From: an uncultured Selenomonadaceae bacterium
GTDB lineage: Bacteria > Bacillota > Negativicutes > Selenomonadales > Selenomonadaceae
Assembly (NCBI GenBank): GCA_905234505.1
Contig: CAJOIA010000005.1
Location: 1-53,326 of the forward strand
Direction of reading: 5' to 3'
Length of the DNA: 53,326 bases
How positions within the stretch are numbered: position 1 is the first letter of the stretch; every line of letters starts with the position of its first letter. A program made the position numbers and the translations under genes. This document shows, in pieces, positions 1 to 53,326 of the stretch. The notes under the pieces were generated by a model. It had not been told where the DNA came from. It searched no databases and saw only the letters and a list, made by a program, of their open reading frames with translations.

Positions 1-578
1 TCAAAAATCTGTTGCGGATTTTCATTTTCAATAATCATTCGTACAAATCTAAGCGAATACATTGCGTCGTGAAGAGCTTGCACACTGTGAGCAGACTTAG
101 AAATTTTTTCTTTGAATAGCTTGTAATTTTCATAGAGCCGCGAATTTTGTTCTTCAGCGCTGAGGTTTTCGCCTTCCATCAATTTCGTAAAAATATTTAT
201 GTCGTATTCCGTCGGCTGCAATTTGAATTTGTATTTCGGATTTGGTATCGGATTTTTAAAAAAATTTACGCTTAGCGCGTGCTTTATATTTTCATCGTCA
301 GTAGAATCGTAAAGCGCCTTTGCCAATAAAATAAGGCTTGAAATTCTTTGCTGCCCGTCAACAATTATGCTTTCCTTGAACATACCGGTGGTTTTTTTTT
401 CTTGATATACGATAGCGCCGAGAAAATGAAGTTCTTCGTTACCGACAAGTTTTTCAATGTCCGCAAACAATTTTTCGCAATGAATTTTTTTCCAGTCATA
501 ATTTCGCTGATAAACCGGAATAATCAATGTGGTGTTGACAGGAAACATTTCAAGTAAATCTATCTGAGCTGCTTGCAT
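1..578 (-). CDS. DUF262 (GmrSD/DndB-like) domain protein, N-terminal part; 3' end lies beyond the window
   Basis: Absent from the ORF track because the window edge truncates it. Reverse-strand ATG at 576-578 is preceded by aaaGGAGcaaattaa. The translation MQAAQIDLLEMFPVNTTLIIPVYQRNYDWKK...IIVDGQQRISSLILL carries the IPxYQRxYxW and DGQQR signatures of DUF262. Confidence 0.7.
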   Translation of the reverse strand, partial: MQAAQIDLLEMFPVNTTLIIPVYQRNYDWKKIHCEKLFADIEKLVGNEELHFLGAIVYQEKKTTGMFKESIIVDGQQRISSLILLAKALYDSTDDENIKHALSVNFFKNPIPNPKYKFKLQPTEYDINIFTKLMEGENLSAEEQNSRLYENYKLFKEKISKSAHSVQALHDAMYSLRFVRMIIENENPQQIF

Positions 579-607
579 TTAATTTGCTCCTTTCCAAAAA
601 TTTGATT

Positions 608-636
608 CAATTATCACGCGACGACGATTTTGTCAA
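608..636 (-). promoter_or_regulatory. sigma70-like promoter for the DUF262 gene
   Basis: Reverse strand reads TTGACA-N14-TGaTAATTG (-35 at 631-636, extended -10 at 608-616), about 30 nt upstream of the ATG. Confidence 0.4.
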
Positions 637-662
637 ATAAAAAAAGCGGCTTCCTTGCCGCC
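636..662 (-). terminator. Intrinsic terminator after eamA
   Basis: Reverse strand reads ggcggcAAGGAAgccgc followed by TTTTTTTATTT, immediately 3' of the eamA stop at 671. Confidence 0.6.
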
Positions 663-670
663 ACAAAACT

Positions 671-1504
671 TTATGAGTGTTGAACTAAAAATATTCCAGA
701 TAAAACCATGAGCATTCCGATTAACATTGAGAGGGTAAGCGGCTCACCTAAACAAATGACGCCGCCCAAAACTCCAACGACCGGTACGCCCAAAACCGAA
801 ATTGAGGCTTTGCTGGCTTCCATATTTCGCAAAATGTATACCCACAAGAAAAACGCAAACGCTGACGCTAAAATACCGTTGTAGAGCAAACACGCAATAG
901 CCGTTGGCGTCCAATCAGCGCGCACTTCGCCGAAAGTTGCCGCATAAATCACCAGCAAAATCGCGCCAACTACCATCTGCCACGTCGTTAAAGCTATCGG
1001 GTTGCACTGTGCGAGTTTCGCTTTCATTAAAATATTTCCGAGCGCCCAGAAAATTGCTGCCGATAACGCTATGAGCATTGCTGAAAAATTGCCGCTTATT
1101 TCGACGTTCATTAAAACGCCAATACCGATTATTCCCAATGCCACGCCAAATATTTTTTTCTTGGTAAGTTTTTCGTTCAAGAAAAATGCGGCTAAAATCG
1201 TTACCCACATCGGCATTGTGTAATTTAAAACTGAGACTAAGCCCGCGTCCAAAAATTGAAAACAATATTGGACAATTGACGCGCCAATCGCTATTTGCAA
1301 TACGCCGGTTAATGCTATCCAGCCCCAAAATTTTTTAGGCGGCAAAGGTAATTTGGTTATAAAAGCTACTGCCAAAAGCACCGCCGCGCCCAATGAAAAT
1401 CTGTACGCAACGAAAATTTCCGGAGTGAAAAATTCGTTAGCTGTTTTCATTACGACAAAATTAAATCCCCAAATTAAGCAAAGGATTATTAACGCACGAA
1501 ACAT
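671..1504 (-). CDS. EamA/DMT-family transporter
   Basis: 277-aa polytopic membrane ORF with two EamA-like halves. Its ATG overlaps the metK stop (TAATG). Confidence 0.8.
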   Translation of the reverse strand: MFRALIILCLIWGFNFVVMKTANEFFTPEIFVAYRFSLGAAVLLAVAFITKLPLPPKKFWGWIALTGVLQIAIGASIVQYCFQFLDAGLVSVLNYTMPMWVTILAAFFLNEKLTKKKIFGVALGIIGIGVLMNVEISGNFSAMLIALSAAIFWALGNILMKAKLAQCNPIALTTWQMVVGAILLVIYAATFGEVRADWTPTAIACLLYNGILASAFAFFLWVYILRNMEASKASISVLGVPVVGVLGGVICLGEPLTLSMLIGMLMVLSGIFLVQHS

Positions 1505-2671
1505 TATTTTAATCCGGCTTGCTCGCGCAGGAATATTGCCTTGTCAATGCGTTCCCAACTGAAACCTGCATCTTCGCGCCCAAAATGCCCATACGCTGAA
1601 GTTTGTTTATAAATCGGGCGGCGTAAATCTAACATAGTAATTATACCTCTGGGGCGCAAATCAAAATTCTCATTAACAAGTTTGGCAATCAAAGCCTCGT
1701 CAACTTTATTAGTGCCGAAAGTGTCAATCTGAATGGAAACCGGACGCGCCACGCCAATAGCATAAGCAATTTGAATTTCGCATTTGTCAGCCAAGCCCGC
1801 CGCAACAATATTTCGCAACATAACGCGCCGCATAACTCGCGCTTCTGTCCACCTTAGTGGGATCTTTTCCGCTGAATGCGCCGCCGCCGTGTCTGCTAAC
1901 CCCACCATACGAATCCACAATAATTTTTCTGCCGGTTAAGCCGCTGTCGCCTTGCGGTCCGCCGATTACAAATTTGCCCGTCGGATTCACAAAATATTTC
2001 GTTTCAGGCGTCAATAAATTTTCCGGTACAACGCGCTTGACAACGTACTTGAGCATATCGGATTTAATCTGTTCAAGCGAAACGTCGGGGTTGTGCTGCG
2101 TGGAAATTACAATCGTATCAACCGCAACCGGCTTGCCGTCTTCATAAATAACGGTGACTTGAGTTTTGCCGTCTGGACGCAGATAATTTACTTCGCCGGT
2201 AGTCTTGCGAATCTCAGCCAATCTGTAAGCCAATTTGTGAGCAAGCGATATCGGCAACGGCATATATTCCGGCGTCTCATTGGTCGCGTAACCAAACATT
2301 AAACCTTGATCGCCCGCGCCAATTTCATTTTCGTCATCAAACGCATTGTTGACGCCCTGCGCGATATCAGGCGATTGTTCGTCAATGGAAATCAAAATGC
2401 CAACTGTATCAGCATCGAAACCATAAGCCGAATTTGTGTATCCAATTTCGCGCACAGCTTCACGAATAATTTTTGCAATGTCAACATAACAGCTGGTAGA
2501 AATTTCGCCAATAACATGAACTTGCCCCGTCGTAACAACCGTTTCGCAAGCAACGCGCCCAAGAGGATCTCGCTCTAAAATTGCGTCCAAAATACTATCT
2601 GAAATTCTGTCAGCAACTTTATCAGGATGCCCTTCAGTCACGGATTCAGAAGTAAATAATGTTCTCGCCAA
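1504..2671 (-). pseudogene. metK: S-adenosylmethionine synthetase, reading frame broken near 1808-1816
   Basis: ORF 1787..2704 carries [14 protein letters not shown]...[29 protein letters not shown] 1504..1920 continues in another frame with [24 protein letters not shown]...YGHFGR. The junction is gcgAAAtatt, where [10 protein letters not shown] is expected. Likely start is TTG at 2671 ([10 protein letters not shown]) after GGAG. Confidence 0.85.
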
Positions 2672-2687
2672 ATTTATCACACTCCAA

Positions 2688-2963
2688 TTATCTATTTTCT
2701 TCAAGCATATTTAACAATTCATCATAATCTTTTTTGAGTTGCAGGTACTCTTCAGCAATTTTCAACGCGGCGAATACAGCAATTCGACTGCCAACGAAAG
2801 TCCTTGTATTTTGAGAAATATCCCTCATCGTGGCATCAACTTTATTCACACACTGCCGCAAAGCTTCGGGGTCGTCAGTTCTGAGATTATAAACGTCGCC
2901 GAAAATTTCAACAGTAACACGTTGCCAATCGCTGGACTTTTTAACGTCCTTCAACTCACTCAC
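2688..2963 (-). CDS. zapA: Cell division protein ZapA
   Basis: 91-aa ORF downstream of pheT. It has ZapA-like sequence ([16 protein letters not shown]...[13 protein letters not shown]). Confidence 0.75.
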
Positions 2964-2964
2964 C

Positions 2965-5511
2965 TCAAGCCCTTAGCTCTGCATTAAATATTTTTCTCAC
3001 CGAGTTTAAAATATCCTTGAAAGCCGCGTCCGCTTCTTCGTCCTTGAGTGTACGCTCGCTGGATTGAAATTTAATCGTAAACGCCAAACTTTTTTTGTCA
3101 GCTGAAATTCTATCGCCGGTGTACACGTCAAAAAGCGTCACGCTCTTAAAATCATTCCCCGCGTATTTAGCAATGACTTTTTCAATTTCGCCCGCCGAAA
3201 CATCACGATCAACCAGAATTGCCAAATCGCGCGTTATCGCAGGATATTTCGGCAAATTCTCAAATGCAAATTTTTTCGCCGTGCATTTAATGAGCGTCTC
3301 AATATCCGCCTCGAAAATATAAATCTTCTTGCCGATACCAAAAGATTCAGCAACCGCCGGATGAACTTCACCAACCGTAGCCAAAATCTCGCGACCTTTT
3401 TTGAAAATTGCCGTCTTGCCAGGATGCAACGCATAATGCGCGCCCGCCTCGACCGTGTAATTCAAAATCGACAACTGCGCGAAAAGTTCTTCGACAATGC
3501 CCTTAGCGTCATAAAAATCAACTTCAGCCGAATTTTGCGACCAACCTTTAGGGTCGCGCCGCCCCATTATCAAGCCAGCTAATTTTAAAACTTCGCGCGG
3601 CTGTTCAGTTATCGGCAATGCTTTAGGGAAAAATACAGGCGCTATCTCGAAAAGTCTAACGTCTTCATTTTTGCGGCTCAAATTTCGCGCAGCATTTTCC
3701 AATATCGAACCAATTAAATTCGTACGGAGCAGCGGATTTTCATATGGATTCATAATCGGCACTGCGCGACGCAATTCACTATCAGCCGGAATTTGCAATT
3801 TGTCAAAAGTTTCAACGCTGGTAAACGCAAACGAAATTTCTTCATTCAAGCCGAGCGCCGCCAGGATATTTTTAATTTTATCGGTGAAATTCTGAGTTTT
3901 GGATTGCCGCCCTTGCTGACTGCCTTTAGGCAAAGTGGCGGGAATTTTATCGTAGCCATAAATGCGCGCAATTTCTTCAGATAAATCTTCCATAATGGTA
4001 ACGTCATTTCGCCAATCTGGAACGGTCGCCTCATATGCAATAAATTCTTTAACGCCGCTACTGTCAATCAACTTGTCAAAAGTCTTAGTAAGCCCCGCCT
4101 GCGCGATATTCTTAGCGATCTTGCCAAAATGTTTAGCCGCTGTTGAAATTCTGTCAATCGCCTGCTCTGCGTCCATTTGCGCGCCAATGTCGCTAATATC
4201 AAAGCCCAAACTTTTCAGCACGTCAATAATTTCTTTGTCGCTGTAATTCGTGCCGAGTCGGTCGTTGATCTGCTTCGTGGTGAATTGAACTTTAACAGCT
4301 GATTTAGGATTTGGATAAATATCAACAATGCCTTTGCAAACTTTGCACGCGCCCATTTCCTGCAAAAGTTGAGCTGCCCTATCCAGCGCAATGACAGTTG
4401 CCTTTTCATTGACGCCGCGCTCAAATCTGCCCGACGCTTCAGAATGTAAACCAACTGCGCGACTTGTCCTGCGAATCGACGCCGCATTGAACGCCGCCGC
4501 TTCCAATACAACCGTCTTGGTCTTTTCGGTAATTTCAGTTTCAAAGCCACCCATTACGCCAGCTAAGCCCGCAGCTTTTTCCGCGTCAGCTATCACCAGT
4601 TCATCGCCCTTAGCCAATCTGTTTGAATCGTCAAGCGTGTGAAGTTGTTCACCCACCACCGAGCGCCGCGCATTTAAAACTTTGCCGACAATTTCATCAT
4701 AATCATAAGCGTGCATTGGCTGCCCAAGCTCAATCATTACAAAATTTGTCACGTCAACCACATTGTTAATCGCTCGAATGCCCGCGCCTTCCAAACGTTT
4801 TTGCAGCCATTCAGGCGAAGGTCCAAGTTTAACATCTGTCAGCACTCGCGCAGAAAACCGACTGCATAAATCCGGCGCGTCAATTTTAATTTCAATCATA
4901 TCGGCTGCTTTTTTTCCCGCGTCTTCGGTAACTTTAATTTCCGGAAAGTGCGGAGTCTTATTCAGTAAAACCGCCGCCTCACGAATTAAACCAAATACGC
5001 TGAAACAATCGCCGCGATTCGCCGTCAATTCAAATTCTAAAATATCATCGTCAAGCCCAAGCACTTCAGCAGCCGGAACTCCAATCGGCGTATCGGCAGG
5101 CAAAATATAAATACCGCTGGAATCGCCTTCAATCTTCAATTCGTCTGCACTGCACAGCATACCATTTGAAACCACGCCGCGCAATTTTCCTTTGGCAATT
5201 TTCTTCCCGCAGGGTAAATTCGCGCCAACCATAGCCACCGGTACAATATCGCCCGCCTTGACATTTTGCGCGCCCGTCACAATCTGAATCAATTCACCCG
5301 CGCCCAAGTCCATTTGGCAGATAAACATATGATCAGAATCGGGATGCTTAACAATTTCTGAAACTTTGCCGGTTACAACTTTTTCAAGTCCAGCGCCCGC
5401 GTGTATGACATTTTCTACCGCAATTCCCGCCATTGTAAATTTTTCCGCCAGCTCGTCCGCCGTGCAATCTATTTCAATGAAGTCTTTCAACCATTTTGTT
5501 GATACTTGCAT
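2965..5511 (-). CDS. pheT: Phenylalanine--tRNA ligase beta subunit
   Basis: 848-aa ORF with the tRNA-binding N-domain, B3/4, B5 and the C-terminal FDX-ACB domain. It follows pheS. Confidence 0.95.
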   Translation of the reverse strand: MQVSTKWLKDFIEIDCTADELAEKFTMAGIAVENVIHAGAGLEKVVTGKVSEIVKHPDSDHMFICQMDLGAGELIQIVTGAQNVKAGDIVPVAMVGANLPCGKKIAKGKLRGVVSNGMLCSADELKIEGDSSGIYILPADTPIGVPAAEVLGLDDDILEFELTANRGDCFSVFGLIREAAVLLNKTPHFPEIKVTEDAGKKAADMIEIKIDAPDLCSRFSARVLTDVKLGPSPEWLQKRLEGAGIRAINNVVDVTNFVMIELGQPMHAYDYDEIVGKVLNARRSVVGEQLHTLDDSNRLAKGDELVIADAEKAAGLAGVMGGFETEITEKTKTVVLEAAAFNAASIRRTSRAVGLHSEASGRFERGVNEKATVIALDRAAQLLQEMGACKVCKGIVDIYPNPKSAVKVQFTTKQINDRLGTNYSDKEIIDVLKSLGFDISDIGAQMDAEQAIDRISTAAKHFGKIAKNIAQAGLTKTFDKLIDSSGVKEFIAYEATVPDWRNDVTIMEDLSEEIARIYGYDKIPATLPKGSQQGRQSKTQNFTDKIKNILAALGLNEEISFAFTSVETFDKLQIPADSELRRAVPIMNPYENPLLRTNLIGSILENAARNLSRKNEDVRLFEIAPVFFPKALPITEQPREVLKLAGLIMGRRDPKGWSQNSAEVDFYDAKGIVEELFAQLSILNYTVEAGAHYALHPGKTAIFKKGREILATVGEVHPAVAESFGIGKKIYIFEADIETLIKCTAKKFAFENLPKYPAITRDLAILVDRDVSAGEIEKVIAKYAGNDFKSVTLFDVYTGDRISADKKSLAFTIKFQSSERTLKDEEADAAFKDILNSVRKIFNAELRA

Positions 5512-5639
5512 TTATTACGCTCCTTCAAATTTAATCGACATTTTTATAAGTTTTTCTTTCAATGATACGTGCTATATCTGCATTAAATTTTTTTGATAAA
5601 GCCGTCTACCTGTCATAAAAATCACGCTTTTTTTGGCAA

Positions 5640-6668
5640 TTAAAATTGATTTAGGAATCGAACATCATTTTCAAAGAACAGCCGCAAATCATCAATGGCG
5701 TATTTAATCATTGTCAAACGTTCGACGCCCATTCCAAAAGCAAAGCCGCTAACCGCATTGCTATCGTAGCCGCTCATTTTCAAAACGTCGGGATGCACTT
5801 CGCCCGCTCCGAGAATTTCAAGCCAGCCGCTGCCGTGACAAACTTTGCAATCACCCTTGCCGTGACAAATCGGACAAGAAACATCAATTTCAGTGCTCGG
5901 TTCAGTGAACGGGAAAAAGCTTGGGCGCAATCTGATTTGAGTATTTTCGCCAAAAAATTGCTTGCAGAAAAAATCAAGCGTGCCCTTTAAATCGGCAAAA
6001 GTAATTCCCTTGTCGATAACAAGCCCTTCAATCTGCGTGAACATTGGCGCGTGGCTTGCGTCGTAATCGTCGCGGCGATAAACTCTGCCAGGCGCTATCA
6101 TACGAATTGGAGTATTGGGCGGATTTTTTTGCATAGTTCGAGCCTGTACCGGCGAAGTTTGCGTACGCAATAAAATTTCGTTGGTTATGTAAAATGAATC
6201 TTGAGTATCTCGCGCAGGGTGATCTTTGGGCAAATTGAGCGCCTCAAAATTAAAATAATCAGTTTCGACTTCCGGACCTTCCTCAACGCTGTAGCCCATT
6301 TGAATAAAAATTTCCTTGACGCGGTTTAAAGTCAAAGTGAGCGGGTGCAAATGCCCGCAATGAATTTTTCTGCCAGGAAGTGTCACGTCGATTTTTTCAG
6401 ACGCCAATTTATTTTGTAAATCTTTAGCTTTGAGTTCAGCATTTTTATCAGCGATTAACTGCTCGATTTGAGCGCGCGCTTCGTTAGCGATTTTGCCAAT
6501 TTTAGGACGCTCCTCCGCGCTGAGTTGGCTCATACCACGCAATAAACCGGTGAGATCGCCTTTTTTGCCCAAAATTTTAACGCGGACGTTGTCGAGTTCT
6601 TTTAAATCTGAAGCCGCGCTTATCATTGTTGCCGCTGATTCGCGCAGTTGTTGTATTTGTCGTTCCAT
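5640..6668 (-). CDS. pheS: Phenylalanine--tRNA ligase alpha subunit
   Basis: Class II aaRS motifs are present ([25 protein letters not shown]). The start is taken at [10 protein letters not shown] (ATG 6668), because the longer ORF would overlap the divergent promoter. Confidence 0.9.
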
Positions 6669-6705
6669 TTTTGTAGCAAAATAATTTATCATAAGGCGGG
6701 CGATA

Positions 6706-6734
6706 TTGCAAGCCATTATTCGCAATGATATAAT
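6706..6734 (+). promoter_or_regulatory. sigma70 promoter of the U32 gene
   Basis: TTGCAA (6706-6711), 17-nt spacer ending in TGa, then TATAAT (6729-6734); 35 nt upstream of the ATG at 6769. Confidence 0.55.
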
Positions 6735-6768
6735 TTCAGCGAGATTTAATGATAGGAGAGTTTAATTT

Positions 6769-8694
6769 ATGGGATTAACTCGTGAGTCGGTTGAACTTTT
6801 AGCACCGGCGGGTACATTTGAAGCATTTAAGGCGGCAATTGACGCAGGCGCGGACGCAGTTTATTTGGGCGGGAAAAATTTCAATATGCGCGTCCACAGT
6901 AACAAATTTAATCTGGATAATGACGAATTGAAAGCCGCCGTGGAATATGCGCACGACAGGAACGTTAAACTGGACGTGACGATTAATAATTTAATGAGCG
7001 TTGAGGAAATCGAGCCGCTTGAAAAATATCTGCGTTTTTTGGATGAAATTAAAATTGACGCGGCGATTGTCCAAGATTTTGCAGTGATTCAGCTGATTAA
7101 AAAACTCGGATTGAGCATTCCAATTCACGCTTCAGTTATGATGAACATTAACAGTATACCAGCGGTTGAATTGCTGAAAAAATTTGGGATTAAGCGCGTG
7201 GTTGTCAGTCGAGAATTGAGTTTTGAAGCGGTGAAAAATCTGCGCGAGGCAACCGGCATTGAAACGGAATATTTTATACACGGCGATATGTGCGTGGCGG
7301 TTTCTGGGCAATGCATACATTCAGGTATAACATTTGGGCAGAGCGGTAATCGCGGGCGTTGTCTGAAACCGTGTCGCTGGGCGTATAAATTTATTGACGA
7401 AAAAACCGGCGCAATTTTAGACGATACCAGTTACAAATTGGCAATGGGCGATATGTGCCTGCTCAGGAATATTCCGGAATTGATTCAGAGCGGCATTTAT
7501 TCGTTTAAAATTGAAGGGCGAATGCGCCCGCCGGAATTTATTCACAGGATTGTATCGACATACAGGCAGGCGATTGACGCTTACATTGCCGACCCAACCG
7601 GCTATAGTCTTGACGAAAATTTGTGGCGAGATTTTTTCGATAAGCGCGTGCGGAAATTTACTACGCTCTGCGCATTTGCTCCGCCGACTAAGAAAGATAT
7701 TGGCTTGAGTGGGAAACGTGAGCCGCGATTTTTCAGTGAAGGCGTTATCGAAACGAAATTTGACGATGCGAGCGTGGCGAAAATTTTTGTCGGAGCTGAG
7801 CCAATAAAAAAGTCCTGCGCGAAACCTGATTTGACTGTTAGAGTTTCGACACTGGACGCGGCTAAATCTGCCATTGATAACGGCGCAGATTTGATTTATG
7901 TTGGCGGCGAAAGTTTTAAACCAAATAAGCCAATGACGCTGGCTGAATTGGAAACTGCCGCTGAAATTGCGCATAAATCGAACGTGAAAATTATTTTGAA
8001 TACGCCGCGCGTTACTCGCGACAGTTATTTGAATGAGCTTGCCGAACTTTTAATGCGGCTGAAAAAAATTGATGGCGTGATGGTTAGCAATTTGGGCTCG
8101 CTGAATGTTGCTAAAAAATTTTCCAATTTGCCGATTTACGCCGACAGTTCATTTAACTTATTCAATAATGTGGCGGCTGAATTTCTGCGCGAATTGGGAG
8201 TAGTGCGGGCGACGGCGTCGCTTGAGCTGAGTTTTGCGCAGGTTAAGAGCGTTGTTGAAAAATCTGCATTGCCGATAGAAATTATCATTCACGGGGCGAC
8301 TGAGTCAATGATTAGCGAGCATAACCTGGTTAAGTTCTATTATCCGAATTTCAATGAATTTGCGACGCCGGAAATTTTGAATGAGCATTTTGCATTGGTG
8401 GATAGCGCGGGCGAAGTTCATTCGATACGCCTTGACCAGTTTGATTACAGTCACATTTATTTTGCTAAAGATTTATGTATGTTGCCGTACTTGCAGAAAT
8501 TCGTGGGAGCGGCGGCACTTAGGATTGAGGCGCAGGATTATTCGCCAGAAGTTACCGCTTTTGTGACCAAAATTTATCGTGCAGGATTGGACGGCAAAGA
8601 TTTAACAGTGGATTTTGAAATGCTGAAAAAAAATACTCCGCGTGAATTGGGGAGCGGAGTTTACAAATTTGCTGAGAGTAAGAACTCGATCTAA
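6769..8694 (+). CDS. Long two-module U32-family protein (peptidase U32 / RlhA-TrhP-type Fe-S hydroxylase family)
   Basis: 641 aa. There are two U32-like modules (ELLAPAGTFEAFKAAIDAGADAVYLGG and VSTLDAAKSAIDNGADLIYVGG) and a Cys cluster (GDMCVAVSGQCIHSG...RGRCLKPCRW). Confidence 0.8.
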   Translation: MGLTRESVELLAPAGTFEAFKAAIDAGADAVYLGGKNFNMRVHSNKFNLDNDELKAAVEYAHDRNVKLDVTINNLMSVEEIEPLEKYLRFLDEIKIDAAIVQDFAVIQLIKKLGLSIPIHASVMMNINSIPAVELLKKFGIKRVVVSRELSFEAVKNLREATGIETEYFIHGDMCVAVSGQCIHSGITFGQSGNRGRCLKPCRWAYKFIDEKTGAILDDTSYKLAMGDMCLLRNIPELIQSGIYSFKIEGRMRPPEFIHRIVSTYRQAIDAYIADPTGYSLDENLWRDFFDKRVRKFTTLCAFAPPTKKDIGLSGKREPRFFSEGVIETKFDDASVAKIFVGAEPIKKSCAKPDLTVRVSTLDAAKSAIDNGADLIYVGGESFKPNKPMTLAELETAAEIAHKSNVKIILNTPRVTRDSYLNELAELLMRLKKIDGVMVSNLGSLNVAKKFSNLPIYADSSFNLFNNVAAEFLRELGVVRATASLELSFAQVKSVVEKSALPIEIIIHGATESMISEHNLVKFYYPNFNEFATPEILNEHFALVDSAGEVHSIRLDQFDYSHIYFAKDLCMLPYLQKFVGAAALRIEAQDYSPEVTAFVTKIYRAGLDGKDLTVDFEMLKKNTPRELGSGVYKFAESKNSI

Positions 8695-8710
8695 ATGACT
8701 TACGTAATTA

Positions 8711-8880
8711 AGAGGCGCGCAAGGACGCGCGCCGTCCGCGCCATTTTCAGGATTGAAAATTTGCGCGGCTGTATGTTATTTTTTAATCGCTCTTGTCTGA
8801 TCTCGCGGGAGCAATCCTACTTTCGTTTTTCTTTCTTTGCCTGGCGTTTCTTTATTTTTACAAAAAGAAAGAAATGCCGA
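8711..8880 (-). repeat. Mosaic structured intergenic repeat, copy A (element orientation is the minus strand)
   Basis: The reverse complement shares exact blocks with the copies at 15719-15879 and 22722-22896. These are tcggcatttctttctttttgtaaaaataaagaaacgcc, attgctcccgcgagatcagacaagag and cagccgcgcaaattttcaatcctgaaaatggcgcgga, plus a terminal GC hairpin. The element starts 3 nt after the fliG stop. Confidence 0.85.
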
Positions 8881-8882
8881 CA

Positions 8883-9911
8883 TTACACAAGCATATCATC
8901 ATTCTTACCGCGCGAGATAACAATTTCGCCTCTGTCTTCAAGCGACCGGATAATATTAACAACCTTCATTTGCGCTTCTTCGACGTCACGAATTTTAACC
9001 GGTCCCATATATGAAAGTTCCTCTTTGAGCATATCGGCGGCACGTTTCGACATATTCTTGAAGATTTTATTGGTAACATCGTCGGTAGTAGCCTTCATTG
9101 CCAGCGATAAATCTTTGGTATCGACTTGACGCAAAACCAACTGCATTGAGCGGTCGTCCAAAAGTACAACGTCTTCGAATACGAACATAAGTTTCTTAAT
9201 TTCTTCAGCGAGTTCTGGATCATCAACTTCGAGCGATTCAACGATAGCTTTTTCAGTGGTACGGTCTACGCGGTTCAAAACTTCGACAATAGCAGGAACA
9301 CCGCCAGCTGTTGTAAAGTCTTGCGTCAACATTGAAGAAATCTTGCGCTCTAAAACGCGCTCTACTTCACGAATAACATCCGGCGAAGTTCTATCCATCA
9401 TTGCAATTCTTTTCGCAACGTCAGCTTGCATTTCTGTTGATAAGCCGGTCATAATAATTGCGGCTTGGTCCGGCTCAAGATACGCCATTACCAGCGCTAT
9501 TGTCTGCGGGTGCTCATTTTGGATAAAGTTTAAAAGCTGAGACGGATCAATTTTGCGTAGGAAATCGAATGGGCGAACCTGCAAGCTGGTTGTTAAGCGG
9601 TTCAAAATGCCCATCGCTCTATCAGCACCAAGCGCTTTCTCCAAAACATTTTGAGCGTATTCCAAACCGCCGGTTGAAATATAATCATTCGCCATAGCCA
9701 TTTGATAAAATTCACTGATAACGGCGGCTTTTTGCTCAGCGCTGACCTGCTTGTTATTGGCAATTTCCAGCGTGATGCTTTCAATTTCGTCGTCGTCAAG
9801 ATGTTCAAAAAGTTTAGCAGCATATTCGCCGCCTACCGCGATAAAAAGTATGGCGGCTTTTTCGTGTGCAGTCATATCCCGCGAATCGCCGTACATATCA
9901 TCTCTTGGCAT
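8883..9911 (-). CDS. fliG: Flagellar motor switch protein FliG
   Basis: 342 aa with full-length FliG-like sequence. RBS AAGGAGGA. Sits in a fliE-fliF-fliG context. Confidence 0.95.
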   Translation of the reverse strand: MPRDDMYGDSRDMTAHEKAAILFIAVGGEYAAKLFEHLDDDEIESITLEIANNKQVSAEQKAAVISEFYQMAMANDYISTGGLEYAQNVLEKALGADRAMGILNRLTTSLQVRPFDFLRKIDPSQLLNFIQNEHPQTIALVMAYLEPDQAAIIMTGLSTEMQADVAKRIAMMDRTSPDVIREVERVLERKISSMLTQDFTTAGGVPAIVEVLNRVDRTTEKAIVESLEVDDPELAEEIKKLMFVFEDVVLLDDRSMQLVLRQVDTKDLSLAMKATTDDVTNKIFKNMSKRAADMLKEELSYMGPVKIRDVEEAQMKVVNIIRSLEDRGEIVISRGKNDDMLV

Positions 9912-9996
9912 AATAATTCCTCCTTAAAATAAAAGCAAAAAGATGGACGGTAAAGCAACTATCCATCTTTCAGCCAATAAATTTTTTAGTATTTGA

Positions 9997-11619
9997 TTAA
10001 TCGTCCTCAGCAAGCCACGTTTTAATAAGCATTGCGACATCAGCCGGTTTTTCTTCAATGAGTTTAAGAATTGCCTTCTTTTCGTCGCGTTGCTGCTTTT
10101 CTTCAGGAGTAAGGCTATCTTCTGGAATGGCTTCAACCTCAACTTGTTTAGCGCGTTCCTCTTCTTCACGACGGCGGCGCTCTTCTTCGGCGGCTTTGCG
10201 CTCTTCCTCAGCAATTCGCCTTGCTTCTTCAATGGCTTCGCGTTCCTGCTGTTTCTTGCGACGGTGCATCAAGAAACCGCCCAAAAGCATAGCTAGCAGT
10301 AAAATTAATGCTCCAATTTCCATGTAAAGGATCCTATCATTGCGCTCGCGAACCGCTTCTTCTTCAGCGATTTGCCTATCGCGTTTTTCAGTACTAAACG
10401 GCAACAATTCAACTGAAACCGTATCGCCGCGACTTTCATTGATACCCGCAGCGGAGCTAACTACTCTTAACAAACTTTCTTGCTGTGTTTCGGTAATTGT
10501 GTCATTAACCAAAACTGCAACATTCAAGCGGCGTATCGAACCAGGCGACGCCACAATTTTTTGATTTTCTTCATTGACTTCATAATTTCTAGTTGACTCT
10601 TTGCGCTCGTATTCCGCATTGGCATTTCTGTCTTCGGCAACGTAGCCAGGAATATTACCTTGCACACCTGCCGGTCCGCCTGGAATATTTGATTGTCCAT
10701 TGTAAGATTCGCTGATATCCTGTTGACTGCGAATAATTCCCGCTTCGTCAACAACCGGCGTGAAAGTTTGTCTGTCAATTGCGCGCGAATCAAAATCTAA
10801 TTCGACACTTACCCGCACAAATGCATTACCTTCACCAAGCGTATTATCAAGCATTGTTTGAATATTATGCTGCAGGTGGTCGCGAACGCGTTTAGTCATT
10901 TCAATTTGCGTCAAAGCCTGCAAATTCAGTTTTTGGTCTCTCAAAACATCTTCGTCGTCTTGCTCATTAAGAATATTTCCAGCTTCGTCAACAATTGTGA
11001 CATTTTCAGGCAAAAGTCCTTGAATACTGTGACTGACTAAATTAACAATGCCCTTAACTTCAGGCTGTGTAAGTTGCATTTCCGGACGCAGCATTAACAT
11101 GATCGAAGCCGTTGCTGGTTTTTCGTTTTTCTTGTAAAGACTATCTTCAGGCAGTACGATATGCACGCGCGCTTTTTGCACTGAATCAATTTGTTCAATC
11201 GTGCGTGTCAATTCGCCCTGCAACGCCTGCAAATAATTAACCTTGTTCTGAAACTCGGTCACGCCAAGTTTGCTATCGTCAAAGAGCTCAAAACCTTTAT
11301 TGCCACGCGGCAAGCCACTTACCGCTAAATCCAATCTGATGTCGTGAACCTGCGTTGCTGGTACATAAATTGTTGTTCCGCGCTTATCTTCGGAAATTTG
11401 ATATTGCACTCCAGCTTCTTTCAGGCTGTTAACAACATCGCCGGCGTCCTTTGCCTCCAAGTTTGTATATAACGGAACATAATCGGGCTTGCTGCCGTAC
11501 CAATAACTAATTCCGACAATTCCCAGTAAAATTGCCACTATTACGCCTATGGCAATGTAGCGTTGTCTTTTGGTGTACCTATTCCATAATTCTTGGAATC
11601 GCTCTTTCCAAGCCTCCAA
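9997..11619 (-). CDS. fliF: Flagellar MS-ring protein FliF
   Basis: 540 aa with an N-terminal TM segment, YscJ/FliF domain, C-terminal TM segment and a charged tail. TTG start. Confidence 0.95.
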   Translation of the reverse strand: MEAWKERFQELWNRYTKRQRYIAIGVIVAILLGIVGISYWYGSKPDYVPLYTNLEAKDAGDVVNSLKEAGVQYQISEDKRGTTIYVPATQVHDIRLDLAVSGLPRGNKGFELFDDSKLGVTEFQNKVNYLQALQGELTRTIEQIDSVQKARVHIVLPEDSLYKKNEKPATASIMLMLRPEMQLTQPEVKGIVNLVSHSIQGLLPENVTIVDEAGNILNEQDDEDVLRDQKLNLQALTQIEMTKRVRDHLQHNIQTMLDNTLGEGNAFVRVSVELDFDSRAIDRQTFTPVVDEAGIIRSQQDISESYNGQSNIPGGPAGVQGNIPGYVAEDRNANAEYERKESTRNYEVNEENQKIVASPGSIRRLNVAVLVNDTITETQQESLLRVVSSAAGINESRGDTVSVELLPFSTEKRDRQIAEEEAVRERNDRILYMEIGALILLLAMLLGGFLMHRRKKQQEREAIEEARRIAEEERKAAEEERRRREEEERAKQVEVEAIPEDSLTPEEKQQRDEKKAILKLIEEKPADVAMLIKTWLAEDD

Positions 11620-11679
11620 TTCATACTCAGTCCCCTCGCGTCGTCCTTGTTTATTTTAATTCTATCCATGACAATGAAA

Positions 11680-11985
11680 TTATACCTGCATGCGCATAAT
11701 CTCTTGATACGCAGAGGTCGCTCGGTTTCTTAGCTGAAGTGTCAGCTGTATGGCAATTTCCGCTTTTTGCGCCGCCACTACCACTTGCGATATGTCTTCA
11801 ACTCTGCCTGCCGCCAATGCCGCATTTAATTTATCGGATTCAAGCTGAAGTTCGTTAGTCTTTTTCACGGCGTCAATCAAAACTTCGCCAAACGTTTTTA
11901 TCGGTTCGTCGACTTGCTTTGATTCGCCAAGATGGCTATGTGCGCTCATTTTTACTGGCGTCAATTCCAGTGGTGTTATCTCCAT
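11680..11985 (-). CDS. fliE: Flagellar hook-basal body protein FliE
   Basis: The C-terminus ...AYQEIMRMQV is typical of FliE. The start is taken at the ATG at 11985, after AAGAGGAGTGA. Confidence 0.85.
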   Translation of the reverse strand: MEITPLELTPVKMSAHSHLGESKQVDEPIKTFGEVLIDAVKKTNELQLESDKLNAALAAGRVEDISQVVVAAQKAEIAIQLTLQLRNRATSAYQEIMRMQV

Positions 11986-12133
11986 CTCATCACTCCTCTT
12001 AAAAAATTCACATAACACATTAATAATAGCTAAAAAAATTAAAACCGATAAAAGCCGCAATTATTATAACAGCTTGAAAAATAATTGCCATAGAAATTTT
12101 GATTTTATATACGTTGAAAACTAAAAAAATTTT

Positions 12134-12583
12134 TTAACGTCCAATTTCCAGAGCTTTTAACGCCATAGTCTTAGCCGCGTTAATTGCCGCTGTATTCGCT
12201 TCATATGCGCGGTGAGCCGTTATCATGTCGACCATTTCAGTGACGATATTAACATTTGGCTTTTCGACGTAACCGTCAGCATTAGCGTCGGGGTGACCAG
12301 GATCGTAAACCATTGGACCTTGTTCGGTATCTTCAACGATTGAAACTGCGCGCACGCCTTCACCGACAGATTTGCCCGCGCCGGTTGCCTTTTGAAGAGC
12401 TGCTTCAAAGCTCATTGGTTGACGTTCACGCGGATTGAAAACAACGTAGCGCCTGTGATAAGCGCCGCCGTCCGCCGTGCGTGTGGTATTTGCATTGGCG
12501 ATATTATTTGAAATTACGTCCATTCTCAAGCGTTCAGCCGTCAAGCCTGACGCGGACGTATCAATTCCTAAAAACATACCCAT
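12134..12583 (-). CDS. flgC: Flagellar basal-body rod protein FlgC
   Basis: Contains SASGLTAERLRMDVISNNIANANTTRT and a rod C-terminal domain. RBS AAAGGAG. Confidence 0.95.
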   Translation of the reverse strand: MGMFLGIDTSASGLTAERLRMDVISNNIANANTTRTADGGAYHRRYVVFNPRERQPMSFEAALQKATGAGKSVGEGVRAVSIVEDTEQGPMVYDPGHPDANADGYVEKPNVNIVTEMVDMITAHRAYEANTAAINAAKTMALKALEIGR

Positions 12584-12607
12584 GAAAAAGCTCCTTTCAG
12601 TCGCTTT

Positions 12608-12683
12608 TTAGGGATTAGTGGAAAGGGTATAGCGAATAGTGATTAAAAACTAGCCCCTTGCCCCTATTCCCTAGCCCCTAATC
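12608..12683. repeat. Heptad-periodic palindromic intercistronic element (G/C-rich variant)
   Basis: Sequence: ttaggga ttagtgg aaagggt atagcga atagtga, loop ttaaaaac, then tagcccc ttgcccc tattccc tagcccc taatc. It fills the flgB-flgC gap, and the flgB stop TAG (12678-12680) lies inside it. Confidence 0.8.
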
Positions 12684-13088
12684 AGCTTTGTCCGCCGCTG
12701 GTAAGCCGCTAAGTTGCGTGGCAAGCGCGTTGTAATAAATCTGATTTTTCGCCAGCGTCGCCATTTCAATATCAATATCAACGTTATTATCGTCTTTGCG
12801 CATCATTGTCGTATTGTCCAAAACAACGCTGGGCTCTGCGCGAGAAATGATAACTTTTGGCGGCAAATGTTTATCGTGAGTACGAAACATCTGCAATTTG
12901 CCTTCCGGCGCTTTTTCGCCATAAAGTTCTTTAGCTAATAACTCTTCAAATTCGACGTTGGATTTGCGGAAATTCGGCGTATTAACATTGGCGATATTAT
13001 TTGAAACAACTTCTTGGCGCATGCTCGCCGCCGTCAAACCGCGTGGCAGATAATTAAAATTCGACGAACTTAAAATCTGTTCCAGCAT
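12678..13088 (-). CDS. flgB: Flagellar basal-body rod protein FlgB
   Basis: Contains LTAASMRQEVVSNNIANVNTPNF. The start is taken at the ATG at 13088, after AGGTGA. Confidence 0.9.
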   Translation of the reverse strand: MLEQILSSSNFNYLPRGLTAASMRQEVVSNNIANVNTPNFRKSNVEFEELLAKELYGEKAPEGKLQMFRTHDKHLPPKVIISRAEPSVVLDNTTMMRKDDNNVDIDIEMATLAKNQIYYNALATQLSGLPAADKAD

Positions 13089-13127
13089 AAACTTCACCTG
13101 CTTTAAAAAACTATTTTTCGCACCAAA

Positions 13128-13157
13128 ATTCTACGAAGTTATGCGAAAATCCTTCAA
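13128..13157 (-). promoter_or_regulatory. Candidate sigma70 promoter of the flgB operon
   Basis: Reverse strand reads TTGAAG-N18-TAGAAT, about 35 nt upstream of the flgB start. Confidence 0.3.
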
Positions 13158-13184
13158 TTTACGAAGAAAATTCACATTGCCGAT

Positions 13185-14797
13185 TTATTTAAAAATACCA
13201 ATTTTGCTCAAAATCTTTACCGCGATTCTGCCAATCATCGGAATTTGTTGCATATCTTCTTTGCGCATACCGCCGAAAAGCGCCACCGCCGCGATATAAA
13301 CCGCGCAGCCGACAAATACCGCTCCGAAAGTCGAAATAACTTCAATGTGCCATTCAGCCATCGTCAACTCATAGAAAAATTTAACCACGACCGCCATAAC
13401 GCCCGCCGCGCAAATCGTTTTGAAAAGCTGCCCGAGTTCCATCTTGTAGCCGATATATTTATGAATAAAGTACAAATTGATAAAAGCAGCCACGCCCATA
13501 TCCGCCGCCGTCGCCCAAGCCGCACCCATTATTCCGAATGCCGGCAGAGCCGTTAAATGCCAGTTCAAAAAAACTTTAGACGCCGCTGCTAATATCATAT
13601 TCACCATTGGAATTGTTGTGTGACCTAAACCTTGCAAGACGCCCGTTGAAACTTGGTGAAGTCCCAGCAAAATTATCGATACCGCCGAAATCATTACTGC
13701 TGGTCCTGCGCCTGGTGCGTTGTAAATCAAGCTGGAAATTGGCGTTGCTAAGAAAAATACTACCACGAACGCCGGAAAGCATACAAAGTTTGAAATTCTT
13801 ACAGCCGCCGCAGTTTGATTATAAATTCTGTCGGTTTGTTTCAAGGCGCGCGCTTCGGAAATTGCCGGTACGATTGAAACCGCCAATGACGCCGTTAAAA
13901 TCGTTGCCAAATTTATTAGCGGCACTGCCATTCCGTTTAAATATCCGAATAACTCTGTCGCCTGCCTCACCGAATAGCCCGCCACTTCCAAACGCTGCGG
14001 CACGATCATTAAATCCAAATTCGACACAACCGGCAACATTATTGACGCCGCCGATACCGGCAATGCTAAGACGAAAATTCGTTTGATGATTGAAATTGTC
14101 GACTCGGAAGCTGATTGTGCTGTTGGTTGCAAATTTGCGCCGTATTTAAATTCAATTTCCTTGTTTAATTTCATGTGGAAGTAAACTAAAACCATTAAGC
14201 CGGTAACTGCGCCCGCCAATGCGCCTAAACTTGCGCCCGCTGCCGCATAGTCCAATCCCCACGGCAATAATAAATCGGCTAAGACTATCATCGTTATGAC
14301 GCGGAAAATTTGCTCGACAATCTGGCTGACTGCGGTTGGCGTCATTCGTTGCCAGCCCTGTAAATATCCTCTTGACGCCGCTAAAAATGTTACGAAGAAA
14401 ACCGTTGGCGCTAAAACCACCACTGACATATAGGCTCGCGCGTCTCGTATGAATTGCCATTCGATTAACCAGCTTGCCGAAAAAAAATTATTCCGGTTAA
14501 AAGCATTAGCGCCATTGAGATTCTGAAAACGCGTTTTGCGCCGAAAATGTCATTAAGTGCGACGCGCTCCGCAGTGATAATTGAAATTGCTACAGGTACG
14601 CCTGCCTGCGAAACCGTCATTGCAAAAAAATAAATTGGGAACGCCATTTGATAAAGCCCGATGCCTTCGCCGCCCAATATTCGCGATACAAATATCCAAT
14701 TCAGCGAGCCAATTACTTTAACGACGAAACTTGCTATCGTCAAAATCATTGTGCCCTTGAGAAATTTTTCATTGCCGGTTGATTTTGTTTCCGCCAT
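13185..14797 (-). pseudogene. MOP-superfamily flippase (SpoVB/YtgP/MurJ-like), frame broken at an 8-nt homopolymer
   Basis: N-terminal ORF 14465..14797 ends ...LLTGIIFF. ORF 13185..14429 continues the same family in the -1 frame. The junction is A8 on the plus strand (14480-14487), which is U8 in the mRNA. One extra U would restore ...IIFFSASWLIEWQFIRDARAYMSVVVLAPTVFF... Confidence 0.8.
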
Positions 14798-14819
14798 TAC
14801 TGCCTATTACACCGCCTAG

Positions 14820-14848
14820 TTGCAAAAAAATTTAGTCAAAGTTATAAT
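14820..14848 (+). promoter_or_regulatory. sigma70 promoter of the GalT-like gene
   Basis: TTGCAA (14820-14825), 17-nt spacer, TATAAT (14843-14848). Confidence 0.5.
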
Positions 14849-14921
14849 GAATTATAGCATTTTTGGCGCGGCTTTGTATATTAATTTTTGAAAGTTTTAT
14901 GAAATGTGGAGCGTGGGCGTC

Positions 14922-15704
14922 ATGAATTTCAATTTGATAAAATTTAACACGGACATTGGCAAAACTAAACCGGAAAATATTGTTCACACGGAAAACGCCT
15001 GCCCATTTTGTGATGTGAAACATTTGACAAATATTTTAGACACGGACGGCGATATTATTTTTCTGCGCAATAAATATCCGGTGATTGAGGGCGCTGATTT
15101 ATTTGTGCTGATTGAGGGCAAGGACTGCGATATTGATATGCCGAAATATAGTCGTGAGCATATGCGCCGCGTGATTCGGATGGGAATTAAGCATTGGAAT
15201 GAACTTTTGAATTGCGGCAAGTATGAGGAAGTTTTATTTTTTAAAAATTTTGGTCCGATGTCTGGCGGCACGATTAAACACCCGCACATGCAGATTGTTG
15301 GATTTCCGAAGTTAAAATCTGAATTACTTTTTGAAGTTGAGGAATTGCGCGGGCTGGTCATTGCTAAGGAAAATGGCGTTGAGTTGAATGTATCGAATTG
15401 TCCGCGCGTAGGTTTCGGCGAATTGAATGTTGTTTGCGAGAGTGGCGGCGATATTGATACACTTGCTGATTTTTTGCAGATTGGCATACATTATCTGATG
15501 AATTTTTTCCGCAAGAGTTTAAGCAGTTATAATATTTTTTTCTATCGTCGCGCAGGAATTATTTATGCGAAAATGATGCCGCGCTTTGCAACTTCGCCGT
15601 ATTTTGTCGGGTACAATGTACATTTTCTGCCGCGCAATATTCCGCAGATTGCCGATGAAGTTTATAAAATTTATTTCAAAGAGAAGCTCGTGGTTTTCGA
15701 TTAA
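14922..15704 (+). CDS. HIT-superfamily, GalT-like nucleotidyltransferase (DUF4931-like)
   Basis: Contains a CPFC zinc knuckle and the HPHMQ (HxHxQ) motif of the GalT branch. The start is taken at the ATG at 14922, after GGAG. Confidence 0.65.
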   Translation: MNFNLIKFNTDIGKTKPENIVHTENACPFCDVKHLTNILDTDGDIIFLRNKYPVIEGADLFVLIEGKDCDIDMPKYSREHMRRVIRMGIKHWNELLNCGKYEEVLFFKNFGPMSGGTIKHPHMQIVGFPKLKSELLFEVEELRGLVIAKENGVELNVSNCPRVGFGELNVVCESGGDIDTLADFLQIGIHYLMNFFRKSLSSYNIFFYRRAGIIYAKMMPRFATSPYFVGYNVHFLPRNIPQIADEVYKIYFKEKLVVFD

Positions 15705-15718
15705 TTTATCTTTCATGA

Positions 15719-15879
15719 TTTGCATTTCTTTCTTTTAGTAAAGAAAGAAACGCTGGCAAAGAAAGAAAACGCAATTTAATTGGTTCCGCGAGATCATCCA
15801 AGAGTGTGAGCGGAAAGGAAAGCAGCCGCGCAAATTTTCAATCCTGAAAATGGCGCGGAGCCGCCCATCCTTGGGCGGC
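15719..15879 (+). repeat. Mosaic structured intergenic repeat, copy B
   Basis: Shares gcatttctttctttt..aaagaaagaaacgc, ggcaaagaaagaaaacg, ccgcgagatca and cagccgcgcaaattttcaatcctgaaaatggcgcgga with copies A and C. Its terminal hairpin is gccgccc-atcctt-gggcggc. Confidence 0.85.
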
Positions 15880-15916
15880 TACCAATGTACTTTTCAGTTT
15901 TGGGAGGGTTAATAAT

Positions 15917-17179
15917 TTGAATTTGGAAAAATCTGATGCCGCATTTATCCGCGCGAAAAAATTAATGCCAGGCGGAGTGAATAGTCCGGTGCGCTCATTT
16001 AGCAACGTCGATTGTACGCCGCCTTTTATTTCGCACGCAAAAGGCAGTCACATTTTCGATATTGACGGCAACGATTATGTTGATTACGTCGGCTCTTGGG
16101 GACCAATGATTTTGGGGCACGCTCATGAACAAGTGGTTGACGCTCTGAAAAAAGCTGTCGAACGCGGCACAAGTTACGGCGCGCCAACTGAACTTGAAAC
16201 GCGATTAGCTGAAATAGTTCAAAAAATTTATCCGAGTATGGAAGTTATGCGCATGGTAAATTCTGGCACTGAAGCAACTATGAGTGCGCTTAGAGTTGCC
16301 CGCGGATTCACCGGTCGCGACAAAATTGTAAAATTTATTGGATGTTATCACGGACACAGCGATAGTTTATTGGTTAATGCCGGTTCAGGCGCGGCGACTT
16401 TCGGCGAGCCTTCCAGTCCTGGCGTAACTGAAAATATCGCGCAGGACACAATCGCTTTACCTTACAATGATATTGCTGCTGTCGAAAAAATTTTTGCTGA
16501 ATGCGGCGAAAAAATTGCTTGCGTGATTGTCGAGCCAATTGCTGGTAATATGGGACTGGTTTTGCCTGAAAATAATTTTTTGCCGGCTCTGCGCGAAGTC
16601 ACTAAAAAATATGGCGCGCTGTTGATTTTCGATGAAGTTATGTGCGGTTTCAGAAATAATGTGCAGGCGCAAAAGCCGGATTTGACTTGTCTTGGTAAAG
16701 TTATCGGCGGCGGTTTGCCCTGCGCTTGTTATGGCGGTAAAGCTGAAATTATGCGCAATGTTTCGCCCGACGGCAAAATTTATCAAGCCGGAACTTTGAG
16801 CGGCAATCCTCTTGCGATGACTGCCGGTATTGAAACTTTGCAAATTCTGATTGACACGCCTAATTTTATTGAAAATCTTAACGCGAAAACCTCAAAGCTT
16901 GTCGAAGGTCTCAAAAATATTTTCTGCGCGAATGCCCAAGTTCCTCAAGCTGGCTCGATGTTCAGCATATTTTTCACCAATAAAAAAGTTACGAATTACG
17001 CTGACGCTACCGCAGCCAATCAAGAAAAATTTAAGCGCTGGTTTATAAAAATGTTAGAGCGCGGAATTTATCTTGCGCCTTCGCAATTTGAAACGCTTTT
17101 TGTCTCCGCAGCTCATACCGACGCCGATATTGAAAAAACTTTAGCCGCCGCCAAAATTGCTTGCAAGGAGTTGCTTTAA
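15917..17179 (+). CDS. hemL: Glutamate-1-semialdehyde 2,1-aminomutase
   Basis: 420 aa containing [10 protein letters not shown] and a class-III aminotransferase core. TTG start after GGGAGGG. Confidence 0.95.
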
Positions 17180-17521
17180 TTGCCAGAAGAAAATAAGCCG
17201 GTCACTTTGCAGAAACCGACTAAAAAAATCAAACTCAACTGCGCGATGTGCGGAAAAAAACTTACCGAGAAAGAAGCGCTCGTTCATAAAAATATCAATG
17301 GCGAGCGCGAAATTATTTGTCACGAATGCTTTGAAAAGGCAACCGGCGTTGATTACAAAACTTTTCTGTACCGCCGCGAATCCGCTAAGCAAACGCTTTT
17401 TGCAACTTTATTCTGCCTTGCCGCTACGATTTACGCTTTTATTTATGAAGGTCCAATGTACGGCGTCGCTGGAATTTTCCTCACGATTTTAATTTTCCTA
17501 TTTTCCGCCAAAGTTCGATAA
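17180..17521 (+). CDS. Hypothetical zinc-ribbon membrane protein
   Basis: 113 aa with CxxC...CxxC (CAMCGKK...CHEC) followed by two hydrophobic segments. It abuts the hemL stop. Confidence 0.5.
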   Translation: MPEENKPVTLQKPTKKIKLNCAMCGKKLTEKEALVHKNINGEREIICHECFEKATGVDYKTFLYRRESAKQTLFATLFCLAATIYAFIYEGPMYGVAGIFLTILIFLFSAKVR

Positions 17522-17534
17522 GGAGACAAGCTCT

Positions 17535-17582
17535 ATGTTACCATTATTATTGATCGTGCCTGCGGTAGTTATTCTCGAATAA
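17535..17582 (+). CDS. Candidate 15-codon hydrophobic micro-ORF (MLPLLLIVPAVVILE)
   Basis: AGGAGA at 17521-17526 lies exactly 8 nt upstream of the ATG at 17535. No homology can be judged by eye. Confidence 0.25.
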   Translation: MLPLLLIVPAVVILE

Positions 17583-17662
17583 AACGAGACATTAATATTG
17601 ACAGTAAAATAAAATCTGATAAACTCAGCGGCTTTGAGGTTAACGGTGAAGATTTTAGTGAA

Positions 17663-17890
17663 ATGAAGACAGCAAGTTTCAAAGCTATTGATTTGACGGC
17701 AGGATTAGGCGCCAGTTTAACAGCAGGTACTTTAGCCGCCTGTGGAGCTTTCGGAGCGGCAAATGCAATTGGAATTGCGGAACAGCTTGCCAATAAAATT
17801 AAAATTATTATGGATACGCCATTATTGAACAGCGATGGCAGCTTAAATGAAGAGTCCGATAAAATATTAGCTTTTGATGACGCCAAATGA
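17663..17890 (+). CDS. Hypothetical small Gly/Ala-rich protein (75 aa)
   Basis: Codon usage resembles neighbouring genes. TTGACA-N16-TAAACT lies upstream (17597-17624). The RBS is weak. Its 3' end overlaps the convergent methyltransferase gene by 24 nt. Confidence 0.35.
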   Translation: MKTASFKAIDLTAGLGASLTAGTLAACGAFGAANAIGIAEQLANKIKIIMDTPLLNSDGSLNEESDKILAFDDAK

Positions 17891-18640
17891 AATATTGCTG
17901 TGTTTGCCGCCTTCCGCGATTTTGAAACCGAGCCTCGCAAATTCAAGACTGCGCGAATTTTCTTTCATAACAACAAGTCGCCGCGCAACTCTGCAAGCTT
18001 CACGGACAGAATCAGCGTCAATGGGTCTGTGGTCAGCAACGGGACGAATCGGATTAATGCCGGAACTTTTATTCAGCGCGTGGCGAAACATCGGATCGAA
18101 ATAAACCACGTCAAAAGAATTATCGGCGGCGCTCTTCAAAAAATCTGCGTAGTTGGCAGTTACAACTTTGACGCGGCGCATTGCCTCAATCACCGGCGGC
18201 GTATCGTCAACAAAATTTTTCATACCAAAACGAACAACTTCAGCCAACGCCGGATTAATTTCCAGCGCAGTAACTTTGCCCGAATTGCCGACAATAAAAC
18301 TTTCGACAATTGCATCACTGCCCAAGCCCAGCGTACAGTCAAGAATTTTATCACCGGCTTTAATTTGGGCGGCTTCAATCAAGCGGTCGCCTTCGCCTTG
18401 TCGCAAATTTTTTATCCGCAAATGCGCGGTATTTGGATGGAAATATAAAATTCCTTCAGACGTCCAAATCACCAGCGCATTTTTTTTCGCCAATAAAATA
18501 TTTTCCGCGTCATACATTTTCATAAGCGCGTCGATACCAAAATCTTTGCGCTCAACAAAATTTAAGCCAAGTTTTTCAGCGGTAATTTTAGCCAAATTCA
18601 CGGTTTCAAATTTAGGTTTGCGAATGGTCGTGACAATCAT
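17867..18640 (-). CDS. Class I SAM-dependent methyltransferase, RsmJ-like
   Basis: Contains motif I DCTLGLGSDAI and VVYFDPMF. The start is taken at the ATG at 18640, after GAGGTG; the longer ORF has no support. Confidence 0.75.
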   Translation of the reverse strand: MIVTTIRKPKFETVNLAKITAEKLGLNFVERKDFGIDALMKMYDAENILLAKKNALVIWTSEGILYFHPNTAHLRIKNLRQGEGDRLIEAAQIKAGDKILDCTLGLGSDAIVESFIVGNSGKVTALEINPALAEVVRFGMKNFVDDTPPVIEAMRRVKVVTANYADFLKSAADNSFDVVYFDPMFRHALNKSSGINPIRPVADHRPIDADSVREACRVARRLVVMKENSRSLEFARLGFKIAEGGKHSNISFGVIKS

Positions 18641-18727
18641 AAAATTCACCTCAAAAAATTTAATTGCAAATTGACAGAGTGCGATATTTTTATTAAAGTA
18701 GGAAAAAATTTTGCGGGGGGTGACGAC

Positions 18728-19864
18728 ATGAGCGCGCAGGAAGATCGGCAAAAAGAATTGGCGCGGCAATTTCAGCAAATGGCGCAGCTCACCAAGCAAG
18801 ACGATAAAGACGCTCACCAAAAAAATTTAGCCGGAAATTTTATGCAAATGCTAGAAGCTACAAAAAAATTAGACAGCGACGCGAAACAAAAGCAATGGGC
18901 GGCTCAATTTGCAAAAATGATGCAACAAACTCGTTCTTTTGATTCTGAGCGCGACCGCCTTCAAAAAGCCGGAGAAACAAAAATTTCTAACGCCTTTGCT
19001 CATATGATTCATATGACGCAGCGGCTTGAAGAAGATAATAAGAATCAGTTTGCTTTTCCGCCCGACGTCAACATTGAGCATTTTCCGACGATTGGCGATA
19101 AATTTTTCCATTCGCTTATACAGAAATTACCCAAGCGAATTAGGCTATTCCCGCAAGCTTTACGCCGAAATCCTCGCGCAGTGATAAAATATTTTCTGGC
19201 AATGGTAATCGGGCGCGTGCTAGCAATTACATTGTACGTTATAGCGGCGTTTATTCCTGCCCTGCCTTTGCCGGAATCAGTGACGGGCGTAATTGGCAGA
19301 GCGCCAAATTTTTTAGGAACAGCATTAGGCTCAATGCGCGGGGCGGTTTTAGAATTTAGTCCGCAAGCGATTTTCACGATCGTAGCCAACATTCCGACGG
19401 ATATAAATAAATTGCTACAGAAAATCGGCGAATTTTTCCAGTACTATGGACGGCGCGCAGGGGCATTTTTTGTTAAGGCGATACGTCATCCAAAATGGGC
19501 GGTTAAAGAAATTTGGTTGTTCCTACATTGCAAAAGTTCATTGCTATTTAGAATTGGAAAGGGCGCGTGTGGCGTAGCGTTTTCATTTTTTATAATTAAA
19601 TTGGCGATGATATTTTTATTGCCGCTGTTCGGCGGAATTGCAATAACCGTACTCGGCTTCAAACTTTCGATTGTGTTAATTGTCTTGTTTAAAATGGCGA
19701 TAAGCACGGGCAGCGAAATTATCGGGAAATTAATCGGTCAAAAATTTATTGTAATGGGTAAATATTGTTATGAGCATCCGGAAGAAATTACAAAAATGCT
19801 AAGAATGGCAATGGAAGATTGGAAAAGCAATTGGGTTAATGAGGACGGCAGACCTAAGCAATGA
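18728..19864 (+). CDS. Hypothetical membrane protein with four N-terminal ~23-aa repeats
   Basis: ATG at 18728 follows GGGGGGTGA. The repeats are DRQKELARQFQQMAQLTKQDDK, DAHQKNLAGNFMQMLEATKKLDS, DAKQKQWAAQFAKMMQQTRSFDS and a fourth degenerate copy. Several TM segments follow. The stop overlaps the cobS start (ATGA). Confidence 0.6.
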   Translation: MSAQEDRQKELARQFQQMAQLTKQDDKDAHQKNLAGNFMQMLEATKKLDSDAKQKQWAAQFAKMMQQTRSFDSERDRLQKAGETKISNAFAHMIHMTQRLEEDNKNQFAFPPDVNIEHFPTIGDKFFHSLIQKLPKRIRLFPQALRRNPRAVIKYFLAMVIGRVLAITLYVIAAFIPALPLPESVTGVIGRAPNFLGTALGSMRGAVLEFSPQAIFTIVANIPTDINKLLQKIGEFFQYYGRRAGAFFVKAIRHPKWAVKEIWLFLHCKSSLLFRIGKGACGVAFSFFIIKLAMIFLLPLFGGIAITVLGFKLSIVLIVLFKMAISTGSEIIGKLIGQKFIVMGKYCYEHPEEITKMLRMAMEDWKSNWVNEDGRPKQ

Positions 19865-20634
19865 ATGAATTTTTAATCGGCTTACAATTTTTAACGCGAA
19901 TTTCGATTGTGCGTCAAACGGTGTGGACTGAAGAAAATTTTGGCGGTTCGGTGAAATATTTTCCGGCGATTGGCGCGGTTTTAGGAATTTTATATGCGGC
20001 GGCTCTTGGTGCGGTACATTTTTTTAATTTACCGATATTCACGGGTGCGGTCGGATTTTTTTTGTCAGTGTGGTTAACGGGTGCTATTCATTGCGATGGT
20101 TTGATGGATTCGGCGGATGGTTTATTTTCTGGACGCGAGCGCGAAAAAATGTTAGAAATTATGAAAGACTCTCGCGCAGGAGCATTTGGCGTAGTAGCGC
20201 TTGTGACTGTGGCGGCGTTGGAAATTTCGACGCTGGCAGAGCTGGCAAATTTGCCGGTAATTTGGATTTGCGCAACGGTTTATTCTGCGCCGATAATTGG
20301 GCGGCTGACAATGGTTTTGGTAATTGCGCTTTTCCCATATGCAAGACCAACTGGACTTGGAAAATCTTTCGCTAAATACACTTCGCGCAGAACTTTAGCT
20401 TTGGCGTTAACTGAAACATTTTTTTTATTAATGCCGCTAATTTTTGTAAGTATGACGCTTTTTTTGATAGCGGTAATGGCATTGGGAGCGGCGATAATTT
20501 TTGCGATGTACTTTGGGAGATTTGCGACGGCGAAATTAGGTGGCGTCACTGGAGATATTTACGGCGCAGCGGAAATGTTAAGTGAAACTTTATCGCTGAT
20601 CGTTTTTTTGTTGGCGGCGGTTTACTTGAAATAA
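19861..20634 (+). CDS. cobS: Adenosylcobinamide-GDP ribazoletransferase (cobalamin synthase)
   Basis: 257-aa membrane protein containing HCDGLMDSADGLFS. Confidence 0.9.
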   Translation: MNEFLIGLQFLTRISIVRQTVWTEENFGGSVKYFPAIGAVLGILYAAALGAVHFFNLPIFTGAVGFFLSVWLTGAIHCDGLMDSADGLFSGREREKMLEIMKDSRAGAFGVVALVTVAALEISTLAELANLPVIWICATVYSAPIIGRLTMVLVIALFPYARPTGLGKSFAKYTSRRTLALALTETFFLLMPLIFVSMTLFLIAVMALGAAIIFAMYFGRFATAKLGGVTGDIYGAAEMLSETLSLIVFLLAAVYLK

Positions 20635-20639
20635 AAAAA

Positions 20640-20687
20640 GTGACATGTGACAAATTCACTTATCACATATCACCTATCACTTATCAC
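20640..20687. repeat. Heptad hairpin element, GTGA/TCAC subfamily
   Basis: Sequence: gtgacatgtgac, loop aaat, then tcactta tcacata tcaccta tcactta tcac. The stop TGA of the convergent gene at 20684 lies in the last unit. Confidence 0.7.
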
Positions 20688-20971
20688 TCAAAAACATTAT
20701 GCTTGACGCGCTCGTGTTCTTCGGATTGTTTTGCGTCATTCCAAGATTTTAAATCTCCGGTTAAATATCCTGTCACTCGGCGGATTCGCTCGAATTTTTC
20801 ACCTCGCGCTTCATAATTCACGTCAATTTTTCCGTCGTCGCACATTTTAACTTCAATGCTTTTCAGCGGAGTTTCAACGCGTTCACGTACATAATCAACG
20901 TAATTTTTCGCTTCTGCTTCTGTGAAATCGTCAAGTCCAATCGCCGTAACTTTTACGCCGTCAATTATCAT
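20684..20971 (-). CDS. Small protein resembling the C-terminal glycyl-radical segment of anaerobic ribonucleotide reductase NrdD
   Basis: The C-terminus ERIRRVTGYLTGDLKSWNDAKQSEEHERVKH resembles the NrdD RVxGYLG...N.GK..E...RVKH tail. The ATG at 20971 lies 5 nt after the mscS stop. Confidence 0.5.
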   Translation of the reverse strand: MIIDGVKVTAIGLDDFTEAEAKNYVDYVRERVETPLKSIEVKMCDDGKIDVNYEARGEKFERIRRVTGYLTGDLKSWNDAKQSEEHERVKHNVFE

Positions 20972-20976
20972 AAGCC

Positions 20977-22074
20977 TCAACCTTTCCTAATAGAAATTTT
21001 ATCAGCATTAGAATCCGGCAACATAACCGTACGAATCGGGAACGGAATTTCAATGCCTTCTTCGCGATAACGCTGAGTAATTGCCTTTATAAATTCGTGT
21101 TTAATTTTCAGTTGCTTGGTATAAACCGAGCCGTGCAAAACGGCCCAGAAATTAATTGACGATTCGCCGAAATCTTGAAAAAGTACTGCTGGGTGAAGAG
21201 CGCTTGATCTATCATTCGGATTATAATCATCCCACTTCGTTTGAACTGCGCGAGCAACTTCCAATGTGACGCGCTCAACTTTTTCTAAATCGCTGTCATA
21301 CGCAACGCCCATATTAATGACGATACCGACATCATCGCGCGGGCGTGAAAAGTTCGTAATGACTGCACCGGCGATATTTTTATTTGGTATGACGATAACG
21401 CTGCCGTCTGCCGCAGGTGTAATCGTTGTAAAGCGCAGGTTAATATCGGTAACGCGCCCTTCTTCGCCGGAGCTTAATTTAATATAGTCATTAATTTTAA
21501 CTTGGCGCGTGATAATTATGTGCAGACCGGAAAAAACATTAGCGACAGTTTCTTGAACACCGAAAGCCACCGCCATACCACCAACGCCCATTGCTGTTAT
21601 AATCGGCGCGATTGAAATTCCATAATACTGCAAGATAATCAATGCGCTTGAGGCGTAAATAAAAGTTTTAAAAATCGTACCGAGCAAACTGGATTGCGCG
21701 ACATTATTTGAGTTCGACAGTTTCCAATTAATGAAACCGGAAAGCGTCCTCTCAATGACGCGCGTTAATGTGAAAACAATGACCGTGAACAACAGATATG
21801 AAAAAATTCTTACAAGCCCTTCAGGCAAATAATTCGAGGTGTTAACAATCCAATACAAACCGGTTATTAAACACATTGAGATCGGCAATCCCTGCAAGGC
21901 GTTGAAGAAAATATTTTTAATGCGCGATTCGTCGTCATAGATGCGTTCTTTTATTCGGTTATGCAGCATACTATTCAACGCGATACCCACGAAAAGCGAT
22001 ATAGCCAAAATACAACTCGGCATTATCAATTTATCTGCCAGCGCCAACCAATCGATATTTTGAAGATGTTCCAA
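20977..22074 (-). CDS. Mechanosensitive channel, MscS family
   Basis: 365 aa with N-terminal TM helices and an MscS beta domain (GLHIIITRQVKINDYIKL...GRVTDINLRFTTI). Confidence 0.9.
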   Translation of the reverse strand: MEHLQNIDWLALADKLIMPSCILAISLFVGIALNSMLHNRIKERIYDDESRIKNIFFNALQGLPISMCLITGLYWIVNTSNYLPEGLVRIFSYLLFTVIVFTLTRVIERTLSGFINWKLSNSNNVAQSSLLGTIFKTFIYASSALIILQYYGISIAPIITAMGVGGMAVAFGVQETVANVFSGLHIIITRQVKINDYIKLSSGEEGRVTDINLRFTTITPAADGSVIVIPNKNIAGAVITNFSRPRDDVGIVINMGVAYDSDLEKVERVTLEVARAVQTKWDDYNPNDRSSALHPAVLFQDFGESSINFWAVLHGSVYTKQLKIKHEFIKAITQRYREEGIEIPFPIRTVMLPDSNADKISIRKG

Positions 22075-22122
22075 AAAAAATTACCCCTCTCAAAATGTAA
22101 CTAGAAAATTTCAAGCGGGCGT

Positions 22123-22151
22123 ATTCTATCACAAAGATTTTTCACTTGCAA
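22123..22151 (-). promoter_or_regulatory. sigma70 promoter of the mscS operon
   Basis: Reverse strand reads TTGCAA-N17 (ending TGa)-TAGAAT. Confidence 0.4.
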
Positions 22152-22198
22152 CGTTGAAAAATTTTCATTCGCGGTTTATCATTGCGCGGGGTGATTTT

Positions 22199-22714
22199 AT
22201 GATTTTGATTGAAGGCAAAAGGCTCAAACTTCGTCGCGCAGAAATTACCGATTTAGATTATATTTTCAATCTGCAATACAAACCGGAAAATATTAAATTT
22301 ATTTATCCCTTCAGCAAAGATTTTCACACGGCGATTATTAATTCTGACAACGCGGAGAAAATGGACGTCATCATTGAAGAAATTGAAACCGGTGAAGCTG
22401 TTGGATATTTTATGCTTTGTGAGCTGAATGATATTGGTATTGAGTGGCGACACGTTATCATTGACAAGAAAGGCATGGGATACGGGCGCGAAAGTTTAAA
22501 CTTGCTTATGCAATGGAGCTTCGAAATTAAAAAATTTCATCGCGGTTGGCTCGATTGTAAAATTTATAATGAAGTTGCTCTACATTTGTATGAAAGTTCA
22601 GGGCTGCAGCGGGAAGGAATTTCGCGCGAATGTATTTTAATCAATGGCGTTTATGAAGATTTGATTGTGCTCAGTATCCTTGACAGAGAATATTTTGCGT
22701 TGAAAAAATTATAA
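22199..22714 (+). CDS. GNAT-family N-acetyltransferase
   Basis: Contains a RimJ/RimL-like GNAT core (IDKKGMGYGRESL...). ATG at 22199 follows GGGGTGA. Confidence 0.8.
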   Translation: MILIEGKRLKLRRAEITDLDYIFNLQYKPENIKFIYPFSKDFHTAIINSDNAEKMDVIIEEIETGEAVGYFMLCELNDIGIEWRHVIIDKKGMGYGRESLNLLMQWSFEIKKFHRGWLDCKIYNEVALHLYESSGLQREGISRECILINGVYEDLIVLSILDREYFALKKL

Positions 22715-22721
22715 CTTTATA

Positions 22722-22896
22722 TCGGCATTTCTTTCTTTTTGTAAAAATAAAGAAACGCCTGCGCGGTTTGCGAAAGCAAAGCGTGCTCTTTAGTACAAAG
22801 AAAGAAAAACGAATTTTAATTGCTCCCGCGAGATCAGACAAGAGTGATAATTTTCAATCCTTGAAAATGGCGCGGGAAGCGCGCGTCCTGCGCGCT
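22722..22896 (+). repeat. Mosaic structured intergenic repeat, copy C
   Basis: The first 38 nt are identical to copy A. It carries a private insert, tgcgcggtttgcgaaagcaaagcgtgctctttagta. The attgctcccgcgagatcagacaagag block is identical to copy A. Its terminal hairpin is agcgcgc-gtcct-gcgcgct. Confidence 0.85.
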
Positions 22897-22943
22897 TCAT
22901 TTATGTATAATGTTTAAATTAAAATTATGTCTAATGTTTAAAC

Positions 22944-22985
22944 TAAAAAAATCCGCCCCCATTTCGGAACGGATCTTTTTTTATA
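22944..22985. terminator. Bidirectional terminator-like hairpin 3' of the flavodoxin gene
   Basis: AAAAAAA-atccg...cggat-cTTTTTTT. The stem is short, but it is flanked by A and T runs. Confidence 0.4.
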
Positions 22986-23000
22986 GAGTCAAAAAATGAA

Positions 23001-23432
23001 TTACAGCGCTTTAGCTAAGGATTCACCAAGTTTTTCACAATCTGCAATAGCATCAGCATCAGGCGCATTCTCAGCAATTACGTTACCAATAACTTTTGCA
23101 CCAGCATCTTTAGCGCGCTCAAACCAATTTTCCATCCAAACGCCGCCACCCCAGCCATAAGAACCAAAAAGCACTACCGGAACACCTTTAAGTTTCGCTT
23201 CGGCGTCTGTAAAAAACGGCTCGAATGAATCTTCTTCCAAAACTTCGTCACCCATTGCAGGACAACCAAATGCAAAACCGTTATATTTCGACATCTCGTC
23301 AGCGTTAAAATCGTCAACCTGGAACAGCTCAACCTCCGCGCCGCCAGCCTTCACACCTTTAACAACAGCGTTTGCCATAGCTTCTGTATTGCCCGTGCCG
23401 CTCCAATAAACGACCGCTACTTTGCTCATCAA
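23001..23432 (-). CDS. Short-chain flavodoxin
   Basis: 143 aa containing VVYWSGTGNTEAMA (FMN phosphate loop). Confidence 0.9.
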   Translation of the reverse strand: MMSKVAVVYWSGTGNTEAMANAVVKGVKAGGAEVELFQVDDFNADEMSKYNGFAFGCPAMGDEVLEEDSFEPFFTDAEAKLKGVPVVLFGSYGWGGGVWMENWFERAKDAGAKVIGNVIAENAPDADAIADCEKLGESLAKAL

Positions 23433-23486
23433 AAATCCCTCCTCAATTTCGCGCTCATATTAGCACAGCGCCCCTGCCTCGTCAAG

Positions 23487-24629
23487 TTATCTCAAATTTG
23501 CTTTGAAGAAACTTTCAATCTTATCAAAAGGTATTGCATTAAAATTATCGTACAAATCAATATGCGACGCGCCAGGTATTATCATCAACTCTTTATTGCC
23601 GATTGTTCTATTTTTGCCATTCGACTTAACGCCGGTCATTTTCTCAAATGCATCTTCGCTGAAATATCTGCTGTGAGCCTTTTCACCGTGAATTATCAGC
23701 ACCGGATTTTGAATTTCGCTAATATAACTGAGTTGCGGCATATTCATAAATGACAGAGCGCTTGTAGCATTCCAGCCGCCATTTGAATTAGGCGAACGTT
23801 TATGATAGCCGCGCGCTGTTTTATAATAAGCGTGATAATCTTTGACAAATTGCGGCATACCGGCTGGATTTTCGACAACGCCTCCTGCGCGAGAGTACGC
23901 TCCTGCTTGATAATCGGCGGTACGTTGTGCATTCAGAAGTTGCCGATTTTGCATGCGCTCAGCCGCCAGAGTCTTTTTATCTTTGCTCTTGTCGAAATAA
24001 TCATTAGCCATAACGCGGCTCATATCATACATTGTCGTTGTCACAGTGGCTTTAATTCGCGTGTCAATCGCCGCCACATTCAGCGCAATTCCGCCCCAAC
24101 CGCAAATCCCAATGATACCGATTTTATCGGCGTCAACATTATCAAGCGTAGACAGAAAATCTACTGCCGCGCTAAAATCTTCAGTGTTAATATCGGGCGA
24201 GGCAACAAAGCGAGGATAACCGCCACTTTCGCCGGTAAACGAAGGATCAAACGCGATTGTCAGAAAACCGCGTTCAGCCATTTCTTGAGCGTATAAACCG
24301 GAAATTTGCTCTTTAACTGCACCGAAAGCTCCACAAATCGCCAGCGCAGGCAATTTTCCTGAAATATTTTTAGGCGTGTACATATCAGCGGCAAGCGTTA
24401 TCCCATAGCGATTTACAAAAGTAACTTTTTGATGATTAACCTTGTCGCTTTTCGGAAAAACTTTGTCCCATTCCTTAACAAGTTTTAATTTTTCAACTTT
24501 AATGGTACTTGTTGCGTTGTTTCCTGCGGAATTTGGAATTTTGGCGGCGTCGACAGTTCCAGCCAATGACGCGCCAATTACGCTAAATCCGAGCATTGCG
24601 ACTAAAAACTTTTTAAAATTTTTCTTCAC
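23487..24629 (-). CDS. Secreted alpha/beta hydrolase with a G-x-C-x-G nucleophile elbow
   Basis: Has a signal peptide (KKNFKKFLVAMLGFSVIGASLAGTVDA), a GIIGICGWGG elbow and C-terminal IIPGASHIDLYD. The ORF can extend to a GTG at 24638; the GTG at 24629 has better spacing to AGGA. Confidence 0.75.
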   Translation of the reverse strand: MKKNFKKFLVAMLGFSVIGASLAGTVDAAKIPNSAGNNATSTIKVEKLKLVKEWDKVFPKSDKVNHQKVTFVNRYGITLAADMYTPKNISGKLPALAICGAFGAVKEQISGLYAQEMAERGFLTIAFDPSFTGESGGYPRFVASPDINTEDFSAAVDFLSTLDNVDADKIGIIGICGWGGIALNVAAIDTRIKATVTTTMYDMSRVMANDYFDKSKDKKTLAAERMQNRQLLNAQRTADYQAGAYSRAGGVVENPAGMPQFVKDYHAYYKTARGYHKRSPNSNGGWNATSALSFMNMPQLSYISEIQNPVLIIHGEKAHSRYFSEDAFEKMTGVKSNGKNRTIGNKELMIIPGASHIDLYDNFNAIPFDKIESFFKANLR

Positions 24630-24662
24630 ACTCAACACATCCTAGCAATTTTGTTAAAAATA

Positions 24663-24691
24663 ATTTTAGCAAAAACATTTCGCGCAGTCAA
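24663..24691 (-). promoter_or_regulatory. Candidate sigma70 promoter of the hydrolase gene
   Basis: Reverse strand reads TTGACT-N17-TAAAAT, between the RNA terminator and the hydrolase start. Confidence 0.4.
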
Positions 24692-24720
24692 AGTAACGTT
24701 AATCAGATTAAATTTTTCCC

Positions 24721-24920
24721 AAAAAAATTACTCCCGTTGCAAATTCAGCGGGAGCTTATTTATGCCGTCAGTAACCCCACGCCTAAAGGCGGGGGCTTGC
24801 AGTTAGATTTCTCCACCGCGTACGGCTGACTGACTGCAGCCCTGCAACTAAGTTGCAGCATTGATTGTCTTTCGACAAAATCGGGTGCCTTAAAGCTGGA
24901 GCTACAACCGTTTGCCCGAT
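24721..24920 (-). ncRNA. Unclassified structured RNA of about 200 nt (stand-alone sRNA or riboswitch-like leader)
   Basis: It has its own promoter (24927-24955). Predicted hairpins: aucggg...cccgau (24880-24920), uugucGAAAgacaa (24865-24878, GNRA loop), cugcaacUUAguugcag (24842-24858), ccgUACGcgg (24816-24825, UNCG loop) and cccccgccUUUAggcgugggg (24775-24795). It ends in the terminator cucccg...cgggag plus U7 (24721-24754). Confidence 0.6.
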
Positions 24921-24926
24921 AATCGA

Positions 24927-24955
24927 ATTATAATTAATTGTACAAAAAAAATCAA
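24927..24955 (-). promoter_or_regulatory. sigma70 promoter of the structured RNA
   Basis: Reverse strand reads TTGATT-N17-TATAAT. The predicted start A at 24920 is the first base of the 5' hairpin. Confidence 0.55.
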
Positions 24956-24960
24956 TACAA

Positions 24961-25020
24961 AAAGAAAGGAAGGAACGCCGCCTTCCTCCCCACAGCTAAA
25001 GCAAAGGGCTTCCGGCGGCG
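24961..25020 (-). terminator. Terminator after the upstream hydrolase gene
   Basis: Reverse strand reads cgccgcc..ccc...ggg..ggcggcg followed by a U-rich tail (ttccttcctttcttttt). Confidence 0.5.
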
Positions 25021-25044
25021 CGTTTTCGGTGAAATTAATTCAGT

Positions 25045-25908
25045 TTACTTTAATTGGCTAATGAAATAATCGGCAACCAACCTAGCCGGAACAGCATCAT
25101 TTTGAGTAAAGCTGTGGTCGAAGCCTTCTAAAAGTTCCAATTCAGCGCCGCCGTGATAAATTTCTTGATAGCGCAAAGCGTACGTATAAGGCACAACTGT
25201 ATCAATCAAGCCGTGCACAATGAAAACTGGTCCGTCATAGTTTTCAGCAGTTTCATAAATTGGAAGATTTTGCGCGGTTAAAACATAATTTTTGCCGAGT
25301 CTCAAATTTCCACGACCTATATCAAAATCGTAGTATTCCGCTAAATTAATTGCATCGTACTGATTGCCGAATAACAAACCGCGAATAGCATCGTCGCGCA
25401 GAACAGCCGCCGGAGCCATTAACGCGATACTTTTAATTTCTTCGCTGCCAAGCTGACCGGCAACCATACTAGTTACAACGCCGCCCTGCGAATGACCGAC
25501 AACTGATATGCTCGTTACGCCGCGCATATCCCGCGCGTATTCAATCACGTGCTTTACGTCTTCAATTTCATTTGGTACAGTCATATCTTGAAAGCGACCT
25601 TCGCTCTCGCCGTGACCATTAAAATCAAAGCGAATGGACGCGATACCTGCTGCCTCAAGATAATCAGCAAGCTTCATCAACATCGGCTGATTTTTATTCG
25701 CTGTGAAACCGTGACAAATTACAACCAGCGGATAACTATTTTGCCCGTTCGGCGTTTGAATCACTGCTGAAAGTCTGCCGTGATCGCCGTCAATCCAAAC
25801 GTTGCGGCTCTGCGCGAATGTTACTGAAGGCAACAGCCATAACGCCGCCAATACCAGCCCAAACAAGAATTTTAACACGAATACCACTCCCTTAAAATTA
25901 TTTTTCAA
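25045..25908 (-). CDS. Secreted alpha/beta hydrolase (GHSQGG serine elbow)
   Basis: 287 aa with a signal peptide, HGFTANKN, and a GHSQGG nucleophile elbow. Confidence 0.85.
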   Translation of the reverse strand: MKNNFKGVVFVLKFLFGLVLAALWLLPSVTFAQSRNVWIDGDHGRLSAVIQTPNGQNSYPLVVICHGFTANKNQPMLMKLADYLEAAGIASIRFDFNGHGESEGRFQDMTVPNEIEDVKHVIEYARDMRGVTSISVVGHSQGGVVTSMVAGQLGSEEIKSIALMAPAAVLRDDAIRGLLFGNQYDAINLAEYYDFDIGRGNLRLGKNYVLTAQNLPIYETAENYDGPVFIVHGLIDTVVPYTYALRYQEIYHGGAELELLEGFDHSFTQNDAVPARLVADYFISQLK

Positions 25909-26338
25909 ACCTTACACGAATATTACCATTTCCAACAGCCTCAATCAAGCCGTCAGTATTCATAATCTTGCCGAGCGGCGTGTAGTTGTACATTGTTTGA
26001 AAATCCTGGTAAAAAATGACAATGGTATTCGACGCCCAAAGCATAATGTCGCCGGTGTGAATCAGCATTACGCTGGTATCGCGCGTTGGCAAATTTTTAT
26101 CAAAGCTGTAATATTTTTCGTTGCCGTTAAGTTCCCGCATTTCAATATCGAGCGGAAATTTTTCAATCAAAGCTTGCGACGAAGGCGTATCAGCTAAAAT
26201 TGCGTCGAAAGTTTTTTCGCCAATAATAATTTTAATCGGAATTGAAGTTGGCGGCTTAACTCCAGAATTAGCTATAGCGCCGCAGCCGGTCAATGATAAT
26301 CCTGCTAAAATCAGCGTTGCCAACAAAAATTTTTTCAC
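25898..26338 (-). CDS. Cyclophilin-like-fold lipoprotein
   Basis: Lipobox LSLTGC. Contains FDAILADTPSSQALIEKFPLDIEMRELNGNEKYY...GDIMLWASNTIVIFY, which is typical of the cyclophilin-like superfamily. Confidence 0.6.
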   Translation of the reverse strand: MKKFLLATLILAGLSLTGCGAIANSGVKPPTSIPIKIIIGEKTFDAILADTPSSQALIEKFPLDIEMRELNGNEKYYSFDKNLPTRDTSVMLIHTGDIMLWASNTIVIFYQDFQTMYNYTPLGKIMNTDGLIEAVGNGNIRVRFEK

Positions 26339-26339
26339 G

Positions 26340-26957
26340 TTAAATTTCTCCGTCCAATAAAGTTGTCTGCATTTTCAGCGGCGAATTGATATCGATTTTC
26401 TTAATAAATTTCGCGGGAACGCCGCCAACCACCGTGTAAGGCTCAACATTTTTAGTAACAACCGCTCCCGCTGCAACAACCGACCATTCACCAATCGTCA
26501 CGCCCTGCAAAATCGTCGCGTTCGAGCCAATCCAAACATTGTCACAAATTTTAATCGGCTTGTAATAGAGTTTGCGATTCATGCGCGGGTCTAAATCGTG
26601 TGTAGCGGTTGCCAAGACTACATTGTGCCCGATAAAAACGCCGTCGCCAATTGTGATACCGCCTTGATCTTGAAACTTACAGCCCGCGTTGATAAAAACA
26701 TTTTTGCCGAAAGAAATATTTTTTCCAAAATCGGCATTGAACGGCGGGAAAAGCCTAAATGTCGAATCAACCTGCTTATGAGTGAGCCGCGACATAATTT
26801 CAACAATTTCTTCAGGCGTGTGGTAAGCTGTGTTAAGTTCCATTTCAATTCTGCGCGATTCTTGGCAAAGTTCACGGAAAAAATTCAAGCGTTCAGGCTT
26901 TTTAGCGGCGGGATGATTTTCGTCAGCGAAAGTTGCCAAAAGCTCCTCAAGTGTCAT
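26340..26957 (-). CDS. Maltose/galactoside O-acetyltransferase-like (left-handed beta-helix)
   Basis: Mac N-terminal domain plus hexapeptide repeats (VWIGSNATILQGVTIGEWSVVAAGAVVTKNV). Confidence 0.85.
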   Translation of the reverse strand: MTLEELLATFADENHPAAKKPERLNFFRELCQESRRIEMELNTAYHTPEEIVEIMSRLTHKQVDSTFRLFPPFNADFGKNISFGKNVFINAGCKFQDQGGITIGDGVFIGHNVVLATATHDLDPRMNRKLYYKPIKICDNVWIGSNATILQGVTIGEWSVVAAGAVVTKNVEPYTVVGGVPAKFIKKIDINSPLKMQTTLLDGEI

Positions 26958-27128
26958 AAAAAATTCCTCCTATGAGTTTTTATAAATTTTAAAACGAAAA
27001 GCGCCGCGTGTAAAGTGCAAAAAATTTTTCTAAATGGCAGGGATTTTCTTTCGCTTCATAGAATTTTTATCAGCAAATTTTTTAGCGACATTTGCGTGAA
27101 TGTCGACTTTACGGAAGGGGATGTTATT

Positions 27129-27593
27129 GTGAACGTAAAACTCGCTAATCCGTTTATTGAGGCGTTCATGAAGGTTATGCCGCTTTTAGGTTGTCCAAAT
27201 CCCAAGAGAATCAAAGTTTATTTGCAGGACGACAATGTTGTTAGCGCAGGCGTTTCGGTTCGCGTCAGTTTTACCAAAGGCTTGATGGGTAGCGTTGTTT
27301 ATAATATGCACGAAGACACGGCGAAATTTATTGCCTCAACAATGATGATGGGGATGCCTGTTGCCGGATTTGACGACCTTGCCAAAAGCGCCATTTCAGA
27401 GCTTTCAAATATGCTCACGGCAAACGCTACAACAAATCTTACATCGCTGGGATTTTTGGCAGATATCGCGCCGCCTCAGTTAGTTGTTGGCACAGGCACG
27501 CCGCTGCCTATGGGTTTACCCCAATCTTTGGGCGTCGCAATGGACGTTGGCGGGCATGTTGTTGACATTCTCATCGGAATTAAAAAAGCTTAA
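27129..27593 (+). CDS. cheX: CheX-family chemotaxis phosphatase
   Basis: CheX/CheC-like sequence (NPFIEAFMKVMPLLG...SAISELSNMLTANA). GTG at 27129 follows GGAAGGGGA. Confidence 0.7.
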   Translation: MNVKLANPFIEAFMKVMPLLGCPNPKRIKVYLQDDNVVSAGVSVRVSFTKGLMGSVVYNMHEDTAKFIASTMMMGMPVAGFDDLAKSAISELSNMLTANATTNLTSLGFLADIAPPQLVVGTGTPLPMGLPQSLGVAMDVGGHVVDILIGIKKA

Positions 27594-27621
27594 TAAAAAA
27601 ACGCGGCGCCTTTTTGCCACG
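27594..27621 (-). terminator. Terminator after the 92-aa ORF (also 3' of cheX)
   Basis: Reverse strand reads cguggc-aaaaaggc-gccgcg (one G-U pair) followed by UUUUUUUA. Confidence 0.4.
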
Positions 27622-27634
27622 TTCATTAAAAATT

Positions 27635-27913
27635 TTAGATACCGCCGAAAATTCTTCCGGCAAAACTCGGAGGCAGACCACCATTCAAATTACCGTTCAA
27701 ATCGTAAGCAGAGTTAATTGCTTTGTTTGCTTCTTGACCGGCGTCAATTTCGTTTGAAAGTCTCACATGAGCTGTTGCCGCGATTATTTCGGCGGCGTCT
27801 TTTTGATTGGAGGATTTGTCCTGCGGGCAATTTGGAAATTCATCTTCAAAAAAAGTCCCCGCGTACATATCGCCGAATGCATTTTCACCAAAAAAATCTT
27901 TATCGTCGCTCAT
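27635..27913 (-). CDS. Hypothetical acidic 92-aa protein
   Basis: Strong RBS GGGGGTGA 4 nt before the ATG. Flanked by terminators on both sides. No motif recognised. Confidence 0.5.
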   Translation of the reverse strand: MSDDKDFFGENAFGDMYAGTFFEDEFPNCPQDKSSNQKDAAEIIAATAHVRLSNEIDAGQEANKAINSAYDLNGNLNGGLPPSFAGRIFGGI

Positions 27914-27934
27914 AAAATCACCCCCGCGAATATT

Positions 27935-27982
27935 AAAAACCCTTCCAAAGATTTTGTCAATGGAAGGGTCATTTTTATTTTT
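27935..27982. terminator. Bidirectional intrinsic terminator after flgD
   Basis: cccttcca-N13-tggaaggg, flanked by A5 on one side and TCATTTTTATTTTT on the other. Confidence 0.6.
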
Positions 27983-27994
27983 AAGATTTTCAGT

Positions 27995-28549
27995 TTAAAT
28001 TTCGCTGGTTGTTTCAACAGCGTTTTCTTGAGCGGTTGCTTCAGTAAGCTCGTAAACATTGCTGATATTTGAAATATTGACGTAATGATTAGAACCGTCC
28101 GCCGCCGTGACGATAACGCGAGTAACGCCGTCAGCCACAGTTACGCCGGTAATGACGCCGCTATAATCCTGCGTTGAGGCAACGGGATTGCCTTCTTCGT
28201 CAGCGCTTTGTACTTCTTCGGACCAATCAACGCCCTTGCCAATCATGCTTGAAAGTTGCCCGACCAAAACTGAAGTATCGATATTGCCGACCATTGTGTT
28301 AATTTCTTTGAGCGCGTCAGTCATATTTGTAATTTGTTCAAGCGAGGAGAATTGCGCCATTTCCGCGATAAATTCATTGTTATCTTGCGGTTCGAGCGGA
28401 TCTTGATATTGAAGCTGAGTCACCAGCAATTTGATAAATGCGTCTTTGTCAAGCTCGCGGTCTTTCGAGGTTTTAGTCTGTGTATTCGCGTAAGCTTCAG
28501 AATTATAAGTTACGCCGTCGACAGTTATTGTATTCAGTGGATTTGACAT
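27995..28549 (-). CDS. flgD: Flagellar hook assembly (capping) protein FlgD
   Basis: Contains DKDAFIKLLVTQLQYQDPLEPQDNNEFIAEMAQFSSLEQ. ATG at 28549 lies 7 nt after GGAGGT. Confidence 0.85.
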   Translation of the reverse strand: MSNPLNTITVDGVTYNSEAYANTQTKTSKDRELDKDAFIKLLVTQLQYQDPLEPQDNNEFIAEMAQFSSLEQITNMTDALKEINTMVGNIDTSVLVGQLSSMIGKGVDWSEEVQSADEEGNPVASTQDYSGVITGVTVADGVTRVIVTAADGSNHYVNISNISNVYELTEATAQENAVETTSEI

Positions 28550-28564
28550 TTTCATTACCTCCAA

Positions 28565-30871
28565 TTAAACTTTGTAATCTACGCCATCGGCAGAAATTGA
28601 ATCGTTAACTGGCGCGAGTGCGTCAACTTCTTCTTCGAGCGCGCTAAAATCAATACGCCCGCCGTTTCTGTTAGGTTGTTGCTGATTTTGCTGCCAAGCT
28701 TGCTGTCCTTGTCCATTAGTCAAGCCGCCGTCGCTCAATCCTGCGTAAACTTGCACATTTTCAACTTTCAATCCTTGGTCGTTAAGTTCCTGCTTAAGCT
28801 GAACAAGTGAATTTTCGATAGCCGCCCGAACTTGTGCATTGTCGCTATAGAAATTGGCAGTGAGCGCGCCATTTTGAGCAACCGAAACGCGAATTGTCAA
28901 TTGTCCCAAATGCTCCGGCTTAAGATTTATAACCATTTCGGTATTTTCGCTGTTACGAATTAAACGGGCGCTTTCAATGATTTGGTTTGGAATATTGAAA
29001 GGTTCACGCGGCGCTTGAGCGGTTGCATTTGCATTTTGCGCTTGCGCAGTGGCTGTTGGCTGAGCAGGTGAGGTATTATTCAGCACTGGCGATAAATTCT
29101 GCGCGAAAGAGCCTTCACCTGAGCTGGTAGGCTGCGCGGAAACTTCAGCTGTTGAGACCTGCGCTAAATTTTGTTGGAAATTTTCAGCGGTGAATTGTTG
29201 TTGCGATTGATTTTGAGCGAATTGCTGTTGCGGCGCTGTTTGCTGTGTTGGATTTACAGGCGCGCTTGCAGGATTATCTTGCATTGGCGAATCAAAATTC
29301 ATTAAATCTTGCGGTACATTTTGATGAAAGATTCGAGCGTCAACCTGCGGCAAAATTGCGTTTACCTGCGGGATTTGTTGTTCAAATTGTTGTGGAGATA
29401 TCGGCGGCAATTCGACTGGCGATTGTTGCTGTGAATTTTGAATTAGCGTCAGAGGCGAAGCAACCGCTTGAAATTGCGGCTGAGGTACTTGAGATTGCGT
29501 CAATGTTTGGAATTGTACCGGCTGTTGATTTTGTTGCATTTGTAAAGGCGCGGCTTGTGCGGGCTGTTGTGCTTGCTCATTCAAAATTTGTATAGGTTGT
29601 TCAATTTCAATTGGCGCTGATAAATTTTGTTGAATTTGCGGCTGAATTGGTTGAATTTGCGATTGAACTTGTTGCAAAGGCTGAGTGTTTTGCTCTGTAG
29701 AAATTTGCGGTTGTACTGTTAAAATTTGCTCTTGCGGTTGCTGCGTTAAATTTTGTGGCGACTGCGCGAATTGATTTAAAGATTGTAAAGGTTGCGGCTG
29801 CGTCGATATTTGCAGCGGCTGAGTCATTTTGTTATTCGCAGTGAAAGTTTCTGGCGAATTTACTTGAAGGTTTTGCTGTGGAAGTGGCGGATTTTGTTGC
29901 AATTCAAGATTTTGGTTTGAATTTAATGAGGCGGGTTGAAATTCATTGGTCGACAGAGCGGGAGGAGGTTGATTTTGCGCGGCGATGCTTTCTTGAACAT
30001 CAGCGGATTTCCAAGTTTTTCCGCTTAGAATATCGAGCATAGATTGCGCTGTACCGTCGTTTGATTGCGGCATAATAGCCATTAAATTGACAGCAGAGGT
30101 ATTTTCGGTAGCTTTAGTTTGCAATAAGCTCTCAGGATGCGACACAAAGAAAAATGGCGAATTTAATTCAGCGGGTGGTATTTCCGGCAATTCTGCAGTT
30201 TCAGGAATTTCTTCAGCCGATTCAGTTTCAATTTTAATTGGCGCTTCAATTTCAGCTGTGACAGAATTATTAACCGGAACAAAAACGCTGTCGGGCAAAT
30301 CATTTTCCAACGGCGCGGGAATATCCTCTGTAATTTCAGCATTAACAGGCACAAAAATATCTGCCGGAATTTCCATGCCCTCAACATTAGCCGGAATTTC
30401 AATTTGTTCAGCTTGTAAATTTTCAGTGGGCACTTGTTCAGCCGGAATTTGTTCAACTGGCGCTTGAGCTGCTGGAACTTGCTCGGCGGTTGCGGTTTTC
30501 GCTGGTACCTGTTCTGCGGAAGTTTCAGCTTGAGCGGGTTTTTGATTTATTTCTTGGGGCGCGTCCTGCGCTTGATTATTCTGTCCTTGAGGCGGCGTTT
30601 TTGCAACGACGTCTGAAGAATCGGTCTTAGCGTCAGTTTTAGTCGCAACTGGTTCATCATTTGGTAATTCTTTAGCGCGCGGCGCAGGCTGACTCTGACG
30701 GTTAATTTGATTATTGGCTTTATTCAGTGCGGAATTAAAATCGCTGGTATTTGAATGCCTTGACGAATAGCTGTGTTGTGTGCCTTTATAAGTTCTTGAA
30801 GAATTTGAATTGACCGACCTTGAAGGTTGGGTAATGTCTATCGAGACTATATTTGTATTTGCGTTTGCCAT
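28565..30871 (-). CDS. fliK: Flagellar hook-length control protein FliK (very long Q/P-rich linker)
   Basis: C-terminal Flg_hook-like domain (LKPEHLGQLTIRVSVAQNGALTANFYSDNAQVRAAIE). Sits upstream of flgD. RBS AAAGGAGAGG. Confidence 0.75.
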   Translation of the reverse strand: MANANTNIVSIDITQPSRSVNSNSSRTYKGTQHSYSSRHSNTSDFNSALNKANNQINRQSQPAPRAKELPNDEPVATKTDAKTDSSDVVAKTPPQGQNNQAQDAPQEINQKPAQAETSAEQVPAKTATAEQVPAAQAPVEQIPAEQVPTENLQAEQIEIPANVEGMEIPADIFVPVNAEITEDIPAPLENDLPDSVFVPVNNSVTAEIEAPIKIETESAEEIPETAELPEIPPAELNSPFFFVSHPESLLQTKATENTSAVNLMAIMPQSNDGTAQSMLDILSGKTWKSADVQESIAAQNQPPPALSTNEFQPASLNSNQNLELQQNPPLPQQNLQVNSPETFTANNKMTQPLQISTQPQPLQSLNQFAQSPQNLTQQPQEQILTVQPQISTEQNTQPLQQVQSQIQPIQPQIQQNLSAPIEIEQPIQILNEQAQQPAQAAPLQMQQNQQPVQFQTLTQSQVPQPQFQAVASPLTLIQNSQQQSPVELPPISPQQFEQQIPQVNAILPQVDARIFHQNVPQDLMNFDSPMQDNPASAPVNPTQQTAPQQQFAQNQSQQQFTAENFQQNLAQVSTAEVSAQPTSSGEGSFAQNLSPVLNNTSPAQPTATAQAQNANATAQAPREPFNIPNQIIESARLIRNSENTEMVINLKPEHLGQLTIRVSVAQNGALTANFYSDNAQVRAAIENSLVQLKQELNDQGLKVENVQVYAGLSDGGLTNGQGQQAWQQNQQQPNRNGGRIDFSALEEEVDALAPVNDSISADGVDYKV

Positions 30872-31026
30872 AACTGCCTCTCCTTTCTAAAAGAGTATCG
30901 ATATTTTTAACGAGGCGATTAAATTTTTTAACGCGCGGCGTCTTGGTATCCGCGCGGATTTTTTTTGTGTACTAATTTTTTCTAACCTGTTATAATGACT
31001 AAAATTTTTGCGAAGGAGTGATAAAT

Positions 31027-33558
31027 TTGTTCGGCTTTCTAAAAAGGTTTTTCGGTGACAACAACGACAAAGAAATTGAGCGAATGCAAAAGACCGTTGA
31101 CAAGATTAACGCGCTTGAAGCATCTTTGCAAAGTTATACAGATGATAAACTTGCTAGCTCGACTGAAAGATTTCGCGAGCGGCTGAAAAATGGCGAAACT
31201 CTCGATGATATTTTGCCTGAAGCTTTTGCCGTAACCCGTGAAGCCTCGCGCAGAGTTTTAGGAATGCGGCATTTCGACGTTCAGCTAATCGGCGGAATTT
31301 GTCTGCATGAAGGCAAGATTGCTGAAATGAAAACCGGTGAAGGCAAAACATTGGTTGCAACTTTGCCGGTTTATCTTAACGCGCTTGAAGGCAAAGGCGT
31401 GCATATGGTCACAGTCAACGATTATCTTGCAAAGCGCGATTCTGAATGGATGGGGCGGCTTTATACATTTTTGGGGCTGACTGTTGGCTTGATTGTTCAC
31501 GATATGGATTTTCCAGAGCGTAAATATTCTTACGGTTGCGACGTGACTTTTGGCACAAACAACGAATTTGGATTTGATTATCTGCGCGACAACATGGTTA
31601 TTCACCAGGAGCAGATGGTTCAGCGTGATTTGCATTATGCTATCGTCGATGAAGTTGATTCGATTTTGATTGACGAGGCGCGGACGCCGCTGATAATTTC
31701 TGGACCTGGCGCTAAATCAACTGAAATGTACGCTGTAATGGCGCGGGCGGTTGCAAATCTGCGCGAGGGCGAAGATTACACTGTTGACGAAAAGCAGAAA
31801 ACCGTTTCGCCGAAAGATGAAGTTATTCCGAAGATTGAGCAGCGACTTGGAATAAATAATTTATACGCGCCAGAGAATATTGAGCTGTCGCACTGTTTTA
31901 CTGCCGCGCTCAGAGCTAAGGCGCTAATGAAACGCGATCGCGATTATGTTGTGCGCGACGACGAAATTATCATCGTTGACGAATTTACAGGGCGTTTAAT
32001 GGCGGGGCGCAGATATTCTGACGGTTTGCATCAAGCTATCGAGGCTAAGGAAGGCGTTAAAATTCGACGCGAAAGTCAAACGCTGGCTACGATAACTTTT
32101 CAAAATTATTTTCGTATGTACAACAAACTCGCCGGTATGACGGGCACGGCTAAAACTGAAGAAGATGAATTTTTAAAGATTTACAAATTGCCGGTTATCG
32201 TTGTTCCCACAAATAAGCCGGTTCAGCGCGTCGACCATCCCGACGTTATTTACAAAAATAAACGCGCCAAATATCGCGCAGTCGGTGCGGCTGTTGAAGA
32301 AATTCACGCGAAAGGGCAACCTGTTTTAATCGGCACAACTTCAATCACGCAGTCCGAAGAATTGAGCATGATTTTGAAAAAGCGCGGCATTCCTCACAGC
32401 GTTTTAAATGCGAAGTTCCACGAAAAAGAAGCTGAAATTGTTGCTGACGCTGGTCAGAAAAATGCTGTGACAATAGCGACGAATATGGCGGGACGCGGCA
32501 CTGATATTAAACTTGGTGAAGGCGTTCCGGAATTGGGCGGTTTGTTTATAATTGGCACTGAGCGCCATGAATCGCGCAGAATTGATAATCAATTGCGCGG
32601 GCGCAGTGGTCGTCAAGGTGACCCTGGCGCGTCAAGATTTTATCTTTCGCTGGAAGATGATTTAATGCGGCTTTTCGCCTCTGATAACGTTGCAAAGATT
32701 ATGGACAAGCTCGGTATGGAAGAAGACGAGCCGATTGAACATTCGCTGATAACAAAATCGATTGAGCACGCGCAGAAAAAAGTTGAGGCGCGCAATTTCG
32801 ACATTCGCAAACACGTTTTGGAATATGACGACGTTATGAATCAGCAGCGCGAAGTTATTTATGGCGAGCGAAAAAAAATCCTAAACGGCGAAAATCTGCG
32901 CGAAAATATTGTTGGCATGGTCAATCACATTATCAAGGAAGAAATGAATCAATACGCCAATGAAAAGCTTTATCCGGAAGAATGGCAGCTTGAGGAACTG
33001 ATTAAAGACGCTGAAAAAATTTATGCTGCGCCTGGGCAATTGCAACTTTCTGAGTTGGAAAATATGAGTCGCGACGAATTGAAAGAGCACCTTGAAAAAA
33101 TTGCCGCCGATAATTATCGCAAGCGTGAAGAAATGTTTGGCGAACAAAATATGCGCGAGCTGGAGCGCGTTATAATGTTGCGCGTGGTTGATAATAAATG
33201 GATGGAACATCTCGACCATATGGATATGCTCCGCGAAGGTATCAGTTTGCGCGCGTATGGGCAAAGAAACCCGCTTGCCGAATATAAAATTGAAGCGTTG
33301 ACAATGTTTCAAGAAATGGAAGCGGCGATTCAAGACCAAATTGCGGCGCTGATTTATCACGTGGCAATTGTCGCGCAGGAAGAGCAGCAAGTTCAAGATC
33401 GATTGCAAAATGCGCAGGCGTCTCACGGCAATGAAGTTAGTCCCGCTGAATCTAAAAAAACGCCCAAAACTGCTGATGGTAAAAAAATCGGACGCAATGA
33501 CCCTTGCCCGTGCGGTAGCGGCAAAAAATACAAAAATTGTTGCGGACGTGGAAAATAA
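31027..33558 (+). CDS. secA: Preprotein translocase ATPase SecA
   Basis: Full-length SecA with a C-terminal zinc motif ([14 protein letters not shown]). TTG at 31027 ([10 protein letters not shown]) lies 8 nt after GAAGGAG. The ORF-track GTG at 31018 overlaps the RBS. Confidence 0.95.
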
Positions 33559-33584
33559 TTGACTGGAGGACTTTTTTACAATGA

Positions 33585-34310
33585 ATGAGAATATTACCCC
33601 CCCCCCATCGAATTCCGGCTTTAACCAAGTCTATTGGTTATCCGTCAATTGTTGTCACGTCTATTCAAGGCATTAAAACTCCATTTGCCTATCGAGAAGT
33701 GGACAAGCCAATTGTTGATGATATTTTTGTAAATGAGCCTTATAAATTGAATTTGACAGATTTTCAACCAAAGCTGATTTTAGATTGTGGCGGAAATATC
33801 GGCTGTGCGGCGGTTTATTTTGCCGATAAATATCCAGATGCGCAAATTTATTCGATTGAGCCGCAAAAGAACAACTTTAAAGTTCTTCAATACAACACGC
33901 TTTTTTATGATAACATTCACCCGATAAATTCGGCGCTGTGGGGCAAGGAAACTTTTATTCGCGTTGAAGATAAAGGCTATGGCGTTGCAGCATATATGAC
34001 GGCTGAAACAACTGAAGATGAGCCGGATGCTTTTAAGACTGTAACGATTTCAAAACTCCTGCGCGAATCCGGCTTTGAAGAAATTGATCTGCTGAAGGTT
34101 GACATTGAAGGCGCTGAAAAAGAAGTTTTTGGCGCTGAAGATGTTGACGATTGGCTTTCCAAAGTTAAAGTTTTGATTATCGAATTGCACGACAGAATGA
34201 AAGCCGGTTGCTCTTACGAATTTTTTAAGGCTATTTCAAAATATCACTGGCACTTTAAATTTCGCGGAGAAAATCTGATTTTTATTCGCGAAGATATGAT
34301 GAAACAATAA
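33585..34310 (+). CDS. FkbM-family SAM-dependent methyltransferase
   Basis: Contains DCGGNIGCAAVYFADKYPDAQIYSIEPQKNNFKVL. A C10 tract lies in codons 5-8. The better-placed ATG at 33581 is out of frame at the present tract length. Confidence 0.8.
   Translation: MRILPPPHRIPALTKSIGYPSIVVTSIQGIKTPFAYREVDKPIVDDIFVNEPYKLNLTDFQPKLILDCGGNIGCAAVYFADKYPDAQIYSIEPQKNNFKVLQYNTLFYDNIHPINSALWGKETFIRVEDKGYGVAAYMTAETTEDEPDAFKTVTISKLLRESGFEEIDLLKVDIEGAEKEVFGAEDVDDWLSKVKVLIIELHDRMKAGCSYEFFKAISKYHWHFKFRGENLIFIREDMMKQ
33597..33606 (+). repeat. Homopolymeric C10 tract
   Basis: Ten consecutive C, counted directly, in an AT-rich genome and within the first 25 nt of the FkbM gene. Confidence 0.95.
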
Positions 34311-34328
34311 TTTTTAGGATGTGATTAA

Positions 34329-35436
34329 ATGCTTGAAGATAAAAAATTGGAGCTTAATGCTCTGCGCGAAAAGTTGAGCGAAATGGGGGATTCACTTTGA
34401 CATTGCCAACAAGGAAGAGAAAATTGCCGAGTTGGAATACAAGATGGGCGAGCCGACTTTTTGGGATAATCCTGAAGCCGCTCAACAAATTACTCAGGAA
34501 CTGAACGGTATAAAATCTGGCGTTGATACCTATAAAAATTTGCTGGCGAAATATGACGACGCGCAGACTTTATTGGAATTGGCGCTTGAAGAAGAAGATA
34601 CTTCGCTGGAAAATGACATTGCTGCCGAAATTGAAAATATTAAAGCCGGTCTTGAAGATTTGCGCTTAGAAATTTTATTGAGCGAGCCATACGACGCCAA
34701 TAATGCGATATTGACATTGCACGCGGGCGCAGGCGGTACTGAAGCGCAAGATTGGACGCAAATGCTTTTAAGAATGTACGTGCGTTGGTCGGAGCGTCAT
34801 GGTTTCACTGTAGAGACGGCTGATATTTTGCCTGGCGATGAAGCCGGCGTTAAATCTGTCACGCTTTTTATCAAGGGTCATAATGCTTACGGTTTTTTGA
34901 AGTCTGAGAAAGGTATTCACCGGCTGGTAAGAATTTCGCCGTTCGATTCAAATGCTCGGCGTCATACTTCTTTTTCTGCGTGCGATATTATGCCCGAAAT
35001 TGACGATGCCGTTGAAGTTGACATCAATATGGCGGATGTCCGCGTTGATACCTACAGAGCAAGCGGCGCGGGTGGTCAGCATATTAATAAAACTTCGTCC
35101 GCCGTTCGTATGACGCACATTCCAACTGGTATAGTCGTTCAATGCCAGAATGAGCGTTCACAACTTCAAAATCGCGAGCAATGTTTAAAAATGTTGCGCG
35201 CTAAACTTTTTGAGCTTGAGCTTGAGAAGAAAGAAATGGAACTTGCAAAACTTGAGGGCGACCGCATGAAAATTGAATGGGGTAGTCAAATTCGCTCTTA
35301 CGTTTTTCAGCCTTATACAATGGTTAAAGATTTACGCACAGGCGAAGAAACCGGCAATGTTCAAGCCGTTATGGATGGCGAAATTGATAATTTTATTCGC
35401 GCGTATTTGGCTATGAAGGCGAATGTTGCCGTTTGA
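34329..35436 (+). CDS. prfB: Peptide chain release factor 2, with +1 programmed frameshift
   Basis: ORF0 (34329-34400) is MLEDKKLELNALREKLSEMGDSL and ends in CTT TGA C, preceded by the internal SD-like GGGGGA. The +1 frame continues DIANKEEKIAELEYKMGEPTFWDN and includes SPF and GGQ motifs. Confidence 0.95.
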
Positions 35437-35449
35437 AGGAGTTTTATTG

Positions 35450-36166
35450 ATGAAAAAATTTTTAGCGTTAATGATAATTTTGTTGGCAATTTTGGGCGCG
35501 CTGTTGCAATTCGTATTGCCGCGAACGGTTGAAAGTATTGTAGCCGAACAAATTACAAATGCGACGGCGGCTGAGGACGTTGCAGTTTCATTGAGCGCAA
35601 ATCCAAACGCCAGAATTGCACTGGGCGAAATTGACAGAGTTCACGGCACAGCTAACGAAGGGCGCATTGGCGATATTAATTTTAAAAATTTGACTGTGGA
35701 CGGTGAAAAAATTTATCTTGACGTTCCGGAATTGCTTTTTCCAAGCAAAAATTTAAATGCTCGGGAACGTACCAATAAAATTCTGCAACACGCTGATAAA
35801 ATTGAATTACGCGGTATTGTCACCGAAGACGAACTGAAAAATTTTATTGCTAGTAAGGACGTTAAATTTGAAGACCCTAAAGTTAAACTTATGCCCGAAG
35901 AAGCTACTGCCTCCGCTCGCGTTAAATTTTTCGGCAGAACTATTGATGTTTCGGTTGCCGGCATTTTCACGGTCAGCAACGGCGAAATTTTCTTCCACAT
36001 TAACAAGCTGAATACCAATTCGATTTTGAGCCGCGTTAATCCGGATAGTTTTGTTAGCGATCTTAAAATTATCGACAGTTCGAATTTGCCGATTGGCTTA
36101 AAATTTGATTCTGTCGAACTGCGCGAAGGTGAAGTTGTTGTAACGGCAGTTACTTCCAAAAAATGA
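35450..36166 (+). CDS. DUF2993 (LmeA-like) membrane-anchored protein
   Basis: N-terminal TM segment, then DUF2993-like repeats. ATG at 35450 follows GAAGGAG. Confidence 0.55.
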   Translation: MKKFLALMIILLAILGALLQFVLPRTVESIVAEQITNATAAEDVAVSLSANPNARIALGEIDRVHGTANEGRIGDINFKNLTVDGEKIYLDVPELLFPSKNLNARERTNKILQHADKIELRGIVTEDELKNFIASKDVKFEDPKVKLMPEEATASARVKFFGRTIDVSVAGIFTVSNGEIFFHINKLNTNSILSRVNPDSFVSDLKIIDSSNLPIGLKFDSVELREGEVVVTAVTSKK

Positions 36167-38235
36167 TGAAGAAATTTATCTACAACAGAATATTAATATT
36201 AGCCATTGCCGCCGGATTAATCGCCGCGCTTGTGATAGCCGGTCAGCGTCACGCAGTCGAAATTCACAATTCGCAGGTTGATATGGCAATTGATTATGAA
36301 AGCTTGAAAAATCTTGCCGAGCGTGAAGGGCTTGACTTTGCCGACGTGCTTAAGCAATTCAAAGACGCCGGTATAACTTCACTTGCCATTTACGATACGA
36401 ATTTTGACAAACTTACTCGCGCAGGAAAAGTTATCGCGGTTTACGGGCGCGACATTATCACGAATTACCACAGCGGCGCGCTAAACAGTATTTTTTGGCG
36501 TCAAGCGGTCGACAACGGCTATATCCGCCCAGATTGTGTGTACATTATGAAACGCGACGCGAAAAGTTATAACGAAGTTAAGGCGGAATTGATTCAGCGT
36601 TTCGGCAAAGACAGAATCAGCGCTTTTTCGATTAATGACGAGAATATTTTGGAAGTCAAGGCGCAATTCGGCGCGTTTATGGCTGAACCGATGGGATTTG
36701 ACAGCGACGAACTTGACGCGGCTAAAAATGCGGGCTTTACGATTTTAGCGCGTCCAAAAAATTTTTATCAATGCACAACTGAAAATGTTAAATCTGTTTT
36801 TGAGCGGCTTGATGGCTATCCAATTTCTGAAATTGTTTTTGACGGTCCGGAAATTTTGGGCGCTCCAAGAAGCGAAATTATCAACGTAACGGTTGCCGAA
36901 TTTAATAAACGCGGATATATTTTTGGCGTGATTGAGCATACCAGCCAGTTGCAATTTTATAATCAGCTAGGTATGCCGCAACTTGCCGACGGCGTTGGTT
37001 ATAATAAAATCGCCCGCTTGTACGCTGTGCCGCGCGATGAACAGCCGCGTCTTTCGATTGATATTCTTGTTAATCGCTGGTCGACGACTGACAGGGAGCG
37101 CAATATCAGAATTAATCTGCTCCGCATTTTTGAAAAACCCGACACAGGAAAAACTTTGCTGGAAACAAATTTAGAGTACGTCAAAAAAGTTATCGATAAG
37201 CTCAAAGCGGACGGTTTCACCTTCGGCAAAGCTGGTACTTATGAAAATTATTATCCCAATAAATTTTTGCGCGTGTTGATAATAATTGGCGTGGTTGCCG
37301 CTGGAATTTTATATTTGTCGCTGGTTTCGCACTGGCTCAACGCTAATCAGCGGCTGCAAATAATTTTATTCGTGGCGATTTCAATTTTAGCGGCGATACC
37401 GATTTTTATTGGTAATGACAGCGCGGTTAGAATTTTAGCGGCGTTAATGAGCGCTATTTTATTCCCGACGCTTGCAATTATTTGGCAACTCGACAGATTG
37501 AGATTTATCCGAATGAAAGAAAGCGTCGCGCAGGAAGAATCGGAACTTTCGAACGTGCAAGTAATTTTAGTAGCGGTCGTAACCTTGCTTATAACAAGCG
37601 CAATGTCAATGGTCGGCGCGGCTTATTTGTCGGGCGCGTTATCGGACGTAAAATTTTTCCTGGAGTTTGAGATTTTCAGAGGAATTAAATTAACATTCAT
37701 AATGCCGTTAATCTTGGTGGCGGCGGCGTTTTTGCAAAGATTTAACATTGTCGACGAGGCGCGAAAAAATTTACCGGCGCTAGAACAGCTTAAAGAAATT
37801 TTAAATATGAATGTCACCGTCAAATCATTTTTAATATTTTTAATTGTGGCGGTGGCGTTCGTGATATTAATCGCGCGCAGCGGTCATACGTCAGGAATGC
37901 CGGTATCTGGCGCAGAAATAAAAATTCGCGCAATGTTAGAGCAAATGTTTTACGCTCGCCCGCGCTCGAAAGAAATTTTCATAGGGCATCCGGCGTTCGT
38001 GCTGGCGATAGCGGCGTTTTTGAAACAATTTCCAAAATCAATATATTTCGCGTTAACGCTTGTTGCGACAATCGGGCAAAGTTCAATGGTTGAAACCTTC
38101 GCGCATATGCGCACGCCAATTTTTATGTCATTTATGCGCGGGCTTGACGGCGTATTGCCAGGCGCGCTTATTGGAGCGGTTTTAGTTTTGGCATTAATTT
38201 TCATTAGCAAAGGAGTTTCTTTGAAGTCGCAATGA
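36163..38235 (+). CDS. Large polytopic membrane protein (DUF5693-like) upstream of csaB
   Basis: 690 aa with an N-terminal extracytoplasmic domain and a C-terminal multi-TM domain. Overlaps its neighbours by 4 nt. Confidence 0.55.
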   Translation: MMKKFIYNRILILAIAAGLIAALVIAGQRHAVEIHNSQVDMAIDYESLKNLAEREGLDFADVLKQFKDAGITSLAIYDTNFDKLTRAGKVIAVYGRDIITNYHSGALNSIFWRQAVDNGYIRPDCVYIMKRDAKSYNEVKAELIQRFGKDRISAFSINDENILEVKAQFGAFMAEPMGFDSDELDAAKNAGFTILARPKNFYQCTTENVKSVFERLDGYPISEIVFDGPEILGAPRSEIINVTVAEFNKRGYIFGVIEHTSQLQFYNQLGMPQLADGVGYNKIARLYAVPRDEQPRLSIDILVNRWSTTDRERNIRINLLRIFEKPDTGKTLLETNLEYVKKVIDKLKADGFTFGKAGTYENYYPNKFLRVLIIIGVVAAGILYLSLVSHWLNANQRLQIILFVAISILAAIPIFIGNDSAVRILAALMSAILFPTLAIIWQLDRLRFIRMKESVAQEESELSNVQVILVAVVTLLITSAMSMVGAAYLSGALSDVKFFLEFEIFRGIKLTFIMPLILVAAAFLQRFNIVDEARKNLPALEQLKEILNMNVTVKSFLIFLIVAVAFVILIARSGHTSGMPVSGAEIKIRAMLEQMFYARPRSKEIFIGHPAFVLAIAAFLKQFPKSIYFALTLVATIGQSSMVETFAHMRTPIFMSFMRGLDGVLPGALIGAVLVLALIFISKGVSLKSQ

Positions 38236-39338
38236 ATATTTTAATTTCCGGCTATTACGGCTCAAAAAATGGCGGCGATGAGGCGATGTTGGCAGCTATG
38301 CTTGAAGTTCTGCGCGAAAATTGCAATGATGTTCACGCAACTGTTATCTCGCTGAATCCCGAATACACGAAAAAACGCCATAAGGTTGACGCCGTGAAAT
38401 GGCTGGACGTTTTCGCGATTATAAAAAAAATTCTTGCGGCTGACCTTCTGATTAGCGGCGGCGGTAGTCTTTTGCAAAATGTCACTAGCCGCCGTTCTTT
38501 GTATTATTATCTTGGAATTATTTTTCTGGCGTTGATTTTTCGGCGAAAAGTTATGCTTTACGCTCAAGGTATCGGTCCGATTCGCGGCGCGCTGGCTCAT
38601 TGGCTGATGAATTTTATTGTTAATCGCGTCGATTTAATTACCGTTCGCGACAAAGGTTCGCTTGAAGAATTGTGGCGGCTGAATATCACTAAGCCGAAAA
38701 TTTTTTGTACGGCAGATCCTGTTTTAGCGATTAAACCAGTTGCGTTGGATTTCGGCAAAAAAATTCTGGCGCGTCATTCGGTTAAATCTGGTAAATTAAT
38801 TGGCGTGTCAGTTCGGCGCTGGATTGACTGGGAAAATTGCCAAAATGCACTCGCGCAGGCTTTAGACAAACTTGCAGAGAAACTCAGCGCGCAGATTATT
38901 TTTATTCCGATGCAATTTCCTGAAGATATTAAAGCCGCGAAAAGTACCGCCGCTCTTATGAAAAATTCTTGCGTGGTGCTTGAAGACGAATTTACTACCG
39001 CTGAAATTTTGAGCCTGGTTGGAAATATGGACGTGCTTATAAGTATTCGCTTGCACGCGTTGATATTCGCGGGCGTTATGAGCGTGCCGATGTTGGGCAT
39101 TTCGTACGACCCCAAAATTGATAGATTTTTAGATTCGATTGGTGAAAAACCGATTGGTAATTTGGCGGACGTGACGGCTGATAAAATTTTCGACGCAACG
39201 CTGAAAAAACTTGACGCCAAAAATTTTCATAATGATTCGCTGTTAAAAAATCTGCGCGAATTGGCAATAAAAAATGCTCGGCTGGCTATGGAATTAATGA
39301 AAGGCGGCGATTATCAAATTGACGACGAAAAAAATTGA
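38232..39338 (+). CDS. csaB: Polysaccharide pyruvyl transferase CsaB
   Basis: Contains ILISGYYGSKNGGDEAMLAAML and a pyruvyl-transferase core. Confidence 0.8.
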   Translation: MNILISGYYGSKNGGDEAMLAAMLEVLRENCNDVHATVISLNPEYTKKRHKVDAVKWLDVFAIIKKILAADLLISGGGSLLQNVTSRRSLYYYLGIIFLALIFRRKVMLYAQGIGPIRGALAHWLMNFIVNRVDLITVRDKGSLEELWRLNITKPKIFCTADPVLAIKPVALDFGKKILARHSVKSGKLIGVSVRRWIDWENCQNALAQALDKLAEKLSAQIIFIPMQFPEDIKAAKSTAALMKNSCVVLEDEFTTAEILSLVGNMDVLISIRLHALIFAGVMSVPMLGISYDPKIDRFLDSIGEKPIGNLADVTADKIFDATLKKLDAKNFHNDSLLKNLRELAIKNARLAMELMKGGDYQIDDEKN

Positions 39339-40275
39339 ACTGCGGGACTTTGAGGAAACGCGCTCGATATTAGGAGAACGCGACGAATTTTTACAGGTGC
39401 TTGATGAAAAATTTAATTGCAAGATTGTCAGTCGTGGCAATGCGATTGAACTTTATGGCGATGAATCAGAAGTTGAACGCGTCGCGCAGGTGATTGACGA
39501 AATTAAAATTCTGCACCGCAACGGAAGCATTATCACGATGAATGATTTGACGGCAGCGATTAAAATTATCAAATCTAATCGCGCAGGAGATTTGCACAAG
39601 ATTTTTGGCGAAACTGTGATTGTGACGGCGAATGGCAAACACATTCACGCAAAGAGCGTCGGACAACAAAATTATCTTGACACGCTGAAAAGCCACGTGA
39701 TAACTTTTGGAATTGGACCGGCGGGCACAGGTAAAACTTTTCTGGCTGTGGCGATGGCGGCGTATTATCTGCGACTGCGCGAGGTTAAGAAAATTATTTT
39801 GACGCGACCGGCGGTAGAGGCAGGCGAGCGGCTCGGATTTTTGCCTGGCGATATGCAAGAGAAAGTCGACCCATATTTGCGCCCATTGTATGACGCTCTG
39901 CAGGATATTTGGGGCTATGATATGTACCAGAAATTTTTTTCGCGCGGGATAATTGAAATTGCGCCGCTTGCCTATATGCGCGGGCGAACTTTGAGCGACG
40001 CTTTTATAATTTTGGACGAAGCGCAAAATACAACTAGCCGCCAAATGAAAATGTTTTTGACGCGGCTTGGTTTTGGTTCGCGAATGGCAGTTACCGGCGA
40101 TTTGAGCCAAATTGATTTACCGCGCGGCGTTAATTCTGGTTTGGCGGAGGCGGTGAAAATTCTCGCGCCGATTAATGGAATTGGTATTTGCGAATTGACT
40201 TCCACTGATGTTGTGCGTCACGATGTTGTTTCAAAAATTGTTGAGGCTTGGGAAAAATATGAACACGATAATTAA
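39319..40275 (+). CDS. phoH: PhoH-family ATPase
   Basis: Walker A motif GPAGTGKTFLAVAMA and a PhoH core. The start (TTG at 39319) is uncertain. Confidence 0.9.
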   Translation: MTTKKIELRDFEETRSILGERDEFLQVLDEKFNCKIVSRGNAIELYGDESEVERVAQVIDEIKILHRNGSIITMNDLTAAIKIIKSNRAGDLHKIFGETVIVTANGKHIHAKSVGQQNYLDTLKSHVITFGIGPAGTGKTFLAVAMAAYYLRLREVKKIILTRPAVEAGERLGFLPGDMQEKVDPYLRPLYDALQDIWGYDMYQKFFSRGIIEIAPLAYMRGRTLSDAFIILDEAQNTTSRQMKMFLTRLGFGSRMAVTGDLSQIDLPRGVNSGLAEAVKILAPINGIGICELTSTDVVRHDVVSKIVEAWEKYEHDN

Positions 40276-40711
40276 TTCTGAAGTTGCAGTTGACGAAAAA
40301 ATCACGGCTGAAATTCTGCGCGCGGCTGAAGTTATCGGTAAAATTTATGGCGTAGAAAATGCGGAACTCAGCATAACTTTGACTGATGATAAAAATATTC
40401 ACGCGCTGAATAAAAAATATCGAGGCATTGACCGCCCAACTGATGTTTTGTCGTTTGCATTTCGAGAAAGTGACGAGCCGGAAATTATCGGCGGCGAAAC
40501 TGAAATGCTTGGAGATATTATTATTTCGATTGAGCGGGCTAAAATTCAAGCGGCGGATTTTGGGCATAGTTTCCTGCGCGAAATTATTTTTTTGGAAGTG
40601 CACGGGCTATTGCATTTACTTGGTTACGATCACATTGAAGAGGCTGACCGGCTCGAAATGGAAGCTGAGCAAGATTTTATTATGGCTGAATTGAAAATTG
40701 GGAGGGACTGA
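40259..40711 (+). CDS. ybeY: rRNA maturation endoribonuclease YbeY
   Basis: Contains the HGLLHLLGYDH zinc motif. The start is taken at the ATG at 40259. Confidence 0.9.
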   Translation: MNTIINSEVAVDEKITAEILRAAEVIGKIYGVENAELSITLTDDKNIHALNKKYRGIDRPTDVLSFAFRESDEPEIIGGETEMLGDIIISIERAKIQAADFGHSFLREIIFLEVHGLLHLLGYDHIEEADRLEMEAEQDFIMAELKIGRD

Positions 40712-40714
40712 ACT

Positions 40715-41671
40715 TTGAAATCTGGATTTATCGCGGTTATCGGGCGTCCGAACGTGGGAAAGTCGACGTTGATTAATAAGATCATTGGGCAGAAAATAGC
40801 GATTATGTCAGACAAGCCGCAAACTACGCGCAGTCGCATTCAATGCATTTTGACTCAGGACGACGCGCAATTTATTTTTTTAGATACGCCTGGCATTCAC
40901 AAGCCGAAATTCAAACTAGGCGAATATATGTTGAAGGCGGCGGAAAGCACATTGCAGGAAGTTGACGTTATTTTTTTCGTTATCGATGCGACTGCCAGCT
41001 TAGGGAATAGTGGCAAGGGTATAGGGAATAGTAAAACCACTAATCCCTCTTCACTAGTCCCTAACCCCTTAATAGGCGGAGGCGAAAAATATATTCTTGA
41101 GCGGCTAAATTCTACTACGCAACCGGTTATTTTGGTTATTAATAAAATTGATTTACTGAATCGCGCAGAACTTTTACCGATAATTGCGGCTTATTCGGAG
41201 CGTTACAATTTCGCGGCGACTGTTCCAATTAGCGCGATTGAAGGCAGTAATGTTGACGAACTTTTGATTGAGGCTAAAAAATTTTTGCCCGAAGGTCCGA
41301 AATATTATCCAGCCGATATGGTCACCGACCAGCCCGAGCGTTTGATTATCTCTGAAATTATTCGCGAGAAAATTTTGCACGTGACCGAAGATGAGGTGCC
41401 TCATTCGGTGGCGGTTGATATTGAAGAAATTACTTCGCGCAGAAAAGATTTGACGTACATTCGCGCGACAATTTATGTTGAGCGAGATTCTCAAAAAGGT
41501 ATTCTAATTGGCAAAAATGGCGGACTTTTGAAAGGCGTTGGTCAAAATGCGCGTCCAGAAATTGAAATGCTTTTAGGCACAAAAGTTTTTCTGGATTTAT
41601 GGATTAAAGTCAAACGCGATTGGCGAAATTCTGTCGGCGCGCTTCAAAGTTTTGGGCTAGGCGAAAATTAG
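40715..41671 (+). CDS. era: GTPase Era (carries a 26-residue repeat-encoded insertion)
   Basis: G1 motif GRPNVGKST, G3 DTPG, G4 NKID and a KH domain are all present. TTG start follows GGGAGGGA. Confidence 0.95.
   Translation: MKSGFIAVIGRPNVGKSTLINKIIGQKIAIMSDKPQTTRSRIQCILTQDDAQFIFLDTPGIHKPKFKLGEYMLKAAESTLQEVDVIFFVIDATASLGNSGKGIGNSKTTNPSSLVPNPLIGGGEKYILERLNSTTQPVILVINKIDLLNRAELLPIIAAYSERYNFAATVPISAIEGSNVDELLIEAKKFLPEGPKYYPADMVTDQPERLIISEIIREKILHVTEDEVPHSVAVDIEEITSRRKDLTYIRATIYVERDSQKGILIGKNGGLLKGVGQNARPEIEMLLGTKVFLDLWIKVKRDWRNSVGALQSFGLGEN
41000..41076 (+). repeat. Heptad-periodic palindromic element inserted in frame in era
   Basis: Sequence: ttaggga atagtgg caagggt ataggga atagt, loop aaaac, then cactaat ccctctt cactagt ccctaac cccttaatagg. 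The first 33 nt differ at only 3 positions from the intergenic copy at 12608. Confidence 0.8.
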
Positions 41672-41684
41672 GTCGTGATTTATC

Positions 41685-42278
41685 TTGAATAAAAATGAAA
41701 CTTTTGCCAGTCGCATCTCCAAACAATTTTTGAATGGGCTGATTGTCGTTGTGCCGCCCGTCATTACCGCGTTTATTGTAATGTGGATTTTGAGCATAAC
41801 CGAAGGCAAGCTTGGGAAGTTTATTGAACAGTATCTGCAAATTAAATTTCCTGGCGTCGGACTTATCACGATTATAATTTTTATTTGGCTGGTCGGACTT
41901 GTCACCGGCAACATTTTCGCGAAAAAAATTATTCGTTTCCTTGAGTGGCTGCTTGAACAAATTCCGGTCGTCAAATTTATCTATGGCTCAGTCAAGCAAT
42001 TTTCTCGGGCGGTTCTGGATTATAAATCGTCTTTCAAGCACGTGGTACTTGTTCCCTATCACCAAGATTGGACAATTGGCTTTCTTATGAATAATATTCC
42101 TTCGGCGGTGCGTGAAAAAATCGGCGTAGATTATGTTTGCGTATTCATTCCGTGGAGCTTGAATATGACAAGCGGCACAAATCTTTTCGTTAAGCGCCAG
42201 GATATTATTTTTGTGAATATGACGCCGGAAGATGCTTTGCAATTTATATTAACCGCCGGCACTGTTGCTAAAAAATGA
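41685..42278 (+). CDS. DUF502-family membrane protein
   Basis: 197 aa with two TM segments and the IPVVKFIYGSVKQF motif. The TTG start is uncertain. Confidence 0.65.
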   Translation: MNKNETFASRISKQFLNGLIVVVPPVITAFIVMWILSITEGKLGKFIEQYLQIKFPGVGLITIIIFIWLVGLVTGNIFAKKIIRFLEWLLEQIPVVKFIYGSVKQFSRAVLDYKSSFKHVVLVPYHQDWTIGFLMNNIPSAVREKIGVDYVCVFIPWSLNMTSGTNLFVKRQDIIFVNMTPEDALQFILTAGTVAKK

Positions 42279-43039
42279 GCGAAAAATTTATTTTGCAGAA
42301 AACAATTGATGCGTCGCTTTTAAATCGCGGCTTAAATATTCCTGCGGCGGCTAAAATTTTTCTGGCTGAAAATCTTAGCGGCGGTGCGTTGATCCACGGC
42401 GAAAAGCGCGCTATAAAAATTATTTTTGAAGGCGAAACTCACGAGGCAATTTTGATTAGCATAAATTTCAATCGTCAAAAATACCCCAATCATCAAGATA
42501 TTTGGCAGATTGTTTACGGGAAAAATTCTCCGCTCGCCGCGAATATCCGAAAAATTTTTTTGTTGCCGAATGAGCAAAATTATCTCATCCTGTATTCGAC
42601 GGGCATTAAAGACATTTTTTATTTTGAGCCGATTTTTACAGGCGAAATCCCAAATCTCGCTGCTGAACAGACTGTAGAGAATCTTTTAGACGTGCAAAGT
42701 TTGACTGACCCTGAAGCTGCGCTTATTGAAAAATATCATTTGACGAAAATTCGTAAGCTCAATCGGAGTATCGGCGATTACTTAAAAAATTTGTATCAAT
42801 TTCGATGTCAAATCTGCGGGCAAAATTTTGGAGAAAGTTACGGACTGAAAATTGCCGAGTGCCATCACATAAATTATTTTGTTCAAAGTTTGAATAACGA
42901 CGCCGCAAATTTGCTGATTGTTTGCCCGAATCATCACAGAATTATTCACGCCGCCAATCCGATTTTCGACGCGGAGAAAAAAATTTATCGATATTCCAAT
43001 GGCTATGAAGAAAAATTAAAGCTGAATTTGCATTTATAG
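42275..43039 (+). CDS. HNH endonuclease (McrA/COG3183-like) with an unassigned N-terminal domain
   Basis: Contains CQICG...ECHHINYF...NLLIVCPNHHRIIH. The start overlaps the DUF502 stop (ATGA). Confidence 0.8.
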   Translation: MSEKFILQKTIDASLLNRGLNIPAAAKIFLAENLSGGALIHGEKRAIKIIFEGETHEAILISINFNRQKYPNHQDIWQIVYGKNSPLAANIRKIFLLPNEQNYLILYSTGIKDIFYFEPIFTGEIPNLAAEQTVENLLDVQSLTDPEAALIEKYHLTKIRKLNRSIGDYLKNLYQFRCQICGQNFGESYGLKIAECHHINYFVQSLNNDAANLLIVCPNHHRIIHAANPIFDAEKKIYRYSNGYEEKLKLNLHL

Positions 43040-43049
43040 AGGTAGACTA

Positions 43050-43781
43050 ATGGAAACTTTTAAAATTGAGGGCGTGATATTGCGCACGACAGATTTTGGT
43101 GATGCTAATCGCGTGGTTACAATTTACGCAAAAGATTTTGGCAAGCTTGAACTGAATGCTTATGGCTGCCGACGCGCGAAAAGTTCAATGTCCGGCGCGT
43201 TGCAGATTTTTAATCGCATTACCGCCGAGGTTAGTCACGGAGCGAAAGTTTCGACGATACGCGAGGCGGATGTTGTAAATTTTTACAGTAACTTAACAGC
43301 TGACATTGAGCGGCTAAGTTATGCGGCAATTTTTTTTGAGATTGTTAATCGAATGACTTTGCCAAAATTTCCTGAGCCTGAACTTTACAATTTGCTGATA
43401 AAATCTTTGCCCGCGCTGAATAATCTTGACGCGAGAATTGCGGCGCTGATTGGCGTTTGTCAATTTATGGAAATGACCGGATTTCAACTGAATTATTTTG
43501 AATGCGTTCACTGCGGCGCGAAAATTACTGGTGACGCAAAAATAAATTTGAAGACCGGCGGCGCAATGTGTATGAATTGTTTTGTTGACGAAAGTTTAAA
43601 TTATCCTAAAAATGTGCGATTGGCATTTGCTGAAATGTTAAAGCATGATTGGCGCGGCGAATTGAAATTAAATCAGCAACAAATAAATTCGGCGGAAGAA
43701 ATTTTGTGGCGGCAAGTGCGCGGAATTCTCGGCAAAGAATTAAATTCGATAAAATTTATAAAACAAATGCAAAAAAATTAG
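43050..43781 (+). CDS. recO: DNA repair protein RecO
   Basis: 243 aa with an OB-fold N-terminus and a CxxC...CxxC zinc motif (CVHCGAK...CMNC). Confidence 0.9.
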   Translation: METFKIEGVILRTTDFGDANRVVTIYAKDFGKLELNAYGCRRAKSSMSGALQIFNRITAEVSHGAKVSTIREADVVNFYSNLTADIERLSYAAIFFEIVNRMTLPKFPEPELYNLLIKSLPALNNLDARIAALIGVCQFMEMTGFQLNYFECVHCGAKITGDAKINLKTGGAMCMNCFVDESLNYPKNVRLAFAEMLKHDWRGELKLNQQQINSAEEILWRQVRGILGKELNSIKFIKQMQKN

Positions 43782-43813
43782 GGAAGCGGCGAATCACCTC
43801 TTCCCATTTTTTA
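43781..43813. terminator. Bidirectional intrinsic terminator between recO and ftsZ
   Basis: gggaag-N13-cttccc, with T-runs on both strands. Confidence 0.7.
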
Positions 43814-43827
43814 TTGACTGTATTAAA

Positions 43828-45087
43828 TTATCTGCGGTTCATCCACTCGGGTATATCGATTGAGCCGTCCTTGCCTTTTTTTAAATTAGTAGGCTCGGAA
43901 ACCGGCGGCGTGACCGTTTGCGGAGGAGGCGGTGGCGGTGGCGTTTGAGTTTTGCTTCTGGTGAAATCAAAAACCGGAAATGAAGTATTTCTTGTATGTT
44001 GAGTTACTTGCGGCGGCGAAAATGACGATTGAAAAGTTTGATGCTGATTTGACAGGAAAGACGCCGGTCTTACAATTTCCGATTCGCCTTGAAAACGCGT
44101 GGCAATAATCGTTACTCGCACGGTATCGCCCAAAGTTTCATCAATGGACATTCCCCACATAATTTCTGCTTCAGAATCAGCCGCCTCTTGAATTGTAGTA
44201 GACGCTTCGTTAACTTCCAGCATTGTCAGCATATCATTTGCGCCCATAATATTCATTAAAACGCTGTGAGCGCCTTGAATACTTGTCTCAAGGAGTGGCG
44301 ACTCAATAGCTAATCTAGCCGCGTTAATAGGTGCTTTATCGCCGGTAGCTTCGCCAATTCCAATAAGAGCCGCGCCGGAATTGCTCATAATTGTGTTAAT
44401 ATCGGCGAAATCCAAATTAACTAAGCCTGGCATTGTGATTAAGTAAGAAATACCTTGCACACTCTGCCGCAAAATATCATCAGCAATACTAAACGCCTTC
44501 ATAACTGGCGTTTTTTTATCAACGACGGTAAGCAGTCTGTCATTTGGAATAGTGATAATTGTATCAACATTGCGCTTAAGGTTTTCAATTCCAATATCGG
44601 CATTTTTCTTACGTCGCGGACCTTCAAAATTAAATGGGCGAGTGACAACTCCGACAGTCAAGGCGCCAATTTCGCGAGCAATGGACGCTATAACCGGCGC
44701 CGCGCCAGTACCTGTACCGCCGCCCATCCCTGCCGTTATGAAGACCATGTCCGCGCCATCCAATGCTTTTTGAATGTCATCGCGGCTTTCTTGCGCGGCT
44801 TTTTCGCCAACTTCGGGACGCGCGCCCGCTCCAAGTCCCTTAGTCAATTTCTCGCCAATTCTCATACGTTTGGGCGCTATTGAATTTAGCAAAGCTTGAG
44901 CATCGGTATTAATAGCGATAAATTCCACTCCCTCAAGCCCGAGTGAAATCATTCTATTGACAGCATTTGAGCCGCCGCCGCCTACCCCAATTACTTTGAT
45001 TTTTGCCAGCTGATCTAAACTGGTCTCTTCTGGTTCCCACACATGCATTTCCCCCACATCATTATTTATTTTCGAGATTTTTAACAA
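43828..45087 (-). CDS. ftsZ: Cell division GTPase FtsZ
   Basis: Contains [13 protein letters not shown] and [10 protein letters not shown], a proline-rich linker and a conserved C-terminal peptide. Confidence 0.95.
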
Positions 45088-45158
45088 ATTTAAAGTAAGT
45101 ATACTCGTAACATTTTACTATAAAAAAATAATTTTTGCTATAGCAACTAAAAAAAGTT

Positions 45159-45485
45159 TCAACCACAGTAATTTTTCAGTAAACGTTCTTTCAGTGCTGA
45201 GAGATTTTTAAAAATGCGCAGCCCCAAAACCAGTAGCGTTATGTAATACAGTTCGATTTCAAAAATATTTCCGATAAAAATTAATATCAATCCGAACACG
45301 CTATTTATTAAAAAGCCAGTGATTAATACCGCGTCACTGAATCTTGATTCAAATTTCGCGCAGAAACCGCCCAATATGGAATCAAGCGCCGCCATTAATA
45401 TTACTGCGAAAATTTTTGTATCAGCTGAAATATTCGACGGGTAGCCAAAAATTATTCCGACCACTAAACCGATTAACGCTTTCAT
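45159..45485 (-). CDS. Small basic membrane protein (DUF1290/Sbp-like)
   Basis: 108 aa with 3-4 TM segments. Sits between the DUF881 gene and ftsZ, as in Firmicute dcw clusters. Confidence 0.65.
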   Translation of the reverse strand: MKALIGLVVGIIFGYPSNISADTKIFAVILMAALDSILGGFCAKFESRFSDAVLITGFLINSVFGLILIFIGNIFEIELYYITLLVLGLRIFKNLSALKERLLKNYCG

Positions 45486-46075
45486 TTTTTAATAACAACC
45501 TTTGCAAAGACGTGGTGAAATGAGCCATCATAAGGTGGAATATAAATTTCGTCTGAAGTTGCAATTTCAAGCTGAATGCCCCAAACGCTTAGCGTATCTT
45601 TGACGCCGCCGCGCATTTTCAAGGAATTTTCCAGCGTCTTTTTGTCGCCAATTGCGCTAATTTCATATGGCGGAGCAGAGCGAACATTATTAACAGACAA
45701 AGTCGGACCGGCGCAGCGAATTTCACTGGTGGCGGTTAATCTTTGACCGTTGATTGAAATAGCTTCCGCACCCGCCGCTTTAAGCTCATTTATCACGCGC
45801 AAAATATCTTCGTCGTGGATCACATACAAATTTGGATTTTCGCCAATACTGACTGCGCGAGTGCTATCGTCCATTTTAACAATTACGCCTTGACCTTCGA
45901 GCGGCAACAGGCACGCTTTCAATTTCAAATCGGTTATAATTTTTTTCGTCGCGGCGTAGTCATTTTCTTCATTTGTATCTTTCTGCCGAAATTCTATTGA
46001 CAAAATAAAACCGACAATTACGCACACGAAAGTTATTGACCAACCTTCGCCGAAAATTCGCCGGAGTTTTTCCAT
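45482..46075 (-). CDS. DUF881-family division-associated protein
   Basis: N-terminal TM segment plus a DUF881-like domain. ATG at 46075 follows GAGGT. Confidence 0.7.
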   Translation of the reverse strand: MEKLRRIFGEGWSITFVCVIVGFILSIEFRQKDTNEENDYAATKKIITDLKLKACLLPLEGQGVIVKMDDSTRAVSIGENPNLYVIHDEDILRVINELKAAGAEAISINGQRLTATSEIRCAGPTLSVNNVRSAPPYEISAIGDKKTLENSLKMRGGVKDTLSVWGIQLEIATSDEIYIPPYDGSFHHVFAKVVIKK

Positions 46076-46079
46076 AAGT

Positions 46080-46817
46080 TTACCTCGCAATTTTTATATA
46101 TGGCGCAGTATAGCTAAAATCAGCGTATTCAACATTATTTGGGTTTTTATCCAAGTCGCGCAGAAAATTTTCTATCAAATGAACTTTTTCGTCAAGGCGC
46201 TCAAAATCTCCAATGCGAATTTGAACAGGATATTCAGTTGCCGTGTATGCAACAATGTAATCTTCCTTGATTATCGCCACTTCAGAAAGTTTATTCAGCG
46301 ACGCCGTGTTAAATTTATCCAGCAGATCTAAAATCTTTTTAACTAGTTCGTCGTCAACATCATCGCCAATATATTTATCCTGCACGCTTGCGCCGGTTAT
46401 CATCGGTATTTTCATTTCGCGCAGATTTTTATAGCTGTCGATAATTTTTCCGTTTTTGTCAAGGTCAAGATAGCCGTAATCACAGACAATAGTAGCAAGC
46501 GCCCGCCGCTCCTTAATTTTAATTTCAAGCGCATTTGGCACAATCCGTCGCACGGTGGCTTCTTCAATTCGCAAATCTTTTAACAGGCGACCTGTAACTG
46601 CGTCGGTTTCCAGCTGAAAGAGCGGCTCGCCAATATAGATATTGCCAATCTTTAAAACATCTTCGACAGTCAGCCTTTCCGCGCCGATTAATTTTATATG
46701 CGTCAAAGTAAAAATCGGCACGTAAACTAAAAAGCCGAGAATTACGCCGCATATTGCCAGAAAAACAAAGCCTTTGAAAAGCCGCCGTCCACTGCGCCGC
46801 CGTTTAACTTTAGCCAT
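46080..46817 (-). CDS. ftsQ: Cell division protein FtsQ/DivIB
   Basis: Basic N-terminus, one TM segment, and POTRA plus FtsQ domains. Confidence 0.8.
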   Translation of the reverse strand: MAKVKRRRSGRRLFKGFVFLAICGVILGFLVYVPIFTLTHIKLIGAERLTVEDVLKIGNIYIGEPLFQLETDAVTGRLLKDLRIEEATVRRIVPNALEIKIKERRALATIVCDYGYLDLDKNGKIIDSYKNLREMKIPMITGASVQDKYIGDDVDDELVKKILDLLDKFNTASLNKLSEVAIIKEDYIVAYTATEYPVQIRIGDFERLDEKVHLIENFLRDLDKNPNNVEYADFSYTAPYIKIAR

Positions 46818-46836
46818 TAAAAAACCTCCGGTTTTT

Positions 46837-46910
46837 TTAGTGATTAGTGATTAGGGGTTAGTGGCTAGTGATTTTTTTCTAGTCACTATTCACTATTCAC
46901 TATTCACTAA
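46837..46910. repeat. Heptad-periodic palindromic intercistronic element (archetype)
   Basis: Sequence: ttagtga ttagtga ttagggg ttagtgg ctagtga, loop tttttttc, then tagtcac tattcac tattcac tattcac taa. It lies between the murC-ddl stop (46913) and the ftsQ RBS. Confidence 0.85.
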
Positions 46911-46912
46911 AA

Positions 46913-49216
46913 TCAAAAGCCCGCCAGCGTCAAAATCTTTTCGCAAAGCTCCGGAAATTCAATGCCCGCCGCCCGCGCTGCATCTGGTACAAGAGAGGTT
47001 TCTGTCATTCCTGGCACTGAATTTATTTCAATAACGTAAGGAATATTTTCCGCCGACAACATCATATCCACACGAGCCACGCCTGCGCATTTGCAAATTT
47101 TAAACGCACTAATCGCCAATGCTTGAACTTTTTCGGTCAATTCATCGGAAATTTCAGCGGGACAAATATGAGTTGACGCGCCTTTTTTATACTTAGTTTC
47201 GTAATCGTAGCGTCCGGTCGTCGTGGTAATTTCAATAATCGGCAACGCCTTAGCTTTGTCTTCATTGCCGAAAACCGCTACCGTCAATTCTCGCCCGCTG
47301 ATAAATTCTTCAACTAAAATTTCGTCGCCGTACTTAAAACTATTTTCAATCGCCGCCTGAATATCCTCAGCATTTTCAACAATTTCAACGCCTATGCTCG
47401 AGCCCTGCGAAGGCGCTTTGATAACCACCGGCAAACCAAATTTTTCTTCAATAGTTTTAGCCAAATTTTTATCTTTGTCAACTGCGCGAAAAACTGCAAA
47501 TTTCGGCGTAGCAATTCCGGCAGAAGTTAAAACGCGCTTTGTCATAGTTTTATCCATAGTCAAAGCGGCGGCAAGCACATTTGAGCCGGTATAGGGAATT
47601 TTCAACATATCAAGCGTTCCTTGAAGTTGCCCATCTTCGCCGTAGAAACCATGAACTGCATTGAAAACGATACCGCAATTTGAAAGTTTAATGTCAGCCG
47701 CGAAAGTTTGAGGCTTCAATTCAAGCGGCTCGGCGTTATAATTTTTTGAAAGGAGCGCGTCCAAAATCGCCTTGCCAGTTCTGCGCGAAACTTCAGCTTC
47801 AGTGGAAGAGCCGCCCATTACCACGACAATTTTACAATTCTGCCGCTGCTTTTTCAAAAGTTCAATGAGTTCATCGGCAGTTTTATAAATATCGCCCGCA
47901 CCCATTGTTATAACTAAATCGCCAGGCGTCACATTGTCAAGCAGATACTCAGCAATTTTTTCGCGGTCGGGAATGTACGAAACCGCTTGATTAGTTGTCG
48001 CTAAAACTTGCTCTAAAATAGATTCGCCGCTAATTCCAGCAATTTTATCTTCACCAGCAGAATAAATATCAGTAAGCACAAGTAAATCAGCACCGGCAAA
48101 CGCTCCGCCAAATTCATTGAGCAAAAGTTGCGTGCGAGTGTACCTGTGCGGCTGAAATACGCAAATAATTCTTCGCGGATTAGTTTCACGCGCCGCCTTC
48201 AATGTTGCCGCAATTTCAGTCGGGTGATGTCCATAATCATCAACAATCCAAATATTTCTGACGTTGCCCTTAGTTTGAAAACGCCGCTTGGCTCCGTGAA
48301 ATTTGCTCAAACCATCGGCAATCTTCGCAAAATCAACGCCAATATTCATAGCCGTTGCAATAGTCGCCAGTGCGTTTAAAACGTTGTGCCGCCCGTGTAT
48401 TGCCAGTTGAACCCTGCCCAAAATCTTATCGCCGTGAATAACGTCAAAGCTAACGCCTTCAATGCTCGCCTGAATGTTTTTAGCAGTAAAATCGGCGTCA
48501 TTGTCAATCGCGTAGGAAATTATTTTTCGGTCAATTGTCGCAGCCATTTCGCGCAGATTTTCATTGTCAAAACAAAGCACAGCAACGCCGCTTTCAGGAT
48601 TAATATTCTCAATGAAAATTTTAAAAGCCTCGCGGATTCGCTGAACCGTGCCGTAATAATCCAGGTGATCGTCTTCAACATTCGTGACAACTGCAATAGA
48701 AGGCTTGAGCTTTATAAATGAGCCGTCGCTTTCGTCAGCTTCAGAAACAAGATAATCGCCTTTGCCCAAAATCGCACCTGTGCCTAAATCAACCGATTCG
48801 CCGCCAATTATAATTGTGGGGTCAACGCCCGCATTAAAAAGCACAAAGCCAATCATTGAGGTGGTTGTAGTTTTGCCATGCGCGCCAGCAACCGCGATAC
48901 CTTTTTTGGAATTCAAAAGCATAGCGTTAATATCGGAGCGGTGCAGTCTTGGAATTTTTAATTCAGCCGCTCTTAAAATTTCCGGATTATCATTATGAAT
49001 TGCTGAAGAACAAACAATCGCTTCAACGTCACCAATATTCGCGCAGTCGTGACCAATAAAAATTTTCGCGCCAAGATTTTTCAGCATTTGCACAGTTGCA
49101 GAATCAGCGCAGTCAGAGCCGGTAACTTCATAGCCGGATTCAATTAAAATTTTCGCAAGCGCACTCATACCCGCGCCGCCAATACCAACAAAGTGAAATT
49201 TTTTCAAATTCATCAT
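46913..49216 (-). CDS. murC-ddl: Fused UDP-N-acetylmuramate--L-alanine ligase / D-alanine--D-alanine ligase
   Basis: The N-terminal half is MurC (FHFVGIGGAGMSALA, GAHGKTTT). The C-terminal half is Ddl (KIVVVMGGSSTEAEVS...EINSVPGMTETSL). It is a single uninterrupted ORF. The start is taken at the ATG at 49216. Confidence 0.9.
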   Translation of the reverse strand: MMNLKKFHFVGIGGAGMSALAKILIESGYEVTGSDCADSATVQMLKNLGAKIFIGHDCANIGDVEAIVCSSAIHNDNPEILRAAELKIPRLHRSDINAMLLNSKKGIAVAGAHGKTTTTSMIGFVLFNAGVDPTIIIGGESVDLGTGAILGKGDYLVSEADESDGSFIKLKPSIAVVTNVEDDHLDYYGTVQRIREAFKIFIENINPESGVAVLCFDNENLREMAATIDRKIISYAIDNDADFTAKNIQASIEGVSFDVIHGDKILGRVQLAIHGRHNVLNALATIATAMNIGVDFAKIADGLSKFHGAKRRFQTKGNVRNIWIVDDYGHHPTEIAATLKAARETNPRRIICVFQPHRYTRTQLLLNEFGGAFAGADLLVLTDIYSAGEDKIAGISGESILEQVLATTNQAVSYIPDREKIAEYLLDNVTPGDLVITMGAGDIYKTADELIELLKKQRQNCKIVVVMGGSSTEAEVSRRTGKAILDALLSKNYNAEPLELKPQTFAADIKLSNCGIVFNAVHGFYGEDGQLQGTLDMLKIPYTGSNVLAAALTMDKTMTKRVLTSAGIATPKFAVFRAVDKDKNLAKTIEEKFGLPVVIKAPSQGSSIGVEIVENAEDIQAAIENSFKYGDEILVEEFISGRELTVAVFGNEDKAKALPIIEITTTTGRYDYETKYKKGASTHICPAEISDELTEKVQALAISAFKICKCAGVARVDMMLSAENIPYVIEINSVPGMTETSLVPDAARAAGIEFPELCEKILTLAGF

Positions 49217-49246
49217 ATCGCTAAACCTCAAAATATTTTCCTCCTT

Positions 49247-49296
49247 GTTATGTGATAATTGATATGTGCTTTTCACATATCACATTTCACTTTCAC
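49247..49296. repeat. Heptad hairpin element, GTGA/TCAC subfamily
   Basis: Sequence: gttatgtgataattgatatgtg, loop ctttt, then cacatatcacatttcactttcac. The lptF/G stop TGA (49293-49295) lies in the first unit on the transcribed strand. Confidence 0.7.
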
Positions 49297-50387
49297 CGCG
49301 AAGCCCGACGAATTAATATTGCTCCGAAAATCAGTCCAATTACATTTGGTATCCACACAGCATAAAACGGCGGTACAATCCCGCCGCGCGCCAATGCATT
49401 TGATAAAGTCATTACCGCATAATAAATAAAAATTATTATGACGCTGAACGCAAAACCCATTGAGGAAGAATTTCTCGTTGGTTGCAAACCAAGCGGAACG
49501 CCAATTAGCGCGAAAATCAAACTCGCCATTGGCACAGTTATTCGCTGATAAAGTTCAGTTTCCAACTTCGCCGTGTTGACGTATTGCGTCTTCATAATTT
49601 CAATTTGCGCTTGCAGTTCCTTCATTGTCAATTCTTCGGGGCGCTTCTGCTCACGAACAATTTGACGCGGGCTTGCTTTAACTGGCAAAACTTGAGTTGA
49701 AAAACGCATTGTCCGCGTTCTGTCGGCGTCCGAAATATCATAAATCGTGCCGTCGTGCATAATCCAAACGTCATCTTTCCATTCGGCGTAAGTTGCATTT
49801 TCAACGTGCGTAAGTCTGCCTTCGTCATCAAATTCTTGCATCGTCACTCCGGTTAAAGTTTCATTGCCCGCGTTAAATTCCCGCGCATAAACTAACCGCT
49901 GCAGTTTGTCACTTTGAATTTCTTTGACGATAATATGTTCCTGTGATTTAAGCTCGGTGTTGCCTTGAATTTCAAAATAAACTACGTTGTTATAAGAGGT
50001 ATTTGCCCAAGGGACAACGTGCTCATTAAATAAAATCGCGCAGATACTTACAATAAGCCCTAAAAAAATTGCAGGCGCGGCGATTCTTCCGAAACTTATC
50101 CCGCAAGATTTCATTGCAGTAATTTCGCTAGAACTCGACAGTCGCCCGAAAGTTAAAAGCGTTGCCAACAACATTGACATTGGAAAAGTCCACATTATTA
50201 TTGACGGCAAACCATACACGAAAATTTTTAGGACAGACGAAATTGACGCGCCATAATCGGTAATGTACTTTGCGATTCTGAATAAAGTTCCCGAGCCGAT
50301 AAATACCGCCGAAAATGCGCAAATTCCAAATATCGCCGCCATTACAACTTCGCGAAAAATATATAAATCTAAAATTCTGATGCGCAA
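49293..50387 (-). CDS. LPS export ABC permease, LptF/LptG (YjgP/YjgQ) family
   Basis: 364 aa with six TM segments and a periplasmic beta-jellyroll insert. Only one family member is present in this operon. Confidence 0.85.
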   Translation of the reverse strand: MRIRILDLYIFREVVMAAIFGICAFSAVFIGSGTLFRIAKYITDYGASISSVLKIFVYGLPSIIMWTFPMSMLLATLLTFGRLSSSSEITAMKSCGISFGRIAAPAIFLGLIVSICAILFNEHVVPWANTSYNNVVYFEIQGNTELKSQEHIIVKEIQSDKLQRLVYAREFNAGNETLTGVTMQEFDDEGRLTHVENATYAEWKDDVWIMHDGTIYDISDADRTRTMRFSTQVLPVKASPRQIVREQKRPEELTMKELQAQIEIMKTQYVNTAKLETELYQRITVPMASLIFALIGVPLGLQPTRNSSSMGFAFSVIIIFIYYAVMTLSNALARGGIVPPFYAVWIPNVIGLIFGAILIRRASR

Positions 50388-50418
50388 TAAAAGCCGCTCC
50401 CTATCAGAAAATTATTTT

Positions 50419-50628
50419 TTACCTGTCGAAAATCAAAACCGCCGATTTCAAAAAACAATTTTCAATGGTTTTGCTGTCAAGTTTAATATGGTCAACTGGC
50501 GAAACTGCCGAAGTCGAATAAGAAATATTTTTAAGTTTCAAGCCAGCCTCTGAATTTTCGTCAATGGCTTGCTGAATTTTTCTTTCAAGTTTTTCGTCAT
50601 TAAACGCGCTGCAAACTCTAACTTTCAT
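50419..50628 (-). CDS. Small Cse60-like protein
   Basis: 69 aa with a strong RBS (AGGGGGA). MKVRV...EKLERKIQQAIDE...ENCFLKSAVLIFDR resembles the Bacillus Cse60 pattern, by recollection only. Confidence 0.4.
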   Translation of the reverse strand: MKVRVCSAFNDEKLERKIQQAIDENSEAGLKLKNISYSTSAVSPVDHIKLDSKTIENCFLKSAVLIFDR

Positions 50629-50640
50629 AAAATTTCCCCC

Positions 50641-51360
50641 TTAAAGTTTAAAATTATCGCCAAGATAAAATTTTTTGGCAACAGGACTATCGGCAATTTC
50701 ATTCGCGCTGCCCTCAAGCAAAATTCTGCCCGCGTTCAAAATATACGCGCGGTCAACAATATTCAGCGTTTCGCGGACGTTATGGTCAGTTATCAAAATT
50801 CCCATTCCACGCTCGCGCAGATATTTAATAATCGTCTGAATATCAGCAACCGCCAGTGGGTCAACGCCAGCAAAAGGCTCGTCAAGTAAAATAAATTGCG
50901 GCTCTAATGCAAGACACCGCGCAATTTCTACGCGCCGCCGCTCGCCGCCCGAAAGTTCAGTACCCTTGCGCTCACGCACATGCATAATATTAAATTCTTT
51001 CAGCAAACCTTCAAGCCGCTGTTTTGCCGTGTCGCGCGAAATATCCAAAGTCTCCAATATCGCCATAATATTTTGCTCCACAGTCAGCTTGCGAAAAATT
51101 GACGCTTCTTGTGTAAGATAGCTTATGCCGAGTTCTGCGCGACGATACATGGGCAAATGAGAAATATTCACGTCCGACACAAAAACTTCGCCGGAATCAG
51201 GATGCTCTAAACCAACAATCATATAAAAAGAAGTGGTTTTGCCCGCGCCATTCGGACCGAGCAAGCCGACAATCTCACCTTTCTCAACGCGCAACGAAAC
51301 ATTATTGACAACCACGCGCTTTTTGAAAGCCTTAACTAAATTTCTAGCTTCGATATTCAT
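50641..51360 (-). CDS. lptB: LPS export ABC transporter ATPase LptB
   Basis: Contains [25 protein letters not shown] and [13 protein letters not shown]. The start is taken at MNIEARNL; the alternative is 51381. Confidence 0.9.
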
Positions 51361-51361
51361 A

Positions 51362-52258
51362 TCATTTTTTAAACGGCTCATTAGTCAAAAGTTCATGTGG
51401 CAGAGCTTGATTTTTCGGCGCAGTCATAGGCGCAGGATTATTTTTATCGTCAGTCAAATAAACAGTTAAGCGGTTGCCGCGCATAGTATTATTTTGCTGA
51501 ACTGCCCAAGCATTGCCGGTTAAAACAGCCTTGCCGTTTTCAGTAGCGTAATAATCAATGCGGTCGCCGCCAGCTTCCAATTCGCGCGGAGGATTCACAA
51601 TATGCACATTGCCAATACCAATATAATATTCGTCGTCAATCCAGCCTTCCATTTGGTCAGCAGTAAATTTGCCGTCGTTGTTGGTGAATAAGCCGCCGCC
51701 TGGAACTATGACATGCTTTTTTTCTTCGGGGTAATAATCAACGTGGTCGCCGGTGAAAGTTCGAGTATCGCCGCGCGGATTTCTTGCATCTGGCGGAACG
51801 GTTTGCACGCCGCGCACATTTCCATCAGCCTGCATATGCCCGCGCCCGTCATTACTCAAAGCGTCGCAGGTAATTCGTAAATCGCCGCGATTAACAATGA
51901 CATCACCAGTAAGATAAGCCTCTTGCGTATTTGTATTGTACGTAGCGCGCCCGCCGGTTGCTCTGTCAGCGCCGTATTTTAGCAAAACATTTCCGGTAGC
52001 CGTGACAACGCCGGTTTTCATATCGTAATCGACAGTATCAGCGTTGACTTCGGAAGGTATATCAGCGGCGGCGTTTTGCTGTTGCACGGAATGTTTGACT
52101 TCTACTTTGCCGGTTGCCTGCAAAATTTCAGTGTCCATGTCGTAATCAATTTCTTCAGCTTTGAGTTCGGAAAGTGAATCTTCTTTGCCCGCTGATAATG
52201 CCGTCGAACTTATTAAAAACGTCGCGCAGGTTGCCGCTAATAATTTTTTCCAATTCAT
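51362..52258 (-). CDS. lptA: OstA/LptA-family periplasmic protein (long, multi-repeat)
   Basis: Signal peptide plus repeated OstA-like beta-jellyroll segments. ATG at 52258 follows GGAGGG. Confidence 0.65.
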
Positions 52259-52259
52259 A

Positions 52260-52820
52260 TTATTCGCCCTCCGAATCTTTGACGCCCTTAACAATTCGAG
52301 CGTTGCCTTTCAATTTAAAGTGCCTTAAGCCGTTCCAAGCCTCTGCAGTATTGCCGTAAGCCCGCATATCGTCTTTGAAAATTTTAACATCGCCCGTTGC
52401 AATTAAAATCTGGTCGGCACCAACAAAATCAAGTTCATTGCCGGTAAGTTTTGCGCCTTCGCTGTCAGTAACGACAACCTCGCCTTCAACGTGAATATCG
52501 CCGCTTTGATGATTGTAATTGCCTTTCTTTGCCGTTAGCTGAAAAAATCTGCCGCTCGGCTGATAAAATTTGCCGTCGAGATTTTCAAAAGTTGCATTTT
52601 GAGTTTCCACGTCGATAATCATTTTGCCTGCACTGAGCTCATAAAGTTTAACGCCGTTTTGTTCCTCGATAATTGTATTGCCTTCATATTCCATAATTTT
52701 GGGCGGCTCAATTTTTGTAATAGGCGGCGGCTCATCGGGCGTATTCATTACAACCCAAATCACAAGCCCGACGAACAGCACGCCGATTATTCCAAGTAGT
52801 ATTTTAACTTTGCTGTCCAT
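52260..52820 (-). CDS. lptC: LptC-like membrane-anchored protein
   Basis: N-terminal TM segment plus an OstA-like fold, upstream of lptA-lptB. ATG at 52820 follows AGGAGA. Confidence 0.6.
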   Translation of the reverse strand: MDSKVKILLGIIGVLFVGLVIWVVMNTPDEPPPITKIEPPKIMEYEGNTIIEEQNGVKLYELSAGKMIIDVETQNATFENLDGKFYQPSGRFFQLTAKKGNYNHQSGDIHVEGEVVVTDSEGAKLTGNELDFVGADQILIATGDVKIFKDDMRAYGNTAEAWNGLRHFKLKGNARIVKGVKDSEGE

Positions 52821-52832
52821 CCTATCTCCTTG

Positions 52833-52898
52833 TTTAGTGGTTAGTGATTGGTGGTTAGTGGTTGGTGTAAAAATCACTACCCACTATTCACTATTCAC
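52833..52898. repeat. Heptad-periodic palindromic intercistronic element
   Basis: Sequence: tttagtgg ttagtga ttggtgg ttagtgg ttggtg, loop taaaaa, then tcactac ccactat tcactat tcac. It contains the TAG stop (52891-52893) of the upstream acyltransferase gene. Confidence 0.8.
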
Positions 52899-53326
52899 TT
52901 TTCCCTCTCTTGACTTTGCGCATTTCGGGCGGCGTATTCCAGCGCTTTTGAAACCACAGCCACTGAGTAGGATTTTCGCGAATAACCTGCTCCAAAATCC
53001 GCGTCATTTTTTCGGTAAATCTGAACAAATCGCCGTCCGCGTCGCCGGTATCTTCAAAGTGCATAACTTCAAAAATTTTAACCAAGTGCCGCCCGTTCGG
53101 CTGACGAATTATAAACGCGGGCAAAACCGGCGAATTGAATTTTTTGGAAAAGACAGCCGGTCCCATTGGTGTTGACGCAATTTTACCAAGAAAATTTATA
53201 AATGCGCCGCCTGGTCCGCCATCTTGATCTGCAAGGAAACCTAAAATTTTGCCCTTCTTCAAAGCCCGTCCTGCTGATAATAATTCGCTCGTGCCGCGAT
53301 TGAATATTTCTACGTGAATTGTCGCC
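52891..53326 (-). CDS. Lipid A biosynthesis (LpxL/HtrB-like) acyltransferase, C-terminal part; 5' end lies beyond the window
   Basis: The ORF is open to the window edge. It contains FLADQDGGPGGAFINFLGKIASTPMGPAVFSKKF...NPTQWLWFQKRW, typical of the lauroyl/myristoyl acyltransferase family. Confidence 0.7.
   Translation of the reverse strand, partial: ATIHVEIFNRGTSELLSAGRALKKGKILGFLADQDGGPGGAFINFLGKIASTPMGPAVFSKKFNSPVLPAFIIRQPNGRHLVKIFEVMHFEDTGDADGDLFRFTEKMTRILEQVIRENPTQWLWFQKRWNTPPEMRKVKRGKSE

Follow-up and report, generated by a model that had tools for sequence, protein, structure and literature searches.

A lineage-specific family of interspersed hairpin repeats at gene ends in uncultured Selenomonadaceae, with features of a two-way terminator cassette

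Hairpins of the enterobacterial REP family are common within about 15 nt of a stop codon. REP elements are reported to act as context-dependent 3ʹ-UTR terminators and as barriers that stabilise upstream mRNA (bioRxiv 10.64898/2026.03.23.713779). In Streptococcus pneumoniae, the small interspersed elements BOX, RUP and SPRITE are found only in the species and its closest relatives, BOX being limited to S. pneumoniae, S. mitis and S. suis (PMC3049150). These elements have extensive secondary structure and are co-transcribed with their neighbours, new insertions are rare, and BOX is modular, built as boxA-boxB-boxC; all three were judged parasitic by the authors of that paper (PMC3049150). For the Negativicutes, a limited search of the literature and databases returned no described interspersed structured repeat family.

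The DNA analysed here, termed the window, is one entire contig of 53,326 nt from an uncultured member of the Selenomonadaceae, and it carries three copies (A, B and C) of a repeat family. The family is real and previously uncatalogued, and consists of short modular hairpin repeats located 3ʹ of genes in an uncultured Selenomonadaceae group. Copy A occupies 8695-8882 on the minus strand, copy B 15717-15892 on the plus strand and copy C 22719-22898 on the plus strand; all three were delimited by alignment, copy A also by gene context, and were matched by a covariance model with E values of 6e-5, 9e-5 and 2e-3, respectively. Copy A lies between the stop codons of fliG (8883-8885, minus strand) and a U32 peptidase gene (8692-8694, plus strand). 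Because it fills the 188-nt gap between them wholly, its true extent is slightly greater than the 8711-8880 of the first-pass annotation, which had described the locus as one of three copies of a structured mosaic repeat; that description is borne out, since A, B and C can be aligned from end to end. The same annotation placed copy A 3 nt past the fliG stop in fliG orientation, and the exact common block does begin 2-3 nt past that stop on the fliG strand. Copy B is flanked by a gene of the DUF4931 family (stop 15702-15704) and by hemL (start 15917), both on the plus strand. Copy C follows a GNAT acetyltransferase gene (stop 22712-22714); beyond it, and outside the repeat, come a canonical bidirectional terminator (A7-hairpin-T7, 22945-22982) and then a convergent flavodoxin gene, so that copy C falls within the GNAT 3ʹ UTR.

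The copies share long exact blocks, as originally noted. A 38-mer common to A and C occurs exactly twice in the window (8843-8880, minus; 22722-22759, plus), as does a 37-mer common to A and B (8735-8771, minus; 15823-15859, plus), and neither occurs twice in shuffled sequence (0 in shuffles). A repeat finder links A with C over 41 nt (98%) and 30 nt (97%), and A with B over 37 nt (100%). Copy C differs by an insert of 29-33 nt and by the missing 5ʹ arm of one hairpin, the clamp of H2.

Read in the direction leading away from the nearest stop codon, the parts follow one another in a constant order in every copy: H1, R2, an optional M2, H2, H3 and a T-rich tail. H1 is a long T-rich/A-rich hairpin with a pyrimidine arm (TTTCTTTCTTT) and a purine arm (AAAGAAAGAAA), and R2 is a second purine tract (CAAAGAAAG; also written CAAAGAAAGAAAA). 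M2, a 30-nt module (ATTGCTCCCGCGAGATCAGACAAGAG...), is confined to the window species and characterises its long form. H2 is a two-tier hairpin with a GC clamp, an AT-rich inner stem and, in the window, the loop AATCCT, while H3 is a GC hairpin of 8-10 bp with a TCC(T) loop, followed by the short T-rich tail. In copy A, all on the minus strand, these parts are H1 at 8843-8878 (GGCATTTCTTTCTTTTT GT AAAAATAAAGAAACGCC, pyrimidine arm against purine arm), R2 at 8824-8839 (CAAAGAAAGAAAAACG, U-rich when read on the plus strand), M2 at 8786-8815 (ATTGCTCCCGCGAGATCAGACAAGAGCGAT), H2 at 8736-8768 (CCGCGC AA ATTTTC AATCCT GAAAAT G GCGCGG, GC clamp and AT inner stem), H3 at 8714-8733 (GGCGCGCG TCCT TGCGCGCC) and the H3 tail at 8695-8713 (TCTTAATT). 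Copy B, on the plus strand, has H1 at 15722-15753, R2 at 15757-15771, M2 at 15779-15808, H2 at 15826-15858 and H3 at 15859-15880. In copy C, also on the plus strand, H1 (22724-22759) is followed by a 29-nt hairpin insert, module X (22760-22788), and then by R2 (22796-22811), M2 (22819-22848), an H2 without its 5ʹ clamp arm (22849-22875) and H3 (22876-22898).

The arms of the terminal hairpin read GGCGCGCG/TGCGCGCC in A, (A)GCCGCCCA/TGGGCGGC(T) in B and (GA)AGCGCGCG/TGCGCGCT(TC) in C. The motif (A/G)TCC(T) had been reported for both hairpin loops and is present in both, as TCCT, TCCT and TCC in the H3 loops of A, B and C and within AATCCT in the inner loop. Copy A folds better than its shuffles on both strands (z = -4.35 and -3.93). 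The TTTCTTTCTTT and AAAGAAAGAAA tracts had been proposed to allow alternative pairings; they can do so, and the minimum-energy fold of copy B is such an alternative, but the purine tract is better understood as the U-tract of an H2 terminator on the other strand (see below). H1 starts 3-18 nt past the stop codon, and at 7 of the 9 junctions examined the distance is 10 nt or less.

Homologues of the window proteins with 63-78% identity are labelled Selenomonadaceae, and a more distant one (66%) is from Quinella; sample names with study codes such as GLEN20 and WILK20 point to a gut or rumen metagenome origin. Loci for comparison, numbered here with the prefix L, were gathered by exact-protein look-up and comprise assemblies of the same species, lineages whose U32 peptidase is 93%, 92% and 87% identical, and outgroups at 78-82%. 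At each of the four orthologous junctions, relatives in the 87-93% range have an element that keeps the order of parts but is shorter (about 110-125 nt), the fourth junction (site D) being known from another assembly of the window species about 6 kb past the window end. The copy there is interrupted by a contig end and reads ...AATTTTCAATCCTGAAAATGGCGCGG GAGCGCTCA TCCT TGAGCGCTC TTTTTTTT; in two relatives, the orthologous site is flanked by a gene for a hybrid histidine kinase and, convergent with it, an NlpC/P60 gene. The long form, with M2 and an AATCCT-loop H2, is present at 4 of 4 sites in the window species (partially so at site D) and at none in the relatives. The relatives vary in both GC-rich hairpins, with H2 sequences TAGTCAC/GTGACTA, TAGTTG/CAACTA and TAGTCGAC/GTCGACTA, and H3 sequences GGCGCTCA/TGAGCGCC and GGCCGCCA/TGGCGGCC; across all types, the H2 loops read ATCAC, TTCCG and, in the window, AATCCT. 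A search with a covariance model, suggested at the outset as a check for homologues, was made with a model built from five relatives' short forms alone; it recovered A, B and C, each on the strand expected, and had no further match in 315 kb. The window species has four copies in about 59 kb, which by extrapolation suggests a copy number of the order of 100 genome-wide; REP/BIME elements number tens to hundreds of copies per genome.

The outgroups lack the element at these junctions: between fliG and U32 they have either a canonical terminator or another type of hairpin, built on heptamers, DUF4931 and hemL are 6 nt apart, and the GNAT|flavodoxin gap contains the canonical terminator alone. 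In outgroup L129, a single canonical terminator hairpin stands directly 3ʹ of the fliG stop, in the position of copy A.

The stems change in a coordinated manner. Pairing in H3 is complete (100%) across nine distinct copies, and 5 of the 8 pairs are altered on both sides, which none of 500 shuffles reached; controls with slid alignments collapse. Over the entire element, 92.9% of cells are paired in 12 distinct copies and 17 of 29 pairs are altered on both sides, in an alignment that was fitted to the model and hence leans towards it. The changes in the terminal hairpin, originally called compensatory on three copies, are compensatory in this larger set. Throughout, UCC is invariant in the H3 loop while the stem around it varies.

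Conservation can be set against the divergence at four-fold degenerate sites of fliG and the U32 peptidase gene, which is 0.19-0.40 among element-bearing lineages. Between L124 and L126, site B shows a single difference in 111 positions, where the divergence of 0.26 at the four-fold sites of the adjacent hemL predicts 29 (P about 1e-13). The L117 and L126 elements at site A are separated by 12 differences in 106 positions versus 29 expected, and 11 of the 12 fall within six double-sided changes of stem pairs, three in the inner stem of H2 and three in H3. Apart from one base of the H1 loop, the two do not differ in H1, R2 or the linkers, and the sequence immediately beyond H3 cannot be aligned. 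The unpaired parts are far more conserved than synonymous sites. Between very close strains, differences occur in clustered patches; for example, copy A of L119 has CGAATTTTAATTG where the window copy A has CGAAAGTAGGATTG, and the L119 version is that of window copy C. Module X likewise changes place, standing after H1 in window copy C and within the H3 loop at site D of relatives, with one compensating change of its own between the two. Together, the stem covariation, the conserved linkers and the patches point to long-term retention under constraint, combined with exchange of short blocks between copies. Copies persist for long periods at the same junctions while gene conversion swaps short blocks among them, giving rise to the mosaic pattern.

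The reading judged probable, if only a little beyond an even chance, is that this lineage-specific interspersed mosaic repeat serves as a two-way terminator and 3ʹ-end cassette. The element would be co-transcribed with its flanking genes and would act as a pair of intrinsic terminators set back to back, each working in one direction and also capping RNA 3ʹ ends. H3 and its tail would stop or cap transcripts arriving from the H1 side, and the H2 complement, with that of R2 (UUUUCUUUCUUUG) directly behind it, would do the same for transcripts of a convergent gene. Within an operon, as for copy B, attenuation rather than a full stop would be expected. H3 has a predicted folding energy of -14 to -18 kcal/mol and precedes a T-rich tail (T8 in the fourth copy). 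The complement of H2 reaches -22 to -25 kcal/mol in the short forms and is directly followed by UUUUCUUUCUUUG; by our own count, the complement of R2 has 4-7 U among its first 8 bases in all short forms. A role of UUUUCUUUCUUUG as the U-tract behind the complement of H2 would explain why the purine tract R2 is well conserved. The H3 hairpins of A and C are the top terminator-like matches in scans of the window, and a terminator scanner flags H3 plus tail in window copies A and C and in L126_A, L130_C and L124_B. The same unit is weak as a terminator in window copy B, L124_A and L117_A, and several H3 tails are weakly U-rich (2-5 U in 8). H2 escapes a simple scanner because of its internal loop.

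On the question of which strand is read, placement is more informative. Choosing the strand by folding energy or wobble pairs was rejected, as the energies are equal on both strands and the wobble evidence is split: the common type of H1 shows A.C on the element strand, a mismatch that becomes G.U on the other, but in H3, M2 and module X it is the element strand that carries the G.U pairs. An argument that the element always lies behind a co-oriented gene was also set aside, because it is uninformative at convergent junctions; of the four sites that provide placement evidence, only B and C inform orientation. At site B, the element strand is the sense strand for both neighbours and the hemL start lies 37 nt beyond H3. 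This leaves no room for a promoter between H3 and hemL, so that hemL must be read through the element. The tail of the window copy at this site is U-poor, and L125 lacks the 3ʹ arm of H3, where a 15-nt deletion in its copy (17810-17937) has taken out the arm just upstream of hemL; the loss fits selection against termination inside the hemL operon. Site C has the element ahead of the canonical terminator, in the stretch that follows the GNAT stop. With that terminator already in place, another is not needed there, which counts against the terminator reading. Sites A and D are convergent junctions without any other terminator. The terminator model leaves H1, the invariant UCC of the H3 loop and the near-perfect conservation of short unpaired linkers unexplained.

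Alternatively, the repeat could be a selfish, non-autonomous mobile element without host function, REPIN-like or derived from an IS200/IS605 palindrome; a transposase encoded elsewhere would then recognise its hairpins in single-stranded DNA. The family is multi-copy and limited to one clade, outgroups lack it at the same sites, and the insertion at site B is clean, from stop codon to ribosome-binding site. Furthermore, the 29-nt module X is nested at different positions in different copies, and the element has hairpins near both ends and no terminal inverted repeats, like relatives of IS200/IS605. Contig ends also fall inside elements in 4 of about 27 cases (the ends of L127, L128 and L131 and the start of L166); however, these breaks are at hairpin centres, and palindromes alone can cause them. 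It appears that short-read assemblies break at the repeats, or simply at the palindromes within them. A mobile element is nevertheless considered unlikely: occupancy does not differ at any site among lineages diverged by 0.2-0.4 at four-fold sites, sequence conservation is far above that of neutral sites, and Pfam matches in about 150 kb of annotated neighbouring genes include no transposase or RAYT domain. The first-pass annotation could match the repeat to no MITE family, and the features of a MITE are indeed missing. All inverted repeats within the elements are local hairpins that leave the ends unjoined, and no target-site duplication is seen when the empty L132 is compared with the filled L124 at DUF4931|hemL or with L130 at GNAT|flavodoxin, where flanks have diverged and a very short duplication could be missed.

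The element could also be more than a repeated terminator, namely a conserved functional nucleic-acid module in which the invariant UCC/GGA loop is read by a specific protein or RNA and a triple helix of the Y-R-R arm protects transcript ends or shapes the DNA; the arm would consist of the U-rich/A-rich hairpin and the second purine tract, which the other strand presents as a pair of U-rich tracts with a single A-rich one. This is quite improbable; if true, it would provide a bacterial counterpart of triplex RNA stability elements at many gene ends. There is a slighter likelihood that the element strand yields a regulatory RNA acting in cis or trans, borne in or derived from a 3ʹ UTR, whose CU-rich loops (UCCU, UCCG, AAUCCU) would pair with Shine-Dalgarno sequences or bind a specific protein. 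C-rich loops aimed at ribosome-binding sites are typical of Firmicutes small RNAs, H2, H3 and the tail together are shaped like a small RNA that ends in a terminator, UCC persists while 5 of 8 stem pairs change around it, and the linkers are conserved far beyond neutral expectation. However, a four-base H3 loop is poor for pairing, the H2 loops vary by type, the neighbouring genes share no functional theme, and the proposal has neither promoter nor processing support. A structure at the level of DNA has an equally slight likelihood: H1 is an inverted repeat capable of forming a cruciform, R1 and R2 form a purine mirror repeat that could adopt an intramolecular triplex (H-DNA), and gyrase or nucleoid proteins would attach to the GC palindromes at the meeting point of convergent transcription. 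BIME-2 elements bind gyrase in E. coli, both strands of the repeat fold equally, 3 of the 4 sites are convergent junctions, and the Y-R-R arrangement with its AAAGAAA core is retained in all variants. Against this, the G.U pairs of M2, module X and the closing pair of H3 would be mismatches in one arm of the DNA, the T-rich and A-rich flanks suit RNA terminators better, and both the non-B form and the protein binding are putative, predicted from sequence. The suggestion made in the first-pass annotation, that GGA loops on the complement are bound by proteins of the CsrA/Rsm type, fared worst. Such an RNA would be a sponge or a CsrA-controlled element. The complement of H3 does read A(A/C)GGAC and that of the window H2 CAGGAUUG, both with GGA in a hairpin loop, the motif is invariant in H3, and at the convergent sites A and D the complement falls in the 3ʹ UTR of the opposing gene. 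However, the complement is antisense to both neighbours at B and lies behind the canonical terminator at C, so that the GGA strand should not be transcribed at two of the three window sites. The element shows no consistent promoter, Rfam matches at E <= 10 include no CsrB/Rsm family, the window has no CsrA-like ORF, the relatives' H2 loops lack GGA, and most of the loops concerned have four bases. CsrB and RsmZ resemble the repeat in that a three-base loop motif (GGA, which the repeat has on its complement) is conserved in several of their hairpins, but the present unit has two or three such motifs, no promoter of its own and no Rfam match, and thus differs from CsrB, RsmY and RsmZ, which possess their own promoter and terminator and many GGA loops on the transcribed strand. 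Binding by CsrA is therefore highly improbable.

Database searches returned no further members. Rfam 15 gave no match at gathering thresholds for the entire window, in keeping with the initial failure to match the repeat to an RNA family, and for copies A and B at E <= 10 it gave only chance-level miRNA and sRNA matches, far below gathering scores. Searching genome contigs with the pattern CCGCGAGATCANNCAAGAG, which proved too short, returned 114 stretches, none near other motifs of the element. One uncultured gammaproteobacterial genome (contigs CAVZIJ010000002/3) carries at least 10 copies of the 17-base CCGCGAGATCANNCAAGAG (L002, L017, L023, L028-L030, L033, L052, L053 and L072), presumably an unrelated repeat family of its own. 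In JGI metagenomes, the H2 pattern had no match, and the 4 matches to the M2 pattern were taken as chance, as three are GC-rich (0.60-0.65) and none has an H3 hairpin. Scans of IMG/VR with M2, H1 and H3 patterns found no real member; the H3-like matches were in GC-rich phages and one low-GC contig. The latter, the viral contig IMGVR_UViG_3300041402_000761 (GC about 0.4), has GCGCGCG TCCG TGCGCGC followed by an A-run at both ends (L136 88-105; L162 8095-8112), which equals a short-form H3, with no other part of the element nearby. A blastn comparison with plasmids gave no match. Within the element, a promoter inside M2 on the complement was rejected as inconsistent, being found in copy C only, and a small ORF running through it (8695-9129, plus strand) was rejected because orthologues differ in length by amounts that are not always multiples of three. 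The missing partner genes and the lack of a common theme among flanking genes led to the dismissal of an integron attC site, a retron and a riboswitch.

Other intergenic features of these genomes were recorded alongside the repeat. A second kind of hairpin is built of tandem heptamers, such as (TAGTGAT)n facing (ATCACTA)n, often with a T-run. It is found in the window at 46839-46908, 52850-52906, 20638-20675 (flagged as terminator-like) and 41040-41069, and at the fliG|U32 junction of outgroups, in the place of copy A, at L163 11927-12017 and L164 11927-11996 (GGCAGTA units in L164). In L129, an 80% relative, the fliG|U32 gap is 569 nt long (11927-12495) and contains, besides the canonical terminator, a promoter-like site (TTGACT-17-TAAAAT), repeats (CTTTAGTCGTG) and a terminator-like end, with no Rfam match; it may encode an unknown small RNA. 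The pheS|pheT junction (window 2965-6725) is tight in the window and carries varied inserted genes in relatives: a 311-aa MmeI_TRD/MmeI_C protein, a NUMOD4 homing-endonuclease-like gene or two small ORFs (L124 7917-8852, L126 7914-8849, L164 8085-8705 and L129 7069-7741).

The repeat adds a new interspersed structured family for the Negativicutes, and its evolution is unusual for such repeats. Four junctions stay occupied while synonymous sites diverge by 20-40%, and stem flips that compensate one another go together with nearly unchanged linkers and with block exchange between copies. If the reading as a two-way terminator is true, gene ends in this lineage would have been rewired by a portable cassette, which would aid the annotation of transcription units in genomes from rumen metagenomes. 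On the practical side, the hairpins coincide with contig breaks in several assemblies.

The terminator reading invites comparison with canonical bidirectional terminators, which likewise have a GC-rich hairpin that is A-rich on one side and T-rich on the other and are found at convergent junctions. In the present family, however, two adjacent hairpins would serve the two directions (H2 with R2, and H3 with its tail), and the unit is 110-190 nt long, is repeated around the genome and carries the additional parts H1, M2 and module X. Like REP/BIME elements, the repeats combine GC-rich imperfect palindromes (here H2 and H3) with other short motifs into mosaics, of which common blocks recur at four extragenic sites, and like them they stand after stop codons, between convergent genes or within operons. 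TAG/CTA flanks the inner stem of the short-form H2, although the GTAG of the REP foot tetranucleotide occurs in some copies only. Unlike REP/BIME elements, the family shows no sequence similarity to REP, its host is a Negativicute rather than a proteobacterium, no RAYT transposase is seen in the Pfam matches over about 150 kb, a long AT-rich pyrimidine/purine hairpin and a purine tract are part of the unit, and the order H1-R2-H2-H3 is fixed, whereas REP/BIME elements alternate inverted palindromic units. BOX differs in its variable number of boxB units and RUP in its terminal inverted repeats; BOX, RUP and SPRITE have no known sequence relation to the present family, which is conserved well beyond neutral expectation at orthologous sites. 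REP/BIME and BOX/RUP/SPRITE are the closest kinds of element, and the repeat shares the lifestyle of both, though not their sequences. It is distinguished from REP/BIME and BOX by its fixed four-part order, its pyrimidine/purine hairpin and a stronger conservation of both site and sequence.

What the first reader, a model, noticed from the sequence alone, without database searches (positions are those of the whole stretch)
41000..41076. Palindromic repeat element inserted in frame inside the essential GTPase gene era
Era residues 96-121 (LGNSGKGIGNSKTTNPSSLVPNPLIG) are encoded by a 77-nt heptad-periodic palindrome. The first 33 nt of that palindrome differ at only 3 positions from the intergenic element between flgB and flgC (12608). 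The insert sits between the VIFFVIDAT strand and the NKID (G4) motif, where Era proteins normally have a short surface loop. The rest of Era is intact. The only frame of this element without a TAG is the one era uses. The known precedent for in-frame colonisation of coding genes by a palindromic element is the Rickettsia palindromic element family; I do not know of one in Firmicutes.
Basis: partly seen in the sequence, partly recalled or inferred. Interest (0 to 1): 0.75.

Follow-up and report, generated by a model that had tools for sequence, protein, structure and literature searches.

The report
Hairpin repeat translated inside Era GTPase
A 73-base hairpin repeat that normally sits in the short gaps between genes of this rumen bacterium (Selenomonadaceae) has landed in frame inside the conserved GTPase gene era and is read through as an extra 24-residue floppy loop, a rare kind of event best known from Rickettsia.

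Summary
Nine bases (Glu-Lys-Phe) are replaced by 81 bases (40994-41074). The core of these, 41000-41072, is a hairpin built from 7-nt units.

A profile built only from seven intergenic copies in other Selenomonadaceae genomes finds the era segment full length (E 1.6e-17). It is therefore a true member of a dispersed repeat family. The window holds three more copies and a short related one, all in stop-codon-to-ribosome-binding-site spacers.

Independent assemblies of two further lineages carry the insert, so it is not an assembly artefact. era stays under strong purifying selection (dN/dS about 0.03). The insert itself changes at the protein level, yet it is about 12 times more conserved at synonymous sites than the rest of the gene. 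AlphaFold places it as a low-confidence loop between strand 4 and helix 3 of the GTPase domain.

It is not an RPE family member. It belongs to the known class of G-rich heptamer inverted repeats.

Side lead: genes for the 23S-rRNA intervening-sequence protein (PF05635) are very often bracketed by inverted heptad arrays. This suggests the hairpins may be cargo-less relatives of such cassettes.

The parts
40715..41671 (+). era (GTPase Era) coding sequence, 318 aa, TTG start; intact on both sides of the insert
   Evidence: ORF list. Homologues are named GTPase Era and carry MMR_HSR1 + KH_2. PDB Era 9jkp_B matches at E 3e-108, in two blocks that skip query residues 98-116.
40994..41074 (+). Replacement segment: 81 nt (ASLGNSGKGIGNSKTTNPSSLVPNPLI) where empty-site orthologues have 9 nt GAAAAATTC (EKF). 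Net gain is 72 nt = 24 codons.
   Evidence: DNA alignment of the filled (window, L001) and empty (L002, L003, L004) sites; protein alignment.
41000..41072 (.). Core of the heptad-periodic hairpin repeat (TTAGGG...CCCCTTAA), a full-length family member
   Evidence: nhmmer with a profile that excludes era and window copies: 40998-41073, E 1.6e-17. CM R1: 87.6 bits. Family alignment A6.
41000..41031 (+). 5' G-rich arm, heptads TAGGGAA TAGTGGC AAGGGTA TAGGGAA TAG
   Evidence: Sequence; fold.
41015..41017 (+). AAG (Lys101) at the one heptad head that falls in the era frame. The other heads are TAG but out of frame. AAG is shared with the flgB/flgC copy, so it predates the insertion.
   Evidence: Sequence read in frame.
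41032..41039 (+). Loop of the hairpin (approximate limits)
   Evidence: Minimum-free-energy structures.
41040..41072 (+). 3' C-rich arm (CTAATCCCTCTTCACTAGTCCCTAACCCCTTAA)
   Evidence: Fold. It aligns with the right arms of intergenic copies L091, L054 and L007.
12603..12686 (.). Intergenic family copy between the stop of the upstream rod-protein gene (flgB-like, 12678..13097 -) and the RBS of the flgC-like gene (12134..12583 -). It is the closest relative of the era copy in the window.
   Evidence: (83.7 bits); Pfam Flg_bb_rod.
46832..46915 (.). Intergenic family copy (TAGTGAT-type heptads) between the murC-ddl fusion stop and the ftsQ RBS
   Evidence: (68.6 bits). The same site holds a different heptad hairpin in L002 and is empty in L005.
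52829..52913 (.). Intergenic family copy between the end of a lipid A acyltransferase gene and the lptC RBS. It overlaps the last codons of the upstream gene.
   Evidence: (49 bits). The site is empty in L002 and L005.
49249..49296 (.). Short ATGTGAT-type heptad hairpin upstream of the murC-ddl RBS. It is a related class but was not detected by the family model.
   Evidence: L005 has a longer TAGTGGT-type array at the same site and L002 has none.

Best explanation
A copy of a dispersed hairpin repeat of about 73 nt has replaced three codons of era and is translated as part of the protein.

The repeat has a 5' arm of G-rich heptads, (T/A)AG(G/T)G(G/A)N, a short loop, and a complementary C-rich 3' arm. 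In this Selenomonadaceae lineage it occurs roughly every 10-13 kb. It almost always fills the spacer between the stop codon of one gene and the ribosome-binding site of the next gene in the same operon. Because TAG recurs every 7 nt, a typical copy has stops in all frames. The subfamily copied into era has AAG at the one heptad head that falls in frame, and its loop has no stop, so the reading frame stays open.

The result is a 27-residue Gly/Asn/Ser/Pro-rich loop (net +24 residues) between strand 4 and helix 3 of the GTPase domain. This is a region where Era homologues align poorly. Era with the loop is functional.

What is shown: family membership, the empty site in relatives, presence in three lineages, purifying selection on the rest of era, and conservation of the insert at the nucleotide level rather than the codon level.

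What is inferred:
- The element was copied in by the same unknown process that seeds intergenic copies.
- Once inside an essential gene it became frozen, because slippage by 7 nt would shift the frame.
- The hairpin (RNA or DNA) is either still under selection or is kept like the family by gene conversion.
For: Family membership:
- A profile built without any era or window copy hits 40998-41073 full length at E 1.6e-17.
- The era copy aligns over both arms with intergenic copies.
- The CM finds exactly four copies in the window plus copies in related loci, about 20 distinct copies in 197 kb, and only the era copy lies in a long ORF.

Empty site: L002, L003 and L004 have GAAAAATTC (EKF), as do the more distant homologues.

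Not an artefact: the insert is present in L005 (ERZ27234816), L006 (Logan ERR3525316), L034 (MAG Reindeer_2_mag_171) and L118 (ERZ27234820).

Functional gene: between window and L005, outside the insert, dN = 0.017 and dS = 0.65.

Pattern of change in the insert:
- Inside the insert dN = 0.087 and dS = 0.051. There are 6 differences in 81 nt, four of them at second codon positions.
- Against L118 there are 0 differences in 81 nt, while the flanks differ by about 7%.
- The hairpin is kept in both lineages (-34 kcal/mol, z = -3.4; and -42.8 kcal/mol, z = -5.0).

Stop content: only 6 of 114 frames of the intergenic copies are open.

Structure: residues 97-117 have pLDDT below 50 and are coil, between strand 85-91 and helix 122-131. 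PDB Era aligns in two blocks around the insert.

Turnover: every intergenic site examined differs in presence or type among the three lineages.
Against: - There is no target-site duplication and no clean boundaries. Nine bases were lost, so the insertion mechanism is unknown.
- The empty-site lineage (L002) is not a clear outgroup. Distances in and around era are star-like or mosaic, so a single ancestral insertion cannot be told apart from spread of the filled allele by recombination.
- The family shows no compensatory base-pair changes, because the core pairs are invariant. Selection for the structure itself is therefore unproven.
- Only part of the genome was seen, so the ratio of 1 coding copy in about 20 is rough.
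- No transcript or peptide data exist.
- The AlphaFold model is only moderate overall (mean pLDDT 66).
Confidence: 0.85

Rival explanations
1. The insert is kept because the hairpin has taken on a cis-acting role inside the era mRNA or DNA. Possible roles are an RNase III or other processing site, or a translation-slowing structure, that tunes Era levels. On this view it is an exapted regulatory structure and not a passive passenger.
For: - Synonymous sites in the insert are about 12 times less diverged than in the rest of era, while amino acids change freely.
- There are 0 differences in 81 nt against a lineage whose flanks differ by 7%.
- A strong hairpin is retained in both diverged versions.
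- Related heptad stems around S23p genes in 23S rRNA intervening sequences are RNase III substrates (PMC4990558).
Against: - No covariation was seen.
- The two versions use partly different pairing registers, and the window version is the weaker one.
- Gene conversion from other copies, or short-patch recombination between lineages, would give the same low divergence.
- Cleavage within an essential mRNA would be costly.
Confidence: 0.25
2. The low divergence of the insert reflects recent spread and not constraint. The filled allele, or only the element, moved between lineages by homologous recombination, or it is repeatedly homogenised by gene conversion with the many intergenic copies.
For: - The locus is visibly mosaic among co-occurring strains.
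- The empty-allele lineage is nested by distance.
- All four arm differences between window and L005 switch between heptad variants that are common in the family (TAGTGG/TAGGGG, TAGTCCC/TAGCCCC, CTAACCC/CTAGCCC).
Against: - Divergence resumes within 4-10 nt of both ends of the element. There are five differences in the 17 nt just upstream. A transferred tract would therefore have to be about 85-110 nt with both ends at the element borders, and this would have to hold in two separate comparisons.
Confidence: 0.3
3. The segment is an assembly artefact: a chimeric join or a repeat collapse placed inside era.
For: - L001, from the same sample as L002, is a mosaic that switches between the L002 genotype and the window genotype four times within era.
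- The window's divergence from relatives changes level near era.
Against: - Four other assemblies from different samples and assemblers carry the insert inside an intact era. These include a 93-kb contig and a version with six substitutions.
- The frame is exactly preserved.
- Selection on the flanking codons is strong.
Confidence: 0.02
4. The loop arose locally within era, by slippage or duplication, or is an old lineage-specific protein feature. Its likeness to the intergenic hairpins would then be convergence on heptad composition.
For: Heptamer arrays can arise by slippage and are common in many phyla (PMC4692102).
Against: - The era copy shares the specific order of irregular heptads, the loop position and the right-arm sequence with intergenic copies of other genomes.
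- All other homologues lack the segment.
- The amino-acid sequence is not conserved, whereas the nucleotides are.
Confidence: 0.03

Closest known systems
Rickettsia palindromic elements (RPE; Ogata et al. 2000, as summarised in PMC10969869)
   Same: A small palindromic repeat copied in frame into a conserved housekeeping gene. It is translated as an extra surface peptide and tolerated by the protein.
   Different: - RPEs are about 100-150 bp, are confined to Rickettsia, are not heptad-periodic, carry a conserved peptide, and sit in ORFs in nearly half of cases.
- This element is 73 nt and heptad-built. Its peptide is not conserved.
- Only about 1 of 20 copies seen is coding.
- No sequence comparison with RPEs was run.
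G-rich heptameric repeats of Xanthomonas (GGGAATC) and Nostoc (GGGGAYT), and cyanobacterial STRR (PMC4692102)
   Same: - 7-nt units with a G tract.
- Usually about four or more units.
- Placed between co-oriented ORFs within 50 bp of a stop or start codon.
- Often occur as convergent pairs able to form stem-loops.
- Length and sequence vary between close relatives.
- A minority of copies are intragenic.
   Different: - Here the two arms form one compact unit with a conserved heptad order (a recognisable family consensus), in a Negativicute.
- A whole unit is read through in frame in an essential gene.
- G-quadruplex potential is not conserved: the motif is intact in L005 and broken in the window.
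REP/BIME and REPIN elements with RAYT transposases (PMC3116915, PMC2817692, PMC3733652; listed, not read)
   Same: Short, abundant extragenic palindromes within operons, transcribed as part of mRNAs, with presence or absence varying between strains.
   Different: - REPs are 20-40 bp, are not heptad-periodic, and are defined together with a RAYT gene flanked by REPs.
- No RAYT was looked for, and a search is not possible without the whole genome.
- In-frame coding copies are not typical of REPs.
MITEs that make in-frame fusions (ERIC, Coxiella QMITE1, Anabaena MITEs; PMC10969869, PMC5896051)
   Same: A small non-autonomous repeat inside an ORF that adds a peptide.
   Different: MITEs have terminal inverted repeats, target-site duplications and a parent IS. 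Here no duplication is seen at any filled or empty pair and no parent IS is known.
23S rRNA intervening sequences carrying an S23p (PF05635) gene (PMC4990558)
   Same: - A stem made of inverted termini. In Coxiella the stem has tandem heptamers just upstream of the S23p start.
- Copies of the era-type family bracket an S23p gene in two Selenomonadaceae genomes.
   Different: The era copy has no cargo gene and is not in rRNA. RNase III cutting is untested.

Membership tests
GTPase Era (host gene) | Ras-like GTPase domain with G1-G5 motifs followed by a C-terminal KH domain | tested here: met
   GRPNVGKST, DTPG and NKID are present. Homologues carry PF01926 + PF07650. PDB Era chains match at E 3e-108 to 4e-60.
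Selenomonadaceae heptad-hairpin repeat family (defined here) | Full-length match to a profile built from intergenic copies only | tested here: met
   nhmmer E 1.6e-17, model positions 4-82 of about 84, at 40998-41073.
G-rich heptameric inverted repeats (Xanthomonas/Nostoc type) | Tandem 7-nt units with a G tract, four or more units per array | tested here: met
   Each arm has 4-5 heptads, TAGGGAA/TAGTGGC/AAGGGTA....
G-rich heptameric inverted repeats (Xanthomonas/Nostoc type) | Convergent arrays on opposite strands able to form a stem-loop | tested here: met
   Folds of all copies give -25 to -37 kcal/mol, with 6-bp blocks separated by single mismatches.
G-rich heptameric inverted repeats (Xanthomonas/Nostoc type) | Mostly between co-oriented ORFs, within 50 bp of a stop or start codon; variable between close relatives | tested here: met
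   The four intergenic copies in the window meet this. Site-by-site differences among window, L002 and L005 are shown. The era copy is the exception.
Rickettsia palindromic elements | Sequence similarity to one of the RPE families | not tested
Host, length (73 vs about 100-150 nt) and heptad build all differ.
Rickettsia palindromic elements | A high fraction of copies inserted in frame in ORFs, encoding a conserved peptide | tested here: not met
   Only the era copy among about 20 distinct copies lies in a long ORF. The peptide differs at 5 of 26 positions between lineages, whereas the rest of Era has dN = 0.017.
MITE | Target-site duplication flanking the element | tested here: not met
   Filled versus empty comparisons at era and at the ftsQ spacer show no direct repeat. 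At era, 9 nt were lost.
MITE | Terminal inverted repeats shared with a parent insertion sequence | not testable with these tools
   The whole genome was not available, and no transposase was seen next to copies in the loci read.
REP/REPIN | 20-40 bp palindrome associated with a RAYT (IS200/IS605-like) gene flanked by REPs | not tested
   The length and heptad build differ, and RAYT genes were not searched for.
IVS-like heptad cassette with S23p (PF05635) | S23p ORF enclosed by inverted arrays | tested here: not met
   The era copy has a loop of about 6 nt and no ORF. Family copies in L046 and L089 do enclose a PF05635 gene (E 4.9e-39).
IVS-like heptad cassette with S23p (PF05635) | Stem cut by RNase III | not testable with these tools
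   This needs an enzyme assay or RNA end mapping.

The most novel reading that the evidence does not exclude
The era insert, and heptad hairpins in general, may be cargo-less derivatives of a widespread cassette that seems to be undescribed. The cassette is a gene for the four-helix-bundle 23S rRNA intervening-sequence protein (S23p, PF05635) enclosed by inverted arrays of 7-nt repeats. On this reading the classical 23S rRNA intervening sequences are the copies that landed in rRNA, and the era loop is a copy that landed in a protein gene. S23p would then be a candidate factor for their spread or upkeep.

The support is an association. Of 80 S23p genes picked from metagenomes by protein similarity alone, 47 of 77 have a heptad array within 160 nt upstream and 47 of 71 have one within 260 nt downstream. 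38 of 68 have both, against a background of 0.04-0.06 per window. The two arrays are reverse complements in 31 of 40 loci with arrays on both sides. Truncated S23p remnants sit inside such hairpins in L037 and L064. The derivation itself, and any role for S23p, are not shown.
Probability: 0.35. Interest if true: 0.8.

Novelty: new variant of a known kind. Interest (0 to 1): 0.6.

Why it matters
This is a clean natural experiment. An essential, slowly evolving GTPase has carried a translated hairpin repeat across lineages that differ by dS of about 0.65, and closely related empty alleles are available for comparison.

It extends the Rickettsia-type 'selfish DNA in protein genes' phenomenon to a Negativicute and to the heptamer-repeat class.

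The contrast between free amino-acid change and frozen nucleotides gives a testable case of constraint at the nucleic-acid level inside a coding region.

The side lead that ties heptamer arrays to S23p genes could explain two old puzzles: why heptamer repeats are over-represented in bacteria, and where rRNA intervening sequences come from.

Tried and rejected
- **Exact look-up of the window's own Era** found nothing, so the source record could not be fetched.
- **L001 as independent confirmation.** It looked independent at first but is a mosaic of the L002 and window genotypes from one sample. I dropped it as evidence.
- **Protein-database search with the insert peptides** (two versions plus the open antisense frame). 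It returned nothing, and it did not even return the Era proteins that contain them. The negative result is therefore uninformative about other coding copies (searches failed on parameter limits).
- **Rfam.** No family matched in the window at gathering score.
- **Target-site duplications.** None were found at era or at the ftsQ spacer.
- **Covariation in the family alignment.** There was none, because all core pairs are invariant.
- **Intrinsic terminator reading of the intergenic copies.** Rejected by eye, with no terminator scan run. The T run precedes the hairpin on the + strand, so on the transcribed (-) strand of the flanking genes the hairpin is followed by an A run, and the copies lie inside operons just upstream of ribosome-binding sites.

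Full report
**1. What is in the sequence**

The ORF at 40715..41671 (+) encodes a 318-aa GTPase Era, preceded by phoH and ybeY and followed by a DUF502 gene, an HNH-like ORF and recO. Residues 96-121 (LGNSGKGIGNSKTTNPSSLVPNPLIG) are encoded by 41000-41077.

This stretch reads as five G-rich heptads (TAGGGAA TAGTGGC AAGGGTA TAGGGAA TAG), a short A-rich loop, and a C-rich arm that pairs back with them. As RNA, a 101-nt stretch around it folds at -34.1 kcal/mol, compared with -24.1 +/- 2.9 for shuffles (z = -3.4). Bases 41000-41032 match 12608-12640 at 30 of 33 positions. A 34-mer from the element has a chance expectation of zero in shuffles of the window.

Only the era frame is open among the sense frames. 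One antisense frame is open as well.

**2. Relatives with and without the segment**

Among the 120 best of 8000 homologues, only the one cluster that includes the window protein has 318-319 aa. Nearly all the rest have 294-297 aa, and several are named GTPase Era of Selenomonadaceae.

In the protein alignment the others read ...DA(T/N)EKFGGGEKY..., where the window reads ...DATASLGNSG...PNPLIGGGEKY....

Syntenic contigs were fetched for the nearest short protein (L002, L003, L004). Their gene order is the same over 20 kb. At the DNA level GAAAAATTC is replaced by 81 nt, a net gain of 72 nt, with no direct repeat at the borders. So this is a replacement of three codons by 27, and not a clean cut-and-paste with a target duplication.

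**3. Is it an assembly artefact?**

L001 also carries the insert. However, it is 100% identical to L002 upstream of era and 100% identical to the window downstream, and it switches between the two genotypes four times within era. Both L001 and L002 come from sample ERZ28573574. I therefore treat L001 as a mosaic, probably an assembly chimera, and not as independent support.

Independent support comes from four other assemblies:
- L005, a 93-kb contig from ERZ27234816.
- L006, a Logan assembly of ERR3525316.
- L034, from the MAG Reindeer_2_mag_171.
- L118, from ERZ27234820.

All four have the insert inside an intact era. The L005/L006/L034 version differs from the window by six substitutions in the 81 nt. 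The insert is real.

**4. What the segment is**

The window holds three more hairpins of the same build:
- 12603-12686, between a flgB-like and a flgC-like gene.
- 46832-46915, between a murC-ddl fusion and ftsQ.
- 52829-52913, between a lipid A acyltransferase gene and lptC.

Each fills the spacer from the stop codon of one gene to the ribosome-binding site of the next gene on the same strand.

A scan of one genome per species with a heptad pattern brought in 15 loci from three Selenomonadaceae MAGs. Ten full-length copies align over both arms, with a shared order of irregular heptads, a shared loop position and a shared right arm.

A covariance model built from them finds exactly the four window copies plus others. 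That is about 20 distinct copies in 197 kb of Selenomonadaceae DNA, or one per 10-13 kb in the loci not selected for having a copy.

The decisive control is a profile built only from seven intergenic copies of other genomes. It finds the era segment as the best hit in the window, full length, at E 1.6e-17. The era segment is a member of this family.

Apart from era, no copy lies within a long ORF. A fifth, short hairpin with ATGTGAT-type heptads lies at 49249-49296.

**5. Why it can be read through**

With a period of 7, the TAG at the head of each heptad rotates through all three frames. On average the intergenic copies have 2-3 stops per frame, and only 6 of 114 frames are open.

In era the heptad head that falls in frame is AAG (41015-41017, Lys101). 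This variant is shared with the flgB/flgC copy, so it was present before the insertion. The loop also lacks the TAA that the flgB/flgC copy has in the same frame. Most insertions of this family into a gene would truncate the protein. That fits the rarity of coding copies.

**6. State of the host gene and of the insert**

Between window and L005, era outside the insert has dN = 0.017 and dS = 0.65. Both alleles carrying the insert have therefore been under strong purifying selection for a long time.

Inside the insert the pattern is reversed. There dN = 0.087 and dS = 0.051, and four of the differences are at second codon positions. Divergence resumes within a few bases on both sides of the element.

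A third lineage, L118, differs from the window at 19 of 279 and 13 of 180 positions in the flanking parts of era, but at 0 of 81 positions in the insert.

So the nucleotides of the element are kept and the peptide is not. The hairpin is strong in both versions (L005: -42.8 kcal/mol, z = -5.0), although it partly uses a shifted register.

Three readings remain open:
- selection on the hairpin itself;
- gene conversion from the many other copies;
- short-patch transfer between lineages.

The family alignment gives no covariation, because the paired core columns never vary.

**7. Place in the protein**

The best PDB match, Era 9jkp_B, aligns as two blocks that skip query residues 98-116. More distant Era structures lose alignment over the whole region 95-132.

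An AlphaFold model (32-sequence alignment, mean pLDDT 66) gives strand 85-91, then coil with pLDDT below 50 for residues 97-117, then helix 122-131. The insert is thus predicted to be a disordered loop between strand 4 and helix 3 of the GTPase domain. The model is moderate, so this is an indication only.

**8. Turnover of the family**

Every site examined differs among the three lineages, which are 86-92% identical in DNA over the compared region:

| Site | Window | L002 | L005 |
|---|---|---|---|
| ftsQ spacer | TAGTGAT-type hairpin | ATGTGAT-type hairpin | empty |
| murC spacer | short hairpin | empty | long array |
| lptC spacer | filled | empty | empty |
| era | filled | empty | filled |

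L002 is not a clear outgroup in era (window-L002 dS = 0.40, L005-L002 dS = 0.35, window-L005 dS = 0.65), and the locus is mosaic. The history of the insert, whether one gain or allelic spread, cannot be settled here.

**9. Comparison with what is known**

- **RPEs.** In-frame colonisation of protein genes is best known for Rickettsia palindromic elements. It also occurs with ERIC, Coxiella QMITE1 and Anabaena MITEs (PMC10969869). This element is not an RPE by host, length or build. Its peptide is not conserved, and coding copies are rare.
- **G-rich heptameric repeats.** The build matches the repeats described in Xanthomonas and Nostoc. Those lie between co-oriented ORFs, sit close to stops and starts, often form convergent pairs able to make stem-loops, vary between close species, and include a minority of intragenic copies (PMC4692102).
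- **Heptamer repeats with stops in all frames** placed just upstream of start codons are also described in Beggiatoaceae (PMC4679880).
- **Spread across phyla.** My pattern scan shows TAGGG-type heptad hairpins in Acidobacteriota, Cyanobacteria, Bacteroidota, Patescibacteria and others.

I file the finding as a new variant of a known kind: a compact heptad-hairpin family in a Negativicute, with one copy translated inside an essential GTPase.

**10. A lead found on the way**

In two Selenomonadaceae MAGs (L046, L089), copies of the same family bracket a 119-121-aa ORF that is a PF05635 23S rRNA intervening-sequence protein, S23p (E 4.9e-39).

Every S23p gene in the loci pulled in by the heptad pattern is bracketed in the same way. 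Two loci, L037 and L064, hold truncated S23p remnants inside such hairpins.

As an unbiased test I fetched 80 S23p loci from metagenomes by protein similarity alone and applied a specific period-7 criterion:
- 47 of 77 have an array within 160 nt upstream.
- 47 of 71 have an array within 260 nt downstream.
- 38 of 68 have both.
- The background is 0.04-0.06 per window of the same size.
- In 31 of 40 loci with arrays on both sides, the two arrays are reverse complements.

The heptad sequence differs from lineage to lineage. The Coxiella 23S rRNA intervening sequence likewise has tandem heptamers just upstream of its S23p gene, inside a stem cut by RNase III (PMC4990558). Searches of the paper library found no description of this general association.

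This suggests that the short hairpins may be cargo-less relatives of such cassettes. So far it is an association and not a demonstrated derivation.

**11. Verdict**

- Shown: what the insert is.
- Inferred: that it is translated, from the frame and the selection on the gene.
- Unknown: how it got there.
- Open: why its nucleotides are conserved.

Noticed in passing
L046 6329-6804 (-), L089 7385-7861 (+); also L028, L075, L023, L064, L037 and L119-L198: Genes for the 23S rRNA intervening-sequence protein (PF05635, four-helix bundle) are bracketed by inverted arrays of 7-nt repeats. In 80 metagenome loci chosen by protein similarity, 61% have an array upstream, 66% downstream and 56% both, against a background of about 4-6%. 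The heptad sequence differs between lineages. Truncated gene remnants occur inside some of the hairpins.
   Followed up: partly
window 8715-8885 (+), 22715-22895 (-), 15725-15885 (-): A second repeat family of about 170 nt has three copies, about 73% mean column identity in their alignment (shared blocks 78-100% identical), each downstream of an unrelated gene (peptidase U32, GNAT acetyltransferase, DUF4931). The consensus fold has three hairpins. The first shows three compensatory pair changes and the last looks like a terminator. No Rfam family matches. It may be an unknown small RNA or mobile repeat.
   Followed up: partly
L001 1-18916 compared with L002 and window 34300-51500: Contig scaffold_3664 of ERZ28573574 is identical to the L002 genotype upstream of era and identical to the window genotype downstream. 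It switches four times within era. This is either a metagenome assembly chimera or a recombinant, and it warns against using it as independent evidence.
   Followed up: yes
window 34300-51500 compared with L002 and L005: The window is about 90% identical to both relatives upstream of era but only about 82-88% identical downstream, where L002 and L005 are closer to each other (about 92%). The change of relationship falls near era. It may be recombination in nature or a join in the MAG contig.
   Followed up: partly
window 33585-34310: A Methyltransf_21 gene lies between secA and prfB in the window, L001 and L003, but is absent from L002 and L005. L002 has a heptad hairpin at that spot instead (L002 3519-3601).
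   Followed up: no
window 42275-43039 (+): A 254-aa ORF between the DUF502 gene and recO has only a weak HNH endonuclease match (E 1e-4) and no other Pfam hit. It is conserved in all the related loci.
   Followed up: no
window 46913-49231 (-): MurC and D-Ala-D-Ala ligase are fused in one 772-aa ORF. The mechanically listed ORF is 15 codons longer than the gene called in relatives.
   Followed up: no
L005 10290-10313 compared with window 41003-41026: In the L005 version, the sense strand of the insert carries a complete G-quadruplex motif (GGGAATAGGGGCAAGGGTATAGGG). In the window the second G tract is broken (GTGG).
   Followed up: no
L008-L117 (genome-contig scan): TAGGG-type heptad arrays, many of them forming hairpins with a CCCTA-type partner arm, occur in Acidobacteriota, Cyanobacteria, Bacteroidota, Chloroflexota, Planctomycetota, Patescibacteria and others.
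   Followed up: partly

Follow-up and report, generated by a model that had tools for sequence, protein, structure and literature searches.

Heptad-periodic hairpin repeats between genes, and once within era, in an uncultured rumen Selenomonadaceae bacterium

Six heptad hairpins and the genes around them

The window analyzed here, a stretch of 53,326 nt from an uncultured rumen Selenomonadaceae bacterium, carries the genes flgB, flgC, cobS, era, lptFG, murC-ddl, ftsQ and lptC, and among them lie six hairpin-forming elements of 50-85 nt built of 7-nt units. Sequence read-out at all six loci revealed the same plan, a period-7 array followed by a mirrored array (Table 1). Four copies are in gaps between co-directional genes, one is between convergent genes and one is inside era; the flanking genes share no common functional theme. 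Over the 53 kb this corresponds to about one copy per 9 kb, with five of the six being intergenic, and more copies are present in related contigs.

The elements abut or overlap the stop codon of the gene reading into them and occupy the gap as far as the next ribosome-binding site (RBS). The initial annotation had placed the family in intercistronic gaps, from the stop codon to the next RBS, and we found this rule to be stronger than claimed: the stop codon is inside the outermost heptad in copies B, C, E and F and 2 nt outside the element in copy A, and the next Shine-Dalgarno sequence lies 2-13 nt beyond the element. Two parts of that description have to be withdrawn, as the copy at 41000-41076, taken to be intergenic, lies in frame within era, and the statement that every intergenic copy sits in an operon fails for the copy at 20640-20687 (copy C), which is between convergent genes. 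Terminator-like anatomy is seen in copy C alone, where a T7 run follows the hairpin.

Table 1. The six heptad hairpins of the window, with their gene settings, units, predicted folding energies and flanking signals
Copy	Position	Strand	Setting	Units and folding	Flanking signals
A	46837..46910		murC-ddl/ftsQ gap, minus strand, filled by element	TTAGTGA x5, T-rich loop, CTATTCA x4; palindrome extends through T-run 46832-38 and A-runs 46909-19; -37.4 kcal/mol plus strand, -27.7 minus strand; z about -10	murC-ddl stop TGA 46913-15, 2 nt off; ftsQ RBS GGAGG 46825-29, 7 nt off
B	12608..12684		flgB/flgC gap, minus strand; fliE next	TAGGGA/TAGTGG type	flgB stop TAG 12678-80 within element
C	20639..20689		gap of convergent cobS (+) and 98-aa ORF (-) matching the NrdD C-terminal region	ATGTGAT/AAGTGAT type; -20.1 kcal/mol minus strand	TGA 20684-86 of minus-strand gene within element; T7 run (20632-38) after hairpin on minus strand
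D	41000..41076	+	in-frame insertion in era (40715-41671)		
E	49247..49297		lptFG/murC-ddl gap, minus strand, filled by element	ATGTGAT type	lptFG stop TGA 49293-95 within last heptad; murC-ddl RBS GGAGG 49240-44, 2 nt off
F	52833..52900		lipid A acyltransferase (Lip_A_acyltrans)/lptC gap, minus strand, filled by element	TTAGTGG/TTAGTGA x5, loop, CACTATT x3; -32.6 kcal/mol plus strand	upstream stop TAG 52891-93 within element; lptC RBS 52826-29, 3 nt off

Gene callers were misled at these sites, two start codons of the window having been over-called into hairpins. The true start of murC-ddl is a TTG at 49233, which gives a product of 772 aa.

The initial annotation had described a real family of heptad-periodic hairpins, and this description stands, given that arrays are present at all six positions, that period 7 is specific and that the folds outdo shuffled sequences. 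Tandem Repeats Finder reported period-7 arrays at 12650, 20656, 41001, 46837/46879 and 52834/52874, with 4.3-5.3 copies of period 7 per array at these five loci. When the window was scanned by lag-autocorrelation for periods 4-12, a cutoff of 16/21 matches returned six regions for period 7 and none or one for every other period, and a cutoff of 14/21 added the array at 49263, the arm at 41044 and one borderline region (7425-7452). The pattern GTGR-N3 x4 occurs five times in the window, compared with 0.00 expected from 100 shuffles. A long imperfect hairpin was predicted at each of the six copies (z-scores of -3 to -10), and between 0 and 1 of the 200 shuffles per copy were as stable as the native one. 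In copies A and F, the antisense-strand fold is more stable than the sense-strand fold. The strand asymmetry of G.U pairs had mixed signs over what are only six data points, and there is no sense-strand bias in G.U pairing.

The 48 heptads of the six copies have the consensus WWAGKGR, in which G4 (44/48) and G6 (42/48) are near-invariant. The units bear TAG, TGA or both, and a short A/T loop separates the array from its complementary partner. The copies differ among themselves in unit sequence and number, and their similarity exceeds what composition would give. In copy B, the left arm (12608-12640) is 91% identical to positions 41000-41032 in copy D with the variant units in identical order, such that 30/33 nt and the order of five variant units are common to both, and positions 46879-46908 and 52877-52906 (copies A and F) are 87% identical over 30 nt. 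At least three 7-nt units stand head to tail, as in heptameric simple-sequence repeats (SSRs) or STRRs, and the layout described for Geobacter intergenic DNA, with opposite-strand arrays of one unit around a short spacer, was recognized in six of six copies.

The copies carry stop codons, as had been stated initially. The further claim that these close three frames on both strands applies to copies A and B only: in copies C, E and F the minus strand is closed and one plus frame is open, and in the era copy the coding frame is open. Each of the three sense-strand frames closes in the first 22 nt, and ribosomes would therefore stop before most of the stem melts.

Several other identities were considered and rejected. 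The elements are not CRISPR, in agreement with the initial annotation, as the arms are complementary and spacers are absent. G-quadruplex repeats were rejected on the ground that most copies are without G3+ runs, and WWAGKGR belongs to none of the published SSR families CCCCAGT, TTGGTCA, CAACAGT, TAACTGA and GGGAATC. An assembly artefact was rejected on the basis of identical copies in independent assemblies, with copy A recurring in L004 and copy B in L284 and L286. Searches of the whole window returned no match to any curated Rfam covariance model at gathering thresholds and no tRNA or tmRNA.

Turnover among relatives and the insertion in era

The initial annotation had suggested comparing related strains for presence/absence polymorphism, and such polymorphism is evident: in the sister species (L001-3), both the era copy and the lptFG/murC copy are missing from flanks that are 85-90% identical, and the lptFG/murC gap measures 14 nt, versus 55 nt here. 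At the ftsQ site, L001-3 carry a different heptad hairpin and the syntenic but more distant L266 carries no hairpin, while at the flgB/flgC site L285 has a different, shorter hairpin of the TAGGA type between flanks that are 93.8% identical. The arrays at sites A and B thus differ in length or sequence between relatives with flanks 85-94% identical. Strains that are 96.7-100% identical have identical copies, with no difference in unit number, and the arrays are therefore not hypermutable in the short term, unlike classical slippage-prone SSRs; in the strains compared, the DNA around copies A and E is itself identical over more than 1 kb. Within the Selenomonadaceae the distribution is patchy, with none in L264-L266 and copies in L267 and L173. 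The family was to be doubted, according to the initial annotation, if no further copies existed elsewhere. Copies outside the window were found at L001:3559 and L267:8804 and in L173, and variant copies occupy the corresponding sites of L001-3 and L285, and that ground for doubt therefore falls away.

Comparison of filled and empty junctions at era and lptFG/murC revealed no target-site duplication, and the junctions are not clean, 9-14 nt having been replaced. Gain and turnover of the elements take place in the DNA itself, over about 5-15% sequence divergence, and copying to new locations can occur, in one case in frame within era. Hairpin potential at the ftsQ and flgC sites was kept despite complete sequence turnover, which could reflect selection for structure.

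In era, EKF is replaced by ASLGNSGKGIGNSKTTNPSSLVPNPLI, which lengthens the gene by 72 nt net (24 aa) at a site that is empty in L001-3, and reading through copy D is open in frame 0 only. Among the 120 Era homologues listed, 119 are 288-301 aa long (one is of 447 aa) and are without the 24 extra residues. The insert interrupts the match to Era in the PDB between beta4 and alpha3, and structure prediction gave pLDDT values below 50 for Era residues 97-120. Relative to L004, era has 29 synonymous and 4 nonsynonymous codon differences, and copy D sits in a 360-nt tract identical to that of the strain compared. Judging from these codon differences, era with its insert is still under purifying selection, and the structural model presents copy D as a disordered loop, inserted into an essential GTPase that is constrained elsewhere; no function is needed for such an insert. 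An in-frame palindromic insertion in a conserved protein gene is what characterizes Rickettsia palindromic elements (RPEs), and the resemblance is a functional analogy only, with no sequence relationship to Rickettsia RPEs.

Similar hairpins in other phyla and in viral contigs

A scan of genomes identified at least 120 stretches of like architecture in at least 12 bacterial phyla, with units such as AGTGACG, AGTGATC and GGATGAA, and viral contigs also carry the architecture, with several copies each in L054 and L057. In the viral contigs, we counted 60 stretches of forward polarity and 4 reversed. Period 7 is preferred, the numbers of stretches for periods 6 and 8 in these contigs being 4 and 26. 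Extra, unselected hairpins in the genome loci were forward in 8 cases and reversed in 0. Polarity therefore places the TGA-bearing arm first, with ratios of 60:4, 8:0 and 6:0, and the elements of the window belong to a cross-phylum class in which this polarity is fixed. The shuffled-core control used in these scans, GATGA, was not clean, being contained in AGTGATG arrays. Separately, this control uncovered a second large family, of GGATGAA hairpins.

Nearly all of these hairpins are intergenic, as only 8% are inside open frames of at least 100 codons, compared with 92% of random positions. The upstream stop codon and the hairpin start are separated by a median of 2 nt (interquartile range -9 to +10), and the hairpins occupy the gap as far as the next start. 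Co-directional, convergent and divergent gaps are used as in the background. In-frame insertions were detected in a DEAD-box helicase (L232) and in two ORFs (L169). The family in Pyrinomonadaceae has sharp element ends, and its 3' arm stops 5-10 nt ahead of the ATG with no obvious Shine-Dalgarno sequence.

In the literature that we found, only tandem heptamers or isolated "paired sites" are reported, and neither the fold-back architecture nor the polarity rule is described. We tentatively raise the possibility that the hairpins of the window are one face of an unrecognized cross-phylum class of polar heptad fold-back elements. The layout of this class may be 5'-(..RTGA..)n, loop, (..TCAY..)n-3', with the stop-codon arm first on both strands. 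Polarity together with period 7 may be indicative of a common generating mechanism, for example stop-codon-nucleated arrays mirrored by fold-back synthesis, or a hairpin-recognizing enzyme. Alternatively, they may reflect a selected role as bidirectional, ribosome-proof intercistronic hairpins.

Possible origins and comparison with known systems

The reading that we favor, with confidence that is about evenly balanced, is that of a lineage-specific family of heptanucleotide fold-back repeats of the STRR or long-SSR (LSSR) type, translationally inert, probably selfish or neutral, and with REP-like side effects on mRNA. Such elements would persist through their translational inertness. On either strand the first arm would close the three reading frames within about three units, and the next gene would be faced by a pyrimidine arm without start codons. 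Growth and change would proceed via replication slippage, fold-back template switching and occasional ectopic copying, which would make a dedicated transposase unnecessary. In polycistronic mRNA, a long mismatched hairpin would form just past the stop codon and would be expected to behave like REP hairpins, as a barrier to 3'-to-5' exonucleases and a modulator of termination and re-initiation, this being a side effect and not the reason for its existence. The polarity (about 15:1) and the sharp ends in Pyrinomonadaceae would also fit a dedicated recognition protein or a selected function.

Selected cis-acting RNA hairpins, serving as stabilizers, decay barriers or means of translational coupling or insulation that tune the flagellar, lpt and division cistrons, are an alternative that we consider somewhat improbable. 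Four of the five intergenic copies are exactly between stop codon and Shine-Dalgarno sequence in co-directional operons, the early closure of the sense-strand frames would protect most of the stem from ribosomes, and the retention of hairpin potential at ftsQ and flgC, the persistence of polarity and stop-codon abutment across phyla and the placement of the Pyrinomonadaceae 3' arm all point the same way. REP hairpins are known to stabilize upstream mRNA, and those that are no more than about 15 nt from a stop codon lower expression via ribosome stalling. However, close relatives do without copies at era, at lptFG/murC and, in L266, at ftsQ; copy D is within a coding sequence, where such a role is senseless; the sense-strand folds of copies A and F are less stable than their antisense-strand folds; the neighboring genes lack a functional theme; and gap types are used as in the background. 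Less probable again, and in our view unlikely, are non-autonomous mobile elements resembling MITEs, REPINs or fold-back transposons and mobilized in trans by an enzyme that recognizes oriented heptads. Mobility would account for the presence/absence polymorphisms at era and lptFG/murC, the order of variant units common to copies B and D, the recurrent in-frame insertions elsewhere (L232 and L169), the sharp ends in Pyrinomonadaceae and the several copies per viral contig, and multiple inward-facing binding sites would give a polarity fixed relative to the dyad. Yet the junctions show neither a target-site duplication nor a clean boundary, and the copies are unlike in unit number and sequence where a MITE would be expected to leave near-identical ones. 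No transposase domain was detected among the window genes scanned against Pfam or, for the remaining genes, in precomputed Pfam tables of syntenic loci. The exact 24-mer common to copies B and D had 0 matches in JGI metagenomes, a result that is silent on its copy number in the source species, which stems from ENA rumen assemblies. In-place turnover, moreover, is better explained by SSR dynamics.

Two further explanations concern the hairpins as signals. The initial annotation had speculated on a ring-shaped RNA-binding partner of the HutP kind, and more generally the arrays could be binding sites for an oligomeric protein, either an RNA ring of HutP or TRAP type or a DNA-bending protein such as IHF or HU, which we judge very unlikely. 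The regular 7-nt register and the polarity about the dyad would suit an oligomer, copies A, B, D and F do have UAG triplets with 4-nt spacing, and comparable speculation has been published for Geobacter (PMC2700814), Nostoc (10.1101/2022.06.06.494920) and Beggiatoaceae (PMC4679880). However, UAG occurs in only 26/48 units and in none of those of copies C (20640) and E (49247), and the triplets are hidden by base pairing in stable stems, so that the HutP idea is not supported. The units vary by copy and by taxon, being quite different across phyla, which makes one conserved partner unlikely. One copy is translated, the others are intercistronic and not in leaders before terminators (terminator anatomy being confined to copy C), and a period of 7 bp does not keep in phase with the helical repeat of DNA. 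The window contains neither hutP nor mtrB. That the hairpins are ordinary intrinsic transcription terminators, repetitive by chance, is scarcely credible. Copy C speaks for it, with a T7 run on the minus strand right behind the minus-strand gene's stop codon and a location between convergent genes. Copies A, B, E and F, on the other hand, are in operons, where a U-run precedes the hairpin and an A-run or RBS, with no U-tract, follows it; the stems are A/T-rich with a mismatch every 7 nt; copy D is coding; and heptad period and polarity are not terminator properties.

Heptanucleotide repeats are the most abundant long bacterial SSRs, and yet neither a function nor an origin is accepted for them. 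The present locus makes a compact case that lends itself to testing, with well-defined hairpins in the essential lpt, mur/fts and flagellar rod operons and with natural empty, filled and replaced alleles supplied by close relatives. The era insertion shows a route by which such DNA can extend proteins with peptide loops. Any model of origin is constrained by the polarity rule and by the abutment on stop codons across phyla, which also suggest a design principle, namely DNA that lies between genes on either strand and remains untranslated. The elements shift intergenic alignments and could act as strain markers in rumen Selenomonadaceae.

Several known systems share single features with these elements. 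Eukaryotic fold-back (FB) transposons have kilobase-scale arms and associated coding sequences; they too have inverted arms built of short tandem repeats, but nothing points to homology with the window elements. A HutP site consists of two sets of three single-stranded UAG triplets with 4-nt spacing in a leader upstream of a terminator. Four of our six copies share this spacing with HutP/TRAP RNA targets, whereas their triplet is unconserved and base-paired and the elements are not in a leader before a terminator. RPEs, which are 100-150 bp long, restricted to Rickettsia and frequently intragenic, in frame in essential genes, resemble the present elements in that in-frame palindromic insertions are tolerated as surface loops (era here, the helicase in L232). 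They differ in being not heptad-periodic and often intragenic, as opposed to about 1/6 of copies in the window and about 2-8% in the genome sample. The REP/BIME/REPIN elements of Enterobacteria and Pseudomonas are extragenic, imperfect palindromes of about 35 nt and high copy number that form mRNA hairpins and have a conserved 5' GTAG-type head and a cognate RAYT (Y1) transposase. The likeness lies in the intercistronic positions, often just past stop codons, in the hairpins and in a presence that varies between relatives. REP sequences, however, have no heptad periodicity; here the arms are periodic arrays, and copy F alone has GTAG, in its minus-strand arm (GGGTAGTGA). With no conserved GTAG head, and no transposase gene found among the window genes and syntenic loci scanned, the elements do not appear to be REP/BIME, as the initial annotation had surmised.

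The closest parallels are with heptameric repeats. Cyanobacterial STRRs are reportedly heptameric. GGGAATC in Xanthomonas and GGGGAYT in Nostoc are heptameric LSSRs, array length and sequence vary at the same site between Xanthomonas species, and GTGATTA, which WWAGKGR resembles, is mentioned for H. pylori (PMC4692102). TAACTGA heptamers are found in Beggiatoaceae, Cyanobacteria and Bacteroidetes (PMC4679880), and among long SSRs heptamers form the commonest class, attributed to polymerase slippage by Mrazek (2007) as summarized there. These repeats form many arrays per genome. Similar to our elements, they have a few to several tandem 7-nt units per array, are overwhelmingly intergenic and often at start or stop codons, include some inverted pairs, carry stop codons in units such as TAACTGA, differ in sequence and length at the same site between sister species and have no assigned function. 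The present family differs in its WWAGKGR unit, its phylum (Negativicutes), its arms of only 3-5 units and the lack of G-quadruplex-forming potential, and every copy is an array plus a mirrored array of fixed polarity, whereas published families are mostly one-stranded. In Geobacter metallireducens, "global regulator binding sites" composed of paired tandem repeats of 7, 8 or 9 nt have been described, and two Geobacter species hold different elements at the same proB-proA gap (PMC2700814). These are likewise pairs of opposite-strand arrays with a variable spacer, one class being MTYCTGA x5, and they occupy intergenic gaps within operons (proB-proA) with species-specific presence. Their units are different, they were read as putative IHF/HU sites, and polarity, a relation to stop codons and in-frame insertions are absent from that description (PMC2700814). 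By analogy, our elements may well be of the same kind as the cyanobacterial STRRs and heptameric LSSRs and the "paired heptanucleotide sites" of G. metallireducens.

Heptad hairpins and their placement in the window

At all six intervals (see the table of features), a purine-rich array of 7-nt units is followed by a short A/T loop and a complementary array, as the initial annotation had described. Tandem Repeats Finder placed period-7 arrays in the window at 12650, 20656, 41001, 46837, 46879, 52834 and 52874. A lag-autocorrelation scan of the window over periods 4–12, with cutoffs of 16/21 and 14/21 matches, found six period-7 regions at the 16/21 cutoff, all within the reported loci, against zero or one region for any other period; the 14/21 cutoff gained the two remaining loci and one borderline region. 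The window has five matches to a fourfold GTGR-N3 pattern, compared with 0.00 expected from shuffles. On folding, all six copies formed long hairpins with a mismatch at about every seventh position and z-scores of -3 to -10. The heptad consensus is WWAGKGR, in which G4 (44 of 48 units) and G6 (42 of 48) are near-invariant. In their left arms, copies B and D show 91% identity over 33 nt and the same succession of variant units, and A and F are 87% identical over 30 nt; kinship among the copies goes past shared composition.

The elements sit on stop codons and fill intercistronic gaps. The proposal that they run from a stop codon to the next ribosome-binding site held, with the stop codon of the gene reading into the element located inside the outermost heptad in B, C, E and F and 2 nt outside it in A, and with the next Shine-Dalgarno sequence 2–13 nt beyond the element. 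In A, B, C, E and F, all three frames of the minus strand are shut within 22 nt; this is the sense strand for A, B, E and F. A T-run follows the hairpin in copy C alone (T7, minus strand), and none of the six divergent gaps of the window holds a copy. Two ORF starts had been over-called into hairpins (46913..49276 and 52260..52877). A diderm Firmicute is indicated by the gene content of the window, which includes lptA/B/C/FG, a lipid A acyltransferase, a flagellar rod and hook cluster, DUF881-sbp-ftsZ, fused murC-ddl and phoH-ybeY-era-recO. Every named Era homologue comes from a "Selenomonadaceae bacterium" MAG, and the assemblies that match derive from rumen metagenomes. The murC-ddl fusion (~772 aa, Mur_ligase and Dala_Dala_lig domains) is kept in all related Selenomonadaceae contigs examined (L001–L004 and L266).

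The window also has a dispersed repeat of ~190 nt that is unrelated to the heptad hairpins; segments of its three intergenic copies are 97–100% identical. It contains two GC-rich hairpins (GGCGCGC..GCGCGCC and CCGCGCC-ATTTTCAGGATTGAAAAT-GCGCGG) as well as a hairpin, TTTCTTTCTTT, that resembles a terminator, had no Rfam match even at E<=1, and could be an sRNA, a 3′-UTR module or a MITE. Adjoining its third copy, the 24-nt unit TTATGTATAATGTTTAAACTAAAA is present twice; the TATAAT motifs here resemble -10 boxes and suggest that promoter elements were duplicated.

Features of the window and of compared contigs
Feature	Coordinates	Context
Borderline period-7 region	7425–7452
~190-nt repeat	8695–8900 (+)	intergenic
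Copy B	12608–12684	flgB–flgC gap; co-directional, minus-strand genes
~190-nt repeat	15715–15920 (-)	intergenic
Copy C	20639–20689	convergent gap, cobS (+) and 98-aa ORF (-) matching NrdD C-terminal region
~190-nt repeat	22700–22905 (-)	intergenic
24-nt unit pair	22901–22948
Copy D	41000–41076	within era
HNH-domain protein gene	42275–43039 (+)	between DUF502 and recO
Copy A	46837–46910	murC-ddl–ftsQ gap; co-directional, minus-strand genes
murC-ddl	46913–49233 (-)	one fused gene
Copy E	49247–49297	lptFG–murC-ddl gap; co-directional, minus-strand genes
Copy F	52833–52900	lipid A acyltransferase–lptC gap; co-directional, minus-strand genes
C-rich heptad array	L001:3559–3592	between secA and prfB, sister species
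Unrelated heptad hairpin	L267:8804–8872	Selenomonadaceae contig
GGATGAA/TTCATCC hairpin	L104:9929–9984	viral contig
AGTGATG/AGTGATA hairpin	L183:6127–6204	Pyrinomonadaceae
In-frame hairpin	L232:5160–5223	DEAD-box helicase, Candidatus Villigracilis
In-frame hairpins	L169:7501–7591 and 1801–1886	two large ORFs, Caldilineaceae MAG

Turnover among relatives and the copy within era

At the DNA level, these palindromic heptanucleotide arrays are dynamic. Copies D, A and E are identical in strain L004 (96.7% identity to the window), as is copy B in L284 and L286 (98.8–100%). In the sister-species contigs L001–L003 (85–90%), sites D and E are empty and site A holds another, also strongly folding heptad hairpin of TGTGATA/AGTGATA type, while site B of L285 (93.8%) holds another, shorter hairpin of TAGGA type. 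The more distant but syntenic L266 lacks elements at sites A and E, since its gaps there measure just 22 and 20 nt. As these empty, filled and replaced sites show, elements are gained, lost and rebuilt within a few per cent of sequence divergence; in near-identical strains they are not hypervariable. No target duplication was seen at the empty-versus-filled junctions of sites D and E. Unrelated heptad hairpins occur in other Selenomonadaceae contigs, one in L267 and two within 8 kb of L173; none was found in L264 or L265.

Other differences among these contigs were also observed. The C-rich array of L001 (CCTTTTC CCTTACC CCTCGCC CCTTTCC, with a short partner arm) is replaced in the window, L002 and L004 by an FkbM-type methyltransferase gene. 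A gene whose 254-aa product has a weak HNH endonuclease domain is present in L001–L004 and absent from the corresponding position in L266. Compared with L004 (window 32756–51671), the tract from ~44 to 51.6 kb is identical and that from 33 to 43 kb differs by 3–4%; compared with L284 (window 2146–20448), identity is 98.8% up to 17521 and 86.9% from 17877, with different genes between. These mosaic patterns look like recombination tracts.

Copying to new sites is possible, even into a gene. The window Era has 318 aa, a length shared among its 120 best homologues only by P0001 (99% identical); one of the others has 447 aa and 118 have 288–301 aa. Protein alignment, and DNA alignment with three sister-species contigs, showed a hairpin-encoded 27-residue peptide in place of EKF (net +72 nt), which interrupts the match with solved Era structures in the GTPase domain, between beta4 and alpha3. 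Residues 97–120 have pLDDT <50 in the AlphaFold2 model, and the insert is predicted to be disordered. The codon differences in era between the window and L004 are 29 synonymous and 4 nonsynonymous, the latter conservative, so the insert-bearing gene is under purifying selection. Only one of the three plus-strand frames of copy D is open, and the unit that would give an in-frame TAG reads AAG, a variant common to intergenic copy B. A few in-frame hairpins were also seen in long ORFs of other phyla: that in the Candidatus Villigracilis helicase is placed after a LFPTKALAQDQF motif, and three heptads encode VTSDKGS repeats in the Caldilineaceae ORFs.

The same architecture in other phyla and viral contigs

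The elements belong to a widespread polar class. In viral contigs, AGTGANNAGTGA-N5-35-TCACTNNTCACT with period 7 and the TGA-bearing arm first (forward) was found in 60 stretches, against 4 with the arms swapped; period-6 and period-8 versions of the core numbered 4 and 26. The 60 forward stretches span G+C contents of 0.30–0.70, and in most the heptad register runs past the pattern. A GATGA scan revealed a second large family of GGATGAA/TTCATCC hairpins in viral contigs of 58–70% G+C (L095–L143), with the purine arm first in 49 stretches and reversed in 12; nine of the latter are of equal span length (55 nt) and are perhaps one sequence in related contigs. Period-8 hairpins AGTGATTG and AGTGAATG also occur in viral contigs.

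Species-representative genomes yielded at least 120 stretches from at least 12 phyla. Among the matches listed, Pyrinomonadaceae and other Acidobacteriota were commonest, alongside Chloroflexota, Planctomycetota, Verrucomicrobiota, Bacteroidota, several proteobacterial classes, Desulfobacterota, Firmicutes (including a Selenomonadaceae MAG), Vulcanimicrobiota, Armatimonadota, Poribacteria, Synergistia, Nitrospirales and Gastranaerophilales. In the listed loci, unselected extra hairpins were forward in eight cases and reversed in none, and 10 of 125 hairpins lay in an open frame of >=100 codons, compared with 92% of random positions. Hairpins fell into co-directional, convergent and divergent gaps (79/19/15) in proportions like those of the background (435/106/114), and the median distance between the upstream stop codon and the hairpin was 2 nt (interquartile range -9 to +10). 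The very regular Pyrinomonadaceae family (L145–L254) has four AGTGATG/AGTGATA units, a 15–25 nt loop and four mirrored units; its ends are sharp, with a stop codon a few nt upstream and the 3′ arm ending 5–10 nt ahead of the next ATG; no Shine-Dalgarno sequence is evident there.

Origin and comparison with known repeats

The observation in the initial annotation was confirmed with corrections, and its interpretation in part. The analogy with a HutP-like ring protein binding UAG-N4 arrays fails: UAG is found in just 26 of 48 units and is missing from two copies, the UAG triplets are paired in stems, and the elements are not in leaders ahead of terminators. Unit diversity across taxa disfavours any single conserved binding partner. 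Our best explanation, to which we give an even chance, is that these are selfish or neutral heptanucleotide fold-back repeats with REP-like side effects, which may survive because they are translationally inert in both orientations. The first arm on each strand has TGA or TAG in all frames, such that an entering ribosome would halt within ~3 units, and the arm towards the next gene, a pyrimidine array poor in G, has neither ATG/GTG nor runs resembling a Shine-Dalgarno sequence. With the polarity reversed, purine-rich, start-like units would lie immediately 5′ of the next start codon, and the stops would come later. Alternatively, slippage at the stop codon itself may nucleate the array, which would account for the stop triplets within units, and fold-back (template-switch) synthesis may then mirror it; this route would likewise yield the observed polarity alone.

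REP-type hairpins are exonuclease barriers and disturb termination when within ~15 nt of a stop codon, and a 20–37 kcal/mol hairpin right after the stop codon of an mRNA should behave similarly. We treat this effect as a consequence rather than the cause of the elements: several copies are missing from close relatives, one copy lies in coding sequence, and the antisense strand of A and F folds more stably than the sense strand.

Membership of REP/BIME was rejected: the window elements lack the GTAG head, and no RAYT was seen among the window genes and syntenic loci covered. To our knowledge, REP elements have no heptad period. A MITE was rejected given no target-site duplication and no near-identical copies, and the likeness to Rickettsia palindromic elements (RPE) is a functional analogy only. 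In the literature retrieved, we found no description of the fixed polarity, the class-wide abutment on stop codons, the breadth across phyla and viral contigs or the in-frame Era insertion. According to Mrazek 2007, as summarised in PMC4679880, no class of long simple-sequence repeat is more abundant in bacteria than heptamers, which were ascribed to polymerase slippage. The TAACTGA family of Beggiatoaceae, Cyanobacteria and Bacteroidetes lies mostly just 5′ of start codons (PMC4679880). Some inverted pairs occur within the GGGAATC family of Xanthomonas and the GGGGAYT family of Nostoc, and length and sequence vary at the same site between Xcc and Xac (PMC4692102). Geobacter metallireducens has paired tandem octa-, nona- and heptanucleotide arrays on opposite strands, among them MTYCTGA x5, as in the proB-proA gap, where G. 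sulfurreducens has another element; the authors read these arrays as IHF/HU sites (PMC2700814). A Nostoc preprint reports that heptamer arrays affect recF/recO expression, with no mechanism given (10.1101/2022.06.06.494920). The window elements are a new unit in a new phylum, within a known but uncharacterised kind of repeat, and their interest would be greater should the polar, stop-abutting fold-back architecture turn out to be a general, unrecognised element class.
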